Source of the DNA: Candidatus Levyibacteriota bacterium | Lineage (GTDB): Bacteria; Patescibacteriota; Microgenomatia; Levybacterales; UBA12049 | Length of the DNA: 64,000 nt | NCBI GenBank assembly: GCA_016186645.1 | Contig: JACPLF010000007.1 | Span: 9,151-73,150, forward strand | Reading direction: 5' to 3' | Shown: positions 1-64,000 of the stretch, in pieces | How positions within the stretch are numbered: position 1 is the stretch's first letter | Layout: each line of letters begins with the position of its first letter | Notes under the pieces: model-generated | The model's database searches: none | Seen by the model: only the letters and a program-made list of their open reading frames with translations | What the model was told of the DNA's origin: nothing | Translations under genes and position numbers: made by a program

Positions 1-1
1 A

Positions 2-307
2 ATAAGAAAAAGAGGTCTTCCCTCATTTCTATTTTTACCATTTCTTAAATTAGCAGCTATCTTGGAGCTAGGCTTTGATTATGAACAATATTCTCCCCTA
101 AATATGATTAAAAAAATTCATGTCCCAATACTTATAACCAGTGCTAAAAAAGATTTAAAAGTTAACTCTACAGATGCTAAAACTTTATATGATGCTGCAA
201 ACAAACCAACAGAATATTGGAAGGCAGACACTTCCCACCGAATCTTTAAGGATAATCCTGAAGAATTCAAAAAGACAGTTTTAAGCTTTTTAGAAAAGTA
301 CGTCTGA
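2..307 (+). CDS. alpha/beta hydrolase, C-terminal fragment (5-prime partial; frame open to window start)
   Basis: Open frame with no stop from nt 2. C-terminal D...H catalytic-like residues (KKDL, TSHR) typical of dienelactone-hydrolase-like folds. ORF track begins at an internal TTG. Confidence 0.4.
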   Translation: MRKRGLPSFLFLPFLKLAAILELGFDYEQYSPLNMIKKIHVPILITSAKKDLKVNSTDAKTLYDAANKPTEYWKADTSHRIFKDNPEEFKKTVLSFLEKYV

Positions 308-330
308 CGATCTTCTGATATAATATTGCC

Positions 331-1293
331 ATGGAAAATCAACTGCCTATCATAGCTACTGTTCTTCTTGGATTCCTTATTCTTTTCTTTATAATAAATA
401 AAAAGCTTTCGGATCTACAAAAAAATAAGCCGGATGATGCTCTTTTGGAATGGCTTAAAACAATGCAATCAACTATCAATTCCTCGTCAACCCATATGGT
501 TAAAACTTTGCAGGAAAACTCCAAGCAATTAAACGAAAGGCTCGATAGAGCGGCAACAGTTATTCGGGATGTTGGAAAAGAAGTAGGCCAAATGAGTGAA
601 ATTGGAAGGTCGATGAAAGAACTTCAGGATTTTCTGAAAAGCCCAAAACTTCGCGGAAATATTGGAGAACAGGTTTTAAAAGACTTAATTTCTCAAATGT
701 TTCCCAAAAATAGTTTCCATATTCAGTACCAATTTAAGTCAGGAGAAAGAGTTGATGCCGCAATTCAGACAGATGCAGGAATTTTATGCATTGACTCCAA
801 ATTTCCAATGGAAAATTTTCAGAAAATGGTTAAAGCGGAAAATAATATTGATAGGAATTTATTTCAGAAAGAATTTGCAAAAGATATTAAAAAACATATA
901 ACCGACATTGCCAAAAAATATATTTTGCCTGAGGAAGGCACAATGGATTTTGCCCTGATGTATGTTCCGAGTGAATCCGTGTATTACGAACTGGTAAATA
1001 TGCTGGACATTATGGATTTTGCAAAACAATCGCGAGTCTATGTTGTATCGCCAACTACTCTCTACGCACATCTTCAAACAATTCTTTTATCTTTTGAAGG
1101 AAAGAAAATAGAAAGCAGATCTCGTGATTTATTTAAAATGCTAAGGGCTTTGCAAGTTGACTATATCAAGGTTGAAGAAAATATGGTGGTACTGGGAAAA
1201 CACATTAATAACGCTTCCTCCCAATTTGCCAATGTGAACATGGGGTTTACGCAAATCGGCCAGAAAATTAATTCAACAAAAAGTCTCCCCTAG
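331..1293 (+). CDS. rmuC: DNA recombination protein RmuC
   Basis: N-terminal TM helix, long coiled coil, C-terminal RmuC nuclease-like core (MYVPSESVYYE). Confidence 0.65.
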   Translation: MENQLPIIATVLLGFLILFFIINKKLSDLQKNKPDDALLEWLKTMQSTINSSSTHMVKTLQENSKQLNERLDRAATVIRDVGKEVGQMSEIGRSMKELQDFLKSPKLRGNIGEQVLKDLISQMFPKNSFHIQYQFKSGERVDAAIQTDAGILCIDSKFPMENFQKMVKAENNIDRNLFQKEFAKDIKKHITDIAKKYILPEEGTMDFALMYVPSESVYYELVNMLDIMDFAKQSRVYVVSPTTLYAHLQTILLSFEGKKIESRSRDLFKMLRALQVDYIKVEENMVVLGKHINNASSQFANVNMGFTQIGQKINSTKSLP

Positions 1294-1994
1294 TAACCTT
1301 CAAAGTCCTCTAGGAAAATTTTCCAACTCTCAACTCCCATTCCGGAAACAACTTCTTCCAAATCTGCGATGGCTAGTGCAGGACCAACTATATAATATAA
1401 ATGTTTGTTGATATTTCTTACATATTTTTTAATGAGTTCTTCATTTATCCGATTTAAAGCGTAAACGATTTTAATATTTGGATAAGTTTTTGAGATACTT
1501 GTTAGCTCTGTAGAAAATAAGACTTCTTCCTTTTTTGAAAATGATGCAAAAAGGACTATTGGAATATTAAGATCTTTTTGACTTACATATTTTATAATAC
1601 TTCTGAAAGGAGTTATCCCAATTCCAGGCGCCAAAAAAACATAAGAAGATTTTTTTGCTTCATCAATAACCAAACTTCCTGAGGGTCCATAAAATTTAAC
1701 AGAAGTTTTCGGTTTAAGGTTAAAAAGAGCTTTTTTAAAAATAGAATTGCCCTTTTTTGTTACAATAGAAATATAATCTTTTTCTAAAGGAGAAGATGCA
1801 ATAGTAAACATTCTTGAATTCCCACGGCTTTTTTCGTTAATAACTGGTAAATATATGTGAACGTACTGACCTGCCAAAAAGTTTAATTTTCCTACGGAGC
1901 GGCGTTTGACGCGGTCAAAATAAAAGGTAAAGACGTCCCTGGCAATTCCTTCCTTTTTGATGAAATTTAAATAAAAATATTTAGCTTCATTCAT
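1290..1994 (-). CDS. FAD/NAD(P)-binding oxidoreductase (ferredoxin-NADP reductase-like, PyrK-like without FeS)
   Basis: R-x-F-T-I-A-S FAD-binding motif and G-I-G-I-T-P NAD-binding motif. No C-terminal Cys cluster. Confidence 0.6.
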   Translation of the reverse strand: MNEAKYFYLNFIKKEGIARDVFTFYFDRVKRRSVGKLNFLAGQYVHIYLPVINEKSRGNSRMFTIASSPLEKDYISIVTKKGNSIFKKALFNLKPKTSVKFYGPSGSLVIDEAKKSSYVFLAPGIGITPFRSIIKYVSQKDLNIPIVLFASFSKKEEVLFSTELTSISKTYPNIKIVYALNRINEELIKKYVRNINKHLYYIVGPALAIADLEEVVSGMGVESWKIFLEDFEGY

Positions 1995-2037
1995 AACCGA
2001 ATATGCTATACTGAATTATAACAAAGGAGGTGAGAAA

Positions 2038-2442
2038 ATGAATAGCAAAATTTTATTGGCAATAGTAGCGTTAATTGTTATTTTCGGAGCGTTTATTTTA
2101 TTGGGAAATAAAAAAACGAGCTTGACAACATCAATAGAAAAAAGTACACCAACGCAAGTACAAATACTAAAAGAAAATGTAACAGTAACTTTATCAGATT
2201 CAGGATTTACACCTAAAGATATTACCGTTAAAGCTGGGACTAGAATAATCTGGGTAAATAAAAGCGGCAAAGCTGCGACTGTAAACTCTGATGATCATCC
2301 GACCCATAGATTGTATCCGTTTCTAAATCTCGGAGAATTTGCAGATAGTTCATCAGTCCAAGTTATAGTTGAAAAAGCTGGAAAATACAACTACCATAAT
2401 CATTACAGCGCAAGCGAGACCGGAACCATAACTGCGCAGTAA
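2038..2442 (+). CDS. secreted/membrane-anchored cupredoxin-like domain protein
   Basis: N-terminal hydrophobic anchor and strong SD (AGGAGGTGA). Cupredoxin-like beta-sandwich signature (ITVKAGTRIIWVN..DHPTH) but no Cys, so probably not copper-binding. Confidence 0.4.
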   Translation: MNSKILLAIVALIVIFGAFILLGNKKTSLTTSIEKSTPTQVQILKENVTVTLSDSGFTPKDITVKAGTRIIWVNKSGKAATVNSDDHPTHRLYPFLNLGEFADSSSVQVIVEKAGKYNYHNHYSASETGTITAQ

Positions 2443-2473
2443 AAAAATGGGGCTTTTGTGTTAAAATAGCCGC

Positions 2474-5341
2474 ATGACGGACAAGAAGATTTTAAATCCC
2501 CAGCAAATAGAAGCTGTTAGGCATTTGGGAGGCCCGCTTCTAATTATTGCAGGTGCTGGAACCGGAAAAACAACAGTAATAACAGAGAGAATAAAGTATT
2601 TGATACTTAAGAAAAACATTCTTCCCTCCCAGATTCTAGCTCTAACTTTTACAGAAAAGGCAGCACGGGAAATGGAAGAACGAGTTGATGTGGCAATGCC
2701 ATACGGGTATACCCAAATGTGGATATCAACTTTTCATGCGTTCTGCGACCAGATTTTACATAACGACGCACACGCAATCGGTCTTAACCCGGGATATAAA
2801 TTAACTTCCGAAACTGAATCAATACTGCTCTTACGTCAAAATATTTTCAATATCGGACTTGATCTTTTTAAACCTTTGGGAAATCCTACTAAATTTCTGG
2901 ATGCATTGCTGACTCATTTCTCAAGACTTAAGGATGAAGATGTATCGCCCAAAGAATATCTTGAGTGGGCAAAAAAACAAAAACCAACCGAAGAAACACA
3001 ACAATATCTGGAACTCGCACATTCTTACAAGCGGTATGAGGAATTAAAAGTCAAAGAAGGAATGATGGATTTCTCCGACCTTATCTCCAACGTTTTATTA
3101 CTATTTCGGACAAGAAAAAATATTCTAAAGAAATATCAAAAGCAATTTAAATTTATTTTGGTTGATGAATTTCAGGACACCAATTACGCTCAAAACGAGC
3201 TGGCAATACTGCTTGCAGGCCAGGATAAAAATATTACCGTAGTTGCGGATGACGACCAATCAATCTATAGATTCAGGGGAGCGGCTGTTTCGAATGTTTT
3301 ACAGTTTAAAAAAAGTTTCCCAAAGGCAAAAGTTGTCACACTAAATAATAATTACAGATCCACCCAACCAATTTTAGATGCCGCTTATCGACTGATCCAA
3401 CATAATAATCCCAATCGGCTGGAAATAGTCGAAGGCATTGATAAAAAACTAAAAAGTCATTCTATTGCTCCTGAAAAAGGTATTGAAGTAATTCATGAGG
3501 TAAGGAGTGAAGATGAAGCAGATAAAATAGCCCGCACTGTAAAAGAACTAACAAAGAAAAAGTACCAATATAAAGATCTTGCAATTTTGGTTAGAGCGAA
3601 TAATCATGCCGGACTTATTGCAACTGCATTGCAAAGGTACAGAATCCCTTTCCAATTTTTAGGTCCGGGGTATCTTTTCCAACAGGAAGAAATAAAAGAT
3701 TTGATTGCCTATCTTGCTTTCCTGACCAATCTTTCGGATTCTGTTTCTCTTTTCAGGATACTCTCAATGGATATTTTCAATCTTCCCTACATTGAACTTA
3801 ATTATCTCCTAAATTTTGCCAAAAGAAAAAACTATAGTCTTTTTGAAGCATTATTCGATATTAATCAATCATTTTTAAAACCCGCCACGCAAGAAAAACT
3901 AATAAATTTCAGGGAGATGGTCAAGCGTCATCTGGAAAAAAGCAAAAAAAAGTCTGCCGGACAAATTCTTTATTATTTCTTGGTGGACTCGAAACTTTTC
4001 GAAACTCTAAATACCACTAATTCTATTGAGGAGGAGCGCAGGGTTCAGAATATTGCAAAGTTTTTTGACAGAGTGAAAGGTTTTGAAACCGAACGTCCCG
4101 ATACGAATATCTTTACGCTTTATGAATGGCTGAATCTTATGCTGCAAATGGGAGACAGCCCAAAAGCCACAGACATCGATGTAAAAGACAGAAATGCTGT
4201 TAATATTTTAACTGTACATTCTTCAAAAGGGCTTGAGTTTAAAGTTGTATTTTTGGTAAATCTCGTAGCTGATCGATTTCCCTCCCGGGAAAGAAGTGAA
4301 AAAATTCCCTTGCCCCTTGGAATTATCAAAGAAAAAATAGATCCAAATAGCGATTTTCATCTGGAAGAAGAACGCAGGCTTTTTTATGTCGGCATGACGC
4401 GGGCAAAAGAAAGACTGTATTTTACTGCGGCAGATTACTACGCAAGCGCAAAACGGCCTCGAAAAATCTCTCCTTTTGTTTACGAAGCTCTCCCCAAACT
4501 ACAAAAACAAGAAGATGCAAAAAGCCATATTGAACAATTGTCTCTTCCGCGGATTCTTTCTGTTTATCAGGAAAAAGCTGAAAAACAAGAAAAAAGACTT
4601 TCTTTAAAATTAAACTATATTACTTTCTCAAATCTCCAGATGTTCGATATCTGTCCTCTGCATTATAAAGCAAAGGTGATTTTTAATCTCCCGACTCCAA
4701 TAGCAAGTGTGCAAAGTTTTGGTATTTCCATACATAATACTCTGTATAATTTTTATAAATATCTTAAAGAAGGAAATACTCCATCGCTCAAAAAACTGCA
4801 GGAGATACTTAAAGAAGAGTGGATAACCGATGGATATACCAACAAGAAGCATGAAGAGGAACGCTTTCTGCAAGGAGTTAAAATCCTGGAAGAATTTTAT
4901 AAAACAGAATTCAAAAATCCAACAAAACCCTTGGGGCTGGAAATGCCTTTTTCATTTGTTTTGAAAAATGGCGTTAAAGTTTTTGGCAAAATTGACAGAA
5001 TAGACCAAAAAAGTAAAGGTATTGAGATAATCGATTACAAAACAGGAGTAGATAATCCGAAGGCAAAAGAAGCACACAGATTGCAACTTGCTATGTATGC
5101 CTTAGCGGCAACCAAAGTAAAAGATAATATTCTTAATCGCCGTCCCGAAGATATCACCTTAACACTTCATTTCTTGGAAGCGAATACAAAAAAGAGTATG
5201 AATTTCAAACAGGAAGATTTGGATAAATTGGAAGACGACCTAATTGAAAAAATCAAAGAAATTGAAAAAAGTGATTTTCAATGCAGCAAAAACGTTCTTT
5301 GCCTTAACTGCGAATACAAAATGCTGTGCAATAGCGTATAA
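2474..5341 (+). CDS. UvrD/PcrA-family ATP-dependent helicase fused to C-terminal PD-(D/E)XK (Cas4/AddB-like) FeS nuclease domain
   Basis: Walker A GAGTGKTT, DEFQDTN, full UvrD motif set. C-terminal region has ICPLHY (Cys 1), DRID, IDYKTG, QLAMYA and a terminal CxxxxxCxxC triad, giving four Cys as in the Cas4/AddB [4Fe-4S] nuclease. Confidence 0.8.
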   Translation: MTDKKILNPQQIEAVRHLGGPLLIIAGAGTGKTTVITERIKYLILKKNILPSQILALTFTEKAAREMEERVDVAMPYGYTQMWISTFHAFCDQILHNDAHAIGLNPGYKLTSETESILLLRQNIFNIGLDLFKPLGNPTKFLDALLTHFSRLKDEDVSPKEYLEWAKKQKPTEETQQYLELAHSYKRYEELKVKEGMMDFSDLISNVLLLFRTRKNILKKYQKQFKFILVDEFQDTNYAQNELAILLAGQDKNITVVADDDQSIYRFRGAAVSNVLQFKKSFPKAKVVTLNNNYRSTQPILDAAYRLIQHNNPNRLEIVEGIDKKLKSHSIAPEKGIEVIHEVRSEDEADKIARTVKELTKKKYQYKDLAILVRANNHAGLIATALQRYRIPFQFLGPGYLFQQEEIKDLIAYLAFLTNLSDSVSLFRILSMDIFNLPYIELNYLLNFAKRKNYSLFEALFDINQSFLKPATQEKLINFREMVKRHLEKSKKKSAGQILYYFLVDSKLFETLNTTNSIEEERRVQNIAKFFDRVKGFETERPDTNIFTLYEWLNLMLQMGDSPKATDIDVKDRNAVNILTVHSSKGLEFKVVFLVNLVADRFPSRERSEKIPLPLGIIKEKIDPNSDFHLEEERRLFYVGMTRAKERLYFTAADYYASAKRPRKISPFVYEALPKLQKQEDAKSHIEQLSLPRILSVYQEKAEKQEKRLSLKLNYITFSNLQMFDICPLHYKAKVIFNLPTPIASVQSFGISIHNTLYNFYKYLKEGNTPSLKKLQEILKEEWITDGYTNKKHEEERFLQGVKILEEFYKTEFKNPTKPLGLEMPFSFVLKNGVKVFGKIDRIDQKSKGIEIIDYKTGVDNPKAKEAHRLQLAMYALAATKVKDNILNRRPEDITLTLHFLEANTKKSMNFKQEDLDKLEDDLIEKIKEIEKSDFQCSKNVLCLNCEYKMLCNSV

Positions 5342-5345
5342 AAGT

Positions 5346-5775
5346 GCTCTAGGAAGAAAGTAAGCCAGATTCTGTTTCACTTCGCCGAAGTTATACGAAG
5401 GCGAGTTTCTCCCGCTTTCGCTGAGGCTTCAGCGAGGCTAAGCCGTAATCTATCTCGTTTGTGATACTTAGTCACACACGCCACTTTTTAGGTGATGCCT
5501 TTCTTTGATACTCCTGTAAAGAAAGTAATAACGTATCGTTCGAAAGTTGCAGCAGGTAGGATTGTCGCGTTTCACCCCCGCTCGTCTCTGTTACTCTCAA
5601 GTTTTGTTAATTAAAAACTTGTTTTATACTCTACATGCGGGCAAAGAGTATAAACACTAGCGCTTGCGCGTCGGAGCTTACGCCCCATCCCCGTCTTTAC
5701 ACCTGTCTGGACTTTCCTCCCGAACAAGTTTTGCCTAGCAAAATTTGCGCGGGTAACGGATCTTCTTCCTAGAGC
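5346..5775 (-). ncRNA. rnpB: RNase P RNA (bacterial type A)
   Basis: On the minus strand: GGAGGAAAGUCCAGAC (P4 5-prime strand), AGGGUGAAAC, and ACAGAAUCUGGCUUAC (P4 3-prime strand). P4 pairing keeps complementarity through CGG/CCG to CAG/CUG covariation. Terminal P1 helix GCUCUAGGAAGAAG / CUUUCUUCCUAGAGC. GC-rich island in AT-rich DNA, no ORF. Confidence 0.8.
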
Positions 5776-5811
5776 AGGTGTAGTTTACTATATTTACAAC
5801 TTAAAAACAAG

Positions 5812-6084
5812 TTATCTAACTACCTTTTTAAGCGTCTTCCCTGGAGTAAAACCCGGAGCCTTTCTGGCTGCTATAGTTATTTTTTCTCCAGTTTTCGGGT
5901 TACGGCCAACTCGCTCAACTCTATTACGAACAGAAAAAGTTCCAAATCCTGTAATAACTACTTTTTCTCCTCGTTTTAGAGCATCCCTGATGGAATTTAT
6001 AACAGCTTGCACAGAATCTCTTGATGCTTTATTTGTTAAGTTTGCTTTTTTAGCAACAACTTCAATTAATTCTCTTTTTGTCAA
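5812..6084 (-). CDS. hup: DNA-binding protein HU
   Basis: Full-length HU signature (GFGTFSVRNR..RNPKTGEKITI). TTG start preceded by GGGGGTGA SD. Confidence 0.9.
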   Translation of the reverse strand: MTKRELIEVVAKKANLTNKASRDSVQAVINSIRDALKRGEKVVITGFGTFSVRNRVERVGRNPKTGEKITIAARKAPGFTPGKTLKKVVR

Positions 6085-6164
6085 ATTTGTTCACCCCCTT
6101 TTCTATCCCGCTAAGCGGGATTGATCCGCCTAAATTCGCGAAAAGCAAGAATCGGCGGACTAAA

Positions 6165-6200
6165 CTCATTTCATATCTTCGATTAGCTTAAAAATATAAT
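6165..6200 (-). promoter_or_regulatory. candidate sigma70-like promoter for hup with ~100-nt structured leader
   Basis: Minus-strand TTGACT, 17 nt, TATTTT. Leader contains palindromes ATCCCGCTTAGCGGGAT and TCCGCC..GGCGGA. Confidence 0.2.
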
Positions 6201-6229
6201 GAAAACAACAGAAAGTCAATAGGTCAATA

Positions 6230-7486
6230 TTATTCTCCCGAAACAGCGCGGAATTCGCGGATTGCAGTAACTTTAACTTCTCCCGGAACTGCTAATGCAT
6301 TGCTAACCTCTTCTCTTATTTTATTTGCAGTTATTAAAGTCTCTGCATCATCCAAACGTCCAGGATTTATAACAACTCTTAGCTCCCTACCTGCTTCAAA
6401 TGCATACGCATCATCAACACCTTCGTATTTCTTGGCGATTTCCTCCATATCCCTAAGTCTTTTCGCATATCCCTCTATGTCTTCGTATCTAGCGCCGGGA
6501 CGGGCTCCTGAAATTGCATCAGCAATAGACACTATGACGGATTCCATAGATGAGAATGGCTTGTCTTCATGATGCTCAGCTACACAATTAACTATTTTTT
6601 CAGGGATGTTGAATCTCTTCAATAGCTCTACTCCCAATTTAACGTGACTTCCTTCGCCCTCAACTACTTTTCCAATATCATGGAAAAGACATCCAAGTCT
6701 CACGATATTAACGTCAGCACCGATTTCACTTGCGATATGCATTCCGATTTTAGTCTCTTCAAGAGTATGAACAATAAGGTTTTGTCCATATGAAGTTCTG
6801 AATTTAAATCTTCCCAAAATAGACATAAGCTCGACCGGCAAATTGAACACTCCTATTTCATGAGCTATTTTCTCTCCCTCTTCCAGCATCACTTTTTCCA
6901 CTTCCTGCTTTGTCTGATTAACAACTTCTTCAATTCTAAAAGGCTGAATTCGCGTATCTTTGAGGAGTTTTTCCAGGCTTCGCCTGGCAGTTTCACGTCT
7001 CACAGAATCAAAACATGAAAGTCTGATTATGCCTTCTTCGTCCAAGTCAACATCCACACCCGTTGCCTGCTCAAAAGCCCGAATATTGCGCCCTTCTTTT
7101 CCGATAATTCTTCCCTTTATTTCTTCATCCTCTATTTTAATTGTTGAGACAGTATATTCTGCAATATAATCCAATGCTCCATGCCGCATGCTATCCAATA
7201 AAATTTCCTGGGATTTTTTGGCAGCAGTTCTTTTGGCATCTTCTTCTTTTTCTTTAATGAGTCTTGCAATAATTTGAGCTTCTTTTTGCTCTGTTTCGCG
7301 GAGTAGCTCTGCTTTTGCCTCTTCAGCTGTTAAGCCGGAAACTTTTTGGAGTTTTGTGGAGTATTCTTCTTTTTTCTTGGAAAGCTCTTGTTTTTCTTTT
7401 TCGATCTGTTCTTTTTCGCGATCTAATTTCTCTTCTTTTTCAAAGAGTTTCTTCTCAAGCGCAATCAAATCCTGATTCTGATTCAT
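6230..7486 (-). CDS. rny: ribonuclease Y (short form without N-terminal TM)
   Basis: Coiled coil, KH domain (GRIIGKEGRNIR), HD domain (HDIGK). Confidence 0.8.
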   Translation of the reverse strand: MNQNQDLIALEKKLFEKEEKLDREKEQIEKEKQELSKKKEEYSTKLQKVSGLTAEEAKAELLRETEQKEAQIIARLIKEKEEDAKRTAAKKSQEILLDSMRHGALDYIAEYTVSTIKIEDEEIKGRIIGKEGRNIRAFEQATGVDVDLDEEGIIRLSCFDSVRRETARRSLEKLLKDTRIQPFRIEEVVNQTKQEVEKVMLEEGEKIAHEIGVFNLPVELMSILGRFKFRTSYGQNLIVHTLEETKIGMHIASEIGADVNIVRLGCLFHDIGKVVEGEGSHVKLGVELLKRFNIPEKIVNCVAEHHEDKPFSSMESVIVSIADAISGARPGARYEDIEGYAKRLRDMEEIAKKYEGVDDAYAFEAGRELRVVINPGRLDDAETLITANKIREEVSNALAVPGEVKVTAIREFRAVSGE

Positions 7487-7602
7487 AATAAATTATTCGT
7501 AGGCAAAAAGAGGAATACCGCTTCAAAAGCGATACTTAGATCTTGAAAGAGGAAATAAAAACACTTCTTTTCATAGATTAACCTCTTGTCTACTTATGGT
7601 AA

Positions 7603-8085
7603 TTATACTCCCTTTTTTAATGTTTCGTCAATGGTTTTTTTGATCGTGTCCCAATTAAATCCTTTCGAAGCCAAAAACCGACCTAGCTTTTGATAAATCT
7701 CTTCTTTTGATAAATCCTTAAATCGTTCAATCCTCTCTTGAGCAAGTTTCTTTGCCTGATCCAAATCGCTGTTAATTGTTAATTGTAAATTGTTAATTGT
7801 TTCAAGATCGATTCCTTTTTGTTTTAATTCCATTTTTATCAAACGCAAACTTCGCGGCTTAAACCTTATCCTGCTTTCCACAAACCACTTTGCAAACTTC
7901 TCATCATTGATAAATTTCTTCTCCTTGAGTTTTTGGATAATTTCGTCAATAACTTTTGAGTTTTGAGTTGTATTTTTTACTTTTGAGTTTTGAATTTTGA
8001 ATTTCAAACGGTCTCTCACTTCCTTCTCCGACCGCGGCCGATACGACAAAAACCGAAGCGCTAGGTTATAAAACTTATCTTCCAT
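7603..8085 (-). CDS. recX: recombination regulator RecX
   Basis: RecX three-helix-repeat architecture (LRFLSYRPRSEKEV...). Located downstream of recA. Confidence 0.7.
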   Translation of the reverse strand: MEDKFYNLALRFLSYRPRSEKEVRDRLKFKIQNSKVKNTTQNSKVIDEIIQKLKEKKFINDEKFAKWFVESRIRFKPRSLRLIKMELKQKGIDLETINNLQLTINSDLDQAKKLAQERIERFKDLSKEEIYQKLGRFLASKGFNWDTIKKTIDETLKKGV

Positions 8086-8100
8086 AATGGAATTATAACA

Positions 8101-9312
8101 TTAAGAAACTTCATTTTCCCCAAGATTTTTTATCATTTCTCCAAATCCTATTGCTTGTAATGCCGGGAATGCATGAGCCACTCCCTGCACCAGATGTACG
8201 CCCTGTGAAGCATCAGTTGATGATCCGTTAAAGAATGCGATCGCCTCTTTAAGCCTCATTAAAACATCATATTCCGAAATAACTAAATCTAATTTCACGC
8301 CTTTTCGCTCAAGATCTGCAAATTCTTCCATTGTCTTACTTCCAAATCCCTTAATAAGGGTATTCATTAGCCCAATGTAGCCCCCCATGGCGCTTAGTAT
8401 TGAGATTCGCGTTGCTTCTAGAATCGGCTCTTCTTCCAATTCAAAACTGCCTGCGTATATTTCAGCTAATGGTTTTCGAAACTTTTCTCCATACTCTTTT
8501 ACCAAATCCCTCAAGACATCATAATTCCTATTTTCTATTGCCGAACGAATCAATGCACTATAATCTGCAATTTCTTCTTTTTGAGCATCAGACAAATGAG
8601 ATACAAAATTGTCTTTTGAAGCAACTGCATCTAATGAAAAACTTTTTTGATCTTTCTGGTATTGCGATAATTCTGGCATCGCTTCTCTTAATGCAACTAT
8701 TAGATCTTCCGGAGCAATTCCTTCGGGAGGAAAAGCAGTAAGCGCATCAATTCCTCTAAGTAAAGTATTTGACTTAGGAGATTGCTCTCTAGCAAAACGT
8801 ACTGTTCTTGTCAAAAATCTAATTGGTCCCGCAATGCCTTTCAAGAAACCGCTGGGAGCAATCAAAATAATATGAAGATTTTTGGTATTTTCTTCATTTT
8901 CAAAAAATTCTCTATCTCTTGCTTTAACCTTATCTATTGCTTTTTTTAATTCAGCTGCGCCAAGAGAATGCGCTACAATATCCAAGCCTTCTTTTGCATG
9001 CTCTTGAATAAAGTCTGCCATTTCATTGAAACGGTTAGGATTTTGCGGATCTTCAAAGTTATAAACAGAATTAAATGCCTCAACCCTTCCAACGCCATAC
9101 TGTTTCTCAAGCCCCTCTTTTATCCCGCGGATACCGGCATTTGTACCCTTTCCTCCTGAGATAAATAAACAATGCGGTTTTAGATTTACAACTTCTGGCG
9201 ATGGTTGCACTTCGCTTTTAAAAGGTGGCGTCTGAATTTCGCCTCCGCCTGGCTCACTCATTAAAAGAAGTATACCACAGAATTTTTTATTTTTCCTCAA
9301 TTCCGACCTCAA
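8101..9312 (-). CDS. alpha/beta-hydrolase fold protein with lipase-type A-H-S-L-G motif, function unknown
   Basis: 403 aa. Nucleophile elbow AHSLGA. Overlaps the recA stop by 26 nt. Sits between recA and recX. Confidence 0.5.
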
Positions 9313-10384
9313 CAGGAGTGCCGCCGGATTTATTTTTTTTCAAAATCTTATCAACTATTTTTTTGGCAGTCTCGGGTTTTTCTTTAAGAAATATTTTTGT
9401 TGCTTCTTTTCCTTGTCCTAGCATCAAATCACCAAATCTATAGAATGCTCCTGATTTTTCAATAACTCTCATTTCTACTCCAACATCTACAATTCCGCCT
9501 TCCCGGGATACTCCATCCGCCATCACGTCAAACTCTGCAATTCTAAATGGAGCCGACACTTTATTTTTTACAATTTTTACTCTGTGGCGTGAACCAATAG
9601 CTCTGTCTCCATCTTTAAGCGTTTCTATTTTGCGAACATCCATTCTCATAGTGGCATAAAATTTGAGAGCCAAGCCTCCTGTTGTGGTCTCAGGATTTCC
9701 AAACATAACTCCAATTTTTTGGCGCAATTGGTTTGTAAATATCGCAACAGTTTTTGATTTGGAAATAACACCTGTTAATTTTCGAAGCGCCTGAGACATA
9801 AGGCGGGCTTGAAGTCCCATCATTGAATCTCCCATTTCTCCTTCAATTTCCGCCCTAGGAACCAATGCCGCTACTGAATCAATAACCAACACATCAACTC
9901 CGCCCGAGCGGATTAAACTTTCGGCAATCTCCAGAGCCTGCTCTCCTGTATCCGGCTGAGAAATCAATAAATCGTCAAGCTTAACCCCAAGTTTTTGTGC
10001 CCATAAAGGATCAAGAGCATGCTCTGCGTCAATAAATGCCGCAACTCCTCCATGCTTTTGCGCTTGCGCTATAATTGACAAACAAATTGTGGTTTTTCCA
10101 GATGCTTCTGGCCCATAGATTTCTATGATTCTTCCTCTTGGCACTCCGCCTACTCCAAGCGCCAAATCCAAGGGAAGACAGCCTGTTGAGATAACCGAGA
10201 TATCAAACTTCTGACCCACTTCGCCAAAGCGCATTATGGATCCTCTTCCATATTGCTTCTCTATCTGCTCCATTGCCATTTTTACTGCCGCAAGTTTTTG
10301 AGAGGATTCTGCTTGCCCTGAGCTTTGCCGAAGAGCGTGACCATTAGGTACTGATTTCTGAGATGAGGTCCTGCCCATATGCAC
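9287..10384 (-). CDS. recA: recombinase RecA
   Basis: Near-identical core ([45 protein letters not shown]). The true start may be an internal ATG near 10376. Confidence 0.95.
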
Positions 10385-10432
10385 CTAATTTAAACGATTT
10401 TTCCAAAAAAAACAAGGTATCAAAATTGTTAG

Positions 10433-10504
10433 TCGGGATGCAGGGAATTGAACCCTGGCTACCGCACCCCCAGCGCGGCGTACTACCGTTATACGACATC
10501 CCGA
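10433..10504 (-). tRNA. tRNA-Pro (anticodon GGG)
   Basis: Hand-folded cloverleaf on the minus strand: 7-bp acceptor, D-arm with GG, anticodon stem CCGCG/TGCGG with loop CU-GGG-GG (G37), T-arm CAGGG-TTCAATT-CCCTG. CCA not encoded. Confidence 0.8.
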
Positions 10505-10641
10505 AGTCTTCATATTATACAGCATTTCTTTTCCTAATCGTGTGCTTTATCTTCTATTTGCTCTCTACTCTTGGCGCTATATCATTGTTAAACGTAACTA
10601 TAAATTTTAATTTTGTTATGTTTGAGTGATATAATTACTTC

Positions 10642-11148
10642 ATGAGAGTAATTCTCTACATGGCAATTACGGGAAACGGATATATTGCCAAAGAAAATGA
10701 TGATACGAGTTGGATTTCAAAAGTTGAATGGGATAGTTACAGTTCTATAGTCAGAAAAGCTGGCAATTTAATAATTGGTCATCGCACATATGGCATTCTG
10801 ACTAAACAACCCGAATTTGTTGAGTTTAAAAAGATCAAAATTATAATTGTCTCCCACAAAAATTTTAAAACTTTAAATTCAAACCATATAATTGCAAAAA
10901 CGACTAAAGAAGCATTAAGATTATTAAAAGGTTTTGAAAACATCATAGTTGCCGGCGGAGGAACACTTAATACTTCCTTTATTGCAGGCAATCTCGTCGA
11001 TGAAATTTATTTAGATATTGAACCGATTGTTTTCGGCAAAGGCATTAGGCTTTTTGGGAAGGCGGATTTTGAAACAAAATTAAAATTATTGGATATTAAA
11101 AAGCTATCAGACAACGAAGTCCAATTGCATTATCAAGTCTTAAAGTAA
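10642..11148 (+). CDS. dihydrofolate reductase-like protein (RibD C-terminal domain family)
   Basis: ITGNGYIAKEND...IVAGGGTLNTSF...IEPIVFGKG pattern of the RibD_C/DHFR-like family. Confidence 0.6.
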   Translation: MRVILYMAITGNGYIAKENDDTSWISKVEWDSYSSIVRKAGNLIIGHRTYGILTKQPEFVEFKKIKIIIVSHKNFKTLNSNHIIAKTTKEALRLLKGFENIIVAGGGTLNTSFIAGNLVDEIYLDIEPIVFGKGIRLFGKADFETKLKLLDIKKLSDNEVQLHYQVLK

Positions 11149-11169
11149 TTCGTAAATAGTCAATCTTCA

Positions 11170-11370
11170 AAATTAGAATCCGCAAACCCTCTTGCGATTT
11201 GAACAAAGGGCGTTAAATTTCTGTGAGCAAACGAATCAGGGGGATTCCTCATCCCGCTCAGCGGGGTTGAGGAGGGGGTGCAAATCACCCGATGAGCGAG
11301 CGAACAGAAATAGCCCGACTTCATCCGCAAGGAGCTTTTGGTACTTTTGTCGGCACAAAAGTACAAGATA
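11170..11370. other. GC-rich structured intergenic region between convergent genes; candidate small ncRNA of unknown class
   Basis: About 200 nt with several perfect hairpins (CGCAA-ACCCTC-TTGCG, CCCGC-TCA-GCGGG, GGGTG-CAAAT-CACCC, GTACTTTTGT-CGGC-ACAAAAGTAC), GC-rich in an AT-rich genome. Both track ORFs here are implausible. Confidence 0.3.
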
Positions 11371-11375
11371 TCTAT

Positions 11376-12083
11376 TTAGTAGTTTACGAAGTAATTTATT
11401 TTTGCGTTTTTATTAAGACTGTCTAGCCATTCCTGAGATTTTCCTGCTAATTTTTGCTGTTTTAATTGCTCTCTTACGCTTTGCTTAATTTCTTCTTCTT
11501 TTAAATCCGTTGGCAATGTTTCTTTATTCTGATCAATATAATCGGCGACTTCTTTATCTGTAACTTTTATTTGATCCGCAAGAAGTTTTTCGACCAAGCC
11601 TCTAAGTTTTAGCTGCATCATAAAATCTTGTCTTGTCATTCCCTGCATTGCTAATGCCGTATCCAAATTTTGCCCTTGAGTTTTCAAACTATCTTCTATC
11701 TGCTTCGCAGATTTATCAATTTCTTCTTGAGAAACTTCTATGTTCTTTTTCTTTGCCTCTTGTAAAATAAGTGTTTGATTAACAAGTGATGATAAAGTTT
11801 GCTTTCCTCCTTGTTTTTCCAGCTCTGCGATCAAGGATAGCCTGAAAATAGGTTCGCCGTTTACCAGCGCAACTACAAACAGACCTTTGAAATAAAATAG
11901 AATTGCCCCTATAAGAATTACTACAAGAGGAATAAAAAATTTAGACTTTGATATTTTTTTGGGCCCCAGAGATTCAATCATGGTGAGCGTTTCCAAATTC
12001 TCTTTTTGTGGTATTATTGTTTTTACTCTTTTTACAGACGCCTTTCGATTCCTCTTTATTGCCATTTTGGCATTATAACACAA
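11376..12083 (-). CDS. SurA N-terminal-domain-like periplasmic chaperone (no PPIase domain)
   Basis: TM anchor then VALVNGEPIFRLSLIAELEKQ, typical of SurA_N/PpiD N-terminal chaperone domains. N-terminal ~35 aa may be overextension. Confidence 0.45.
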   Translation of the reverse strand: MCYNAKMAIKRNRKASVKRVKTIIPQKENLETLTMIESLGPKKISKSKFFIPLVVILIGAILFYFKGLFVVALVNGEPIFRLSLIAELEKQGGKQTLSSLVNQTLILQEAKKKNIEVSQEEIDKSAKQIEDSLKTQGQNLDTALAMQGMTRQDFMMQLKLRGLVEKLLADQIKVTDKEVADYIDQNKETLPTDLKEEEIKQSVREQLKQQKLAGKSQEWLDSLNKNAKINYFVNY

Positions 12084-12102
12084 ACATTGGTATAATTACA
12101 AA

Positions 12103-12795
12103 ATGAATTCACTAAACATACCAAACCACATTGCTATTATTCCTGATGGGAACAGAAGATGGGCAAAAGAACACAATCTTCCGACTCTTCAGGGTCACAA
12201 GAAAGGATTTGATGTGGCAGTAAAAATCGGAAGAAAAATCCGCTCCCTTGGCGTTCATACACTAACTATGTGGGCGTTCTCTACTGAGAACTGGAACAGG
12301 ACGAAAGAAGAAGTTTCATATCTTATGAAAATGTATGAAATATTTATTGAAAAAAATCTCAAAGAAGCAATGAGGGAAAAGATACGGATAATTCATCTGG
12401 GGAGAAAAGATCGGATTTCAAAAAAACTATTGTGGAAAATTCAAGATTCGGAAGAGAAAACAAAAAATTTCAAAAATTATATTCTGAATATTGCCCTAGA
12501 TTATGGCGGGCAGGATGAAGTAATTCGCGGAATCCAAAAATTATCCCAACAAGATATTAACAATTTAACAATTGAGCAATTTAACAATTTCCTAGACACT
12601 GCCGACCAACCTTATCCCAACCCTGATTTAATTATAAGAACTTCGGGCGAACAAAGAACCTCCGGACTTATGATTTGGCAGGCAGCATATAGCGAATATA
12701 TTTTTCTACAAAAACATTTTCCGGATATTAAAGACGAAGACATCGAATTAGCTATTGAGGAATACTCCAAAAGACAAAGGAGATTTGGAAAATAA
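12103..12795 (+). CDS. uppS: isoprenyl transferase (undecaprenyl-diphosphate synthase)
   Basis: HIAIIPDGNRRWA, LTMWAFSTENWNR, full cis-IPPS signature. Confidence 0.9.
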   Translation: MNSLNIPNHIAIIPDGNRRWAKEHNLPTLQGHKKGFDVAVKIGRKIRSLGVHTLTMWAFSTENWNRTKEEVSYLMKMYEIFIEKNLKEAMREKIRIIHLGRKDRISKKLLWKIQDSEEKTKNFKNYILNIALDYGGQDEVIRGIQKLSQQDINNLTIEQFNNFLDTADQPYPNPDLIIRTSGEQRTSGLMIWQAAYSEYIFLQKHFPDIKDEDIELAIEEYSKRQRRFGK

Positions 12796-12796
12796 T

Positions 12797-13774
12797 TTAA
12801 AATAAATGCTCCTCTATTAAACGTGCGCCTTTACTTGGATAATTAACAATTGTCTTTTGAACATCTGAAATTTCTTTTGTTTTTTTGACAACTTTTTCTA
12901 CGTCTTTTTTTTGACAAATAAGATGAATGTCTTGTCCTGTATTAACAGTAAAATAAACCGGCAAACCATCAGCCCTCCATCTTTTAACAGCATGCATGAC
13001 TTTCAAGGTTCCTGGCAGCCAATAAATAAGTGAAGGAGTAGATGTCATCATAATTGCATGAAGTTCCAACGCCTCTCCTTCTACTAATTCTCCGAATTTA
13101 GGGAAATTTTTATGATCCATATATTTTTTTATTAAATTTATTTTCCCTTTTATTCTTGCCAAACGGACTGGGAAAAATGGACTGGAGCTTGCTAATTTTT
13201 GTCCTTCGGTTGTCGAAACTTCTTTCTTATTTTTACTAACAACCGCCACCACATCAACAATGTCCCAATAATTTTCATTATGCAATGAAACGCCATATGA
13301 TGTCCCGCTGGTGTTCCCATCCAGCCATTCAACAAATCCATCCGGAATAGAACGGCAGGCAGAGCCTGAACCCTGCCTTCCGAGAATTGATAATTCTTTT
13401 TCTGATAAATTTAGATCCGCAGCTGAAGCAGTGGCAACAGTTAATGCGGCAAATCCGGAGGCAGATGAAGAAAGACCGGTACCTATTGGAAAATTATTTT
13501 TTGTAACAACTTTTGCTTTATAATTTATTTTTGCTAATTTTCTAATTCTATCCAAATGTTTAATTGCTCTGCTTCCCGAATTTTCTTCTTTTTGATTATT
13601 AATAATTATCTCGTCTTCTTTAAAATTTTTATTGAACTCAACAGTAGTTATTGTCAAAAGGTTGCTAAGATTCATTGAGATACTACCATTTTCAGGAAGC
13701 CTGAGCCTTTCGTCTTTTCTTCCCCAATATTTTATAAACGCTATGTTGGATGGAGCCACTGCAGTTTTCTTCAT
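12797..13774 (-). CDS. mvaD: diphosphomevalonate decarboxylase
   Basis: PSNIAFIKYWGRKD and GTGLSSSASGFAAL GHMP motifs, MVD-specific N-terminus. Confidence 0.85.
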   Translation of the reverse strand: MKKTAVAPSNIAFIKYWGRKDERLRLPENGSISMNLSNLLTITTVEFNKNFKEDEIIINNQKEENSGSRAIKHLDRIRKLAKINYKAKVVTKNNFPIGTGLSSSASGFAALTVATASAADLNLSEKELSILGRQGSGSACRSIPDGFVEWLDGNTSGTSYGVSLHNENYWDIVDVVAVVSKNKKEVSTTEGQKLASSSPFFPVRLARIKGKINLIKKYMDHKNFPKFGELVEGEALELHAIMMTSTPSLIYWLPGTLKVMHAVKRWRADGLPVYFTVNTGQDIHLICQKKDVEKVVKKTKEISDVQKTIVNYPSKGARLIEEHLF

Positions 13775-14781
13775 TATTCAATTCTAACACCTTCTGCGTT
13801 AGTTTTAATATCAATAATTTTTCCTCCGGCTTTTTCAACAGCTTTTTTAATATTAAGTTTACTCGCAGCGGAGTAAAGAGCAATCATGCAATCCCCTCTG
13901 CCAGCTCCAGTTAGTTTTGCCCCATAAGCACCAACATTAAGCGCTCCTTTAATCATTAGGTCTAATTTTCCTATACTAACCCCTAATTCCTTAAGATATT
14001 CCTGATTTTTATTCATTATTTCTCCAAATTTCTTCCAATCTTTTTTCAAAAGCGCGCCCTTTGCCTCATTAACCAAAATTTCAATACCATTATAAATTTC
14101 CGAAAGTCTATTCTGTCTATTGGCAAAAGATTCTTTTACTTTATTTATAAGAGTTACCGTATCCGCTTTTATACCGCTATAACCAACAACAAGGGACAAT
14201 GATTTAATGTTTAAAGATTGAATTACTTTTCCTCCTGTTACGAAATAAAGTGTTCCGCCAAAAATTCCCGCCGCAACATCAAAGCCTGATCCTTTACCCT
14301 GAATATCCAAAACAGTTTTGTATGCCAAATCAAAAATTTCTTTTTGAGATAAATTAAGATCTAACAATTCCGAAACTGCTTTTACTGTGCAAACAGTTGA
14401 TGCGGATGAAGATCCAAAACCAAATTGAGAAGAAAATTCTGATTTTGTTGTTACTTTTATTCCTTTTTTTCCTGTCATCCCGAATGCCCCTCGGGGTATC
14501 TTCGACTTGTTTCGGGATCTACCTAATAAATTTGCTACCGCCACTTCCACAAATTTAGCCCCCTTAGGAATATCTCCCTTTCCAACTTCGCTCATTGGTT
14601 TTTTATAATCAGCTATTTGCACATCTGGCGCTTGGAGTTCAAAAAACGGTTCGTTTATAAGTTCCACAGTTGCCCGCATTCTTTGATCAACTGCAGTTAC
14701 CAAACACGGATGATTATAAACAACCGCATGTTCTCCCAAAAGCAACAATTTTCCGGGTGCAGAAACAGTAATTTTATTCAT
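13774..14781 (-). CDS. GHMP kinase, probable phosphomevalonate kinase (carries an in-frame palindromic insertion)
   Basis: APGKLLLLGEHAVVY N-terminus and GFGSSSAS motif II. Assignment versus mevalonate kinase relies on being the second GHMP kinase in the operon. Confidence 0.55.
   Translation of the reverse strand: MNKITVSAPGKLLLLGEHAVVYNHPCLVTAVDQRMRATVELINEPFFELQAPDVQIADYKKPMSEVGKGDIPKGAKFVEVAVANLLGRSRNKSKIPRGAFGMTGKKGIKVTTKSEFSSQFGFGSSSASTVCTVKAVSELLDLNLSQKEIFDLAYKTVLDIQGKGSGFDVAAGIFGGTLYFVTGGKVIQSLNIKSLSLVVGYSGIKADTVTLINKVKESFANRQNRLSEIYNGIEILVNEAKGALLKKDWKKFGEIMNKNQEYLKELGVSIGKLDLMIKGALNVGAYGAKLTGAGRGDCMIALYSAASKLNIKKAVEKAGGKIIDIKTNAEGVRIE
14473..14518. repeat. GC-rich palindromic element embedded in-frame in the GHMP kinase gene
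   Basis: TGTCATCCCGAA-TGCCCCTCGGGGTATCTTCGACTTG-TTTCGGGAT: inverted termini plus CCCCTCGGGG core. Local GC spike inside AT-rich coding DNA. Confidence 0.5.
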
Positions 14782-15724
14782 TTTCCTCCCTTAATCCTTC
14801 CTCTCCGGTTCGTATCGTCAGTAACTCCAAACTATTTTGTTTTGCATAATTTAATAACTTTTTAATATCTTTATGATATGCAAGAAGCATCCCCGACCCT
14901 AATTTAATACCTCCGCCTCCAGTTATTTTCGCAGCTCCTCCTAATTCCTCTATTTCTCTAATTAAAACCTGTGCTTTTTTCCCTACAACACCTAATTTCT
15001 CCAGATTTTGCTCTCCTAATTTAATACAATCAATAAGAGCGTCTTCATCCCCATCTTTCAATGCAATAACCATCTGTTTTGTTAATTCTTCTTGAAAATT
15101 AAATAATTCTTGCGCCTTTTTTGGAAACTTTTTCTTAAGCTTTGCTACTTTTTCAATCATTTCCTTAGTTGATTCCTCTGGTTTTCCAGAATTTATCAAA
15201 ATAAATTGATTAATATTTTTATGCAGCTTAAAAGGAAGAGAGGAAAATGTTTTGAAAAATTCGAAGTCCTTACGAAACCATAAAAATCCTCCTTCAATAG
15301 CTGTCGCCAAATCTCCTCCAGATGGATTTCCATGAAAAAATTTTTCCCCCTCATAGGCAATATCAAAAATAGTTTTTTTATCCCAAGGTATTTTTAAAAA
15401 AGCTAACAAAGCAGCAGTAAAACCAGCAGAAAGCGCAGAGGAAGACCCAAGTCCAGACCCTACGGGAACTTGCGAGTTTATTTTAATTGAATAGGGTTCT
15501 ATTTTTTTAAGCTTTGTCAGTTTTTTAATTTCTTTTTCTAATATTTTTAGGAGCTGTTTTATTTCCTTTTCATATGATTGAACTCCTAGAATTTGCTTAT
15601 TCTTTGAATAGTTAATTGTTACCGATAGTCTCTTATTAATAGCAGCAAGAAGTGCTGGCTTACCATATACGACTGAGTGTTCTCCGAGCAGATGGACTTT
15701 CGAAGGAACGGAAACTGTGATCAT
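14774..15724 (-). CDS. mvk: mevalonate kinase
   Basis: VPSKVHLLGEHSVVYG, GSGLGSSSALSAG GHMP motifs. Confidence 0.6.
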   Translation of the reverse strand: MITVSVPSKVHLLGEHSVVYGKPALLAAINKRLSVTINYSKNKQILGVQSYEKEIKQLLKILEKEIKKLTKLKKIEPYSIKINSQVPVGSGLGSSSALSAGFTAALLAFLKIPWDKKTIFDIAYEGEKFFHGNPSGGDLATAIEGGFLWFRKDFEFFKTFSSLPFKLHKNINQFILINSGKPEESTKEMIEKVAKLKKKFPKKAQELFNFQEELTKQMVIALKDGDEDALIDCIKLGEQNLEKLGVVGKKAQVLIREIEELGGAAKITGGGGIKLGSGMLLAYHKDIKKLLNYAKQNSLELLTIRTGEEGLREENE

Positions 15725-16023
15725 AGAGGTTTAAATTTGATGTTGTAATAAATAACATCTTCCTTTTCTTCCGTTCGCAATCTTCGCAAAACCGATACAA
15801 CTTCTTTCCCGATTACCAAATCTTTTTCCTGCCAATCAACAAGTTGTCCGATCGTGTGCTCTCCATTCTGCATTTTGACAATTATAACAGGATACGGTGC
15901 TTGATCCATAAAAGATTTTGCGGGAACCCTAATAAGAGTCCACTGCAAAATTTTCCCTTTTTTCCCAATAAGGGCTGATGTATTTTTCTGTCTTCTCCAA
16001 AGTTTTACAGGCGATGTTACCAT
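15721..16023 (-). CDS. DUF35-like OB-fold protein (partner of archaeal-type thiolase/HMG-CoA synthase complex)
   Basis: About 100 aa, directly downstream of thiolase and HMGCS as in archaeal operons. OB-fold-like C-terminal portion, lacks the Zn-ribbon cysteines. Confidence 0.45.
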   Translation of the reverse strand: MVTSPVKLWRRQKNTSALIGKKGKILQWTLIRVPAKSFMDQAPYPVIIVKMQNGEHTIGQLVDWQEKDLVIGKEVVSVLRRLRTEEKEDVIYYNIKFKPL

Positions 16024-16028
16024 ATAAG

Positions 16029-16054
16029 TGTCATCCTGAATTTATTTCAGGATC
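16029..16054. repeat. short palindromic repeat TGTCATCCTGAA-TTTA-TTCAGGAT
   Basis: Perfect 8-bp hairpin. Same motif with a compensatory C/G change at 23529. Confidence 0.6.
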
Positions 16055-17195
16055 TCAAAATATGAATTACCGCGATAGCTCCTGACCCTCCAACATTATG
16101 AGTCAATCCTATTCTTGCTCTTTTAACTTGTCTTTTTTGAGCCGTTCCTCGCAATTGTTCTGTGATTTCAACTATTTGCTTAATGCCAGTTGCCCCAACC
16201 GGGTGGCCGCAGGATTTAAGTCCGCCTGATGGATTGCAAATAATATCTCCTTTAAAAAGAGTTCTTTTTCCCTTCGCGATGTCCCTTGCTCCCTCCCCCT
16301 TTTTTGAAAATCCCAAATCTTCTGTTGCAATTGCTTCTGAAATAGAAAAACAGTCATGAATTTCTGCAACATCAATATCAGATGGTTTTATTCCCGCTTT
16401 TTTATAAGCCTTTGTCGATGCATCAATAACTGCCGCTAAACTCGTAAACGATTTTCTATCGTGCAAACTAAGAGTATCTGTTCCAACCTCACTTGCAATA
16501 ATATGTATTGGTTTCTTTACTTTTTTAGCGACATTTCCGCTGGTAATAACAACTGCTGCTGCGCCATCGGAAATTGGAGAACAATCCAAAAGCTTTAGGG
16601 GATCTGCAATTTTTGAACTTCTCATAACATCCCCAACTGTTACCAGAAATTGAAATTGCGCTTTGGAATTAAGCGTTCCATGATAATGATTTTTGACTGA
16701 AACAGCTGCCAGATCTTCCTCTGTCGCTTTATATTTTTGCATGTAAGCTTGCGCCATAAGAGCATAAACCCCGGGAAAAGTTGCTCCTGCCATACGCTCC
16801 TCATCCGACCCCGCAGCCATAAGAGCAGTTGTAATTTCATCTTGACTATGATCCGTCATTTTTTCAATGCCTAAAACCAGAACTGTTTTATATTGTCCTG
16901 CCTTAAGACTATTAATGGCATTATGAAGAGCTAACCCCCCTGAAGCACAAGCGCCTTCAATTTTAAATGCAGGAATTTGAACGCCTAGCTCTTCAACAAG
17001 CAATGATCCCAAATTTGCCTGATTTCCCAATATTCCGGACAACATATTCCCAACAAACAAAGCATCTATCTGGGTTGCTTTCAATCCCGATGCTTTCAAA
17101 GCATTCTCCATCGCTTCTTTTGCCAGTGTACGAGGGGATACGTTCCATAATTCCCCAAACTTTGTTGAATAGGCTCCTAAAATTTGCATCTTCAT
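16047..17195 (-). CDS. acetyl-CoA C-acetyltransferase (archaeal-type thiolase)
   Basis: Thiolase active-site Cys (GACASGGLALH) and C-terminal GHPVGATG. Confidence 0.85.
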   Translation of the reverse strand: MKMQILGAYSTKFGELWNVSPRTLAKEAMENALKASGLKATQIDALFVGNMLSGILGNQANLGSLLVEELGVQIPAFKIEGACASGGLALHNAINSLKAGQYKTVLVLGIEKMTDHSQDEITTALMAAGSDEERMAGATFPGVYALMAQAYMQKYKATEEDLAAVSVKNHYHGTLNSKAQFQFLVTVGDVMRSSKIADPLKLLDCSPISDGAAAVVITSGNVAKKVKKPIHIIASEVGTDTLSLHDRKSFTSLAAVIDASTKAYKKAGIKPSDIDVAEIHDCFSISEAIATEDLGFSKKGEGARDIAKGKRTLFKGDIICNPSGGLKSCGHPVGATGIKQIVEITEQLRGTAQKRQVKRARIGLTHNVGGSGAIAVIHILRS

Positions 17196-18229
17196 ATTGC
17201 GTGTGTTTGCCTTAGATAAGTCGCATAAGAAATATATATCTTGTCTTCCATTTGCTTCAAAACAGGAACTGTCCTTTTTTGTTTTTTCAGAATTTCTTTT
17301 GTGACTTCAAAAATAAACCCATCTGAACCGGCACCCGATCCATAAGAAACAAAAAATATTTTTTGTTTTGGTTTTGCAATATCCAAAACACTGGCAAGTC
17401 CCATCAAGGAAGACGCGGAATATGGATTGCCAATCTTATCAACCGTTAGCGATGGAGCTAACTGCTCAGGAGTGAACCCGAGTTTTCTGGCTGCTACTCT
17501 TGGAAACTTTCCATTTGGCATATGAAATACGCAATAAGAAAAATCCGAGGAAGTAAGTTTGCTTTTGGAAAGTAAGTTTTTACCTTCTTCAATTACGTGA
17601 GTAAAATAAGCCGGTTCTCCAGTAAATCTTCCAAAGTGAGATGGATATTTTGCTCCCTCTCTTCTCCAAAAATCCGGAGTATCTGAGGAAAATGATGACA
17701 TAGAAAGAATATTAGCAATAATTTCAGATTGCTTATTGCCCAAAATATATGCGCATGCGGCACTCGCAGCCGTATATTCCAATGCATCATGAGGCTTCCC
17801 TTGAGCAGTATCGCTTCCTACGACTAATCCATATTCTATATTTCGGCTTTCCAATAATCCTGCTGTAACTTGCATGCCTGCAGTTGCAGCTTTACAAGCA
17901 AACTCCAAATCAGCTGCAAAATAATTATTTCCAACACCTAAATATTCCCCCAGAGTTGTCGAGGATGGCTTAACTGCATAGGGATGACTTTCTGAACCAA
18001 AATATACCGACTCAAGAAGAGATGAGTTAATCCCTGCCATATGAATAGCTTTTTTGGCGGCTTCTATTCCCATTGTTACAGCATCTTCATCAAACCCAGG
18101 CACAGCTTTTTCTATAATACGAAGTCCTCCTTCTATCTCACCCGCATCTTTTCCCCACATTTGAGCGATTTCAGAAAGTTTGAGTCGATATTTTGGAATA
18201 TAAGTTCCGTATCCAACAATCCCTATCAT
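17192..18229 (-). CDS. hydroxymethylglutaryl-CoA synthase (archaeal type)
   Basis: MIGIVGYGTYIPKYRL N-terminus, FHMPNGKF, archaeal HMGCS length. Confidence 0.85.
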   Translation of the reverse strand: MIGIVGYGTYIPKYRLKLSEIAQMWGKDAGEIEGGLRIIEKAVPGFDEDAVTMGIEAAKKAIHMAGINSSLLESVYFGSESHPYAVKPSSTTLGEYLGVGNNYFAADLEFACKAATAGMQVTAGLLESRNIEYGLVVGSDTAQGKPHDALEYTAASAACAYILGNKQSEIIANILSMSSFSSDTPDFWRREGAKYPSHFGRFTGEPAYFTHVIEEGKNLLSKSKLTSSDFSYCVFHMPNGKFPRVAARKLGFTPEQLAPSLTVDKIGNPYSASSLMGLASVLDIAKPKQKIFFVSYGSGAGSDGFIFEVTKEILKKQKRTVPVLKQMEDKIYISYATYLRQTHAI

Positions 18230-19377
18230 AGATTCTCTCCTCTGCCAAATTTTTTGTGAGCTTTTACTAAAGAGTTCTCTGCCAAAGAAGATAATAGTGA
18301 GATTTCTCCTGCTAAAACGGATCCAGCGACAACTTCTGCCAGTTCTAAAACTGATCTTTTTTTGTCAAGTTTTAATAGATTAATCGCTTCTTTCTGGGTA
18401 GAAAGTCCTGTTCCGCCACCTATTATGCCAAGCATTAAAGAAGGCAGATAAACAGACGTGTACAAACTCTTATCAGGCATTACTTTCATTGTCGTGATGC
18501 CAAGGCTTCCTTCAACAACGTGGGCCGGGTCTTGCCCTGTTGCGATATAAAAAGCGGCAATGACATTTGCAAAATGAGCGTTAAATCCTAAAGAGCCGGA
18601 CATTGCCGAACCAATCATGCATTTCGCTAACCAAACATCAAACAATTTCTCAGAATCTATTTTTAAAATCTCCTTTAAAATTTTCTCAGAAAGCACAACT
18701 TCTGCCCAAGCTTTAATGCCTCTATGATTAATGAAATTCATCCACGAAGCCTTTTTATCAACATCATAATTTCCTGCAAGGGACAAAGATTTTATTCCTG
18801 TTTCTTTCTCTATAAGTTCTGTTATCGCTTGAGCAGCAATTGTAGCCATATTCATCCCCATTGCATCCCCGGTATCAAACGAGAAGCGTATAAAAGCATA
18901 ATTTCCAAGCCCTGCAAATTTTAGTTTTTTAAATTTCAAATGTTTTGATGTTTTTTCTGCTATTTTTTTTATTTTATCTTCGTTTACTTTAACCCATTTA
19001 TAAAGTTTTCTTTCATTTTTAAGATTTCCCGTATAAAAAACAGGTCCCCTTGTCGCTCCTACTCTATAGGAATATACGTTTGCACCGTTGGACTCACAAA
19101 TTGCTTTACAGCCTCTGTTAACCGACGCTACCAATGCTCCTTCTGTGGTAGCAAGGGGAATATAATAATTGCGGACAGGTAATTCTCCGCTTTTCAATTT
19201 TAAAGGACCTGCCACGCCCAAAGGAATCTGAACCGCACCAATCATATTTTCGCAATTTTTTGTCGAGGCTAATTTGGCATCAAAAGAATAGTTTCCTATG
19301 TGAGAAAGTTTAACTCGTAACTCTTTTTCTAATGCCTTGCGTCTTAAATCAACATTTGAATAGCCACGAAAATCCAT
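18226..19377 (-). CDS. hmgA: hydroxymethylglutaryl-CoA reductase (class I)
   Basis: DAMGMNM, TTEGALVAS, GTGL motifs. Confidence 0.9.
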   Translation of the reverse strand: MDFRGYSNVDLRRKALEKELRVKLSHIGNYSFDAKLASTKNCENMIGAVQIPLGVAGPLKLKSGELPVRNYYIPLATTEGALVASVNRGCKAICESNGANVYSYRVGATRGPVFYTGNLKNERKLYKWVKVNEDKIKKIAEKTSKHLKFKKLKFAGLGNYAFIRFSFDTGDAMGMNMATIAAQAITELIEKETGIKSLSLAGNYDVDKKASWMNFINHRGIKAWAEVVLSEKILKEILKIDSEKLFDVWLAKCMIGSAMSGSLGFNAHFANVIAAFYIATGQDPAHVVEGSLGITTMKVMPDKSLYTSVYLPSLMLGIIGGGTGLSTQKEAINLLKLDKKRSVLELAEVVAGSVLAGEISLLSSLAENSLVKAHKKFGRGENL

Positions 19378-19430
19378 AGCATCCTACAATACCTGTACTA
19401 TTAGGTCGTAAGTTTTAGAATAATCATTCG

Positions 19431-19994
19431 ATGGAAAAATTTGGTATAATTATCCTTATGTCAATCTCTTTTATAAAGCGGATCATAGCTGGCGATAGTA
19501 AGGCCGTAGTTGAATTCTATATGTTCTATTCGCCAAAGATTTTATCATATCTTTCCAAAAAACTTCCCCGAGCTGAGGATGCTCAAGAGTTAACGAATGA
19601 TGTTTTTCTGGAAGCAATTGATTCTCTCTCATTGCTCAAAAAAGAACAAAGTACAATGTCCTGGCTCTATCGAATTGCTCATAATAAAATGGTTGACTTT
19701 TATCGCAAGAGCAAAATTAAATCCATACTTCTGTCTCAAATGCCATTTCTGCAAATTATTGCAAGTGAAATTAACCAGCCGGAGTTTCAGTTTGAAAAAA
19801 ATAAGATCAGAGATAGAATTGAATCGACTCTCCACAGTATCTCTCAAAAATATCGAAATATATTAATACTCCATTACGAAGAAGAAATTCCAGTAAAAGA
19901 ACTAGCAAAAATTTTTAATTTATCTTTTAAAGCAACTGAGTCTCTTCTTTTTAGAGCCCGCCAAAGCTTTAAACTTGCATATGAACGAGCGTGA
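19431..19994 (+). CDS. ECF-type RNA polymerase sigma-70 factor
   Basis: Region 2 (YRIAHNKMVDFYR) and region 4 HTH (ILILHYEEEIPVKELAKIFNLSFKATESLLFRAR). Confidence 0.7.
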   Translation: MEKFGIIILMSISFIKRIIAGDSKAVVEFYMFYSPKILSYLSKKLPRAEDAQELTNDVFLEAIDSLSLLKKEQSTMSWLYRIAHNKMVDFYRKSKIKSILLSQMPFLQIIASEINQPEFQFEKNKIRDRIESTLHSISQKYRNILILHYEEEIPVKELAKIFNLSFKATESLLFRARQSFKLAYERA

Positions 19995-20208
19995 GTTTCT
20001 TAAAACCTTAGGGGAAAGATCTAAAGAGCAAGAAAGAATAATAAAAGGAATGCTTTTGCCAAAACTCTTTACTGAAATTAGTTTTTGGTTTGGAAATCAT
20101 CCGTGGAGAATCTTAATCCCTCTTGCTATTATTCTGACTTTAATACTTCATGGAGTTCTGGGAAAAAGATATGACGAACTCATTCTAAAAATATTCGGAA
20201 AGCTATGA
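19975..20208 (+). CDS. candidate anti-sigma factor (small single-TM protein overlapping sigma gene)
   Basis: 20-nt overlap with the ECF sigma gene. One TM helix. Assignment by context only. Confidence 0.3.
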   Translation: MHMNEREFLKTLGERSKEQERIIKGMLLPKLFTEISFWFGNHPWRILIPLAIILTLILHGVLGKRYDELILKIFGKL

Positions 20209-20522
20209 AGAAGAGTACTTTTTTAATTTTTAGCGCGTATATCTGGACAAAAACTCTTCTTGGGCTAACCTTTAATCCATTTATGACAATTAGGCAGGTT
20301 ACTAGGCGCCCTATACTTCTTCCTGTAATCTTTTCTCCAATTATTGGGCTGGTTGCTTTTTTCGTATTTGGAAGAATCGGAGCTTTTTTATTGGATTTTT
20401 ATGGACTAAAAAGAGAGGTAATTGCATTTTTTCTTAGCACTGTTCTAATATCTATCTTGCTCTGGCAAGCTTTGTTAATATATCTACTTATAAGTTTTCT
20501 TTTTGCTTTATGGCGGCGATAG
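20205..20522 (+). CDS. hypothetical membrane protein (3 TM)
   Basis: Start overlaps the preceding gene (ATGA). Hydrophobic. Confidence 0.3.
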   Translation: MKKSTFLIFSAYIWTKTLLGLTFNPFMTIRQVTRRPILLPVIFSPIIGLVAFFVFGRIGAFLLDFYGLKREVIAFFLSTVLISILLWQALLIYLLISFLFALWRR

Positions 20523-21067
20523 ATCATATAGTTTTGGTGGATAAAAATAATAATGTTTTGGGTGTTGCTCCAAAATTAGAATCTCACAACAAAAATACTC
20601 CATTACATAGAGCTTTTTCTTTATTTCTTTTTAATTCAAAGGGGGAATTATTATTGCAACAAAGAAGTAAAAATAAAAAGACGTGGCCTCTTGTTTGGTC
20701 AAATTCAGTCTGCGGTCACCCAATGTTAAATGAAAAAAACTCAGATGCTGTAAAAAGAAGACTTGAATTTGAGTTGGGAATCAAACTTGAAAAAGTATAT
20801 GAAATATTACCCAATTTTTCCTATCGTGCTGAAATGAATGGAATAGTAGAGAACGAGCTTTGCCCGGTTCTTGTGGCTTTTACCAACGCTGACCCAATTC
20901 CAAACACAGACGAAATCGAAAGCATAAGGTGGATAAAATGGCAGGATTTTACAAAAGAAATTAAAGAAAAACCCGGAACATATTCTGTATGGTGCGAGAT
21001 GGAAGCTAAATTGTTAGAAAATAATAAAGAGTTTTTATCTCTTTGGGGATTGTTTGCGTCTTCTTGA
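20510..21067 (+). CDS. idi: isopentenyl-diphosphate delta-isomerase, type 1 (Nudix)
   Basis: HRAFSLFLFN..GELLLQQRS..KTWPLVWSNSVCGHP, conserved Cys/Glu. Confidence 0.8.
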   Translation: MAAIDHIVLVDKNNNVLGVAPKLESHNKNTPLHRAFSLFLFNSKGELLLQQRSKNKKTWPLVWSNSVCGHPMLNEKNSDAVKRRLEFELGIKLEKVYEILPNFSYRAEMNGIVENELCPVLVAFTNADPIPNTDEIESIRWIKWQDFTKEIKEKPGTYSVWCEMEAKLLENNKEFLSLWGLFASS

Positions 21068-21517
21068 TTTTCCGCCCATGCCGACTTTTCTTCTTTCCCT
21101 AACTCTTGGATCCCGCGTAAGCATTCCTTTTTTCTTAAGAATAGAATGGAATTTTTCCCGGTCTACCTTGTCCAAAGCTCTGGCCATGGCTAAAACCGAA
21201 GCTTCAAGCTGCCCCATTTTTCCTCCGCCACTAACTTTAATAGATATGGCAAACTTATTTTCCGTACCTGTCGCCTGTAAAGGCTCTCTGTACGCGCCTT
21301 CAAAGCTCTTACCAAAGTACGCCAAGGCAGGCTTGTTGTTAACAAATACCTCTCCTTTTTTGACTGTTGCACCCCAAACGACCGTATCTTTTTTATAGAG
21401 ACGGGCTTGCGCTGTTGAAGACTTTCGTCTCCCGATCGCAAAAATATAATCTTGTTTTACAGATTTAATTTCTTGTTTTGTTTGTTCTAATTTATTAGTT
21501 TGATCAATCATATGCAT
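21035..21517 (-). CDS. rpsI: 30S ribosomal protein S9
   Basis: GRRKSSTAQARL ... RKQSPKR C-terminus. Probable N-terminal overcall. Confidence 0.9.
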   Translation of the reverse strand: MHMIDQTNKLEQTKQEIKSVKQDYIFAIGRRKSSTAQARLYKKDTVVWGATVKKGEVFVNNKPALAYFGKSFEGAYREPLQATGTENKFAISIKVSGGGKMGQLEASVLAMARALDKVDREKFHSILKKKGMLTRDPRVRERRKVGMGGKSRRRKQSPKR

Positions 21518-21584
21518 TCATTGTTATATTGCTCAATTGCTCTATTGTTAATCTTAGCAATGAAACAATTTAACAATCGAACAA

Positions 21585-22019
21585 TTATTTCTTTTCCTGA
21601 ACTTTAAATTTATCTTTATAAGTATGTTCCGCACCTTTAAATATGAATAGGCGAGTTAACATTTTATCTCTTAATTTATTTTGCGGCAACATTCCCAAAA
21701 CTGCAAATCTTATTATATCTCCCGGACTTCTGCGTCTCAACTCCATAAGTGTTTCTTCTCTATATCCTCCCGGATAACCTGAATGGCGGGAGTATCTTTT
21801 TTGTGTTTCTTTTTTTCCTGTTACCTTAACTTTTTCTGCGTTTATCACAACAACATAATCTCCGCAATCTAGATTGCTAACAAAATAAGGCTTTGATTTT
21901 CCTATCAAAATTTTAGCAATTTCACTTGCGATTCTCCCAAGGATTTTTCCCTCAGCATCAAACAAATGCCATGAGCGTTTTATTTCCGATAATTTTGTTG
22001 AAGCCGTTACGTCTTTCAT
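21585..22019 (-). CDS. rplM: 50S ribosomal protein L13
   Basis: WHLFDAEGKILGRIAS, L13 signature. Confidence 0.9.
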   Translation of the reverse strand: MKDVTASTKLSEIKRSWHLFDAEGKILGRIASEIAKILIGKSKPYFVSNLDCGDYVVVINAEKVKVTGKKETQKRYSRHSGYPGGYREETLMELRRRSPGDIIRFAVLGMLPQNKLRDKMLTRLFIFKGAEHTYKDKFKVQEKK

Positions 22020-22456
22020 TATTTCTTTGTAGCCTTTCTTTTTGTTTTTGGCTTTTCTGCCTTGCCTGCTGGCAATTCCTTAATTTCATTTTTAATTTCC
22101 GGTTTAATAACCCATTCCATCGAAACCATCGCTGCATTATCAGAAAATCTTCTGCCCAATTTTATAATAGTTGTATAACCACTGCTTCTGTCTTTAAATC
22201 TTGGTGCTATCTCTTTTATAACTTTATCTATAGCTTCTACTCCAATATGAGGCCGTAAAAGCTGAATCTTGAGAGTTATATCTCCTTTTTTGGCTTTATT
22301 AACAATTTTATCAACATCACCTTTGATTGCCTTTGCTTTCTCTAAAGTTGTCCTAATGCTGCCTTGAAGAATCAACGCAGAAATAAGGCTTTTGAAAAGC
22401 GATTTTCTTTCATTTGCGTCTCTACTAAATTGTCTTCCAAAAACATTCTTTCTCAT
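22019..22456 (-). CDS. rplQ: 50S ribosomal protein L17
   Basis: MRKNVFGRQFSRDANERKSLFK. Confidence 0.9.
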   Translation of the reverse strand: MRKNVFGRQFSRDANERKSLFKSLISALILQGSIRTTLEKAKAIKGDVDKIVNKAKKGDITLKIQLLRPHIGVEAIDKVIKEIAPRFKDRSSGYTTIIKLGRRFSDNAAMVSMEWVIKPEIKNEIKELPAGKAEKPKTKRKATKK

Positions 22457-22588
22457 AGTGTTTTGACTGTAGAAAATAGAAGCTTGAAAGTAGGTATTGA
22501 AGGTAGAAGTTGGAAGATAAAAAACAGTCTCTCTACCCTCTATCTTCGATCTTCAAATTTCTATCTTCCACTGTCTATTTTCTATCGT

Positions 22589-23512
22589 CTATGCTGATAA
22601 AGATACACCTTTTTCTTTAAGCTTCTCTTCAATAACAATAATGGATTTGTTTCCCATGTTCCGCATAGATATTAAATCTTTTCTTGTTGTGGACAAAAGC
22701 TGACCTAAAGTTTCGATTCCTCCATTGTGAAGACTGTTGTAAATTCTTGTTGGCAGATCCAATTCATCTATGGTGAGTTTTGAAATATTGTCTGCGATAG
22801 ATGGTTTTGAGCTGACGGACTCAGAAGAAGTCAAAGATTTCGGTTCATAAATTTGCAGAAAATAAGAAGTTAAGATTTTGGACGCTTCAACGAGCGCATC
22901 TTTTGGACTTACGATTCCGTTAGTCCAAACACTTAACAATAATTTGTCCAAATCTGTTTGTCTTCCAACTCGGGTCGCAGAAACTTCATAACTTATTCTT
23001 TTAACAGGAGTAAAAACTGCGTCTGTTGGAATTAAACCAATTTGAGTAGCTCTTCTTTCTTCAGCAGATGAATATCCAAAACCTTGCTCAATTGTTAATT
23101 CCATTTCGAGTTTTGCTTTTTTGTCATTGATAGATGCAATATAGTGATCTTTATTGACAATTTCTACATTTTCAGGAAGATCAAAATCGTTACCCGTTAT
23201 CTTTTTTGATCCCTTTACAGACATCAATACTTTACCTTTGCTGGAATCATCAAGAAGACGAAAATTCAAACCTTTTATGTTGAGCAAAAGATCAACCACA
23301 TTTTCTTTAACTCCCGGGATCGTTGAAAACTTATGCTTTACACCGCTTATTTTTATTGTTGTTACAGCTGCTCCTGGAATAGAGGTAAGAAGCGCACGCC
23401 TTAAAGCATTACCCAAGGTATGGCCATAGCCTGGCTCTAAAGGCTCTATCGTGAACTCGCTATGGCTACTGTCTATTTTTTCTTCTTTTACTTTGAACGT
23501 TGGATTTGCCAT
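22589..23512 (-). CDS. rpoA: DNA-directed RNA polymerase subunit alpha
   Basis: EPLEPGYGHTLGNALRRALL, C-terminal domain present. Confidence 0.95.
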   Translation of the reverse strand: MANPTFKVKEEKIDSSHSEFTIEPLEPGYGHTLGNALRRALLTSIPGAAVTTIKISGVKHKFSTIPGVKENVVDLLLNIKGLNFRLLDDSSKGKVLMSVKGSKKITGNDFDLPENVEIVNKDHYIASINDKKAKLEMELTIEQGFGYSSAEERRATQIGLIPTDAVFTPVKRISYEVSATRVGRQTDLDKLLLSVWTNGIVSPKDALVEASKILTSYFLQIYEPKSLTSSESVSSKPSIADNISKLTIDELDLPTRIYNSLHNGGIETLGQLLSTTRKDLISMRNMGNKSIIVIEEKLKEKGVSLSA

Positions 23513-23528
23513 AATGTTATTTCTAAAT

Positions 23529-23596
23529 TGTCATGCTGAATTTATTTCAGCATCTAATGGTTATTGTCAAGATTCTGAAACAAGTTCAGAATGACA
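23529..23596. repeat. two tandem copies of the TGTCA(T/A)NCTGAA hairpin repeat in the rpoA-rpsD spacer
   Basis: TGTCATGCTGAATTTATTTCAGCAT and TGTCAAGATTCTGAAACAAGTTCAGAATGACA. Confidence 0.6.
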
Positions 23597-23625
23597 CGCG
23601 TTCAGCCATAAACGTTATTGTACCA

Positions 23626-24234
23626 CTATCTGGAATAATATTCAATAATCAGCTGTAAATCGAATGGCGGCTTAACATCGTCTTTCTTGGGCATCCTTAA
23701 GAGTTTTCCTGACATGCCTGATCTCTTCAAAAAGGGCACTATAACTTTATCCTTATCTTCCAATAAAGTTAATACTTGTACATTTTTCTGTGCCTTGGGA
23801 GCAAGACTTATAACGTCTTCTAATTTTACTTGATAGGATGGGACGTTTAATTTTTCTCCATTAACAAGAACATGTCTGTGGCCTACCATTTGGCGTGCTT
23901 GCATTCTTGTTTTTGCAAATCCCAAACGATAAATTATATTATCCAATCTTGTTTCCAAAAGTGCCATTAATAATTCGCCGGTTTCGCCTTTTTTACGTCT
24001 GACCCTCTTAACCAAATTACCAAATTGTTTTTCCAATAATCCATATATTGCCTTTGCTTTTTGTTTTTCGCGAAGCTGCTGTCCATATTCAGAAAGCCTT
24101 CTCTTCATCTTTCTTCCATGAACACCACCCGGAGGAACATTTAAGCGTCTTTGCAGACTTGCAGATTCTTTTTCAAGAATATTTGCGCCTTCTCTTCTTG
24201 CTATCTTATGTTTTGGTCCTGTATATCTAGCCAT
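23626..24234 (-). CDS. rpsD: 30S ribosomal protein S4
   Basis: MARYTGPKHKIARREG. Confidence 0.95.
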   Translation of the reverse strand: MARYTGPKHKIARREGANILEKESASLQRRLNVPPGGVHGRKMKRRLSEYGQQLREKQKAKAIYGLLEKQFGNLVKRVRRKKGETGELLMALLETRLDNIIYRLGFAKTRMQARQMVGHRHVLVNGEKLNVPSYQVKLEDVISLAPKAQKNVQVLTLLEDKDKVIVPFLKRSGMSGKLLRMPKKDDVKPPFDLQLIIEYYSR

Positions 24235-24236
24235 TT

Positions 24237-24677
24237 TTATATCCTCCTTTTCTTCTTTGCTCTTGGCCCATTGTGTGGGATCGGCGTTATGTCTGCAATC
24301 AAAGAAATCGATAAGCCTGCGCTTTTGATTGCCCGAAGCGCAGAATCCCTACCTGATCCCGGCCCCTTAACATATACCTCAACAGTTTTCAGGCCCTTCT
24401 CTACGGCTTTTTTAACAACAGCTTCCATAGCACTACTTGCTGCAAAAGGTGTTGATTTTCTTGTGCCTTTAAATCCTGCCGAACCGGCACTGCTCCATCC
24501 AATAGTATCTCCTTTATCATTGGTTATCGTTATCAAAGTATTGTTGAATGTAGAAGTTATATATGCACGCCCATTACCCGATACTACAACTTGAGCTTTT
24601 TTTCGTCCCGAGGACGATCCGCCTCTGGCGGGAACTTTTTCTGCACCAGATTGTAAATTTTGTTTTACGTCTACCAT
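24237..24677 (-). CDS. rpsK: 30S ribosomal protein S11
   Basis: [24 protein letters not shown]. Confidence 0.95.
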
Positions 24678-24682
24678 ATCCG

Positions 24683-25087
24683 TTACTTAGTCTCCTTTTT
24701 TGCTGTCTCTGTTTTTGCTGCTTCCTCTTTCTTAATTGCTCCAATTGTAACTCTCTTTCCTCTTTTTGTTCTGGCATTAGAGCGGGTTCTTTGACCGCGA
24801 ACTGGAAGATTTTTACTGTGTCTTGAACCCCTGTAAGATACTATTTCTTTTAGTCTTTTTATATTAGCCTGAACTTCCGCTCTTAAATCCCCCTCTAATT
24901 TATATCCCTCCAATACTTTTTGGATTCTCTTCTGCTCATCTTCTGATAGAACAGTTACTCTTTTTGAGCTTTCTACTTCTGCTTTTTTAAGGATATCGAC
25001 AACATTTTTGCGTCCAATTCCATAAATATAAGTCAAAGCAATGTCAACTCTTTTTGCATCTTGTAAATTGTATCCTGCAATCCTCAT
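24683..25087 (-). CDS. rpsM: 30S ribosomal protein S13
   Basis: [26 protein letters not shown]. Start moved to the conserved Met; the track start lies inside the AT-rich repeat. Confidence 0.9.
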
Positions 25088-25089
25088 AA

Positions 25090-25183
25090 TAATATTAAAT
25101 TTTAAATAGTAAATTGTAAAAATACATTGCAAATTTAAAATTTTCTATGTAGATTTACTATTTACAATTTTCTATTTGCTATG
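25090..25183. repeat. AT-rich ~80-bp intergenic repeat, copy A (rpmJ/rpsM spacer)
   Basis: Shares core TAAATAGTAAATTGCAAAAATACATT...TTTACTATTTACAATTTTCTATTTGCTAT with the other copies. Confidence 0.8.
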
Positions 25184-25186
25184 ATT

Positions 25187-25300
25187 CTAGCCTTGTCTTT
25201 GTTTGTGCTTTGGATTTTCGCAAACAACTCTTACCACACCTCTTCGTCTTATGATTTTGCATTTGACACATCTTTTTTTAACACTTGCTTGAACCTTCAT
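25187..25300 (-). CDS. rpmJ: 50S ribosomal protein L36 (not in ORF track; 37 aa)
   Basis: Translated by hand as [37 protein letters not shown] with the C-x2-C-x12-C-x4-H ribbon. Sits in the canonical infA-rpmJ-rpsM position. Confidence 0.85.
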
Positions 25301-25384
25301 AAAAATATTAAATATTAAATAGTAAATTGCAAAAATACATTTAAAATTTCAAATGTGTATTTACTATTTACAATTTTCTATTTG
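25301..25384. repeat. AT-rich intergenic repeat, copy B (infA/rpmJ spacer)
   Basis: Near-identical to copy C. Confidence 0.85.
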
Positions 25385-25603
25385 CTATTTATAACGGTAC
25401 ACTATTCTTCCTTTCGTCTTGTCATACGGAGTCATTTCGACTCTGACCTTATCTCCGGGCAAGATTTTTATAAAATTCATTCTCATTTTGCCCGATAAGT
25501 GACAAAGAATTATAGCTCCATTTGTCAGTTCTACTCTAAAAAGGGTATTGGGTAAAGACTCCTTAACAACGCCTTCTATCTCAAAAGATCCCTGGTGTGC
25601 CAT
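25385..25603 (-). CDS. infA: translation initiation factor IF-1
   Basis: S1-like fold: [20 protein letters not shown]... Confidence 0.95.
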
Positions 25604-25692
25604 AGTAAATTTAAAATAGTAAATTGCAAAAATACATTTAAAATTTCAAATGTGTATTTACTATTTACAATTTTCTATTTGCTATTGAAGCC
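25604..25692. repeat. AT-rich intergenic repeat, copy C (map/infA spacer)
   Basis: Near-identical to copy B. Confidence 0.85.
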
Positions 25693-25723
25693 AATTATAC
25701 CAGACTAGCCTCTAAAGAACAAG

Positions 25724-26512
25724 CTATTTAGTTAACACTATTGCCCCCTCGTTTGTGATGGCTATTGTTCTTTCAAAAAGTCCCGACAGACTACCATCTT
25801 TACTTTTTATAGTCCACCCATCGGAATTTGAAAATACAACCTCGCTCTTACCCATATTGTAAATTGCTTCAATTGCAATTGTCATACCAATTTTCAGAAG
25901 AGGCGTTTCCAAGACAGAGCCATCCAAAAAGCCTGGAACTTCAGGATCTTCATGAAGCTCCCGACCTACTCCATGGCCAATCAGACTTCTTACAACAGAA
26001 TATCCTTGCCCTTCCACAACTTTCTGAATTGCTTTTGAAATATCTCCTACTCTATTTCCTGCTTTTGCAGCTTCTATTCCCTCCCACATCGCCTTCTCCC
26101 CAGTCTTCAGAAACTTATCCACCTCATCCAAACTTTGAACTTGCCTGCCCACCGAGGAGGGGAACCTTGAACTTTTAACTCGCACCGTCTGTGCGGCGTC
26201 CGTGTGAAACCCTTTATAATATACTCCGCAATCTATTCCAACTACATCTCCATCTTTCAATCTATGTTCTGTTGGAACTCCATGAACAACAACGTCATTT
26301 ATAGAGATGCAAATCGTGTGCTTATACCCATCAACTTTCTTAAATCCGGGCTCAGCACCTTTTTCAATAATTAACTTTTCCGCCAATTGGTCTAATTCCA
26401 ATTCTGAAACTCCGGCTTTTGCATGCTTTAAAACTTCTTTTAAAACTTCTGCCAATATTTCTCCACCCTCTCGCATTATCTCAATTTCCTCTTTTGTTTT
26501 TACCTTAATCAT
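25724..26512 (-). CDS. map: type I methionine aminopeptidase
   Basis: Metal ligands in DVVGIDCGV and GHGVGRELHE. Confidence 0.9.
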   Translation of the reverse strand: MIKVKTKEEIEIMREGGEILAEVLKEVLKHAKAGVSELELDQLAEKLIIEKGAEPGFKKVDGYKHTICISINDVVVHGVPTEHRLKDGDVVGIDCGVYYKGFHTDAAQTVRVKSSRFPSSVGRQVQSLDEVDKFLKTGEKAMWEGIEAAKAGNRVGDISKAIQKVVEGQGYSVVRSLIGHGVGRELHEDPEVPGFLDGSVLETPLLKIGMTIAIEAIYNMGKSEVVFSNSDGWTIKSKDGSLSGLFERTIAITNEGAIVLTK

Positions 26513-27069
26513 TTTATTCCTAATCGATTTAATATATCCTGATGAATTTCTTCAATATGTCTTTCTCCATTTATCTCCTCAAGTATTCCTTTTTCTTTAA
26601 AATAATTTATTACTGGTAATCTCTCTTCTCCTTGAACCCTCAATCTTCTTACAACTATTTCAGGATCATCATCGGGGCGGCCCTCCCTGCCTTTCTTAAG
26701 CATTCTTCCTAGTCTTTCCTGATCAGATATATTTATTAGGAATACTTTGTTTACCGAAAGATAATTTTCCGAAAGATATTTATTAAAAACGTCAAGGCCG
26801 TCTTGTCTTTCAGGAAAATTATCAAGTATAAAGCCGCTTTTTGCTTTATCCATCCTCTCTTTAAGTAAAGGAAATTTAATCTCAATAGGAAGATGAAGTC
26901 CTTTCATACTATATTCCTCAAATGCTTTTGCTATTCTCTGGTTGCCTTCATCGCGAGCTTGCCTAATTAGAGCCCCCATTGAAAAAACCGGCAAATTAAG
27001 TTTTTGCCCAAGAAGCTTTGATTGTGTACCTTTACCTATATAAGGCGGCCCAATAAAAATAATAATCAT
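26509..27069 (-). CDS. adenylate/nucleoside-monophosphate kinase (short, LID-less), copy 2
   Basis: P-loop IGPPYIGKGTQ and FILDNFPE (NMP-binding) motifs. Confidence 0.6.
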   Translation of the reverse strand: MIIIFIGPPYIGKGTQSKLLGQKLNLPVFSMGALIRQARDEGNQRIAKAFEEYSMKGLHLPIEIKFPLLKERMDKAKSGFILDNFPERQDGLDVFNKYLSENYLSVNKVFLINISDQERLGRMLKKGREGRPDDDPEIVVRRLRVQGEERLPVINYFKEKGILEEINGERHIEEIHQDILNRLGIK

Positions 27070-27638
27070 TAATTCTCCTTAAGTGCATCTTGAATTTTAT
27101 TTTTAAGCTCGCCCAAACTGCTATTATTTTCTATAAATATGTCTGAGAGCGCAAGACAGATTGCAACCTGCAGTCCTTTTTTTCCTTCTCCAATCCCCAA
27201 ATCTCGGTTATCCAATTTATTGAATAATTGCCAATTTAATTCTTCGCGCCTCTTAAGTTTTTTAAGCCTGTCAAATCGAATTTTTCTATTTACTACAATG
27301 CCAATCAATTTAAAATTGCCTTGTTTTCTGAATTCATCAATCTCCGAATCATTCCTAAAACCTTCAACAACAACTTTTTTCATTTCTCTTTTACTAATTA
27401 ATTCTAGAGCCTTTTTGGCTAGGATTCCTGGACGGTATTTCTCCCTCCACTCGTTTCCCAAATCTTGAAGAAGTTGACGCGTAATATCTTTTTCTCCTCG
27501 ATTTTTCAATTCTTCTTCTAAAAATTGCACTAAGCTAATCTTCGTAAATCCAAGACTTTTAAGAATTTCAGCGGCTGTTGATTTACCGCTGCCAAATGCT
27601 CCTGTGATTCCTATGATAAGAGGTTTATTTTCTAACAC
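27069..27638 (-). CDS. P-loop nucleotide kinase (dephospho-CoA kinase / NMP kinase-like)
   Basis: IIGITGAFGSGKST Walker A resembling CoaE/cytidylate-kinase-like families. Confidence 0.45.
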   Translation of the reverse strand: MLENKPLIIGITGAFGSGKSTAAEILKSLGFTKISLVQFLEEELKNRGEKDITRQLLQDLGNEWREKYRPGILAKKALELISKREMKKVVVEGFRNDSEIDEFRKQGNFKLIGIVVNRKIRFDRLKKLKRREELNWQLFNKLDNRDLGIGEGKKGLQVAICLALSDIFIENNSSLGELKNKIQDALKEN

Positions 27639-27639
27639 A

Positions 27640-28179
27640 CTAGCTTTTAATTTGCTCCATTATTTCTTTGTGAATTTCTTCAATTGATTTTTCTCCATCT
27701 ATCTCAACCAGTATCCCATTTTGTTTATAATAATCCAAAACCGGTTCTGTTAATTCATGAAAAAGTTCAATTCTTTTTCTAATAGCTGTTAGTGTTTCAT
27801 CTTCACGACTATCCCCATTTCTATAAGAAAGCCTCCACAATGCTTCCCTGTCTGAAACTTTCAGATAGACAACTTTATCAACTCCATTCTCAAACATTTT
27901 TACCTGCTCCAAAGTTCTTGGAAATCCATCCAGAATATAGCCTTTTTTATATTCAGGTTTTTTAAGATATTCGCTCACTATTTCAACTGTTTTTTCATCA
28001 GGAATCAGATATCCGGCGTTCATAATCTCTTTTATGTAACGACCAAGCGGAGTTTTTTCTTTTGCCATTTCTCTGAAAATATGTCCTGTTGAAAGATAAG
28101 GAATCTTGAGGTTTTCAGACAAAAGATTTCCTTGAGTCGATTTTCCTGCTCCTTGAATACCTATCAGTATAATCTTCAT
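27640..28179 (-). CDS. adk: adenylate kinase
   Basis: GIQGAGKSTQ, YILDGFPRT. Canonical position after secY. Confidence 0.8.
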   Translation of the reverse strand: MKIILIGIQGAGKSTQGNLLSENLKIPYLSTGHIFREMAKEKTPLGRYIKEIMNAGYLIPDEKTVEIVSEYLKKPEYKKGYILDGFPRTLEQVKMFENGVDKVVYLKVSDREALWRLSYRNGDSREDETLTAIRKRIELFHELTEPVLDYYKQNGILVEIDGEKSIEEIHKEIMEQIKS

Positions 28180-28221
28180 AGTAAATTTAAAATAGTAAAC
28201 TTCAAATACACATTTAAGATT
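28180..28221. repeat. AT-rich intergenic repeat, partial copy D
   Basis: CATAGTAAATTTAAAATAGTAAAC... left flank of the four-helix-bundle gene. Confidence 0.6.
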
Positions 28222-28608
28222 TTAAATAGATCTTTTTCCTTTAATTGTTAGTATACTTGACGCAAAGATATTTGAATACTCATCAAGTTCTTTTAAGAAT
28301 GGATCCGCTTTTTCTTTAGATGTGCGTTTGGAATCTCTTAGAAGCGCTACCCATACTTTACTTTCGTTGGAAGATTTTAAGCAATATTGAATAAATATTA
28401 AAAACTCTTTTTTAGAACTTGCCGATTGACCTTCAATGTAGTTGCCCAAGATGCTTGTACCGCTTCTTAAAAGTTGATCGCCAATAATATATGATACACG
28501 ATCTTTCGGAAGATTATCAATAAATTCTATTAATCTCAAAATAAAACTATAAAGCTTTCTTTTAAATTCCTCTTTATTAAATTGTTTTTTTATATTTTCT
28601 GTTTGCAT
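28222..28608 (-). CDS. four-helix-bundle protein (TIGR02436 / 23S-rRNA-intervening-sequence-protein family)
   Basis: QLLRSGTSILGNYIEG..KKEFLIFIQYCLKSSNESKVW matches the family consensus. Inserted between secY and adk and flanked by AT-rich repeat copies. Confidence 0.65.
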   Translation of the reverse strand: MQTENIKKQFNKEEFKRKLYSFILRLIEFIDNLPKDRVSYIIGDQLLRSGTSILGNYIEGQSASSKKEFLIFIQYCLKSSNESKVWVALLRDSKRTSKEKADPFLKELDEYSNIFASSILTIKGKRSI

Positions 28609-28646
28609 TTTAAAATGTATTTTTACAATTTACTATTTACAATTTA
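28609..28646. repeat. AT-rich intergenic repeat, partial copy E
   Basis: ...TTTTACAATTTACTATTTACAATTTACTATT right flank of the four-helix-bundle gene. Confidence 0.6.
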
Positions 28647-29936
28647 CTATTTTTTGTTGTAGCCTTCGTAATTTCGCATAACCAGCTGAGCTTCAATTGA
28701 TTTGATGGTTTCCAAAACCACAGACACAACGATTAAAATTCCCGTTCCTCCCAACATAAGTGTTTGTACATTTGTGAATGCGCGGGCAATAGTTGGAAAA
28801 ATTGCAATAGTTCCCAAAAATATTGCACCAGCTAATGTTATACGAGTCAAGATGTAATTTAAATAGCTTGCTGTAGGAGTACCTGGTCTAATTCCAGGAA
28901 TAAAACCTCCATATTTCTGTATTTCCCCAGCTATTTTTTTTGGATTAAAAATAACAGCAGTATAAAAATATGTAAAGCCTACAACTAATATAAAGTAAAG
29001 GCCATTGTAGAATGCGCCATTGGGATCAAATAATCCTGTTATGGTTGCAGCAAGATTACTTAAGAATCTATTGGGAGATGCAGTTAAATAATTAGCAACT
29101 ACTGATGGCAAAAGAACTAAGGAAACAGCAAAGATTATTGGGATTACACCTGCCTGATTCACTCGAAGCGGCAGATGAGTTGATTGACCTCCATACATTT
29201 TATTTCCCCTGACTCTTTTTGCATAATAAACAGTTATTCGGCGGGTTCCTTCATTAATAAGAATTATGGATGCAATTACAAACAAACCTATTGCCAAGAA
29301 CGTGATTAAATTGAAAAAATTAGCAGCATTTACAGTTGATAATGTCTGGCCAAAAATAACAGGAATTCTTCCGACAATTCCCGCAAATATAAGAAGAGAA
29401 ATTCCATTTCCGACTCCTTTTTCAGAAATTAACTCTCCCAACCAAACTAAAAGCATTGTTCCTGCAGTCATTGTTGCAACAAAAGATATGATGTCAATTG
29501 TACTTAGGGTAGAAATAATTCCCTGACTACGCAAAAGCGCGTACATACCAATTGATTGCAAAATTGCTAAAGGAACTGTCAGCATCCTTGTGTACTGATT
29601 GATCTTTTGTCTTCCTGATTCTCCTTCTTTAGATAATGCTTCGAGTTTTGGGAAAACCATTGTTAATAATTGTAAAATAATGGAAGCATTAATATATGGG
29701 TTAAGTCCTAGTGCCATTACAGAAAAGTTGGCAAGCGTTCCTCCTGAAAAAATATCCAAAAGGCCTAGGAATTGATTTTGTGAAAAAAGGGATTTTAATG
29801 CGTCTAGATTTACACCTGCAACAGGTATATGGGCGAAGATTCTAAAGACGACGAAAATAGCTGCAGTAAATAAAAGCTTTTTCCTGACGTCTGGAGTTTT
29901 TATACTTTTACTAAAAATTCCAAAAATATTGTTCAT
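28647..29936 (-). CDS. secY: preprotein translocase subunit SecY
   Basis: 10 TM helices, SecY signatures. Confidence 0.95.
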
Positions 29937-30036
29937 AGTAGTGATTTAAAATTTTAAATAGTAAATTGCAAACTTACATTGCAAATTTGAAATTTCAAAT
30001 GTGTATTTACTATTTTAAATTTACTATTTACAATTC
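29937..30036. repeat. AT-rich intergenic repeat, copy F (secY/rplO spacer, abuts rplO stop)
   Basis: Full-length copy including the internal inverted repeat. Confidence 0.8.
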
Positions 30037-30468
30037 TACTTTCCCTCCGGCTTTCAAAATTTTCTTTGCCGCTCCTTTTGACACGGGTAATTTAACTGTT
30101 AAAGCAATATTAAGGTTTCCATCTCCCAAAATTTTGATTCCGTTTTTCTTGGCATAATCGGGATTCACAATTTTATTGTCAATAAGTGATCCTAGATCAA
30201 CTACCGTGCCTTTTTTTAATAAATTCAAAACCTTTACATTTACAATAATTGGACCTTTCCTGAAAGACTTATTCTTGCCTTTTCCTCTCATAAACGGAAG
30301 CCTTTTAATAAGAGTTAGTGCTCCGCCTTCAAAAGTCAAAGGAATATTTCCTTTTGCTTTTTGTCCTTTTGTTCCTCGTCCACTTGTTTTTCCGCGCCCT
30401 GATCCATGGCCCTGACCTAGTCTTTTTTGTCTTGATTCCGTGATTTTTTTCAAAGATGAAAGTTTCAT
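30028..30468 (-). CDS. rplO: 50S ribosomal protein L15
   Basis: GRGTKGQKAKGN..FEGG. Confidence 0.95.
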   Translation of the reverse strand: MKLSSLKKITESRQKRLGQGHGSGRGKTSGRGTKGQKAKGNIPLTFEGGALTLIKRLPFMRGKGKNKSFRKGPIIVNVKVLNLLKKGTVVDLGSLIDNKIVNPDYAKKNGIKILGDGNLNIALTVKLPVSKGAAKKILKAGGKVEL

Positions 30469-30583
30469 GCTACTTCGCTCATCCTTTCTTTAAATAATAT
30501 TTTTAACATAATTAAACTGCTTTTATAAGCTTACTAAGCTTCGGCGGCATGACCCTTCGTAGTTGTAACGAAGAGGGTCATAA

Positions 30584-31075
30584 TTATTTTGCTCTTGATT
30601 TAATTCTATTATATCTCTGTGTCATAAGTCTTAGCGCTTCAATAGTCGCATAGACATTGCTTGCTTGGTTTTTGGTACCCATAACTTTGGAAGAAACATT
30701 TTCTATTCCGGCTAGAGCAACAACACTTCTGACTGCGCCTCCTGCGATAACCCCCGAACCTTTTGGGGCTGGCTTTAACATAACTTTTGCTGCACCCAAC
30801 TTTATAGTATACTCAAAAGGAATAGTCCCATTGATAATTGGCACTTCAATAGCGTGCTTTTTCCCAAGCAAAACTCCTTTTTTTATAGCAGACGATATTT
30901 CAGGACCCTTTCCAAGCCCTACTCCGACTTTTCCCTTTTTGTTTCCGACAACAGTTAAGACTGAAAATCCAATCTTGTTTCCGCCTTTTGTCTTCTTGGA
31001 AACTCTATTAACCTGAACTATCTTTTCTTCAAATCCATCAGTTGGTCTATCTTTATAAAATCTTGAGTCGTTCAT
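30584..31075 (-). CDS. rpsE: 30S ribosomal protein S5
   Basis: S5 dsRBD and C-terminal domain. No rpmD between rpsE and rplO. Confidence 0.95.
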   Translation of the reverse strand: MNDSRFYKDRPTDGFEEKIVQVNRVSKKTKGGNKIGFSVLTVVGNKKGKVGVGLGKGPEISSAIKKGVLLGKKHAIEVPIINGTIPFEYTIKLGAAKVMLKPAPKGSGVIAGGAVRSVVALAGIENVSSKVMGTKNQASNVYATIEALRLMTQRYNRIKSRAK

Positions 31076-31419
31076 TAGAATTCCAGTCCTCCTTCCCTAG
31101 CTCCCTGTGCGATCGAGCTTATTCTTCCATGATATGAATAGCTTCCGCGATCAAATACAACTTTTTTGATTTTTTTGTCAATTGCCTTTTTCGCCAACAA
31201 GACTCCAACTGCTTTTGCTCTCGCGCTTTTGCCTGTCAACTTTTCTTTTAGATGCTTTTCTGAAACTCCGACAATTGTCTTTCTAGCGTCATCATTTATG
31301 AGCTGCGCATACACCAAACGATTAGACTTAAACACAGAAAGTCTCGGCCTGTCCTTTGTACCCCTGATCTTAGATCTCACTCTGATTTCTCTTTTTATTT
31401 TGTTGTCTAACTTTCTCAT
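31075..31419 (-). CDS. rplR: 50S ribosomal protein L18
   Basis: L18 signature. Confidence 0.95.
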   Translation of the reverse strand: MRKLDNKIKREIRVRSKIRGTKDRPRLSVFKSNRLVYAQLINDDARKTIVGVSEKHLKEKLTGKSARAKAVGVLLAKKAIDKKIKKVVFDRGSYSYHGRISSIAQGAREGGLEF

Positions 31420-31499
31420 ATTAATTTTAAATATTAAATATCAAATTGTAAAAATACATTTAAAATTTAAAATGTGTATTTACTATTTACAATTTACTA
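31420..31499. repeat. AT-rich intergenic repeat, copy G (rplR/rplF spacer)
   Basis: Full-length copy. Confidence 0.8.
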
Positions 31500-32051
31500 T
31501 CATTTCGCTCCTAATGCTTTTGCTGCTTTTCCCACTTTTCTTCTTATTTTTTCATCCTTGTATTTTATACCTTTCCCTTTATATGGCTCGGGCGGTCTTA
31601 TTGCTCTTATTCTGGATGCCATATTTCCAACCATATCTTTATCGCTACCCAGAACTGTAATTACATTTTCATCAACCGTGAACGTTAACCCATCTGGAGC
31701 CGTAATCTTTACAGGATGAGAAAAACCAACAGAGAGAGTCAAATCCCGGCCTGCTGCTTGAACTCTGTATCCAACCCCTGAAAGTTCGAGCTTTTTCTCA
31801 AAACCCGTTAAAACACCGGTAACCATATTTGAAATCATAGCTCTTGTTAATCCCAAAGATGGCTTTAATCCTTCATTATTCTTGTCTTTCAAAGAAACTA
31901 CCAAACGCCCCTCTACTGATTTTACGTCAATTCCTTGTGGGAGCTTGAAAGAAAGATTTCCTTTAGGTCCGCTAATTTTAACAATATCCTGATCAAAAGC
32001 AACGTTCACGCCTTCTTTGATCATAACTGGTTTTTTTGCAAGTTTAGACAT
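31500..32051 (-). CDS. rplF: 50S ribosomal protein L6
   Basis: L6 two-domain signature. Confidence 0.95.
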   Translation of the reverse strand: MSKLAKKPVMIKEGVNVAFDQDIVKISGPKGNLSFKLPQGIDVKSVEGRLVVSLKDKNNEGLKPSLGLTRAMISNMVTGVLTGFEKKLELSGVGYRVQAAGRDLTLSVGFSHPVKITAPDGLTFTVDENVITVLGSDKDMVGNMASRIRAIRPPEPYKGKGIKYKDEKIRRKVGKAAKALGAK

Positions 32052-32121
32052 ACATTCGCTCCTTTGCGTCGCTCAAATTAAAAATTAAAAATGAAAAATT
32101 CAAAATTAACTTTTAACTTTT

Positions 32122-32163
32122 CCCGCCCGACTTCGCCTGCGAGCGAACTCGCTGGCGGGCGGG
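32122..32163. promoter_or_regulatory. GC-rich stem-loop between rpsH and rplF
   Basis: CCCGCCCG..GCGAG-CGAA-CTCGC..CGGGCGGG flanked by AACTTTTAAC repeats. Confidence 0.4.
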
Positions 32164-32179
32164 CACTTTGAACTTTTAA

Positions 32180-32572
32180 CTACCATATTCTGAATAGGAT
32201 TTCTCCTCCCATATTTTGCTTCAAAGCTTCCCGGCCCGTCATAATTCCTTTACTGGTTGAGAGAATTATAGTATGCCTTCCTCTCCTTTGAATCGCAGGA
32301 ATTTCTTTGGCCGTTGCATATTTCCTTAAAGATGGTTTTGAAACAACCAAAACATCTGTCAAGACAGGATTTCTTTTCTCATATTTTATTGAAGCAACAA
32401 TAGCTTTTTTTCCTTCCCTTGCATCCACGTCAAACCCTTCCAAAAATCCTTCGCTCACCAAAACTTTACAAACAGCCTTATTAATTTTTAGATTATCTAA
32501 AACAACCTGTTTTCTTTTAGCTCTGGCTGCATTTTTGATTCTAATTATTAAATCTGAAATTCTATGATTCAT
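32180..32572 (-). CDS. rpsH: 30S ribosomal protein S8
   Basis: Start trimmed to the conserved MNHRISDLIIRIKNA. Confidence 0.9.
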   Translation of the reverse strand: MNHRISDLIIRIKNAARAKRKQVVLDNLKINKAVCKVLVSEGFLEGFDVDAREGKKAIVASIKYEKRNPVLTDVLVVSKPSLRKYATAKEIPAIQRRGRHTIILSTSKGIMTGREALKQNMGGEILFRIW

Positions 32573-32599
32573 AATATTTATTCTGCTTTGCAAAAAAAA

Positions 32600-32785
32600 C
32601 TACCAACTCGACTTAACTACGCCTGGCAGCTGTCCTTTTAGAGCAAGTTCTCTAAAACATAGTCTGCACAATCCAAAACGTCTTATATACGCTCTGGTTC
32701 TGCCGCATATATTGCATGTGTTTTTCTGTCTTACTTTAAATTTCTGTTTTCTTCTAGCTTTTAATACGTTCGATAATTTTGGCAT
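32600..32785 (-). CDS. rpsZ: 30S ribosomal protein S14 type Z (zinc-binding)
   Basis: 61 aa, [22 protein letters not shown]. Confidence 0.95.
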
Positions 32786-32789
32786 AATT

Positions 32790-33341
32790 TTATTTTACAA
32801 AAGGCATACCCATCGCCTTAAGTAGTGCAAAACCGTTTTTGTCATTTCTTGCTGTTGTAACGATGCTTACTTCAAAACCTTGAACTTTATCAATTTTTCC
32901 CGGATCTATTTCCGGAAAAACTGTACTTTCGGTAAAACCCAAAGTGTAGTTACCGGTTCCATCAAAACTAACTTTCTTAACTCCATGAAAATCTCTAAAG
33001 CGAGGTAGAACAACGCTTATCAGTCTTTCAAAAAAATCATACATTTTTTTACCTCTCAAAGTTACGACAAGACCTATTTTATCTCCTTCTCTTAACTTGA
33101 AAGAGGATATAGATTTTTTTGCACTTGCCCATTTAGGTTTTTGTCCCGTGACTTGTCCTAAAATTGCTGTCGCTTTTTCCAAATTCTTTTTATCCAAAAT
33201 TGCGTCTTTTACTCCCATATTAACCACTATTTTTGATAGTGTCGGCACAGCCATGACATTTTTAAGACCAAGCTCTTTCTGTAGTTCGTTGGCAATTTGT
33301 TTTTTAAATCTAGTCTGTAAGTTATCCATAGTGAATCTCAA
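32790..33341 (-). CDS. rplE: 50S ribosomal protein L5
   Basis: L5 signature. True start probably a few codons in. Confidence 0.95.
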
Positions 33342-33366
33342 AACTATTTATAGTGAGCTTGCCTAA

Positions 33367-33696
33367 CTATATTTTTTTATTGCACTTTGCGCAAATTCTG
33401 ATTTTACCATTTTTCTCCAAAGCAAATCCAATACGAGTCTGAACTTTGCAATTCGGGCAAATCAGAGCAACGTTCTGCAAAGGCAATGGTTTGGTAATAG
33501 TAACTATTTCCGAAGGCTGACCCTGTGATCTTGCCTTCAGATGTCTTTTGTATTGATTTACTCCTGTTACTAAAACTTTTCCGATTTTTACGAAAACTTT
33601 CTCTATTTTTCCCTCTTTTCCCTTGTCTTTTCCGGAAACTACTTTTACATTATCGCCTTTTTTTAATTTCATCCCGTTAGAAAGTCCTCCTTTCAA
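33367..33696 (-). CDS. rplX: 50S ribosomal protein L24 (with C-terminal CxxC..CxxC ribbon)
   Basis: KOW motif KLKKGDNVKVVSGKDKGK. Extra C-terminal Zn-ribbon-like CPNC...CAKC. Confidence 0.9.
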   Translation of the reverse strand: MKGGLSNGMKLKKGDNVKVVSGKDKGKEGKIEKVFVKIGKVLVTGVNQYKRHLKARSQGQPSEIVTITKPLPLQNVALICPNCKVQTRIGFALEKNGKIRICAKCNKKI

Positions 33697-33756
33697 GACT
33701 TACCTTGAGCTTTTTAAAATTTATTTTGTAACAATTCTTTCTAACGGGATTCATAA

Positions 33757-34131
33757 CTATATAACCTCAACTGCCATACTTGCGATTTTTGAAAAACCTT
33801 TATCCTTTACTTCTCTAGCGATAGGACCAAAGATTCTTGTTCCTATTGGGTTTTTGTCTTTGGCGTTATCTATTACTACTCCTGCATTGTCTGAAAACCT
33901 GATAAATGATCCATCTGTCCTTCTTTTTTCTTTTCTGGTTCTAACCAAAACTACTTTGACAATCTGACTGTCTTTGACTGTTCCGATAGAACTTGCTCCT
34001 TTGACAACGCAATTTAGTACGTCACCAATATAACCAAATTTTCTCTTGGATCCTCCAAAAACATGTACAACCTGAAGCGCTTTCGCTCCGCTATTATCCG
34101 CAACTTTCAAAATTGTTCTATGCTGTACCAT
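33757..34131 (-). CDS. rplN: 50S ribosomal protein L14
   Basis: LKVADNSGAK. Confidence 0.95.
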   Translation of the reverse strand: MVQHRTILKVADNSGAKALQVVHVFGGSKRKFGYIGDVLNCVVKGASSIGTVKDSQIVKVVLVRTRKEKRRTDGSFIRFSDNAGVVIDNAKDKNPIGTRIFGPIAREVKDKGFSKIASMAVEVI

Positions 34132-34365
34132 TTATTTTATTACCTCCATTATCTTAAAATGTTTGGTTTTTGATATTGGTTTTGTTTCTGCAATTTTTAC
34201 CTTATCTCCAACATGAGGCGCAAAAGTTGAAATGTCGGCAGCAACCTTGTTATCTTTTTTTATAAGCTTTTTGTATAACGGATGAGGAAATCTCCTCGTT
34301 ATAGCAACTATTGCCGTGTTTTTCATTTTAAGCGAGATAACTGTTGCGTCAAATATTCTTTTCAT
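34132..34365 (-). CDS. rpsQ: 30S ribosomal protein S17
   Basis: S17 OB-fold signature. Confidence 0.9.
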   Translation of the reverse strand: MKRIFDATVISLKMKNTAIVAITRRFPHPLYKKLIKKDNKVAADISTFAPHVGDKVKIAETKPISKTKHFKIMEVIK

Positions 34366-34367
34366 AA

Positions 34368-34601
34368 TTATTTGCTTCCGCCAGCTGGCGGATTTGTCTT
34401 TTCAGACAATTCTTTCATTCTGATAATAGTTAGCATTTGTGCAATTTCTTTCCTTTTTATGGGAAGCCGACTCGTATTTTTAAGCTTATTTTGTGCTTTA
34501 TCAAGTCTTAATTTAACAACTTCATCTTGCACGTCTGCAACAAGCTTTTCAAGTTCTTTTAAAGTTTTTAAATGCAATTCCTTTTTATCTTTTGTTTTCA
34601 T
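34368..34601 (-). CDS. rpmC: 50S ribosomal protein L29
   Basis: Helical L29 pattern. Confidence 0.85.
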   Translation of the reverse strand: MKTKDKKELHLKTLKELEKLVADVQDEVVKLRLDKAQNKLKNTSRLPIKRKEIAQMLTIIRMKELSEKTNPPAGGSK

Positions 34602-34604
34602 AAG

Positions 34605-35024
34605 TTAAATATTATATTCTGATTTTACTGCAATTCTTGTTTTTACATTTAATTTGTAAGAAGCAAGTTTTAATGCTGAGAATGCAACATCTTTTGTAAC
34701 TCCACCCATTTCAAAAAGCATTCTTCCTTCTTTAACCGGAGCTACGAATTCGAACACATCCCCCTTCCCTCCTCCCATTCTGGTTTCTGCAGGTTTTTTG
34801 GTGATTGGTTTGTGAGGAAAAATTCTGATCCAAAGTCTTCCTCCTCTTTGAGTGTAATGAGTTATAGCTCTTCTTGCTGCCTCGATTTGCCTGCTGGTAA
34901 CCAGCCCCTTTTCTTCAGACAAAAGTCCATATTCACCAAAAGAAATTTTAATTCCTTTATGAGCTTTTCCTCTTATCGTACCCTTTTGCTGTTTTCTGTA
35001 TTTTGCTCTTTTTGGAACTAACAT
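34605..35024 (-). CDS. rplP: 50S ribosomal protein L16
   Basis: [15 protein letters not shown]. Confidence 0.95.
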
Positions 35025-35025
35025 A

Positions 35026-35673
35026 TTATTTTCCTTCTCCTTTGTTTATCCAAACTTTTACCCCAATGTATCCTTTTTTAGTTAATGCCGGAACACTTGC
35101 AAAATTTATCCTTTCTCTGATTGTTGACAAAGGCACTGTACCTTTTTGTATTTTTTCTCTTCTTCCGATTTCTGCTCCTCCAACACGTCCGGAAATAATA
35201 ATTCTTATTCCTTTTCCTCCTGCTCCCATAACCCTTTCAACTGTTTGAGCCAAAACTCTTCTATGAGGAAGGCGTTTTACTAATTGATCTGAAATATTTT
35301 TCGCAACCAAAAATGCATCAAGGTTTGGCTCTTTAATTGGCTCTATTCTAATATCAATTTTTGGAGCCGACTTGGAAGTTTTTTTTATTTTCAATAATTT
35401 ATATACATAGTCTTTAATTTCTTCCATGCCCGACCCGCCGCGACCTATCACCATACCAGGCCTAGATACATTTACTGTTAATTTCAAGCTGTTAATTGAT
35501 CTTTCAATTTCAATTTCCGATACTCCTGCTCCTGCTAACTTTGTCATAAGAGCGCGTCTTAAATCGTAATCTTCCAAAAGTACGTCTTTGTATCTTTTGT
35601 CATCAAACCAACGGCTGCTCCAATTGTAAATTGGTCCCAATCTTAAAATTTGCGGATTAACTTTTTGTCCCAT
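35026..35673 (-). CDS. rpsC: 30S ribosomal protein S3
   Basis: KH and S3-C domains. Confidence 0.95.
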
Positions 35674-35674
35674 A

Positions 35675-36010
35675 TTATTCTTTCGCCTCCAATATTATTT
35701 TTATATGGCTGCTTCTTTTTTTGTAGGGATGGGCTCTTCCTTTGGTTGATGCATGGAATCTTTTGATAGCAGGCCCATCCCAAACTTCAATTCTTTTGAT
35801 AATAAGATCGCCTTTTGTTTTCTTAGCATTATTTATCGCATTTCCAATTGCGCTTTCAAAAACAGTGTTCAAGACGCTTGCTCCTCTTTTTTGAGTCATA
35901 TTCAGTACATTAAGCGCTTTATCCAAAGGAAGATTACGGATGCTGTCAGCAACTAATCTTACTTTTCTTGGACTTATTCTAATTGATTGTGCTCTCGCTA
36001 TAATCTCCAT
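35675..36010 (-). CDS. rplV: 50S ribosomal protein L22
   Basis: L22 signature. Confidence 0.95.
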   Translation of the reverse strand: MEIIARAQSIRISPRKVRLVADSIRNLPLDKALNVLNMTQKRGASVLNTVFESAIGNAINNAKKTKGDLIIKRIEVWDGPAIKRFHASTKGRAHPYKKRSSHIKIILEAKE

Positions 36011-36078
36011 ATTAATTCAGCGTTTAGTTAATGAGCGTCTAGCGTCTAGTTTCTAAACTGAACGCTAGTTGCTAAACG

Positions 36079-36363
36079 CTATGTTTTACTAATCTCCCTT
36101 GCTACGACTCTTCCATGACTTCTGAATGTTCTGGTTGGTGAAAATTCTCCAAGCCTATGTCCGACCATTCCTTCAAGAATAAATACCGTAACAAAATTTT
36201 TCCCGTTATGAATAGACAAAGTGTGTCCGACAAATTCAGGCGGAATCTGGCAAGCTCTTGACCATGTTTTTATGGCCGTTTTATCGCCCATTTGTTTTTG
36301 CTTCATTACTTTTTTCAAAAGTCTTGGATCTATAAATGGCCCCTTTTTTATACTTCTACTCAT
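36079..36363 (-). CDS. rpsS: 30S ribosomal protein S19
   Basis: Start trimmed to [10 protein letters not shown]. Confidence 0.95.
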
Positions 36364-36372
36364 ATACTTTAA

Positions 36373-36405
36373 TGTCATTCTGAGCGTTAGCGAAGAATCT
36401 CAGAG
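36373..36405. repeat. palindromic repeat TGTCATTCTGAGCGTTAGCGAAGAATCTCAGAG (rplB-rpsS spacer)
   Basis: Shares the CTGAGCGTTAGC(C)GAAG core with 50059-50079 and 10317-10338. Confidence 0.5.
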
Positions 36406-36435
36406 ATCCTTCACGTTCGTTCAGGATAAGCTTTC

Positions 36436-37176
36436 TTATTTCTTTCTTCTTTGCAAAATATATTTATCAGAATATTTATTTTTTCTTCTAGTCTTCCCAA
36501 CTGCAACACGTCCTGCATAAGTCATAGGCCTTTTCCTTCCGATACCAGATCTTCCTTCTCCTCCTCCATGAGGGTGAGATCTTGGATTTTGTGCAGTTCC
36601 TCGGACAGTTGGCCTAATACCCATATGAATACTTCTGCCTGCTTTACCTAAAACCTCATTTTTCCAATCAATATTTCCCAAAGTTCCAACTGTCGCCAAG
36701 CAACTTCCATCGACTCTTCTTATTTCTCCTGAGGGGAGTTTTAGGTCAATATTGTTACCGTCTTTTGCCTGAACAATGATTCCTGTTCCAGCAGATCTTG
36801 CCATTTGGCCTCCCCGGCCTGGCATTAATTCAACATTATGAACAACTGTACCCAAAGGAAGTGCTCTAAGAGGTAAGGCATTTCCTGTTTTAATTTCAGC
36901 ATCCGGGCCTGATTTTATCACCGCTCCTACTTTTAGTCCAAGCGGACTTAGGATATACATCTTGTCTCCATCCGTATAATGAATAAGCGCAATTTCTGTA
37001 GTTCTATTTGGATCATATTCAATAACTGCTACTTTTCCCTCAACTCCGAATTTATTTCTCTTAAAATCAATAACGCGCATGAAACGTTTTTGCTCTCCGC
37101 CCTGATGTCTGACAGAAACCTTTCCTGACACGTCTCTTCCTGAATTTTTCTTTTTAATAAACCTTAATTTACTCAT
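36436..37176 (-). CDS. rplB: 50S ribosomal protein L2
   Basis: L2 signature. Start trimmed to remove the overlap with rplW. Confidence 0.9.
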   Translation of the reverse strand: MSKLRFIKKKNSGRDVSGKVSVRHQGGEQKRFMRVIDFKRNKFGVEGKVAVIEYDPNRTTEIALIHYTDGDKMYILSPLGLKVGAVIKSGPDAEIKTGNALPLRALPLGTVVHNVELMPGRGGQMARSAGTGIIVQAKDGNNIDLKLPSGEIRRVDGSCLATVGTLGNIDWKNEVLGKAGRSIHMGIRPTVRGTAQNPRSHPHGGGEGRSGIGRKRPMTYAGRVAVGKTRRKNKYSDKYILQRRKK

Positions 37177-37177
37177 A

Positions 37178-37489
37178 TTATTTTTTAGTCCCTTCTTGAC
37201 CTGCGGTATCAAATAAAGCAATCTTCTGATCTTTTGGAAGTCTGACTATTGCTTTTTTAAAAGTGCTTTTAACAAATTCCTCTCTTCTTACGCCTTTCCT
37301 ATCTGTTTTGCCTTTAACAAGACTTGTATATATTTTCAAAACTTTTACCTTAAATTGATTTTCAATTACACTTTTAATCAAATGCTTATTTGCAGATACT
37401 GCAACCTTGAAAGTAAATTTTCCCAAGCTGGCATCCTGCATTGATTTTTCAGTTATAATTGGCGCGATAATAACGTCTCTAATATTCAT
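37178..37489 (-). CDS. rplW: 50S ribosomal protein L23
   Basis: L23 signature. Confidence 0.9.
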   Translation of the reverse strand: MNIRDVIIAPIITEKSMQDASLGKFTFKVAVSANKHLIKSVIENQFKVKVLKIYTSLVKGKTDRKGVRREEFVKSTFKKAIVRLPKDQKIALFDTAGQEGTKK

Positions 37490-37490
37490 A

Positions 37491-38315
37491 TTATTTTTGC
37501 TTGCCCCTCGAAGCGAAATCGTTGTGGGGTCCTTTCATAAAAGTATCTTCAATAACATCTACCGCATCTCTCATAAGTAAAATCAATTTGTTATCAATAA
37601 CTTTATAAGCATTGATCATGTTTGCAGTCAATATCTCTACTCCTTCGATATTTCTTGCAGCCCTGTAAACATTTTCTGCTTCTTTTGCCTTAGGCATTAC
37701 CAATAAAACTCTGGAAGCATTTTTTATTCCCAAATTTTCCAAAACTTGAGCCATTAATTGTGTTTTAGGTGTTATTTCTTCCAATCCTTTTACGATTTTT
37801 AGTTCGTTGTCTTTAAGCTTTGAGGAAAGTGCTGAGAAAAGCGCAAGGGTTTTCATTTTTTTTGAGAGACTGAGAGAAAAATCTCGGGGTCTTGGTCCAA
37901 AAGCAAGTCCTCCGCCGACAAAAATAGGAGCTCTTTTTGAGCCGTGGCGGGCGCGTCCTGTACCTTTTTGCTGCCAGACTTTTTTGGTTGTTTTATTTAC
38001 TTCTCCTCTGTCTTTTGTCTTGACTGTTCCCTGTCTTTGATTTGCCAAATAAACTCTGACCGCTTGGGCCATAAGAGAATCATTTATTTTTGCGCCAAAT
38101 ACTTCAGTCGGCAAACTAATGCTGCCTGATACTTTTCCTTTTGTGTCAAAAACAGAAGCGTTTAAACCTGCTCCCTTTGTTTTTGCCAAAACAGGAATTT
38201 TAGCTTCAATCTTAGCCTTTTTAGCTGATTTTTTTACAACAATTTTAGGAGCTTTAATATTCTTTTTCGCAACTTTTAATTTTGAACTTTTAACTTTTAA
38301 CTTTTTAGCTGGCAT
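37491..38315 (-). CDS. rplD: 50S ribosomal protein L4 with ~55-aa Lys/Ala-rich N-terminal extension
   Basis: L4 core (QKGTGRARHGS..). Unusual KAKK-rich N-terminus. Confidence 0.9.
   Translation of the reverse strand: MPAKKLKVKSSKLKVAKKNIKAPKIVVKKSAKKAKIEAKIPVLAKTKGAGLNASVFDTKGKVSGSISLPTEVFGAKINDSLMAQAVRVYLANQRQGTVKTKDRGEVNKTTKKVWQQKGTGRARHGSKRAPIFVGGGLAFGPRPRDFSLSLSKKMKTLALFSALSSKLKDNELKIVKGLEEITPKTQLMAQVLENLGIKNASRVLLVMPKAKEAENVYRAARNIEGVEILTANMINAYKVIDNKLILLMRDAVDVIEDTFMKGPHNDFASRGKQK
37504..37529. repeat. GC-rich palindromic motif CCCCTCGAAG-hairpin-GGGG (overlaps rplD 3-prime end)
   Basis: CCCCTCGAAGCGAAATCGTTGTGGGG. Confidence 0.6.
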
Positions 38316-38328
38316 TTGCTTTTATTTA

Positions 38329-38362
38329 CCCCTCGAAGTCCGCTTAAGCGGACGTAGTGGGG
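38329..38362. repeat. GC-rich palindromic motif CCCCTCGAAG-hairpin-GGGG (spans rplC stop / rplD start spacer)
   Basis: CCCCTCGAAGTCCGCTTAAGCGGACGTAGTGGGG. Confidence 0.65.
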
Positions 38363-39060
38363 CCTCCTTCCTTAACCTCTTCAACTTTAACTTCTTCGAC
38401 TTTTGGCTCCTCTTTTACTTCAGGTTTTTTGTCTGCATACAAAGGAACAAACTTCTTGTCTTCTCCGACTTTTTTAAGCATTAGCAAATTGTTTTTTCCG
38501 CCTGGAACCAAACCTTTAACCAATACGAAGTTATCGTCAACAGACACAATTCTAAGATTTTTAACTGTAACTTGATCTTGTCCCATGCGCCCTGCCATCC
38601 TTTTTCCCTTGTAAACTCTTCCAGGGGTTGTGTTGGATCCGATAGAACCCGGCGCTCTTTCTCTGTCTGATTGTCCGTGTGTTCGAGGTCCTCCTTTGAA
38701 ATGATATCTTTTGACTCCCCCCGCATAACCTTTTCCTTTGGATATTCCTGTAACATTTATAACATCGCCTGGTTTGAAAATTGCGCTTGCTTTTAATGCA
38801 TCGCCAACTGAAGGCATGGTGTCTGCATCTGTGATTCTTACTTCCCGTACAAAATTATAAACAGATTTCAAACTCTTGGCGGGTCTTGCTTTTGTTCTTT
38901 TGTCAAATCCCAATTGTACGGCAGAATATTTGTCTCGTCCCAATGTTTTGTGGCCAATAACAATATTTCCATCTACACCCAATTTGGTAACTGGAATACG
39001 GATTCCGTTTTCCAAAAATTTTTGTCCTTGTTCTATTTTTTTAGCAAGTATTGCGTTCAT
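38344..39060 (-). CDS. rplC: 50S ribosomal protein L3 with C-terminal KEE-repeat extension
   Basis: Start trimmed to MNAILAKK. C-terminal PEVKEEPKVEEVKVEEVKEGG tail. Confidence 0.9.
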   Translation of the reverse strand: MNAILAKKIEQGQKFLENGIRIPVTKLGVDGNIVIGHKTLGRDKYSAVQLGFDKRTKARPAKSLKSVYNFVREVRITDADTMPSVGDALKASAIFKPGDVINVTGISKGKGYAGGVKRYHFKGGPRTHGQSDRERAPGSIGSNTTPGRVYKGKRMAGRMGQDQVTVKNLRIVSVDDNFVLVKGLVPGGKNNLLMLKKVGEDKKFVPLYADKKPEVKEEPKVEEVKVEEVKEGGPTTSA

Positions 39061-39066
39061 ATTTAT

Positions 39067-39097
39067 CCCTCGAAGCTCGCCCAGCGAGCGAAGTGGG
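39067..39097. repeat. GC-rich palindromic motif (rplC 5-prime UTR)
   Basis: CCCTCGAAGCTCGCCCAGCGAGCGAAGTGGG. Confidence 0.65.
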
Positions 39098-39103
39098 AAA
39101 ACC

Positions 39104-39128
39104 AAAAAAGCGACCACATAGAGTCGCC
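39104..39128 (-). terminator. intrinsic-terminator-like hairpin plus U-tract upstream of rplC (possible attenuator)
   Basis: Minus strand GGCGAC-UCUAUGUG-GUCGC followed by UUUUUU. Confidence 0.4.
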
Positions 39129-39260
39129 TTAATCTTAATTTAGCCTTAGATTAATTTGCTATGCGATCAAAACACCCCCTCTAGGTATAATCATTTTGAT
39201 AAAGCAATTATATACAAACAAGCTCTATAATGCAACAGGCACATGAGGCGGATTACAGAA

Positions 39261-39572
39261 CTAATTCTTGTTGAGTATCTTTGCAGATGAACGCTCAACC
39301 TTACCTAATCTTCTAAGCATTTCTTCATGATCATCTTCATTTTTTTCCAATTTTCGTTGAATTGAATCAAGATCCTTATCTTGAGTATCAAAGTTTTTGT
39401 CGTGCGATTTAAGTGTCGCCCTTATCTCAGCATGATCTTTTTCGTTACGCTCAAAGTACGGCAAAATTAATGTATCGAAAAATTCAGTCAGAGCGCCCTT
39501 AATATTCACATTAAATCTGATATCAAAAATCTTCTCGATAGCTTTTAAATCTTTCTTATCTAACATAATCAC
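39261..39572 (-). CDS. hypothetical 103-aa acidic helical protein inserted between rpsJ and rplC
   Basis: Clean ORF, no recognisable family, charged/coiled-coil-like composition. Confidence 0.4.
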   Translation of the reverse strand: MIMLDKKDLKAIEKIFDIRFNVNIKGALTEFFDTLILPYFERNEKDHAEIRATLKSHDKNFDTQDKDLDSIQRKLEKNEDDHEEMLRRLGKVERSSAKILNKN

Positions 39573-39732
39573 ATTTTTTCACTTAAAAACCTCTCTGTCA
39601 ACTAGAATTTTCCATATCGGGAAAAGAAGGCAAGCTTTCCACCTTAGAGGTGGATAGTTTGGGATTATATTTGTGACAAGACTTACGATTGTACACCCTT
39701 GAGGTGTTTTCGTATTTACACCTGCGGAAAGC

Positions 39733-40041
39733 TTACATTCTTATCTCAATATTTACTCCTGCTGGAAGCTCTAAATGCGTAAGGGAATCAATTGTTTTGT
39801 CTGTTGGGGAAATAATGTCAATAAGTCTTTTGTGGACTTTGATTTCAAAATGGTCTTTTGCGTCTTTATCTATAAAAGGGGATTTATTGATCGCGTAAAC
39901 TGATCTTTGTGTAGGAAGAGGGATGGGACCTACTACTTTTGCACCAGTTCGTATAGCCGTGTCCAGTATTTGCTGGCAACAGCTGTCGATTACTCTTGCA
40001 TCATAACTTTTTAAACGTACTCTTATTCTTCCTTTAGCCAT
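39733..40041 (-). CDS. rpsJ: 30S ribosomal protein S10
   Basis: RIRVRLKSYD... Confidence 0.95.
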   Translation of the reverse strand: MAKGRIRVRLKSYDARVIDSCCQQILDTAIRTGAKVVGPIPLPTQRSVYAINKSPFIDKDAKDHFEIKVHKRLIDIISPTDKTIDSLTHLELPAGVNIEIRM

Positions 40042-40053
40042 TTTTTTAAGGTA

Positions 40054-41241
40054 CTAAGCGGTAATTTTTGAAATTACCCCTGCTCCGACTGTTTTTCCGC
40101 CCTCTCTGATCGCGAATCTAAGTCCTTCTTCCAAAGCAACCGGAACAATCAGTTTTACAGTCATTTTTGTGTTGTCTCCGGGCATGACCATTTCAACGCC
40201 TTTTGGCAATGTCACTTCTGCTGTTACGTCTGTAGTTCTGATATAAAATTGCGGTCTGTAGCCTGTAAAAAATGGCGTGTGGCGTCCGCCTTCTTCTTTG
40301 GTCAAAATATATCCCTCTGCTTCAAACTCCGTATGAGGAGTAATTGAGCCCGGTTTGGCAAGAACTTGACCCCTTTGGACATCGTCTTTCTCAATTCCTC
40401 GGACCAAAAGCCCAACATTGTCCCCTGCTTGTCCATCATCCAGCTGTTTGTGAAACATTTCCACTCCTGTTACAACAGTTGCTTTTGTAGCTTTTAAGCC
40501 AACAATTTCTACCGGGTCATTAATTTTTACCTTTCCCCTTTCGATTCTTCCTGTTACGACCGTTCCGCGTCCTTTGATTGAGAAAACGTCTTCAACAGGC
40601 ATTAGGAATGGCTTTTCAATATCACGTTTTGGTGTTGGGATCTCAGTATCTACTGCATCCATAAGAGCCATGATCTGTTTTTCAGCCTCAGCATCACCAT
40701 TAAGAGCTTTCAAAGCTGATCCCCTTATGATTTTGATGTCTTTTCCTGCATATTGGTATTTTGTTAGAAGCTCTCTGACTTCCATTTCAACTAGATCCAA
40801 GAGCTCTGCGTCTTGAACCATATCGACTTTGTTAAGGAAAACTACAATTGCCGGAACTCCGACTTGACGAGCCAAAAGAATATGCTCTCTTGTTTGAGGC
40901 ATTGGTCCATCAGGAGCTGAGACAACCAAAATTGCTCCATCCATCTGGGCTGCGCCTGTGATCATGTTTTTGATATAGTCTGCGTGACCCGGGGCATCTA
41001 TATGAGCATAATGACGCTTTTCTGTTTCATATTCGATGTGGGAAATATTAATCGTGACTCCGCGTGCTTTTTCTTCCGGAGCATTGTCAATGTCTTCGTA
41101 CTTCATGGCCTGTGCCATACCCTTTTTGGAGAGAACTGTCGCAATAGCTGCAGTTAAAGTGGTCTTACCATGATCAACGTGGCCAATGGTCCCGATATTT
41201 ATATGAGGTTTTGTTCTTTCGTATTTCTTTGTGTCCGCCAT
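40054..41241 (-). CDS. tuf: elongation factor Tu
   Basis: [22 protein letters not shown]. Confidence 0.97.
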
Positions 41242-41282
41242 AATTTGAAACTAAAAAAACCTTTTGATCAAGGTTAAATTTA

Positions 41283-41311
41283 AGTATACATCATTTTCTT
41301 TCTCCAGTCAA
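41283..41311 (-). promoter_or_regulatory. sigma70-like promoter upstream of tuf
   Basis: Minus strand TTGACT, 17 nt, TATACT. A weak AT-rich hairpin AACCTT-GATCAA-AAGGTT plus T7 lies between it and the ATG. Confidence 0.4.
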
Positions 41312-41325
41312 TACCCAAAAGTAAA

Positions 41326-43056
41326 TTATCCAAAGGTAAATGCGAAGACTTCAATGCCTGGGGAAAATTCTAGTCTTAATAAATAATTTTGCGCCTGATT
41401 TAATTGAATAAGATTATAAAGCATATCTTTATCAACAATAGTTACTCCGTTCTCAACGTCTATTCCTCCTCTTAAATTATCTATCAATTTTCCATCGAGG
41501 AAAACTTTTACTTCCCCAACTCCAGAATTTGGAGGCCTCATCACCAAAAATACTTTGCTGGCGAAAAAATTATATTCCAAAACCGCATTCGCACCTGCTC
41601 TAGAGTATTCATTATCAACCATCCATTCTCCTCCCAAACTAAAAGAGTTTGGCGGAATATTTTTTGAAAGTTTAAATGTTTTATTTCCATTTGTAACCCC
41701 ACCTCCCGGATATAAATATTGCATTCGTGACGATCCTAAATATGTTTCCGGAGAATTTCGAGTCTTGGGAGTTTGATCTACGGCTTCGATCATATCGTCG
41801 GAGACCGAATTACCCGCTTCCCTCAATAACTCCTGAATTGCCTTTTCCATTTCATCATATTCTCCCTCTCCAAAATGAACTTTTCTTATTATGCCTTTGC
41901 TATCTGCCAAATATTTTGCCGGCCAATATCTGTTGTTATACGCATTCCATGTTGCATAATCATTGTCTTGTGCAACAGGATAATGGATGTTATATTGTTT
42001 GATTGCTTGTAAAACATTATCTGTCTTTTTCTCAAACTCAAATTCCGGAGTGTGAATTCCGACCACCACAAATCCTTGATTCTTGTACTTCTCGTACCAT
42101 CCGGTGACAAATGGAAGAGTGCGAATGCAATTGATGCAAGTGTATGTCCAGAAATCCACAAGCACAACTTTTCCCAGCAAGCTTTGCATAGTTAAAGGAT
42201 TATCCGTATTAAGCCATTTCGTAATGCCCGCAAACTCAGGGGCATTTCCCAAATTAGGAAGAGCAGCTGAAGATTGGGGCATTTCTTTTTTGAGATCAAT
42301 CTTCATGTTGCGTAATTTATCAAGTTGATCTTTGACGCTGTTAGCGCTTTCCAATTTGTAAAGAAAATTAGAATATGAAGGAATTGCGTCTAGGAGCTTC
42401 ACTTGAATAACTTTGTCATAATTTGTATAAATTGCAACTGCTGTTAAAATCATAATGATTCCGAATATTTGCTGTATTCGTCCGGTATATTTTGATAAAA
42501 AGCGGGTCTTGGAAAAAAGATGACTTCCCAAAGTTGCAAAAATAAAAAGAGGAATTCCAAGTCCAATAACGTAAACGATGGTGACTAAGACAATTTCGAA
42601 ATTTACAGTTCTGGTTGCGGCTAAAGTTGCAATGGTTGCTAGAATTGGACCTGCGCAAGGCGACCAAACAAGTCCCAGTGAAAAACCGATAATTAACCCT
42701 CCCCAAAAACCATGGTGTGAATTGCTGGAAAATCCAAAACTTCTGCTAATTCTACTTACAAATCCTTCCAAGATTCTTGAAAGAGCAGGAATTACTAACG
42801 TTAATCCCAAAAAACCAATAACGATAACAGCAATTAAACGCAGAGAATTGGGGTCAAAATTGAAAAGTTTCACAAAATAAGAAATAGTAAGAGTAAAAAG
42901 AGCAAAGCTTATCATGATGCCGATTGTAATCCCTAGTGGCTTTCTTTTTTCTCCCGTTACAATTGAAGAAAATATAATTGGCAAAAGCGGCCAAATGCAC
43001 GGAGCAAGAATTGTAACAAAACCTGATAAGAAAGCGAAAAAAAGAAGAATCAACAT
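41326..43056 (-). CDS. CcdA/DsbD-family transmembrane thiol-disulfide transporter fused to TlpA/ResA-like thioredoxin domain plus unknown C-terminal domain
   Basis: LAPCIWPLLP and WSPCAGP transmembrane Cys pair, then thioredoxin fold with CINC active site (VVLVDFWTYTCINCIRTLP). Confidence 0.7.
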   Translation of the reverse strand: MLILLFFAFLSGFVTILAPCIWPLLPIIFSSIVTGEKRKPLGITIGIMISFALFTLTISYFVKLFNFDPNSLRLIAVIVIGFLGLTLVIPALSRILEGFVSRISRSFGFSSNSHHGFWGGLIIGFSLGLVWSPCAGPILATIATLAATRTVNFEIVLVTIVYVIGLGIPLFIFATLGSHLFSKTRFLSKYTGRIQQIFGIIMILTAVAIYTNYDKVIQVKLLDAIPSYSNFLYKLESANSVKDQLDKLRNMKIDLKKEMPQSSAALPNLGNAPEFAGITKWLNTDNPLTMQSLLGKVVLVDFWTYTCINCIRTLPFVTGWYEKYKNQGFVVVGIHTPEFEFEKKTDNVLQAIKQYNIHYPVAQDNDYATWNAYNNRYWPAKYLADSKGIIRKVHFGEGEYDEMEKAIQELLREAGNSVSDDMIEAVDQTPKTRNSPETYLGSSRMQYLYPGGGVTNGNKTFKLSKNIPPNSFSLGGEWMVDNEYSRAGANAVLEYNFFASKVFLVMRPPNSGVGEVKVFLDGKLIDNLRGGIDVENGVTIVDKDMLYNLIQLNQAQNYLLRLEFSPGIEVFAFTFG

Positions 43057-43149
43057 AAAGCTAAATTGACCTAATTACTCTAACTTCTAACTCACCTAAA
43101 GAAATACCAAGTTCCAACTTAGAAATTAGGCCTGCCACGTTTTACGTGG

Positions 43150-43650
43150 TCAATTAGAATAATTAGAAATTTCTTCTAAGAATCTTTCTTTACTCCATTG
43201 ATCTACAGATCTTGAAATCTCCTGCCCATTCCTGAGGAAAATTTTTGTATGTTGATATGGTACATTGAAATCTTTTGCAAGTTTTTTTTCATCTTCATCG
43301 GTCTCGCTATCATTGAAATTTACCCTAAATCCAATAATTCTATCCGTTGTTAAAGAATTAAAACCATCGAAAATTCCTGGCTCCTCAGCTCGGCAGATCG
43401 GACACCAATTAGCATAGAAATCCAGAAGAATTATTTTTTCAGATTTCAAAGCTTTTTCATAGTCATCTTTATTAAATTCCAGAAATGGAGAATAACCTCC
43501 TGCCAATACTCTTCCTGAATATCCCTCAATTTTCCTTTCTTCATTGGTAGCTTCTTCTGAGATTGTCGTTTGCTTTTGACTATTAAAAATAACTATCGTT
43601 CCAAAACCCAAAACAATAACTGCAATAAATAGAATTAAGAGCTTGTTCAC
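43150..43650 (-). CDS. membrane-anchored secreted thioredoxin-like protein
   Basis: N-terminal TM, WCPIC active site. Confidence 0.7.
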   Translation of the reverse strand: MNKLLILFIAVIVLGFGTIVIFNSQKQTTISEEATNEERKIEGYSGRVLAGGYSPFLEFNKDDYEKALKSEKIILLDFYANWCPICRAEEPGIFDGFNSLTTDRIIGFRVNFNDSETDEDEKKLAKDFNVPYQHTKIFLRNGQEISRSVDQWSKERFLEEISNYSN

Positions 43651-43705
43651 ATGTATATTATCCTAAGATATCAAACGTTATGTCAAGATGAGGATTAAAG
43701 AGGAA

Positions 43706-44185
43706 TTATCTTGTTACCGATATTACTTCACCTAGCTCTTGATTACCAGCGGCAACAGAAACAGTTATTCTGCTATTTGTGGCGCTCTGGGATATCTCAT
43801 ATTCAGTGTTATATGCCACTCCACAAGCAGTTATAGCGACTCCATCATTAGCCGCACCAGGATCAGATGGTAAAGCAGCAATATAGTCTGGTACTAAAAG
43901 AGCACATATGTCTGCCTCTGCTGCCCCTGCACCGTCGTCTGTAGCAATTGCAGCAACGGTTTCTGTAATACCAGCGGGAACAGCTCCTGCATTATCTGCC
44001 ATATATTGATTGACTGCATTAAGAATTGCATTAACATCGCTTCTTCTTTTTGTGTTATTTGCCTGAGAGAATTGTCTTGCCGGATTAATAGCGATAAGTG
44101 TGATTGCCAATAAGACTGCGAGGATTCCGATAACAACTAGGAGCTCTATTAATGTGAAACCTTTTTGATTTTTAAATAATTTCAT
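43706..44185 (-). CDS. type IV pilin (major pilin candidate)
   Basis: Class III signal MKLFKNQKG/FTLIELLVVIGILAVLL, with a Cys pair for a C-terminal disulfide loop. Confidence 0.8.
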   Translation of the reverse strand: MKLFKNQKGFTLIELLVVIGILAVLLAITLIAINPARQFSQANNTKRRSDVNAILNAVNQYMADNAGAVPAGITETVAAIATDDGAGAAEADICALLVPDYIAALPSDPGAANDGVAITACGVAYNTEYEISQSATNSRITVSVAAGNQELGEVISVTR

Positions 44186-44256
44186 GGGCAGTTATTTACT
44201 ACACAATCAGTATAGTCATAAAAAAAAGTCGTTGTCAAGGGGGAGTTTTGTAAAAT

Positions 44257-45390
44257 TTAAGTCCTGCCTATCAATACAGTAATTGTCTGATCAAAATCTT
44301 GATTTTCCGAAATTGAAATACTTGGTAAAACTTTTTTTATTTCTATAAATGCTTTTTCTCTGGCATCGGCAGGAACATTTTTGGAAAAAACTACAGAAGA
44401 CTTTTCTGCAGGTGAAGTCTCTGAAACTGAGCTTTTAATATCTTGAAAGCCTATTGCTTGTAATTGTTGGCTGAGACTATTAAATATTTCCGAAGCTTGC
44501 GTACTTTGCACAATTTTTACTCTTATAACTTTAAGGTCAGTGGGTATTGCACTTGCTTGAATCTGAACTGAGGGGGCTGTGGTTGGGATAGCAACACTGT
44601 TATCAACAGCGCTTTTTATTTTTTTACTCGCAGGATGCGTTTGGGAAGCTCCCATGTTAAGATAAACAACCGCAAGAATAATTACAAGAGTAACAAATAC
44701 GCCGATCAATATATAAAGGCTTAGATTTTGCGGTTTCTTTTCTTTTTCCTTCTGTTCTATCTCTAAGCCCTGCGGAGAAGTTATCCTCTGTTGGTTTGTC
44801 AATAAGTTACCCGTTCTTAAGACTTCGGATCCTTCTAAAATAATTTGTATATTGTTTTGTGTTAATCCTGCCGCAAAATTTATGTTTGTCCCATACATAA
44901 AGCTAGGAATTACCGCTTCTATTGTAGATCCTTTATTGACAAATACGTCAGCAATTGTCATAACAAGATCTTTATTAACAGCAGCTATACGGTTTAATTT
45001 ATCTGTTTTAATAACTTTGGCGAGGACTTCTTCAAAGGGAACATCTTCCAAAAATGCCTGTATCTCTTCTTTATGCTCTTTATCTATATTTCCCGGTGCT
45101 TCTAAACTCACAGTCTGAACAGGAGGAGTCTGTTTTTCTACAATATCAACCATATCCTTTTCATAAATTATGTTATCCGACAGAACTAATGAAAGGCTGC
45201 TTGGAACTATTTTATTTATTTGGATAAAAGTCGCAATAAGCCTCCCGAATTGCTCTTTATTCACCACATCCAAATTGGCAACAATATCCGGGGTGAAATT
45301 AAATCTCGCAACGTTTGAAAGAGTATCTTGAAAGATACTAAATCCGTTTCTGTCTAGAAATAAAATGATAGGATGGTTTTTAGAAGACAT
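44257..45390 (-). CDS. type IV pilus assembly membrane protein (PilM/PilN-like cytoplasmic N-domain, one TM, C-terminal LytR_C-like domain), putative
   Basis: Bitopic topology. The C-terminal region resembles the LytR/CpsA/Psr C-terminal domain pattern. Context-based. Confidence 0.3.
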   Translation of the reverse strand: MSSKNHPIILFLDRNGFSIFQDTLSNVARFNFTPDIVANLDVVNKEQFGRLIATFIQINKIVPSSLSLVLSDNIIYEKDMVDIVEKQTPPVQTVSLEAPGNIDKEHKEEIQAFLEDVPFEEVLAKVIKTDKLNRIAAVNKDLVMTIADVFVNKGSTIEAVIPSFMYGTNINFAAGLTQNNIQIILEGSEVLRTGNLLTNQQRITSPQGLEIEQKEKEKKPQNLSLYILIGVFVTLVIILAVVYLNMGASQTHPASKKIKSAVDNSVAIPTTAPSVQIQASAIPTDLKVIRVKIVQSTQASEIFNSLSQQLQAIGFQDIKSSVSETSPAEKSSVVFSKNVPADAREKAFIEIKKVLPSISISENQDFDQTITVLIGRT

Positions 45391-45393
45391 GTT

Positions 45394-45822
45394 TCATAAT
45401 TCCTTCCAGTTTGAAAATGTATAATATCCGTTACTATAATTCATTTGCGCCTGAACAGTTCTTTTAAAATTTCCATTTTGCCCAACCGAGACAACAGTCT
45501 TTGGATTAGCTCCTGTTACTGTTATTACTGCTGTTCCTGTACCAACTGTTAATGTCTCCCCTGCATAATTAGGATCTCGCAACAATCTTAAGAGCGCATT
45601 CTCAACTCCGCTTTCTGCCGTATAATATGCCGATGTCCCCTCCTGAAGCTTACTTGCGGAAATAGAGTTGGCAATAATAATTATTATTGCTCCAGAAGTA
45701 ATTGTCAATGAAATCAATACAAAAAATAATAATGTTATTAACGCCTGCCCCTTTTGAAGATGAGAAATGAGAAATGAGAAATGAGAAATATCTAGTAATT
45801 TGTTTTTAAAATTATTTTTCAT
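45394..45822 (-). CDS. pilin-like protein with long repeat-encoded leader (atypical cleavage motif G/QALIT)
   Basis: Leader MKNNFKNKLLDISHFSFLISHLQKG then a hydrophobic helix. Thr not Glu at +5. Confidence 0.45.
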   Translation of the reverse strand: MKNNFKNKLLDISHFSFLISHLQKGQALITLLFFVLISLTITSGAIIIIIANSISASKLQEGTSAYYTAESGVENALLRLLRDPNYAGETLTVGTGTAVITVTGANPKTVVSVGQNGNFKRTVQAQMNYSNGYYTFSNWKEL

Positions 45823-45847
45823 TTTTCACCTTTCATTTTTCATTTTG
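45762..45847. repeat. heptanucleotide tandem repeat cassette: (GAGAAAT)x4 inside the pilin-like leader plus upstream (TTTTTCA)-like x4 arm
   Basis: Exact 4x GAGAAAT on plus (ATTTCTC on the coding strand, encoding ISHFSFLISH). Inverted arm tttttcatttttcacctttcatttttca spans the RBS/start. Confidence 0.85.
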
Positions 45848-46387
45848 TTACTGTCTTCTCAAAGAAATATTTGTTTGAAAATTCCTTACTTCCCGTCCTG
45901 AAATTCTCTCTGTTTTTGAAGTAACTGTAAAATTAATTCTTAATGTATTCTCTATTCCTCCTGCATTTCCCAGACGCTGTACTGAAAAAGCCGAGATACT
46001 AGTTCCATAGTTATTTAAATTATTTGTTCCGAAGTTATTAACAAGAATTAAATTATTATTTGCATCTATACTGTAAGCATAATTTATTCCATCAATAACT
46101 ATTTGAAAATTATCATTAGTATCTCCATTGGAAACAGGAATATTTATGCTTTGCGCCCTATGAATATCATATGCAAGTCTTGCAAGAATATAATTACCAT
46201 CCTGTTCAACGCTGGATGTTGCGTTGGATTCTGACTGAACATCAAGGGCTGAAACAAAAACTGAAGTTAATATTGTTAACAAAACAGAAAGAATAGACAT
46301 ATATAATAGCAGCTCAACTACCGTGACCCCAATTTGCGAATTTCTTAAATTGAAAATTGAAAATTGAAAATTTAAAATTTTTTTCAT
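45848..46387 (-). CDS. minor pilin / pseudopilin with long leader
   Basis: MKKILNFQFSIFNLRNSQIG/VTVVELLLYMSIL, Glu at +5. Confidence 0.55.
   Translation of the reverse strand: MKKILNFQFSIFNLRNSQIGVTVVELLLYMSILSVLLTILTSVFVSALDVQSESNATSSVEQDGNYILARLAYDIHRAQSINIPVSNGDTNDNFQIVIDGINYAYSIDANNNLILVNNFGTNNLNNYGTSISAFSVQRLGNAGGIENTLRINFTVTSKTERISGREVRNFQTNISLRRQ
46350..46377. repeat. heptanucleotide tandem repeat (TTGAAAA)x3+1 in the 179-aa pilin-like leader
   Basis: Coding strand AATTTTC x3 encodes FQFSIFN. Confidence 0.85.
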
Positions 46388-46395
46388 GGCGCTTG

Positions 46396-46459
46396 CCCCG
46401 TTGATGTGACACCGTGAGGCGAGGATGTAAACCTCGCGAACGGCGAACGCTCTACGGGG
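46396..46459. promoter_or_regulatory. GC-rich nested-hairpin element in the 5-prime UTR of the 179-aa pilin-like gene (overlaps stop of the 665-aa gene)
   Basis: CCCCGT...GCGAGG-ATGTAAA-CCTCGC...ACGGGG, ending 8 nt before the ATG. Confidence 0.45.
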
Positions 46460-48449
46460 AATAATTTCCTGTCATATCATAAAAAATCGGGGTTGATAAT
46501 GAATCTGTTGTTGAAAAAAAAGCTTTGTATTTAAAACATTGTCCAGGATTAATATTTATAGGAACTGCAAAATTAAATGTCTGCACACCGGAAGTTTCAC
46601 TTGTTGTAAAAAAAGTTGATGAGGTAGCATCAGGCCCTACAAAAGAAAAACTTGCCCCATCGCAATTTCCGGAAACTTCCGGGGAAACTGCAATTTGGAA
46701 TTGAAGATCTGTGGAATTCGGCCTGTTTATAGACGTATCAAATCTATTAAAAGCTGTTGAATATCCTGAATCAAATACCCCTGAAATAAAAGTGCCGGAA
46801 CTTGCATAGGCTCCCTCCGGCCCTCCCTCAATAATTTTAAATTCAGAAGATGCATCACCTGTCATGATATATGAATATGCATCACCATCAGCCTCCAATA
46901 CTGCTGCGATGCCGTTTATTTTTTTCCCGTCCTGATCGCCTAGATTTAGCCCTCCGCAGCGGACTGGACTGGATTCATTGGAAATGTCAATCACCTGATA
47001 CTCTTCTGAGCCCTCCGTACCTTCTTTACCCACAATAATAGCTCTGTTACTGGGTACAACTGTTACTGCTTTCGGATCCATGCCGTTGGCGTCATAACTG
47101 CCAATTACCGGACGGTTTCCTGTTTTTACAGATGTATCTACAATAAAAAATTCCGGAAGCGCGTCCTGTTTGCCCGTTACAAGATACACTCTTGTTCCCG
47201 TAGTATTGACAAATAAATCTTTCGCGTCTTTTCCGGTTAGGTCTGCCTGGCCGACAATTGTTAAGTTATTTGGATTACTTACGTCAACAATCTGTAACTC
47301 AATATTTGATCCCTTTATTGTCACATATGCATAGGAGCCAACAACTACAACCCGTGTTCCATCTCCCACGGTTACCCCATCCGGATCAAGAAGCGACCGA
47401 GAGCCGCTTTTACTTGAAAGGTCAAAGCTGTAAAGTTTTTTTTCAGTAATCATATAGCCAACATCACCCAAAACCCATACCTGGTCACCCTTTTTATTTG
47501 TTGGAGCATCAAAGAAGCCTACTTCCGAATACTTGTTATTTGCGTCTTTAGTCCTAAGATCAATAATGACGACTTCCTTATGGGGATCGTCGGTTGCGAT
47601 ATAAGCATAATCTGTTTCTCCAAATACGCCATTTGTTTTATATCCGTCAAATGTTCCGTCAATTGATGGAACCGGAGGATTTGTATTGCTAATTGCAACA
47701 TTAGCAAAAGATACTCCTGATGAATTATCGCCAGTACCAACAAAGGTTTTGCCTTCAATGGCTGTTATCGCATCCGCAACGCCCTGCTTTGGCAAATCAA
47801 GGCTTGCGACAATAAATTGTCCTGGCTTACACCAATCCCCATTTCCTCCGGCTCCCAATGTGACTTCTCCGCCATTTGTATTGGTAACAACTGTACCGGA
47901 TTTTGTTCCTGTCTCAAAATCCGCAACTGTAGTTTGGGTAAAAGAATTATTATCCAGATATCTTGTAATAAATAAACTCGCACTAACTGTAGATGCGTAT
48001 GGTTGTGTCCAGGAGATTTCAATATCTACTTTTTTACTTGATGGATCTACAGATCCACCACTTGTGACGATTGCCCCGCTGGATGCTCTCTGAACATCTT
48101 CTATGTCAACTCTTTGCGTAAATGAATTGATATTTGCAGATCCAGTTGCCAGAGTCCAGGTTGATCCAGATATCACAGGATGGAAAGTTCCATTAACTGC
48201 AAAACTGGTCCAGCCTTTTTCCCTGACACTTCTAACTGCATCTACAGTTTCGTTTAGCAAATAAACTGCTTGTATTCTCTGGGTTTGCTGAGCTTTACCC
48301 TCACGCGATGATACTAATCCTGTTAATAACGCAGGAAGTAAAATAGCAGCAAGTCCCATTGCCAAAACTATCTCAACAAGCGACTGCCCCCTCTCAAAAT
48401 GAGATATGAGAGATGAGAGATGAGAAATGTTTAATCCTTTATTTTTCAT
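46452..48449 (-). CDS. large pilin-like protein: prepilin N-terminus fused to ~600-aa extracellular domain (candidate tip adhesin)
   Basis: MKNKGLNISHLSSLISHFERGQ/SLVEIVLAMGL class III signal. Large Gly/Thr/Asp-rich domain with repeated beta-rich segments. Confidence 0.55.
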   Translation of the reverse strand: MKNKGLNISHLSSLISHFERGQSLVEIVLAMGLAAILLPALLTGLVSSREGKAQQTQRIQAVYLLNETVDAVRSVREKGWTSFAVNGTFHPVISGSTWTLATGSANINSFTQRVDIEDVQRASSGAIVTSGGSVDPSSKKVDIEISWTQPYASTVSASLFITRYLDNNSFTQTTVADFETGTKSGTVVTNTNGGEVTLGAGGNGDWCKPGQFIVASLDLPKQGVADAITAIEGKTFVGTGDNSSGVSFANVAISNTNPPVPSIDGTFDGYKTNGVFGETDYAYIATDDPHKEVVIIDLRTKDANNKYSEVGFFDAPTNKKGDQVWVLGDVGYMITEKKLYSFDLSSKSGSRSLLDPDGVTVGDGTRVVVVGSYAYVTIKGSNIELQIVDVSNPNNLTIVGQADLTGKDAKDLFVNTTGTRVYLVTGKQDALPEFFIVDTSVKTGNRPVIGSYDANGMDPKAVTVVPSNRAIIVGKEGTEGSEEYQVIDISNESSPVRCGGLNLGDQDGKKINGIAAVLEADGDAYSYIMTGDASSEFKIIEGGPEGAYASSGTFISGVFDSGYSTAFNRFDTSINRPNSTDLQFQIAVSPEVSGNCDGASFSFVGPDATSSTFFTTSETSGVQTFNFAVPININPGQCFKYKAFFSTTDSLSTPIFYDMTGNYSP

Positions 48450-48475
48450 TTTTCATTTCTAATTTTTCATTTTTA
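48401..48475. repeat. heptanucleotide repeat cassette (GAGANAT)x4 in the 665-aa pilin-like leader plus inverted (TTTTTCA)-like arm
   Basis: gagatat gagagat gagagat gagaaat, then tttttca tttttca tttctaa tttttca. Confidence 0.8.
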
Positions 48476-48991
48476 CAATGATTCCACCTGAGTTACCGTA
48501 CCATAAATATTTAGATAAATTCTTTGTAATTTAGAACTAGGATTATCTTGCAATTCTATAGTCAGAACTCCTGAAATTGTTCCGCTTAATTTGGAAAAAA
48601 TAACATCGAATCCGCTATTATTGAGTTGCATATTATTATCCAAATTTATTATGGAATTTCCGGAATCTTCCGGGGAATAAGTTGTTCCATGAAAAGTAAT
48701 ATATCGGTTTGAGTCAAAATGGATTCCGTATGAATCGTAAGATTCTCGTCCTTCCGTATCTCCGATCATTGATTTTAATTGCTGTTGTCTTAAATCTGAG
48801 ATCAATACATCCTGAGTTGAAGTTAAAGAAGCTGTTTGTTGAGAACGTATAAGATTTATTGTGATAAATCCCAATAGGGTCATGATTATTGACATTACAA
48901 TAATCATTTCAATCAGGGAAAAACCCTTCTGAAATGAGAAGTGAGAGATGAGAGTTGAAAGATTTCTAATTTTTGATTTCTCATTTCTCAT
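48473..48991 (-). CDS. minor pilin / pseudopilin with long leader
   Basis: MRNEKSKIRNLSTLISHFSFQKG/FSLIEMIIVMSII. Confidence 0.6.
   Translation of the reverse strand: MRNEKSKIRNLSTLISHFSFQKGFSLIEMIIVMSIIMTLLGFITINLIRSQQTASLTSTQDVLISDLRQQQLKSMIGDTEGRESYDSYGIHFDSNRYITFHGTTYSPEDSGNSIINLDNNMQLNNSGFDVIFSKLSGTISGVLTIELQDNPSSKLQRIYLNIYGTVTQVESL
48929..48991. repeat. heptanucleotide inverted-repeat cassette encoding the whole leader of the 172-aa pilin-like gene
   Basis: gaaatga gaagtga gagatga gagttga ... atttctc atttctc. Coding strand reads MRNEKSKIRNLSTLISHFSFQ. Confidence 0.8.
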
Positions 48992-48994
48992 TTT

Positions 48995-50050
48995 TTAACG
49001 TCCCCCAACTTGACCAATAAGTCCGTAAATAGGAGCAATAATAGCAAGCATCATTCCGCCAACCAATGCTCCGATTGCCACCAAAAGAATTGGCTCAAGA
49101 AGCGCAGTTGCAGTTTTTAATTTAGCTGACACTTGATAATCTAAGAACTCCGAAATTTCCGACATGGACTTATCTAATGATCCGCTTCTTTCTCCTGCTT
49201 CTGTGATTCTTATTATTATACTTGGGAAAACTTTTCTATTATTTTTGAACCCTTCCGAAAGTTTATGACCAGCTGCCACTGCTTCTTTTGCATGCCTTAC
49301 TCCCATTTCTACCTCATGACTCACAACAACATTTTCCGTTAATTCCAAAGCGCTTGTGATAGGTATACCTGCATTTAAAAGCAGATAAAAGTTTCTTGAA
49401 AATTTTGTCAGGTCAATGTCTTTTGCTAATCCTGATAAAATTGGGAGTTTAAAGATTAAATTTAACAGGAACTTCTTCTTTTTTTTATAAATAAAGAGTA
49501 TTAAGAAAGAAAATATTGCCAACCCCACAATTACAGGAATTGTTTGACTTAGTATTGCATTTGACATAAAAATTAATATTTGGGTAGGCAAAGGAAGATC
49601 AACCCGAAGTCTTGAAAAAACGCTGGAAATTTTTGGTACAACTACAATAAGAATCATAAGGAGGACTGCAAAAAATACAAAAACTATAAATAATGGGTAG
49701 ATTAAAGCAGATTTTATTTTATCTGAAAACTCCATGTCTTTTTTTAAATTTTCTTTTAAATCTTTCAGGGTAACATCCAGTGTTCCCGCCTCCTCCGATG
49801 CTTTAATAATACTTGTGGCAACTCTTGAGAAAACATTTGGAAATTTGGAAAAAGTAAAATATATATGTTTTCCCTGCGTTAAATCTTCTCTTAACACTTC
49901 TAGAAATTTTTTTTGATTTTTTCGGGAATCTTCCAACAATGCGTCAACTGCCTCCAAAAGCGGAATTCCGGCAGAAAGCATAGTTCCTAAATCACTTAAC
50001 ATGCCAAGCTTGTCGTTATTTGATAAAGTAATATTTTCTATTTTTGCCAT
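48995..50050 (-). CDS. pilC: type IV pilus platform protein PilC (GspF family, short form)
   Basis: GspF-domain topology with three TM segments and conserved cytoplasmic domain. Confidence 0.75.
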   Translation of the reverse strand: MAKIENITLSNNDKLGMLSDLGTMLSAGIPLLEAVDALLEDSRKNQKKFLEVLREDLTQGKHIYFTFSKFPNVFSRVATSIIKASEEAGTLDVTLKDLKENLKKDMEFSDKIKSALIYPLFIVFVFFAVLLMILIVVVPKISSVFSRLRVDLPLPTQILIFMSNAILSQTIPVIVGLAIFSFLILFIYKKKKKFLLNLIFKLPILSGLAKDIDLTKFSRNFYLLLNAGIPITSALELTENVVVSHEVEMGVRHAKEAVAAGHKLSEGFKNNRKVFPSIIIRITEAGERSGSLDKSMSEISEFLDYQVSAKLKTATALLEPILLVAIGALVGGMMLAIIAPIYGLIGQVGGR

Positions 50051-50058
50051 ATAATTTA

Positions 50059-50079
50059 CCCTGAGCGTTAGCCGAAGGG
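50059..50079. repeat. palindromic repeat CCCTGAGCGTTAGCCGAAGGG (pilC-pilB junction)
   Basis: Same core as 36373. Confidence 0.5.
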
Positions 50080-51735
50080 CTATTTATTCTGAATTTTCGT
50101 AACCCTTAACACTTCTTCAATTGTGGTTAATCCCTTCATCACTTTCTCAAGTCCATCATCCAACATTGTTGTCAAACCCTGCTCAATTGCTTTTTGCAAC
50201 AGGACATCAGAGTCCTGTCTTTTTGTTATTAAATCGCGTATGTCCTTTGTTACTTCCAATACTTCAAAAACTCCAATTCTCCCGGAATATCCGGTAAGAT
50301 GACAAATTTTGCAACCACTGCCTTGATAAATAATAATACTATTTTTCTCACCTATATATTTATTGATAATTTCTTGCGGTAAATTTTTCAAAAGTTCTTC
50401 TTTCGTAATAACTCTTGTGCCTTTGCACATCTCACAGATTTTTCTGACAAGTCTTTGAGCGATTATCACATTTACGGTTGAGGCAACCAGAAAAGGTTCG
50501 ATATTCATATCAATAAGGCGGGGAAGCGCAGTTGCGGCATCATTAGTATGAAGAGTTGATAAAACCAAATGTCCTGTCAAAGATGCATTTACAGCAATTC
50601 CTGCTGTTTCGCTGTCTCTAATTTCTCCAACAAAAATAATATTTGGATCTTGCCTCAAAATTGATCTTAACCCATTTGCAAAAGTCAGATTTGTTTTCGC
50701 ATTAACATTAATTTGATTAACTCCTTTTATCCTGTACTCGGCAGGATCTTCAATGGTTGTAATATTTTTTTCCCTGGTATTTAATATTTTTAAAATTGCA
50801 TAAATGCTCGTTGTCTTTCCGCTACCTGTAGGTCCTGTGGATAAAATCATACCGTAGGTTTTGCTATATGCATTTGTAACTTTTTTTAAATCTTTTTCAT
50901 TCATTCCAAGATCAATAAGTGAAAATTTCCTAAATTTTGAGGATAAAAGTCTTAATACTGCTTTTTCACCTTCTGTTACCGGCATTATAGAAACACGAAC
51001 ATCTATTTCTTCTTCTTCCAAATTAATCCTCATTTTTCCATCCTGAGGACTTAAATGCTCATCTGTCCTAAGACGGGACAGAATCTTTATTCTTGTTACT
51101 ATCTGGTCATGAAGACTTTTCGGCAAAAAAAGTACATCCTGTAAAATTCCGTCTATTCTAAAACGAACTAGAGAATTTTTTTCCTCCGGCTCTATGTGGA
51201 TGTCTGATGCTTTATCCTGATATGCATAATCTATCAGAAGATCAACTATTTTTGACATTGGTATTTCGCTAGTCTTTATTAACTGATCAAATGTTCTTTG
51301 CAGATCTTTTCTGTAGATTCTCAAAGTATTGGAAATATCCTGATCCGTTGCTAAAAAAACAATAACAGGCAAACCTATTTTTTTTGATATCATTGAAGTC
51401 AGCTCTTTATCCGAAGGGTCAACCATTGCAATCTTGACTCCGGCTGCATCTCTGGCAAAAGGAATTACCTTTTTCTTTCTCGCCATTTTCTCGGGAACTA
51501 TATTAAAAACATCAGGGGCAATTGTGGTCTTTGCCAAAACAATAAAAGGGACCTTTAGAAAATCTGAAATTAATATTCCCAGATTTTCATCCGATACAAT
51601 ATCTTTCTCAACCAGAGTTTCGGCAATAGTGTAACCCGCATTTTTAGCGTCTTCTTCAATTTGGGCAAATCCCTTTTCATCAATGAGGCCGTTTTTAAGA
51701 ACCAGAGATTTTAGCTGTTCATTTGTAACAAGCAT
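50080..51735 (-). CDS. pilB: type IV pilus assembly ATPase PilB (GspE family)
   Basis: Walker A GPTGSGKTT, Asp box, His box, tetracysteine CxxC..CxxC. Confidence 0.9.
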   Translation of the reverse strand: MLVTNEQLKSLVLKNGLIDEKGFAQIEEDAKNAGYTIAETLVEKDIVSDENLGILISDFLKVPFIVLAKTTIAPDVFNIVPEKMARKKKVIPFARDAAGVKIAMVDPSDKELTSMISKKIGLPVIVFLATDQDISNTLRIYRKDLQRTFDQLIKTSEIPMSKIVDLLIDYAYQDKASDIHIEPEEKNSLVRFRIDGILQDVLFLPKSLHDQIVTRIKILSRLRTDEHLSPQDGKMRINLEEEEIDVRVSIMPVTEGEKAVLRLLSSKFRKFSLIDLGMNEKDLKKVTNAYSKTYGMILSTGPTGSGKTTSIYAILKILNTREKNITTIEDPAEYRIKGVNQINVNAKTNLTFANGLRSILRQDPNIIFVGEIRDSETAGIAVNASLTGHLVLSTLHTNDAATALPRLIDMNIEPFLVASTVNVIIAQRLVRKICEMCKGTRVITKEELLKNLPQEIINKYIGEKNSIIIYQGSGCKICHLTGYSGRIGVFEVLEVTKDIRDLITKRQDSDVLLQKAIEQGLTTMLDDGLEKVMKGLTTIEEVLRVTKIQNK

Positions 51736-51753
51736 AGGGCAGTAATATATTTT

Positions 51754-52122
51754 TTAGCGCGAACTCATAACTTGATTAATTTTGGCTACCATACTATTAA
51801 AATCGAAAAATCCCTTATTGATATATCCATTGGCTCCCAGCTTTTGTGCATTCTCTACATCTTTTTCCTGACCAAGAGTTGAAAAAATGATAACCGGAAT
51901 TTTTTTCAAATTTTCATCTTGTGAGCGAGCTGCCAACACAGCAAATCCATCCATTTTCGGCATGATCATATCTAACAAAACTAAATCAGGAGGGCTATTT
52001 CTCATTTTCATTAATCCTTCCTGACCATCCCCTGCAACTTCAACTTCTACTTTATTTTCTTGAAGTTTTGTTGAGTAAAATTTTTGAAAAAATTTGTCAT
52101 CTTCAACAATTAATATCTTCAT
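51754..52122 (-). CDS. single-domain response regulator (CheY/PilH-like receiver)
   Basis: DD..D..K receiver residues (ILIVEDD, LLDMIMP, IIFST..K). Confidence 0.8.
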   Translation of the reverse strand: MKILIVEDDKFFQKFYSTKLQENKVEVEVAGDGQEGLMKMRNSPPDLVLLDMIMPKMDGFAVLAARSQDENLKKIPVIIFSTLGQEKDVENAQKLGANGYINKGFFDFNSMVAKINQVMSSR

Positions 52123-52127
52123 ATTTT

Positions 52128-52460
52128 TTAATTGTAATGCTGAACTTGTTTCAGCATCTCTCCTATTTCTTTGACCAAACTTTTAATGTTTGGAATAATA
52201 TCCGCAGTTAACTGATTGCTTCCCTTAAGCGAATCATTTGATGCGTTTTCAATATTCAAACAAATATTTGCAATATTGTTATATCCCATCACTTGGCTTT
52301 GGCTTTTTAGAGAATGAGAAGCTATATGTAAGTTATTCAAAGCTTCCTTATTGGAAACATCAGTAGACAACTCATTCAAACTTGTATGCATTTTTTTAAT
52401 ATATTCTCTCGCAGTCTTAATATAAATACTTTTATAACTTCCTAAGTCAATAGGTTCCAT
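52128..52460 (-). CDS. histidine phosphotransfer (Hpt) domain protein
   Basis: ASHSLKS phosphoacceptor-His motif in a four-helix protein of Hpt size. Confidence 0.55.
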   Translation of the reverse strand: MEPIDLGSYKSIYIKTAREYIKKMHTSLNELSTDVSNKEALNNLHIASHSLKSQSQVMGYNNIANICLNIENASNDSLKGSNQLTADIIPNIKSLVKEIGEMLKQVQHYN

Positions 52461-52514
52461 ATGGAAATAATACTACACTTGCCCTTCTCATTCAAGGTGT
52501 GATACTATCTTTTT

Positions 52515-52895
52515 ATGGACCCAAAGAGGATTTTGGTTGTTGAAGACGATTTATTTTTAAGAGAACTGTATACAGATATTTTATCATCCGAAGGGTATAA
52601 AGTAGAAGCTGCTGCGGATGGAGAAGAAGCTTTGCAAAAAATAAAAGTTGGAGGCTATGACATTATCCTTTTAGATATAATAATGCCGAAAATGGATGGG
52701 TTGGAAGTTATGAGGCAAGTACAAAGTAAGCCTCCACAAAATCCCAATAAGTGCGTCATCTTTCTGACCAATCTTGATAAGGATGAAGAAATAAAAAAAG
52801 CAATGCTATTGGGAAATGGATATTTGATCAAAAGCCAAATCACCCCAGGAAGTCTAGTTGAGGAAGTAAAAAAATATTTAGATAAATATAAATAA
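52515..52895 (+). CDS. single-domain response regulator (receiver)
   Basis: ILVVEDD, ILLDIIMPKMDG, T..K conserved. Confidence 0.8.
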   Translation: MDPKRILVVEDDLFLRELYTDILSSEGYKVEAAADGEEALQKIKVGGYDIILLDIIMPKMDGLEVMRQVQSKPPQNPNKCVIFLTNLDKDEEIKKAMLLGNGYLIKSQITPGSLVEEVKKYLDKYK

Positions 52896-52896
52896 C

Positions 52897-54354
52897 CTAG
52901 GCTGTTTTCAGAGTAAAACTAAATTTGGATCCTTTCCCTTCCCCTTCTGATTCCGCCCATATTTTCCCACCCATCAATTCCACTATGGATTTTGATAAAT
53001 ATAAGCCTAGTCCTGTTCCTTGTGAATTTTGCTTTACAAGATAATTATTTCCAACCATGGAAAATTTTTGGAAAAGCTTTGTCATATCTTCCCGGCCAAT
53101 TCCTTTTCCATTGTCTGCAACTGAAACAATTTCTGCCGCATCGTTCGGATTGTGGCTTATTTCAATTCTTATTGTCCCATTCTCCGGTGTAAATTTCAAA
53201 GAATTGCCAATTAAATTTATCAAAACCTGCTCAATCCTTTCCGGATCCGCCTGCACGAGAGGTAAAGACTGCAAAGGCCTTGCGAATTGCAAATTTATCT
53301 CTTGTTCTTGCGCTTTCGGCAGCATTTCTGTGTATACGGTATTTATTAACTCGGAAAGATCAATAGACTTCATGGCAAAAGTGAATCTTCCGGACTCGAT
53401 TCTGGAAACATTCAGCATATCATTCACCAGATTAATAAGTCTTTGTGTTGAGGTATAGGCTCTATCAATATACATTTTTTGTTTTTCTGAAAAAGAGGAT
53501 ATATTCTTTTTATCCAAGAGCATCCAAAGATAAGACTTAATAACAGTCATCGGAGTTCTCAGTTCGTGTGATGCCAAGGACACAAATTTATCTTTCAGCT
53601 TATCCAAATCTTGAAGTTTTAAATTCGCGAATTTTAACTGCTCTGAAGTTTTTCTTAAATTTGAATACAATATTGCATGTTCCATGGCGATACCTACTCC
53701 ATCTGCAAAATTCTGAATTATTGCAAGCTCATACTTCGTGAGATCTTCTTTTTTCTTTTTGGTACCAGCCACAAAAACTCCAATAGCAGTTTCCATACTT
53801 CCGTAAATAGGATAGACAACAGCAGTCTTTGTGCCAATTATATTTTGAAGATCTATTGCCTGGACTTCTGTTAATGGAGGACATAAAACATCGCGAAGAT
53901 TTTCTGTGATAAGAAGCTTGTTCTCCCTAACAACTTTAGCCATGTAATTGTTCTGGTCATTTAGGGAAACTCCTGTTTTGTTAAATGCTTCTGTTAACAT
54001 TTTTACTGACCCGTCAGCTTCTTGGATTGAAGATATTCCGACTCTTTTAATTGTCTGGCTGATTCTTTCAATAACCGCAACAATTCCCGTATTAAAATAA
54101 AGTTCGTTCGGAATTGTTTCCGCAATTTTTTGAATAACATCGTGAAAATTTAGACTTTGCAGAATAACTTTATTTAATCTCTGGCTTGCAATGAGCGCTC
54201 TATTTTGTTCACCCAAACTTATATCCGATTTCTTTTTTAGGGCCTTAACCATGCTGCTAATACCCAAAAGAAGAATAAAGACCATGAAGAGAACTGACAA
54301 AAGCAGAATTTGTGAGAAGGTTAATTCGGGCAGCATTATTTGATTATAGTACAA
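52897..54354 (-). CDS. sensor histidine kinase (TM anchor, GAF-like sensor, HisKA, HATPase_c)
   Basis: H-box LASHELRTPMT. N, G1, G2 boxes (ADNGKGI, GTGLGL). Confidence 0.85.
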   Translation of the reverse strand: MYYNQIMLPELTFSQILLLSVLFMVFILLLGISSMVKALKKKSDISLGEQNRALIASQRLNKVILQSLNFHDVIQKIAETIPNELYFNTGIVAVIERISQTIKRVGISSIQEADGSVKMLTEAFNKTGVSLNDQNNYMAKVVRENKLLITENLRDVLCPPLTEVQAIDLQNIIGTKTAVVYPIYGSMETAIGVFVAGTKKKKEDLTKYELAIIQNFADGVGIAMEHAILYSNLRKTSEQLKFANLKLQDLDKLKDKFVSLASHELRTPMTVIKSYLWMLLDKKNISSFSEKQKMYIDRAYTSTQRLINLVNDMLNVSRIESGRFTFAMKSIDLSELINTVYTEMLPKAQEQEINLQFARPLQSLPLVQADPERIEQVLINLIGNSLKFTPENGTIRIEISHNPNDAAEIVSVADNGKGIGREDMTKLFQKFSMVGNNYLVKQNSQGTGLGLYLSKSIVELMGGKIWAESEGEGKGSKFSFTLKTA

Positions 54355-54438
54355 ATATTTTCTGGATGTAAAATGAACAAGCTAAGCTGTTTTAAATCTT
54401 ATTGATTTATTTTTCTTTGCTCTGTATTCTAAGATAGA

Positions 54439-54666
54439 GTGAGAAAACAAAGAAAAAATAAAAATAACCTCCTACTGAAATTAAGGAGATTAAGATTTCA
54501 TCATCGGATAATATTTACTTTACTTGGAACAATGGGAATTGTATTAATTTGGCGGGGAACTTGGAATCTTTTTGATAAGACACCTTTACTTAATGATCCA
54601 TTAATATCAATTCTTGCAGGATTATTATTGGTCATTCTCTCTGGAATATTTTTTAAGTTAATTTAA
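54439..54666 (+). CDS. hypothetical small membrane protein
   Basis: Two predicted TM helices after a basic N-terminus. Confidence 0.3.
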   Translation: MRKQRKNKNNLLLKLRRLRFHHRIIFTLLGTMGIVLIWRGTWNLFDKTPLLNDPLISILAGLLLVILSGIFFKLI

Positions 54667-54716
54667 ATCCTGCACAGTTACTGCGTGGAGATGCGGCCGG
54701 TGAAAATAAGTAAAGC

Positions 54717-54830
54717 TTATTTCTGCTTACTAGAACCTTTGTAGAAAGCTATATAGACAAGGAGACCTACAATTAGAAGTAGCGCATATGCAATCATTAA
54801 TTTTACATTGAAATCGGCTAAATCAATCAT
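54717..54830 (-). CDS. hypothetical 37-aa membrane peptide (not in ORF track)
   Basis: MIDLADFNVKLMIAYALLLIVGLLVYIAFYKGSSKQK. ATGA start/stop overlap with the upstream 82-aa ORF suggests coupling. Confidence 0.25.
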   Translation of the reverse strand: MIDLADFNVKLMIAYALLLIVGLLVYIAFYKGSSKQK

Positions 54831-55071
54831 ATTTACTACCTTTCTTTCGTAATCTAAATGCTCCCATCAAGGACACTATAGCAAGGGTAATATTTCCTGT
54901 CAACAGTCCAAATTTTACCAGAGCATCTTTATTCTCTGCAAATGGAACAGTAAGGGTAAGACCAATCCATCCCGCAGACAGATTCACCAATATTTCTGAT
55001 ATAAGCTTAAACCAGAGACGGTCAACTCTCTTCATACCAACTACTGTATCAGACATCAACCAATGAATCAA
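54823..55071 (-). CDS. hypothetical small membrane protein
   Basis: 82 aa, two TM helices. Immediately downstream of fusA. Confidence 0.35.
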   Translation of the reverse strand: MIHWLMSDTVVGMKRVDRLWFKLISEILVNLSAGWIGLTLTVPFAENKDALVKFGLLTGNITLAIVSLMGAFRLRKKGSKYD

Positions 55072-55080
55072 CGCAAAAGT

Positions 55081-57192
55081 TTATTGAGCTGACACGCGGC
55101 CGGTGAAGGTAGATTTGGCAAGCATTTCTTCCTGAATATTTTTGGGTACTTCTTCATAATGAGACGGCTCCATGTAATAAGATGCGCGGCCTTTGGACAT
55201 GGAACGAAGTGTGGTCGCGTATCCGGACAATTCTGACAAAGGAACCAAAGACAGAATAATTGTTGCCCTGCTTCTTTCTTCTGTTCCTGAAATCTGCGCT
55301 CTTTTTGAAGACAAATCTCCGATAACATCTCCCATAAATTCATTTGGAGTGGTTACTTCAACTTTCATGATAGGCTCTAACAATGTTAGTCCTGCTTTTT
55401 TTGTAGCAGCTTGCAAAGCCTGAGATGCTGCAATTTTAAATGCAATATCTGAAGAGTCAACATCATGGTATGAACCGTCATAAACAGTCACATCCATATC
55501 AACCATTGGATATCCCAATAAAATTCCATTTCCCATTGTTTCTTTGACTCCTTTTTCAATTGAAGTTATAAATTCAGCGGGAATTGCTCCTCCTTTGATA
55601 GCATTTATAAATTCAAAACCTTCACCCCGCGGTTTTGGTTCGACCCGAAGAAAACAATGCCCATATTGTCCCCGTCCTCCGGACTGTCTGATGTATTTTC
55701 CTTCTCCCGTAGCCTCTGTTTTTATAGTTTCTTTGTAAGCGACCTGAGGCGCTCCGACATTTGCCTCGACACCAAAATCCGCTTTCATTGTATTTACTTT
55801 AACCTCCAGCTGTAATTCCCCGACTCCTGAGATAATTGTCTGACCTGTTTCATGATTTGTTTTAACCTGAAATGTCGGGTCTTCATCCATCAAGCGCTTT
55901 AGCGCATAGCCCAGTTTTTCCTGATCTGATTTTGTTTTGGGTTCTATTGCCAGAGAAATAACAGGTTCCGGGAAGGAAATTTTCTCCAAAACAATTGGTT
56001 GATTTGGATCGCACAAAGTGTCTCCGGTTGTGGTGTCTTTGAGTCCGACAATTGCCACAATTTCTCCAGCCTCTGCTTCTTTGATTTCTGTTCTTTCATT
56101 TGAGTGCATTAATAACAAACGTCCAACCCTCTCCTGTGAATTTTTGGTGCTGTTGTAAATATAGGTTCCTGCAGCAATTTTTCCAGAATAAATTCTAAAA
56201 TAAGTGAGTTTTCCAACATGAGGATCATTTTGGATTTTGAAAGCTAAACCTGACATTACTTCCTCAGGAACAAGTTTTCTAACTTCTTCGCTGCCATCTT
56301 TTGGATTTAATCCCTTAACTTGTCCTAAATCAACAGGAGATGGAAGATAATCAACAACTCCATCCAAAAGAATCTGTACTCCTTTGTTTCTCAAAGATGA
56401 TCCTGCAAAAATAGGAACCAATTTATATGCAATAACCGCGCGTCTTAATGCTGCCTTTAATTCCTGTACTGAAATTTCCTGACCGTTCAAATATTTATCC
56501 ATGAGTACATCGTCTGTTTCTGAAATTTTTTCAACCAGTTTTGCTCTATATTTCTCAATTTCCGGCCCCATTCCCTCAGGAATTTCGTCAGTTACTGTAA
56601 ACTTTGCTCCCAATTCTTCTCCGGTCCAAATAATAGATTTCCTTGTCAGCAAATCGTAAACTCCTTTGAATGTTGCTTCTGCTCCGATTGGCAAAACCAT
56701 AATTGCGGGGTTTGCTCCAAGCTTGTCTTCAATGCTTTTTACAGTCGCCAGAAAATCAGCTCCAAGTTTGTCCATTTTATTGACAAAACAGAGTCTTGGA
56801 ACTTTGTATTTATCTGCCTGTCTCCAGACTGTTTCTGATTGCGACTGCACTCCTTCTTCCGCATCCAAAACTGTGATTCCTCCGTCCAAAACACGAAGAG
56901 ATCTCTCAACTTCCGCAGTAAAGTCAACATGTCCCGGTGTATCAATAATATTTATTCTGTAGTCTTTCCAATATGCAGTTGTTGCGGCAGAAACAATAGT
57001 AATACCGCGCTTTCTTTCTTCTTCCATCCAGTCCATGACTGTAGTCCCCTCGTCAATATCGCCTATTTTGTAAGTTTTCCCCGTGTAGTACAAAATACGC
57101 TCTGTAGTTGTGGTTTTCCCCGCATCAATATGCGCAATAATCCCAATGTTTCTAATGTGATCTAGCTCAACTAATCTTTTATCCTCAGCCAT
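55081..57192 (-). CDS. fusA: elongation factor G
   Basis: AHIDAGKTTTTER, DTPGHVDF, full EF-G domain set. Confidence 0.97.
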   Translation of the reverse strand: MAEDKRLVELDHIRNIGIIAHIDAGKTTTTERILYYTGKTYKIGDIDEGTTVMDWMEEERKRGITIVSAATTAYWKDYRINIIDTPGHVDFTAEVERSLRVLDGGITVLDAEEGVQSQSETVWRQADKYKVPRLCFVNKMDKLGADFLATVKSIEDKLGANPAIMVLPIGAEATFKGVYDLLTRKSIIWTGEELGAKFTVTDEIPEGMGPEIEKYRAKLVEKISETDDVLMDKYLNGQEISVQELKAALRRAVIAYKLVPIFAGSSLRNKGVQILLDGVVDYLPSPVDLGQVKGLNPKDGSEEVRKLVPEEVMSGLAFKIQNDPHVGKLTYFRIYSGKIAAGTYIYNSTKNSQERVGRLLLMHSNERTEIKEAEAGEIVAIVGLKDTTTGDTLCDPNQPIVLEKISFPEPVISLAIEPKTKSDQEKLGYALKRLMDEDPTFQVKTNHETGQTIISGVGELQLEVKVNTMKADFGVEANVGAPQVAYKETIKTEATGEGKYIRQSGGRGQYGHCFLRVEPKPRGEGFEFINAIKGGAIPAEFITSIEKGVKETMGNGILLGYPMVDMDVTVYDGSYHDVDSSDIAFKIAASQALQAATKKAGLTLLEPIMKVEVTTPNEFMGDVIGDLSSKRAQISGTEERSRATIILSLVPLSELSGYATTLRSMSKGRASYYMEPSHYEEVPKNIQEEMLAKSTFTGRVSAQ

Positions 57193-57258
57193 AATAATAA
57201 AATCTCAAAAATCAAAGGTCAAAACTCAAAATTATCGCAGACTTGAGATTTGCCTTGT

Positions 57259-57283
57259 CCCTCCGAAGCTTTAGCGAAGGAGG
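57259..57283. repeat. GC-rich palindromic motif (fusA upstream region)
   Basis: CCCTCCGAAGCTTTAGCGAAGGAGG. Confidence 0.5.
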
Positions 57284-57681
57284 AAGATTTAAGATTTGAG
57301 ATTACAGAAAAGTATACCATATTTTGTGTGTCTATTCTACTTCTTCCAATCTTTCACTATCAGCTTTTTGCCTTTTGGGGTAACTGTGAGTTTTTGTTTT
57401 GCCCGCCAGCCTAGCTTGCGGATTAATTCAATGGGAAAAGTAATCCCAAAACTTTTCCCTGCAATTTTTGTAAGACTCCTAATATTTCTCTTCTCCGTTT
57501 TTCGTACAGGCATATCTAAAATATTATATATGTAATTAGTTACGTAATCAATTACATAATTTTTTTATTAAATTTATTAAATCAAGCATTTAACTATTGA
57601 CTGCGACCGCTGTATATTATTAAATGGCTAAATGATTGAAAAATTGTAAAAAGGCACGAGGCTTGTGATATAATTACAAAC

Positions 57682-58296
57682 GTGGGAAAAGTTGGTATGA
57701 TTACTGTTTTGATTCTCCTTGGATTATTTACGGTTTATGTAATTAATAATAATGCGACAAAAGTAGAGCCAGCGACTGAAAATTCAACTCTCAGCCTTTC
57801 CTTTCAAGCTCCCTCTCAAGCTCAAACTGTCAATCTTACTCCATCTCTCACTTTAAACCCATCTACTAATGTATCAAATGAGATGACGGCCGTCATAAAA
57901 ACTGATAGGGGAGATATTTCAATAACTTTTTATCCAGAAGATGCGCCGAATACTGTTGTAAATTTTGTGCAGAAAGCCAGAAGCGGATTTTACAATAATT
58001 TAATTTTCCATAGAGTAGAAGATTGGGTAATTCAGGGCGGAGATCCGATGTCTAATGGCACAGGCGGAGGCAAAATGCCAACAGAATTGAATAACAAACC
58101 TTTTGTTGTGGGATCTCTGGGTGTTGCCAGAGGACAAGATATAAAAATTTCCAATGACGCGCAATTTTTTATCACCAAAAAGGATTCGCAATTCTTAAAT
58201 GGTCCGTATGCAAATTTTGGAATCGTAACAAAAGGAATGGAAGTGGTTAACAAAATCCAAATCGGCGATAAAATCTTAGGAATCAAAATTAACTAA
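57682..58296 (+). CDS. membrane-anchored cyclophilin-type peptidyl-prolyl cis-trans isomerase
   Basis: FHRVEDWVIQGGDP, GSLGVARG. Confidence 0.8.
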   Translation: MGKVGMITVLILLGLFTVYVINNNATKVEPATENSTLSLSFQAPSQAQTVNLTPSLTLNPSTNVSNEMTAVIKTDRGDISITFYPEDAPNTVVNFVQKARSGFYNNLIFHRVEDWVIQGGDPMSNGTGGGKMPTELNNKPFVVGSLGVARGQDIKISNDAQFFITKKDSQFLNGPYANFGIVTKGMEVVNKIQIGDKILGIKIN

Positions 58297-58327
58297 AAAA
58301 TTATCGACAGGAAAGTGTATAATAAAA

Positions 58328-58558
58328 GTGTATAATAATAGTATGGATAAATATATTGCATCAGATCCCAATATTCTCGGGGGTAAACCTGTAATCAGAG
58401 GTACTAGAATACCTGTTGATCAAATTTTGTTTTTGTTAAAAGACGGTTTTACTGTTCAAGCAATCCATGAACTCTATCCCCATGTGAATGAGCAGACCAT
58501 AGAGGGAACGATTGATGAAACAGCTAAACTATTAAACAATGCCACGCAAACCTTATAG
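58328..58558 (+). CDS. DUF433 domain protein (putative antitoxin)
   Basis: ILGGKPVIRGTRIPV hallmark motif. Overlaps the downstream gene. Confidence 0.65.
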   Translation: MYNNSMDKYIASDPNILGGKPVIRGTRIPVDQILFLLKDGFTVQAIHELYPHVNEQTIEGTIDETAKLLNNATQTL

Positions 58559-58892
58559 GCACAAACTTCTCCTTGATGAAGGATTGTATTTAAAAAAAGC
58601 GCTCCCTCGTACAAATAGCCGCCATGACATAAAACATATCAAGCATGATTTAAATAAGGGCGGGGTAAGCGATAAAAAGGTTTATTCTATTGCCAACAAA
58701 AACAAGAGAATAATCGTTACTTATAATATTGATGATTTTAAAAAGCTGGCAAGAGAAAGTCCAAATTCTGGAGTTATTGGAATATCTCAAGGAATACCGC
58801 CAGATCAGCTTGATAAAAAATTAAGTGCACTGCTTAGTAAAAAAACTCCTAAATCTCTGTATGGCAAATATGCTCCGCTAAGCAAGGCTTAG
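58539..58892 (+). CDS. DUF5615 (Mut7-C/PIN-like) domain protein (putative toxin)
   Basis: LLLDEGL...IIVTYNIDDFKKL pattern of PIN-like DUF5615. 20-nt overlap with the DUF433 gene. Confidence 0.55.
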   Translation: MPRKPYRHKLLLDEGLYLKKALPRTNSRHDIKHIKHDLNKGGVSDKKVYSIANKNKRIIVTYNIDDFKKLARESPNSGVIGISQGIPPDQLDKKLSALLSKKTPKSLYGKYAPLSKA

Positions 58893-59002
58893 CGTTTGTT
58901 TTTGATACGGACACTTCTAAATAGAATTTCAATCAGGGACAAAATCTTCGGAATGAGCGTTGAGTAAGTTAAAACTTTTGCGGTATGGTGTGGATTTAAA
59001 CC

Positions 59003-59548
59003 TTATTGCAAATTTACTTCAGCTTCTCTTTGTCTATTAACTTTTAGTAAAGAATCTTTCATTAAAGATAAAACCCCTTCTACCATATCCATCTGTTCAA
59101 TAGTTGCGGGTCCTCCTAGCCAATTTTGTGCTCTCCCATCTCTATTTATTAAAAACAATTGTTTCTGTTGCGAATCGTCACCAAATCTGGCTTTTAACAC
59201 AACCTTATCTATTGCTGGGGGATAATCTGCATAGGGTGTAAAATCCTGTAACAGAACTAAATCTGCTTTTTTGCCTCCAAATTCAACTGGAACAACCGGA
59301 ATCTCAAGATAATTCCCTATACGTGCTATAGGGACTTTTTTTTGACGTACTTCACCATGCTCTTTCAATATTTGGGTAGCTTGTTCAAAAAGTTTTTTGG
59401 ATCTTGCTATAAGCTCTTCTTCCATACGACTAGCTCTTTCAGTTTCTTCATCAGCATGAGTCACGTCAGCGTGAATTATCGTAAGGAATGCACTAGGAGC
59501 TTGCTCTATCATGCCTTTATTTATAACACTAAAGTATGGGCTTGTCAA
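59003..59548 (-). CDS. hypothetical protein
   Basis: 181-aa clean ORF, no confident family. Confidence 0.35.
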   Translation of the reverse strand: MTSPYFSVINKGMIEQAPSAFLTIIHADVTHADEETERASRMEEELIARSKKLFEQATQILKEHGEVRQKKVPIARIGNYLEIPVVPVEFGGKKADLVLLQDFTPYADYPPAIDKVVLKARFGDDSQQKQLFLINRDGRAQNWLGGPATIEQMDMVEGVLSLMKDSLLKVNRQREAEVNLQ

Positions 59549-59569
59549 TAAGCTAAAATAAAGAAGATT

Positions 59570-60043
59570 TTACCATTTAAAATGGCTGAATGCTCGATTC
59601 GCTTGGGCCATGCGAAGGACTGCGTCTCTTTTTTTGATTGCTTCGCCCTGCTCCGCAGAAGCATCCAATAACTCTGCTGCTAATTTTTCTTCAAAAACTT
59701 TATAATCTTTGTTCGATCGAGCGCGGGCCGCATCCGCAATCCATCTCATTGCCAGAGATGCTCTTCTTTCGGGTCTTACTTCAACCGGAATTTGATAGTT
59801 GGCTCCTCCGACTCTTTTTGCTTTTACTTCTTGTTTTGGTCCCACACTCTCAAGAGCTCTTTCAAAAATAGCTATCGGATCCATTTCTTTTTTCTTTATT
59901 AAATCAAATGCCGCGTATAAAACATTTTGAGCTACGGTTTTCTTGCCATCTACCATCAAATAGTTAATAAACTTAGCTATCTGCTTGTTTTTGTATATTA
60001 AATCTCCTTCAATTTCTCTTTTTGGTGCTTGTTTATGCCTCAT
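59570..60043 (-). CDS. rpsG: 30S ribosomal protein S7
   Basis: S7 signature. Confidence 0.95.
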   Translation of the reverse strand: MRHKQAPKREIEGDLIYKNKQIAKFINYLMVDGKKTVAQNVLYAAFDLIKKKEMDPIAIFERALESVGPKQEVKAKRVGGANYQIPVEVRPERRASLAMRWIADAARARSNKDYKVFEEKLAAELLDASAEQGEAIKKRDAVLRMAQANRAFSHFKW

Positions 60044-60080
60044 ATTTTTAAACTATATATTATATATAATATATAAGATA

Positions 60081-60548
60081 TTATTGAGCTGGTGCTGCTT
60101 CTTTCACTCCAGTTACTATTTTCGGCGCTCCCCCTCCCATTGCATTTCTCTTTGCTCCATATTTGCTTCTTGATCTTTTTCGTCCCTCAACTCCCAAAAG
60201 ATCAAATTTACCCCGAACTATATGGTATTTTACTCCAGGCAAATCTTTTACTCTTCCGCCTCTGACCAAAACTATTCCGTGCTCAGAAAGTGAATGCCCA
60301 ATGCCCATAATGTAAGCTGTGACTTCCATTTTGTTAGATAACTTAACACGGGCGACTTTTCTAAGAGCTGAGTTAGGTTTTTTTGGAGTCATTGTTTTAA
60401 CCAAAGTGACCACTCCTCTTTTCTGAGGTGAAACTGTTGACTTATATATCCTGTCTTTAGCATTAAAAATCCTTCTTAATGCTCCGGACCTGCTCTTTTT
60501 TGTCTTTCTTTTTCTTCCTCTTTTAGACAATTGCGATAAAGTCGGCAT
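60081..60548 (-). CDS. rpsL: 30S ribosomal protein S12 (with ~20-aa C-terminal Gly-rich extension)
   Basis: [22 protein letters not shown]. Confidence 0.95.
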
Positions 60549-60557
60549 ATTTTTAAA

Positions 60558-60640
60558 AATTAGAGATGAGAGGTTAGAAATGAGAGATATTTTTCATTTC
60601 TCATTTTTCATTTCTCATCTTGGTATTATATCTCATTTGC
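60558..60640. repeat. solo degenerate copy of the pilin-leader heptamer cassette between rpoC stop and rpsL start
   Basis: Minus strand ATGAGAAATGAAAAATGAGAAATGAAAAATATCTCTCATTTCTAACCTCTCATCTC resembles the 5-prime end of the 172-aa pilin-like gene but is stopped after 5 codons. Confidence 0.7.
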
Positions 60641-63600
60641 GGGTCTTCCCTCAACCGGAATAAGACGGCCGATGATAACGTTTTCCTTGAGGCCTATTAA
60701 GCTATCCACACGTCCTTCCAAGGCTGCTTCGGTCAAAACTTTTGTTGTTTCCTGAAAAGAAGATGCTGATAACCAAGAGTCAGAGTACAAAGCGGATTTT
60801 GTGATTCCAAGAATTGTTTGTCTGGCTGTTGCAGGCTCTCCGCCCTGAGACAATATCTCAGAATTAATATCCTGGAATCTGGTTTTTGTTATAAATGCTC
60901 CAGGGATTAAAGAAGTATCTCCGACTGTTTCAACAACTACTTTATCAGACATTTTTCTCAGAACTACTTCAAAATGCTTGTCATTAATAGCAATACCTTG
61001 AGATTCGTAAACTTTTTGAGCTTCCAAAATAACATATCTCTGAGCATCAGTGAGGCTTTTGACCTTGAGTATTTCTTTTGGATCTATATAACCTTGAGCC
61101 AATTGAGTTCCAGGCAAAATTTCCTGATCATCTGCTACATTAAGAGTTGCTGTCAAAGGAATGAAGAATTCCTGCTCGGAAGCTGGCTTCATCTTTGTGC
61201 TTTTTACTTTTATAAGATATCCGTCATCTGTGGTTTCTATTTTTACTTTACCCATAAATTCAGAAATTGGAGACACAGCTTTTGGAGTTCTCATTTCAAA
61301 AAGCTCTTCGACTCTAGGCAAACCCTGAGTAACGTCAGACATAACAACTCCTCCAAAGTGTCTGACTCTCATTGTTAACTGAGTACCAGGCTCTCCAATT
61401 GACTGAGCAGCAATTACTCCAACAGGAACTCCCTGTTCAACTTCTTTTCTTGTACTAAAATCCCAACCATAGCATTTTGCACAAATTCCATATTCCAATT
61501 CACAGGTAATAGCAGATCTAACAACTAGTTCGGTGATCTCTTCATCCACAATCTTTCTACTAAGTAAAACTGTTATTTCTTCGCCTTCTTTTGCAATTAC
61601 TTTCTTAGTTTTCTTGGAAGTTACATTGCCAACAAGCACTCTACCCAAAATTCGCTGTTGGAATGGAGTTACTCTATCTTTTTCATCTGCGACAATCATG
61701 ATTCCCTCTTTTGTTCCACAATCTTCACGTCTTATAATCACATCGTGAGAAGCATCAACCAAACGACGGGTAAGATAACCTGCGTTTGCGGTTTTCAAGG
61801 CTGAGTCCGTCAGACCTTTTCTTGATCCTCTTGCTGATGCAACGTATTCAAAGATTGATAAACCCTCTCTAAAGTTAGATTTAATTGGAAGCTCAACTAT
61901 TTTTCCAAGAGGATCCAAAATAAGTCCTTTCATAGCTGATAGCTGTTTTAATTGCTCTTTACCGGCTCTTGCTCCTTCAGAATCTATAATAAGCTTAATA
62001 ACGTTCGTAGATTTAAGATTATTCCAAGTCAAATCTGCAATTGTATCTGTTGCATTAAGCCAAATATCATTTGCTAAGCGTTTTCTCTCCTCATCAGTTA
62101 TCAGTCCTTTTTGGTAATCCTGCTCTATTTGAGCTACCTTTTTATCTGCTTCGTGAACATAATCTCTTCTTCCCTTGATCATTTCATTATCAAAAACTGA
62201 GACAGAGATTCCGGAAACTGTTGCGCCATAGAACCCGAGTTTTTTAATTGCGTCGATTAAGCTTTCTACTTCATCCGGCGTTCTTTTTGTAATGGCTTCA
62301 GTTACAATTGTTTTTATTCCGGATGCGCTAATGGACCTATTAATAAATTCGAAAGATGAAGGAAGTGCTTCATTTAATAAAATTCTGCCAACCGAAGTTT
62401 GCTGATTTTTATCTTCGACTCTAACTATAATTGGCTCTCTAAGTTTGATCTCCTTAATACTGTTTGCCAAAAGAGCATCTTGAATATCTTTGAATACAGG
62501 AAGCTCCTCGCGTCTTATCGCCTCATCTATAGAAGTTAGATAATAAATTCCAACAGCCATTTCTTTGTTTGGAAGCGTAATTGCTCCTCCGTCTGCGGGT
62601 TTTAACAAATTGTGTTTTGGCATCATAAGACCGATTGCTTCTTCTTGAGCTTTTTTGGACAATGGAATATGAACTGCCATCTGATCTCCATCAAAGTCAG
62701 CGTTATAGCCTGCACAAACACAAGGATGAAGTGCAATAGCAGATCCTTCAATAAGAATTGGATAGAAGGCTTGAATACCTAATTTGTGCAAAGTTGGAGC
62801 TCTGTTCAAGAGAACCGGGTGATTCTTTGTGATTTCTTCCAAAATATCGAACACTTCTGGTGGTCGTTTTTCAATAAATCTTTTCGCAGACTTAATGTTT
62901 GGAGCAAATCCCCTTATGATAACTTCTCTTAAAACGAAGGGCTTAAACATTTCCAAAGCCATTTCTTTTGGAAGACCGCATTGAGACAAGGTTAACTGAG
63001 GACCTACAACAATAACAGATCGTCCTGAATAATCGACTCTCTTACCCAAAAGGTTTTGTCTAAATCTTCCCTGTTTTCCTCTTAACATGTCTGACAATGA
63101 CCTTAAAGGAGAAGAGGTTACCTGACTTGATCTTTGAGCAATATCAATTAATGAATCAACAGCCTCCTGAAGCATTCTTCTTTCATTTTTAAGAATTATC
63201 TGTGGAGCACCCAAGCTCATTAAGTGTTTTAATCTGTTGTTTCTGTTGATAACTCTCCTATACAAATCATTAAGGTCTGAAGTTGCAAAACGTCCGCCTG
63301 ATAACTGAACCATTGGGCGTAAATCAGGTGGAATAACTGGAAGAACTGATAAAAGCATGAATGTTGGCAAAATCTCGGCCTTTCTAATTGATTCTATTAG
63401 TCTTAATCTTTTGATAAGTTTTAGATATTTCTGTCCTTTTGCTTTTTCTGTTTCTTTTCTAAGTAGAGCTATAAGTCCAGTTATATCTATTTTTTCTAAT
63501 AGCTCTAACAAGCCTTCTGCTCCGGTTCTAATTGTGAAAAAAACCGGAATATCATATTCTAAAATCTTAAAGTACTCATCTTCGGATAAAACTGCTCCGA

Positions 63601-64000
63601 CTTTTAGTCCCTTTAATAGTTTCAAAAGGGCTTCATAAATTTCATCCAGCTTTTTGCTTTCCAAATCTAATCTCTCAGCAATTGCAGTGAGTTTTTGTCT
63701 TTTTGTTAGATCCAGTTCCTGCATGATTATCTCTTTTTGTTCACCCTTGGGCTTAGTCGAAAGAGAATTTTTCTTTTTTTCAGAAACTTCTTCATTTATT
63801 TTCTTTTCTTCGAGGCTCAAGTCTTCTTTAAGCTGCTGTTTCTTCTTTTCTATATAGTCTGAAAAAGAATCCATCGCTTGCAATTTTTTCTCTTCATCAA
63901 TATTTACAACCAAATATGAAGCGTAGTATATTACAGACTCAAGGCTTTTTTGAGACATATCCAAAAGCAAAGACAAGGGAGAAGATGATCCCTTAAAAAA
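60626..64000 (-). CDS. rpoC: DNA-directed RNA polymerase subunit beta-prime (5-prime partial; N-terminus beyond window)
   Basis: NADFDGDQMAVH, trigger loop, open frame to the window edge. Confidence 0.95.
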   Translation of the reverse strand, partial: FFKGSSSPLSLLLDMSQKSLESVIYYASYLVVNIDEEKKLQAMDSFSDYIEKKKQQLKEDLSLEEKKINEEVSEKKKNSLSTKPKGEQKEIIMQELDLTKRQKLTAIAERLDLESKKLDEIYEALLKLLKGLKVGAVLSEDEYFKILEYDIPVFFTIRTGAEGLLELLEKIDITGLIALLRKETEKAKGQKYLKLIKRLRLIESIRKAEILPTFMLLSVLPVIPPDLRPMVQLSGGRFATSDLNDLYRRVINRNNRLKHLMSLGAPQIILKNERRMLQEAVDSLIDIAQRSSQVTSSPLRSLSDMLRGKQGRFRQNLLGKRVDYSGRSVIVVGPQLTLSQCGLPKEMALEMFKPFVLREVIIRGFAPNIKSAKRFIEKRPPEVFDILEEITKNHPVLLNRAPTLHKLGIQAFYPILIEGSAIALHPCVCAGYNADFDGDQMAVHIPLSKKAQEEAIGLMMPKHNLLKPADGGAITLPNKEMAVGIYYLTSIDEAIRREELPVFKDIQDALLANSIKEIKLREPIIVRVEDKNQQTSVGRILLNEALPSSFEFINRSISASGIKTIVTEAITKRTPDEVESLIDAIKKLGFYGATVSGISVSVFDNEMIKGRRDYVHEADKKVAQIEQDYQKGLITDEERKRLANDIWLNATDTIADLTWNNLKSTNVIKLIIDSEGARAGKEQLKQLSAMKGLILDPLGKIVELPIKSNFREGLSIFEYVASARGSRKGLTDSALKTANAGYLTRRLVDASHDVIIRREDCGTKEGIMIVADEKDRVTPFQQRILGRVLVGNVTSKKTKKVIAKEGEEITVLLSRKIVDEEITELVVRSAITCELEYGICAKCYGWDFSTRKEVEQGVPVGVIAAQSIGEPGTQLTMRVRHFGGVVMSDVTQGLPRVEELFEMRTPKAVSPISEFMGKVKIETTDDGYLIKVKSTKMKPASEQEFFIPLTATLNVADDQEILPGTQLAQGYIDPKEILKVKSLTDAQRYVILEAQKVYESQGIAINDKHFEVVLRKMSDKVVVETVGDTSLIPGAFITKTRFQDINSEILSQGGEPATARQTILGITKSALYSDSWLSASSFQETTKVLTEAALEGRVDSLIGLKENVIIGRLIPVEGRPANEI

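Follow-up and report, generated by a model that had tools for sequence, protein, structure and literature searches.

Intervening sequences (IVSs) of 23S and 16S rRNA are excised by RNase III, and some carry an ORF of the PF05635 / TIGR02436 type. Small dispersed palindromes include REP/BIME and ERIC, the Correia/NEMIS elements of Neisseria, which are co-transcribed and cut by RNase III, and the Rickettsia palindromic elements, which lie in frame within genes. Stem-loops at the 5' terminus stabilise mRNAs, as in ompA of E. coli and in the aprE and ermC leaders of B. subtilis. Bacterial heptanucleotide repeats have been known for decades: those of cyanobacteria are called STRRs, and among long simple-sequence repeats (SSRs) heptanucleotides form the commonest class. 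We know of no accepted mechanism or function for them. Long SSRs were reportedly described by Mrazek et al. in 2007. The TAACTGA repeats of Beggiatoaceae, Cyanobacteria, and Bacteroidetes comprise 169 direct sets and one inverted set (MacGregor 2015, PMC4679880). The small palindromic dispersed repeats of bacteria have been reviewed (PMC3184786), and ORFs have been reported in rRNA insertions of CPR bacteria (PMC11270868).

The element described here, E4, belongs to a class of heptamer-periodic palindromic cassettes in a Levybacteria (CPR) genome and its relatives. All coordinates refer to the window, the whole 64-kb stretch of DNA that was analysed.

The element between rpoC and rpsL

E4 is a 61-nt imperfect palindrome on the minus strand, composed of about 4+4 heptamers (ATGARAA / TCTCATY) and contained in the 77-nt spacer between rpoC and rpsL. 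It was delimited from inverted repeats (I4 and I10), TRF, folding, and alignment. The locus comprises:

60560..60620, minus strand: E4, heptamer-periodic imperfect palindrome
60620-60595: E4 5' arm, AGATGAG AAATGAA AAATGAG AAATGAA...
60589-60564: E4 3' arm, TCTCATT TCTAACC TCTCATC T
60549..60563, minus strand: A/U-rich tail CTAATTTTTAAAAAT, from the E4 hairpin to the rpsL ATG, without a Shine-Dalgarno (SD) motif
60081..60548, minus strand: rpsL (S12, PF00164), downstream of E4
60626..63976, minus strand: rpoC, upstream neighbour of E4
60625..60654, minus strand: promoter-like site TTGAGG-18-TATAAT, 10 of 12 matches

Period-7 arrays were detected by TRF at 60560-60586 and 60589-60618 (the latter of 4.3 copies), and the 77-nt spacer folded into a hairpin with an outer stem (60620-60613 with 60571-60564) and an inner stem (60606-60599 with 60585-60578). 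The fold has a dG of -17.6 kcal/mol (z = -3.7); none of 200 shuffled sequences folded equally well. Only four of the 19 base pairs in the 61-nt element are G-C. On the sense strand the E4 hairpin is broken by a 6x6 internal loop and holds five A.C mismatches, and it folds to -16.9 kcal/mol as compared to -27.6 kcal/mol for the antisense strand. This better antisense folding runs against the prediction from selection for a stem in the sense RNA.

The initial annotation had proposed a period-7 hairpin at this place and called for folding of the rpsL leader; the TRF arrays and the folded spacer back that proposal. The minus-strand sequence it quoted matches 60618..60563 exactly, and the mini-ORF of five codons that it read (ATG AGA AAT GAA AAA TGA; MRNEK and stop) is present in E4. 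The interval it gave, 60558-60640, does contain the element, but the proper limits are 60560-60620. The term 'degenerate' had to be dropped: the E4 hairpin is intact, and its orthologue in the relative L218 is equally long.

Two simple identities were considered for the hairpin and rejected. An intrinsic terminator would call for a G+C-rich stem with a U tract directly after it, and the stem of E4 has only 4 G-C among 19 pairs; a scan of both strands over 60000-61000 and 45300-49200 returned zero terminator-like sites. As for a known RNA family, comparison of the spacer with Rfam 15, ribosomal-protein leaders included, gave none at the gathering score and, at E <=10, only weak, generic hairpin (miRNA-precursor) matches of 10-23 bits.

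Insertion at the rpsL site

The -10 box of the promoter-like site overlaps the rpoC stop codon (60626-60628), and transcription is predicted to start at about 60618-60619, just where the E4 hairpin forms its first base pairs. Relatives conserve TTGAAG-18-TATAAT at this position; E4 lies downstream of it, which agrees with the placement in the rpsL 5' leader given by the initial annotation. In five relatives (L004, L216, L217, L219, and L220; S12 89-96% identical), 11-12 nt separate the rpoC stop, itself inside TATAAT, from the rpsL ATG, and the tail at 60549..60563 resembles this ancestral spacer of the hairpin-free relatives. Comparison of these spacers shows E4 to be an insert of about 66 nt that separates the conserved rpsL promoter from the ATG of the gene; with transcription starting where predicted, it would turn a nearly leaderless rpsL mRNA into one that starts with a stem-loop.

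The spacer of L218 (S12 95% identical) is orthologous, likewise 77 nt long, and about 77% identical, with its unit count unchanged. Over 15 consensus pairs it differs from E4 by two compensatory changes and one change from G-C to G-U, and no pair is broken. Among the 65 relatives whose rpoC-rpsL spacer could be delimited, approximately 8-11 carry heptamer hairpins of differing sequence there, a pattern of presence and absence that gain or repeated loss could each yield. The left junction CAAG[A/T]T is common to the hairpins that the window, L218, and L221 carry at the rpsL site, and these may have originated in a single old insertion. A passage of the element from a pilin gene to rpsL is not supported by these data. 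Comparison of filled and empty rpsL sites revealed TATAAT upstream and TCTAAT downstream, a weak possible target duplication; no clear duplication was found at these sites.

No difference was seen in the spacer among 3 independent assemblies or in the pilin region among 6, all of them consensus assemblies from which rare variants would escape. Phase variation by slippage was rejected, with no unit-number differences among these 3 + 6 assemblies and none in the L218 orthologue.

The same family in pilin leaders

With at most one mismatch, ATGAGAAATGA occurs 19 times in the 64-kb window as compared to 3.7 expected, and 16 of the 19 matches fall within four loci (45.76-45.84, 48.40-48.46, 48.93-48.99, and 60.59-60.62 kb). 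E4 gave a full-length alignment only with hairpins located at the 5' end of each of three pseudopilin genes (a slash marks the cleavage position here and below):

48930..48993, minus strand: E3, same family as E4, confined to codons 1-23 of the 172-aa minor pseudopilin gene 48473..48991; it encodes the cleaved leader of the 172-aa protein, MRNEKSKIRNLSTLISHFSFQKG/FSLIEM
48397..48475, minus strand: E2, same family, covering the start codon and leader of the 665-aa pilin-like gene 46452..48449
45757..45843, minus strand: E1, same family, covering the start codon and leader of the 142-aa pilin-like gene 45394..45822

E4 aligned end to end with E2 and E3 (local scores 30-33, null 12-14, z ~6.9) and with none of the other heptamer families of the window (z <= 1.4); the loops of E1-E4 show no conservation. 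The alignment with E3 confirms the likeness to the start of the 172-aa pilin gene on which the initial annotation was built, and the motif counts together with the E4 alignment uphold its view of an independent repeat element, present outside pilin genes as well. In approximately 1.39 Mb of relatives' loci, the GAGAAAT family was found essentially only in pilin leaders and in the rpsL spacer of L218.

The 172-aa protein has a type IV prepilin leader (...QKG/FSLIEM; TIGR02532 from residue 21, PF07963). The processing motif of the 665-aa protein is ERG/QSLVEI, and that of the 142-aa protein, QKG/QALIT, is without Glu at +5. About 80 of 108 pseudopilin homologues with a locatable cleavage motif have a leader of 4-7 aa, typically MRTQRG/FTLVEL. 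Since the leader of orthologous pseudopilins is usually 6 aa, the pilin hairpins are insertions into the cleaved-off leader, in line with the earlier suggestion that the module was recruited as an N-terminal leader. Two pilin leaders in the relative L210 carry near-identical cassettes.

All four window copies of the GAGAAAT family and two from other species folded much better antisense (e.g. -29.7 vs -10.3 kcal/mol); on the sense strand they hold 41 A.C mismatches, the equivalents of antisense G.U pairs, as against about 5 G.U. Runs of 4-6 U follow E1-E3 on the plus strand. At the rpsL site, hairpins folded better on the sense strand in both L218 (-20.3) and L221 (-21.4 vs -7.4), and strand preference among relatives was inconsistent. 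A single, universal functional strand was rejected, because the antisense bias of the family fails for these orthologous and other rpsL-site hairpins.

Arrays of (TCTCATY)3 were present in at least 120 unrelated metagenome contigs from many organisms (GC 0.31-0.65), and among the matches listed none lay in a pilin leader. Given this spread over many unrelated organisms, the TCTCATY heptamer is not lineage-specific.

Heptamer hairpins across the window and their movement

The window holds approximately 17 heptamer-periodic hairpins of several sequence families, including one in the adjacent rpsL-rpsG spacer and one upstream of fusA, and 'solo', as E4 had been called, is not the right word for it. 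At one fixed stringency, 12 arrays of period 7 were found in the 64 kb and none of periods 4-6 or 8-12; a first-order Markov simulation gave an expectation of 0.07 period-7 arrays. Intergenic DNA showed lag peaks at 7, 14, and 21, and coding DNA at lag 3 only. Each hairpin consists of two inverted arrays, of about 3-5 seven-nt units each, around a short loop. A strict detector of paired arrays returned zero pairs because the arms are too degenerate, and hairpins were instead catalogued by folding spacers. Copies outside the GAGAAAT family include:

25088-25182, minus strand: AAATAGT/ACTATTT hairpin upstream of rpsM
25300-25392, minus strand: AAATAGT/ACTATTT hairpin upstream of rpmJ
25600-25690, minus strand: AAATAGT/ACTATTT hairpin upstream of infA
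29940-30042: AAATAGT/ACTATTT hairpin upstream of secY
31420-31502: AAATAGT/ACTATTT hairpin upstream of rplR
32052..32179, minus strand: heptamer hairpin and SD cassette upstream of rplF, with a nested 42-nt GC-rich hairpin
22457..22588, minus strand: heptamer hairpin in the rpoA-rplQ spacer
57193..57305, minus strand: hairpin of AAATCTC / GAGATTT heptamers upstream of fusA, in which a GC-rich hairpin is nested
60044..60080, minus strand: short period-7 palindrome of TATATAT units, filling the rpsL-rpsG spacer

The AAATAGT family numbers five to seven copies with a conserved loop. The cassettes occupy cleavable prepilin leaders and short spacers before start codons in ribosomal-protein, str, and pilus operons. 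Most hairpins immediately precede an SD-less start codon, with 3' arms stopping 0-16 nt before the ATG; an SD motif is absent from 13 of 14 hairpin-preceded genes and present in 28 of 71 other genes. Heptamer arrays occur within coding regions too, at 7769-8008 (recX) and 38274-38308 (L4 N-terminus). The initial annotation had allowed that the similarity between E4 and the pilin gene might reflect A/T-rich heptamers frequent throughout the genome: heptamer arrays are indeed common in its intergenic DNA, but the E4 family is limited to four loci.

The cassette upstream of rpsL in L221-L223 is nearly identical to that upstream of rplF in the window (32052-32179), SD included, and families therefore move between sites. 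The rpoA-rplQ hairpin of the window (22457-22588) shares 84% identity with the rpsL-rpsG spacer of L218, and window positions 36011-36078 match the rpsL-rpsG spacer of L221 in the opposite orientation. The rplF/rpsL and rpoA-rplQ matches, along with the twin leaders of L210, bear out the earlier idea of a mobile or recombining module. Cassette families grade into one another. The data show in part that, as non-autonomous repeats, the cassettes spread by copying or conversion from one site to another, unrelated one, in either orientation, and that they evolve fast by transitions, with arm complementarity and unit number retained. Pfam scans of 40 window proteins found RecA, RecX, RmuC, a UvrD/PD-(D/E)XK helicase-nuclease, and RNase Y, and neither a transposase nor a RAYT.

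Four-helix-bundle genes inside heptamer arrays

One copy of the AAATAGT family is split by a gene:

28180..28646, minus strand: split AAATAGT-family hairpin between secY and adk (5' arm 28646..28609, 3' arm 28221..28180)
28222..28608, minus strand: four-helix-bundle / 23S-rRNA-IVS-protein gene, enclosed by the split hairpin

The two arms form a duplex of -26.3 kcal/mol, as compared to -9.7 kcal/mol for shuffled sequences. Inverted heptamer arrays flank all 15 of the 15 four-helix-bundle plasmid genes sampled from five other phyla, and in two 50-kb controls the arrays around such genes were the only period-7 arrays present. The heptamer-array architecture thus brackets four-helix-bundle genes once in the window and in five other phyla. 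Because of these brackets in six phyla, the gene-less hairpins are best read as ORF-less, IVS-like stem-loops. Among the metagenome (TCTCATY)3 matches listed (at least 120), three had an adjoining four-helix-bundle gene; as most such arrays have no such neighbour, the tie of solo hairpins to that gene is by architecture only. The multicopy four-helix-bundle genes of Nostoc flagelliforme sit in larger segmental duplications, which hide the cassette boundaries. The searchable literature held no link of four-helix-bundle genes to heptamers and no CPR-specific description, though absence there is not proof of novelty.

A more sweeping reading of these data is possible, if doubtful. The heptamer hairpins would be the termini, or ORF-less solo derivatives, of a widespread and undescribed selfish cassette, whose sole gene encodes an Avd-like four-helix-bundle '23S-rRNA IVS protein' and which inserts in transcribed operon spacers, mRNA leaders, rRNA helices, and cleavable leader peptides. 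Such a cassette would be tolerated because the host removes it, at the RNA level through RNase III cutting the long stem or at the protein level through prepilin peptidase. If this were true, processing in Levybacteria would also make near-leaderless 5' ends for the translation of SD-less internal cistrons such as rpsL, infA, rpmJ, secY, and fusA, and three puzzles would be joined: the heptamers of cyanobacterial STRRs, the gene family of the 'four helix bundle protein', and how rRNA intervening sequences arose.

Interpretation and alternatives

The explanation that we favour, and consider probable, is that E4 is a palindromic, IVS-like cassette that recombines and is transcribed as a stem-loop at the 5' terminus. 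It would form the 5' end of the rpsL-rpsG mRNA, because expression of rpsL must run through it. A double-strand-specific RNase (RNase III, by analogy with rRNA IVSs) might then trim the stem-loop to leave a short A/U-rich leader, or E4 might persist as a generic 5' stem-loop with effects on the stability of the mRNA and on access by ribosomes; under either option the insertion would be tolerated and not serve gene-specific regulation. RNase Y is encoded in the window, and leaderless translation is frequent in this organism.

Separate origins in place, by slippage of A/T-rich heptamers and with no common history or mechanism for E4 and the pilin hairpins, are unlikely. Heptamer arrays are common in the intergenic DNA of this genome and occur within recX and the L4 N-terminus, (TCTCATY)3 is found in at least 120 unrelated contigs with no pilin context among the matches listed, and the loops of E1-E4 are unconserved, all as slippage would have it. 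However, E2 and E3 match E4 along its full length (z ~6.9) and other families do not; the E4 family is limited to four loci in 64 kb and, in the ~1.39 Mb of relatives' loci, essentially to pilin leaders and the L218 rpsL spacer; and other families recur at different sites with >84% identity. Quite improbable, in our estimation, is a function of the plus strand, with the GAGAAAT hairpins acting as antisense RNA or ssDNA structures such as terminators or processing sites over translation starts. The far better antisense folding of four window and two other-species copies, their 41 sense A.C mismatches against about 5 G.U, and the runs of 4-6 U after E1-E3 would suit it, but the rpsL-site hairpins of L218 and L221 fold better in the sense direction, relatives show no consistent strand preference, and the terminator scan was empty for both strands. 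The asymmetry in pilin leaders is also explicable by selection for A-rich, weakly structured starts and Lys-rich leaders.

Structured leaders are frequent in ribosomal-protein operons, and the position of E4 between rpoC and rpsL, with a U5 run after the hairpin, could indicate a dedicated cis-regulator of the str operon, either an attenuator or terminator after rpoC or an autoregulatory leader of a ribosomal protein. We regard this as very unlikely: E4 is absent in five close relatives of the same gene order, unrelated cassettes take its place in others, at least 13 unrelated genes are preceded by the same kind of element, and the A/U-rich stem drew neither an Rfam match nor a terminator-like call. 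There is little more than a slight chance that the first ATG of the 5' arm, 6 nt after TATAAT, opens a leaderless mini-ORF whose translation (MRNEK) would open the hairpin for rpsL. TATAAT-ACCAAG-ATG does match the leaderless spacing TATAAT-N6-ATG of at least four other window genes, and the equivalent position in L218 reads TTG AAA GAT TAG; L221, however, has TTA there, so the arrangement is not conserved, and the mini-ORF, its translation putative, follows automatically from the ATGARAA unit. Least probable, and extremely so, is a phase-variation switch in which gain or loss of 7-nt units shifts the pilin-like reading frames and alters the length of the rpsL leader. Seven is not divisible by 3, the arrays lie at the 5' ends of surface-structure genes, and the 5' arm gives ATGs in all three frames. 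Against this, each arm has only 3-5 units, the independent assemblies agree at both loci, the L218 orthologue keeps its unit number at 23% divergence, and essential genes, rpsL among them, have these elements too.

Comparison with known systems

In a minimal CPR genome, heptamer repeats are organised as hairpins and dispersed as site-hopping cassettes within essential operons, and they are absorbable into proteins where the added peptide is removed by cleavage. These hairpins account for long 'leaders' and unusual N-terminal extensions among CPR gene calls, and they mark sites where gene-start annotation and SD-based start prediction will fail. The location of four-helix-bundle / rRNA-IVS-protein genes of six phyla inside inverted heptamer arrays had no match in the searchable literature. 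Our hypothesis is that one kind of element could comprise STRR-type arrays, the four-helix-bundle gene family, and rRNA intervening sequences.

As an IVS-like palindromic cassette, E4 shares features with several described systems. Like the stem-loops of ompA, aprE, and ermC, its stem would start ~0-2 nt from the predicted transcription start, in an organism that encodes RNase Y; unlike them, E4 is of a generic and mobile kind and not gene-specific. The cassettes resemble REP- and MITE-type repeats as non-autonomous, imperfect palindromes of 60-130 nt, with several dispersed copies in transcription units, in either orientation, and polymorphic for presence between relatives; the in-frame insertions in pilin leaders further recall the Rickettsia palindromic elements. 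They differ in that their arms are internally 7-nt periodic and their families intergrade, and no terminal-repeat signature was found, nor any RAYT or transposase in the 64-kb window. With the IVSs of rRNA they have in common an extended stem of terminal inverted repeats inserted in an essential transcribed region and, as a class and not in E4 itself, an IVS-protein ORF, which sits in the loop of one window copy and between the arrays at 15/15 plasmid genes. In contrast to those IVSs, E4 and most other copies are ORF-less, and their sites are not rRNA but mRNA leaders, spacers between cistrons, and the codons of leader peptides.

With STRR, SSR, and TAACTGA arrays the cassettes share tandem units of 7 nt, a period in strong excess over the others. 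Like the TAACTGA repeats (PMC4679880), the arrays are intergenic, end a few nt from SD-less start codons, and occur in ribosomal-protein operons among other places; unlike them, they are inverted pairs that form hairpins and not direct repeats of one heptamer. They differ from STRR and TAACTGA arrays alike in the many heptamers of one genome, in the dispersal of whole hairpins as families, in their occurrence in coding leaders as well, and in their CPR host.

Insertion of E4 in the rpsL leader

The window derives from Candidatus Levybacteria (CPR/Microgenomates); its nearest species representative is MFPH01000029 (S12 89% identical), and NCBI assigns its pseudopilin to Levybacteria. The organism encodes RNase Y.

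Features of the window around and related to E4, the heptamer-repeat hairpin upstream of rpsL
21-41 kb, minus: ribosomal-protein operons
43.7-51.7 kb, minus: type IV pilus operon (pilB, pilC, four pilin-like genes, major pilin)
60081..60548, minus: rpsL, then rpsG and, further on, fusA on the same strand
60560-60620, minus: E4
77 nt, minus: rpoC-rpsL spacer
60626..63976, minus: rpoC

The minus-strand spacer sequence quoted in the initial annotation is present, as is its mini-ORF (MRNEK, then a stop), and the spacer RNA does fold into the hairpin claimed there, with two stems of 8 bp each and a 6x6 internal loop between them (dG -17.6, z -3.7). The likeness that had been proposed to the start of the 172-aa pilin-like gene also held, as E4 aligned over its whole length with the hairpins that begin the 665-aa and 172-aa pilin-like genes (z about 6.9); no alignment was obtained with other repeats in the window. 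The ATGAGAAATGA motif was over-represented five-fold in the window, with 16 of 19 matches inside four loci. E4 is a true member of a dispersed class of heptamer-periodic palindromic repeats and is related to the pilin-leader copies.

The top promoter-like site of the region, TTGAGG-18-TATAAT, has a -10 box that overlaps the rpoC stop codon, and relatives keep an equivalent site (TTGAAG-18-TATAAT). In five of them (L004, L216, L217, L219, L220; S12 89-96% identical) the rpoC stop codon is inside TATAAT and is followed after 11-12 nt by the rpsL ATG, about 10-11 nt from the box. In the window, TATAAT is followed by 6 nt, the 61-nt hairpin, a 15-nt A/U-rich tail resembling the ancestral spacer, and the rpsL ATG. 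E4 is thus an insertion between the promoter and start codon of rpsL, in the 5' leader where it had been placed initially, and transcription is predicted to begin at the first base pairs of its stem. Since the 15 nt 3' of E4 are too short for a promoter and rpsL is essential, E4 should lie within the rpsL mRNA and would be transcribed as its 5'-terminal stem-loop. Intervening sequences (IVS) of rRNA are cut out by RNase III; by analogy, E4 may be tolerated because the stem-loop is cut off, or else as merely generic 5' structure. Gene-specific regulation, termination and phase variation are unsupported as roles of E4, which did not qualify as a terminator, an Rfam RNA or a contingency locus.

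Many operon-first genes show TGnTATAAT with an ATG 6-7 nt behind it, which is the hallmark of leaderless mRNAs, and a Shine-Dalgarno sequence is absent from 13 of 14 hairpin-preceded genes, as compared with 28 of 71 other genes in which it is present. The organism appears to depend largely on translation initiation without an SD or without a leader. An (extended) -10 box 6-7 nt before the start, with no SD, was observed upstream of 331, 8085 (minus), 10642, 12103, 57682 and 58328, for example, which suggests that leaderless mRNAs are widespread in this CPR genome. At 58328-58892 (plus), in the str-operon region, two small overlapping ORFs have a cyclophilin gene on one side and a 181-aa ORF on the other; on visual inspection they look like a DUF433-type antitoxin (the first) and a PIN-like toxin (the second). 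A Pfam search of the 181-aa ORF alone returned no match.

Heptamer hairpins across the window

E4 had been described as a solo copy, a view that did not survive the folding of all spacers: about 17 hairpins have inverted heptamer arrays as both arms. They lie upstream of rplQ, rpsM, rpmJ, infA, adk, secY, rplR, rplF, rplV, a DsbD-like gene, fusA, rpsG and rpsL, with the remainder in four pilin-like leaders. At one fixed stringency, 12 tandem arrays of period 7 were found in the window (0.07 expected under a Markov model) and none of the other periods from 4 to 12. Autocorrelation of intergenic DNA peaks at lags 7, 14 and 21, and that of coding DNA shows the codon period alone. Five to seven hairpins of the spc/alpha operon belong to the AAATAGT/ACTATTT family and share a conserved loop, and the GAGAAAT/TCTCAT family has four copies in the window; several other families are single-copy.

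Among the periodic hairpins of the window, only that upstream of rpsI (21518-21584, minus) has another unit length, its arms being of period 8 (TTGTTCGA / ATTGCTCA-type). In-frame heptamer arrays encode RecX linkers (7769-7802 and 7974-8008, in recX, 7603..8085), a Lys-rich extension at the N-terminus of ribosomal protein L4 (38274-38308, gene 37491..38315) and the leader of the fourth pilin-like gene (46343-46382, gene 45848..46387). An intergenic region of 470 nt at 5345-5772 (minus) is highly structured (MFE -144.6 kcal/mol). Its match to bacterial RNase P RNA class A scores only 36 bits, where the gathering score is 100 (E = 1.3e-9); it probably represents a divergent CPR form of RNase P RNA that standard annotation would overlook.

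A leader of six residues (MRTQRG|FTLVEL) is the norm in 120 homologues of the 172-aa pseudopilin; expansions readable as heptamer arrays (...SSLISHFS... or ...LIIHHLSFII... type) occur in a minority. This distribution indicates that the elements entered a region removed as peptide by prepilin peptidase. At the DNA level, three other species carry hairpins of the same or another family in pilin leaders, and one genome has two nearly identical cassettes in two pilin-like genes. In that genome (L210, another Levybacteria), the cassettes occupy the leaders of 665-aa and 149-aa pilin-like genes (10519-10640 and 13127-13250), are about 110 nt long and belong to a different heptamer family (AATTCAA / CTTTTCA); their near-identity points to gene conversion or duplication between paralogous leaders.

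Turnover and movement of cassettes

One close relative (L218, S12 95%) has an orthologous hairpin at the rpsL site, with equal spacer length and unit number and about 77% identity. The differences are mostly C/T changes in the 3' arm; among 15 shared pairs, two changes are compensatory, one converts G-C to G-U and none breaks a pair. Three others (L221-L223, S12 94%) have a different cassette there, nearly identical, AAAGGAGCGA Shine-Dalgarno region included, to the rplF-upstream cassette of the window (32052-32179), which has an extra nested GC-rich hairpin. The rpoA-rplQ hairpin of the window and the rpsL-rpsG spacer of L218 are 84% identical, and the rplV-upstream hairpin of the window matches the L221 rpsL-rpsG spacer in reversed orientation. 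In more distant relatives, heptamer hairpins of other sequence occupy the rpoC-rpsL site: of 80 loci, 65 allowed the spacer to be delimited, and about 8-11 of these carry such a hairpin. The architecture therefore persists through sequence turnover, and entire cassettes are found again at unrelated sites. The initial annotation had suggested a mobile or recombinogenic module; the near-identical cassettes at unrelated sites bear this out in part, as copying or conversion between sites.

Short GC-rich hairpins lie within or beside A/T-rich heptamer hairpins at 32120-32165 (minus), 57240-57275 and 46388-46451, and may constitute a second small repeat family. The 42-nt CCCGCCCGCC...GGGCGGG insert at 32120-32165 is missing from the otherwise identical L221 cassette.

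Strand asymmetry

In each of the six GAGAAAT-family hairpins examined, folding is far more favourable on the strand antisense to the genes, the sense strands having 41 A.C mismatches in all as against about 5 G.U. Possible explanations are selection for weak, A-rich translation starts in pilin leaders, followed by copying into E4; an opposite-strand function; and history alone. The orthologous rpsL-site hairpins of L218 and L221 have the opposite (sense) bias, and strand preference among relatives' hairpins is inconsistent. In TCTCAT-array hairpins of metagenome contigs (L090-L209), 33 cases have the purine-rich arm (ATGAGA-type) on the 5' side of the TCTCAT arm and 1 has it on the 3' side, among the matches listed, a handedness that choice of strand does not explain.

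Association with four-helix-bundle genes

The secY-adk hairpin of the AAATAGT family (28180-28646, minus) is split: a 5' arm (28646..28609) pairs with a 3' arm (28221..28180) at -26.3 kcal/mol (shuffles -9.7), and between them lies a gene for a 128-aa four-helix-bundle/23S-rRNA-intervening-sequence protein (PF05635, TIGR02436; nearest structure 2RLD). A four-helix-bundle gene, again with inverted heptamer arrays on its flanks, adjoins the array on three metagenome contigs from the TCTCAT array search (L142, L134, L156), one with the layout (TAATGAG)3(GAATGAG)4 - ORF - (TCTCATT)3. Inverted heptamer arrays abut 15 of 15 plasmid "four helix bundle protein" genes sampled from Cyanobacteriota, Bacteroidota, Bacillota, Spirochaetota and Chloroflexota (plasmid and related loci L224-L240), where no arrays of period 5, 6, 8 or 9 were found. 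In two 50-kb controls (Bernardetia, Treponema), the sole period-7 arrays are those flanking the four-helix-bundle gene. These genes lie between co-transcribed genes (hsdS/hsdR, drmD/mmeI, cas2/cas1 and others). The reverse is not true: only 3 of 120 TCTCAT-array contigs, among the matches listed, have a four-helix-bundle gene beside the array. We found no paper in the accessible literature that connects heptamer repeats with this gene family. A common architecture of heptamer cassettes and the stems that enclose IVS-protein genes is partly established.

On Nostoc flagelliforme plasmids (L228, L241; about 455-480 and 985-1000), the heptamer-bracketed four-helix-bundle cassette lies between copies of a direct repeat of about 12 nt, (T/A)TGGAGTTGGGT, which could be a target-site duplication.

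Comparison with known repeats

Correia, ERIC and Rickettsia palindromic elements are small palindromic repeats that, like rRNA intervening sequences, are among the described phenomena closest to E4. These phenomena also include heptanucleotide SSRs (STRR, TAACTGA; PMC4679880), whose arrays E4 shares. With the small palindromic repeats as a class (reviewed in PMC3184786), E4 shares the form of a dispersed palindrome.
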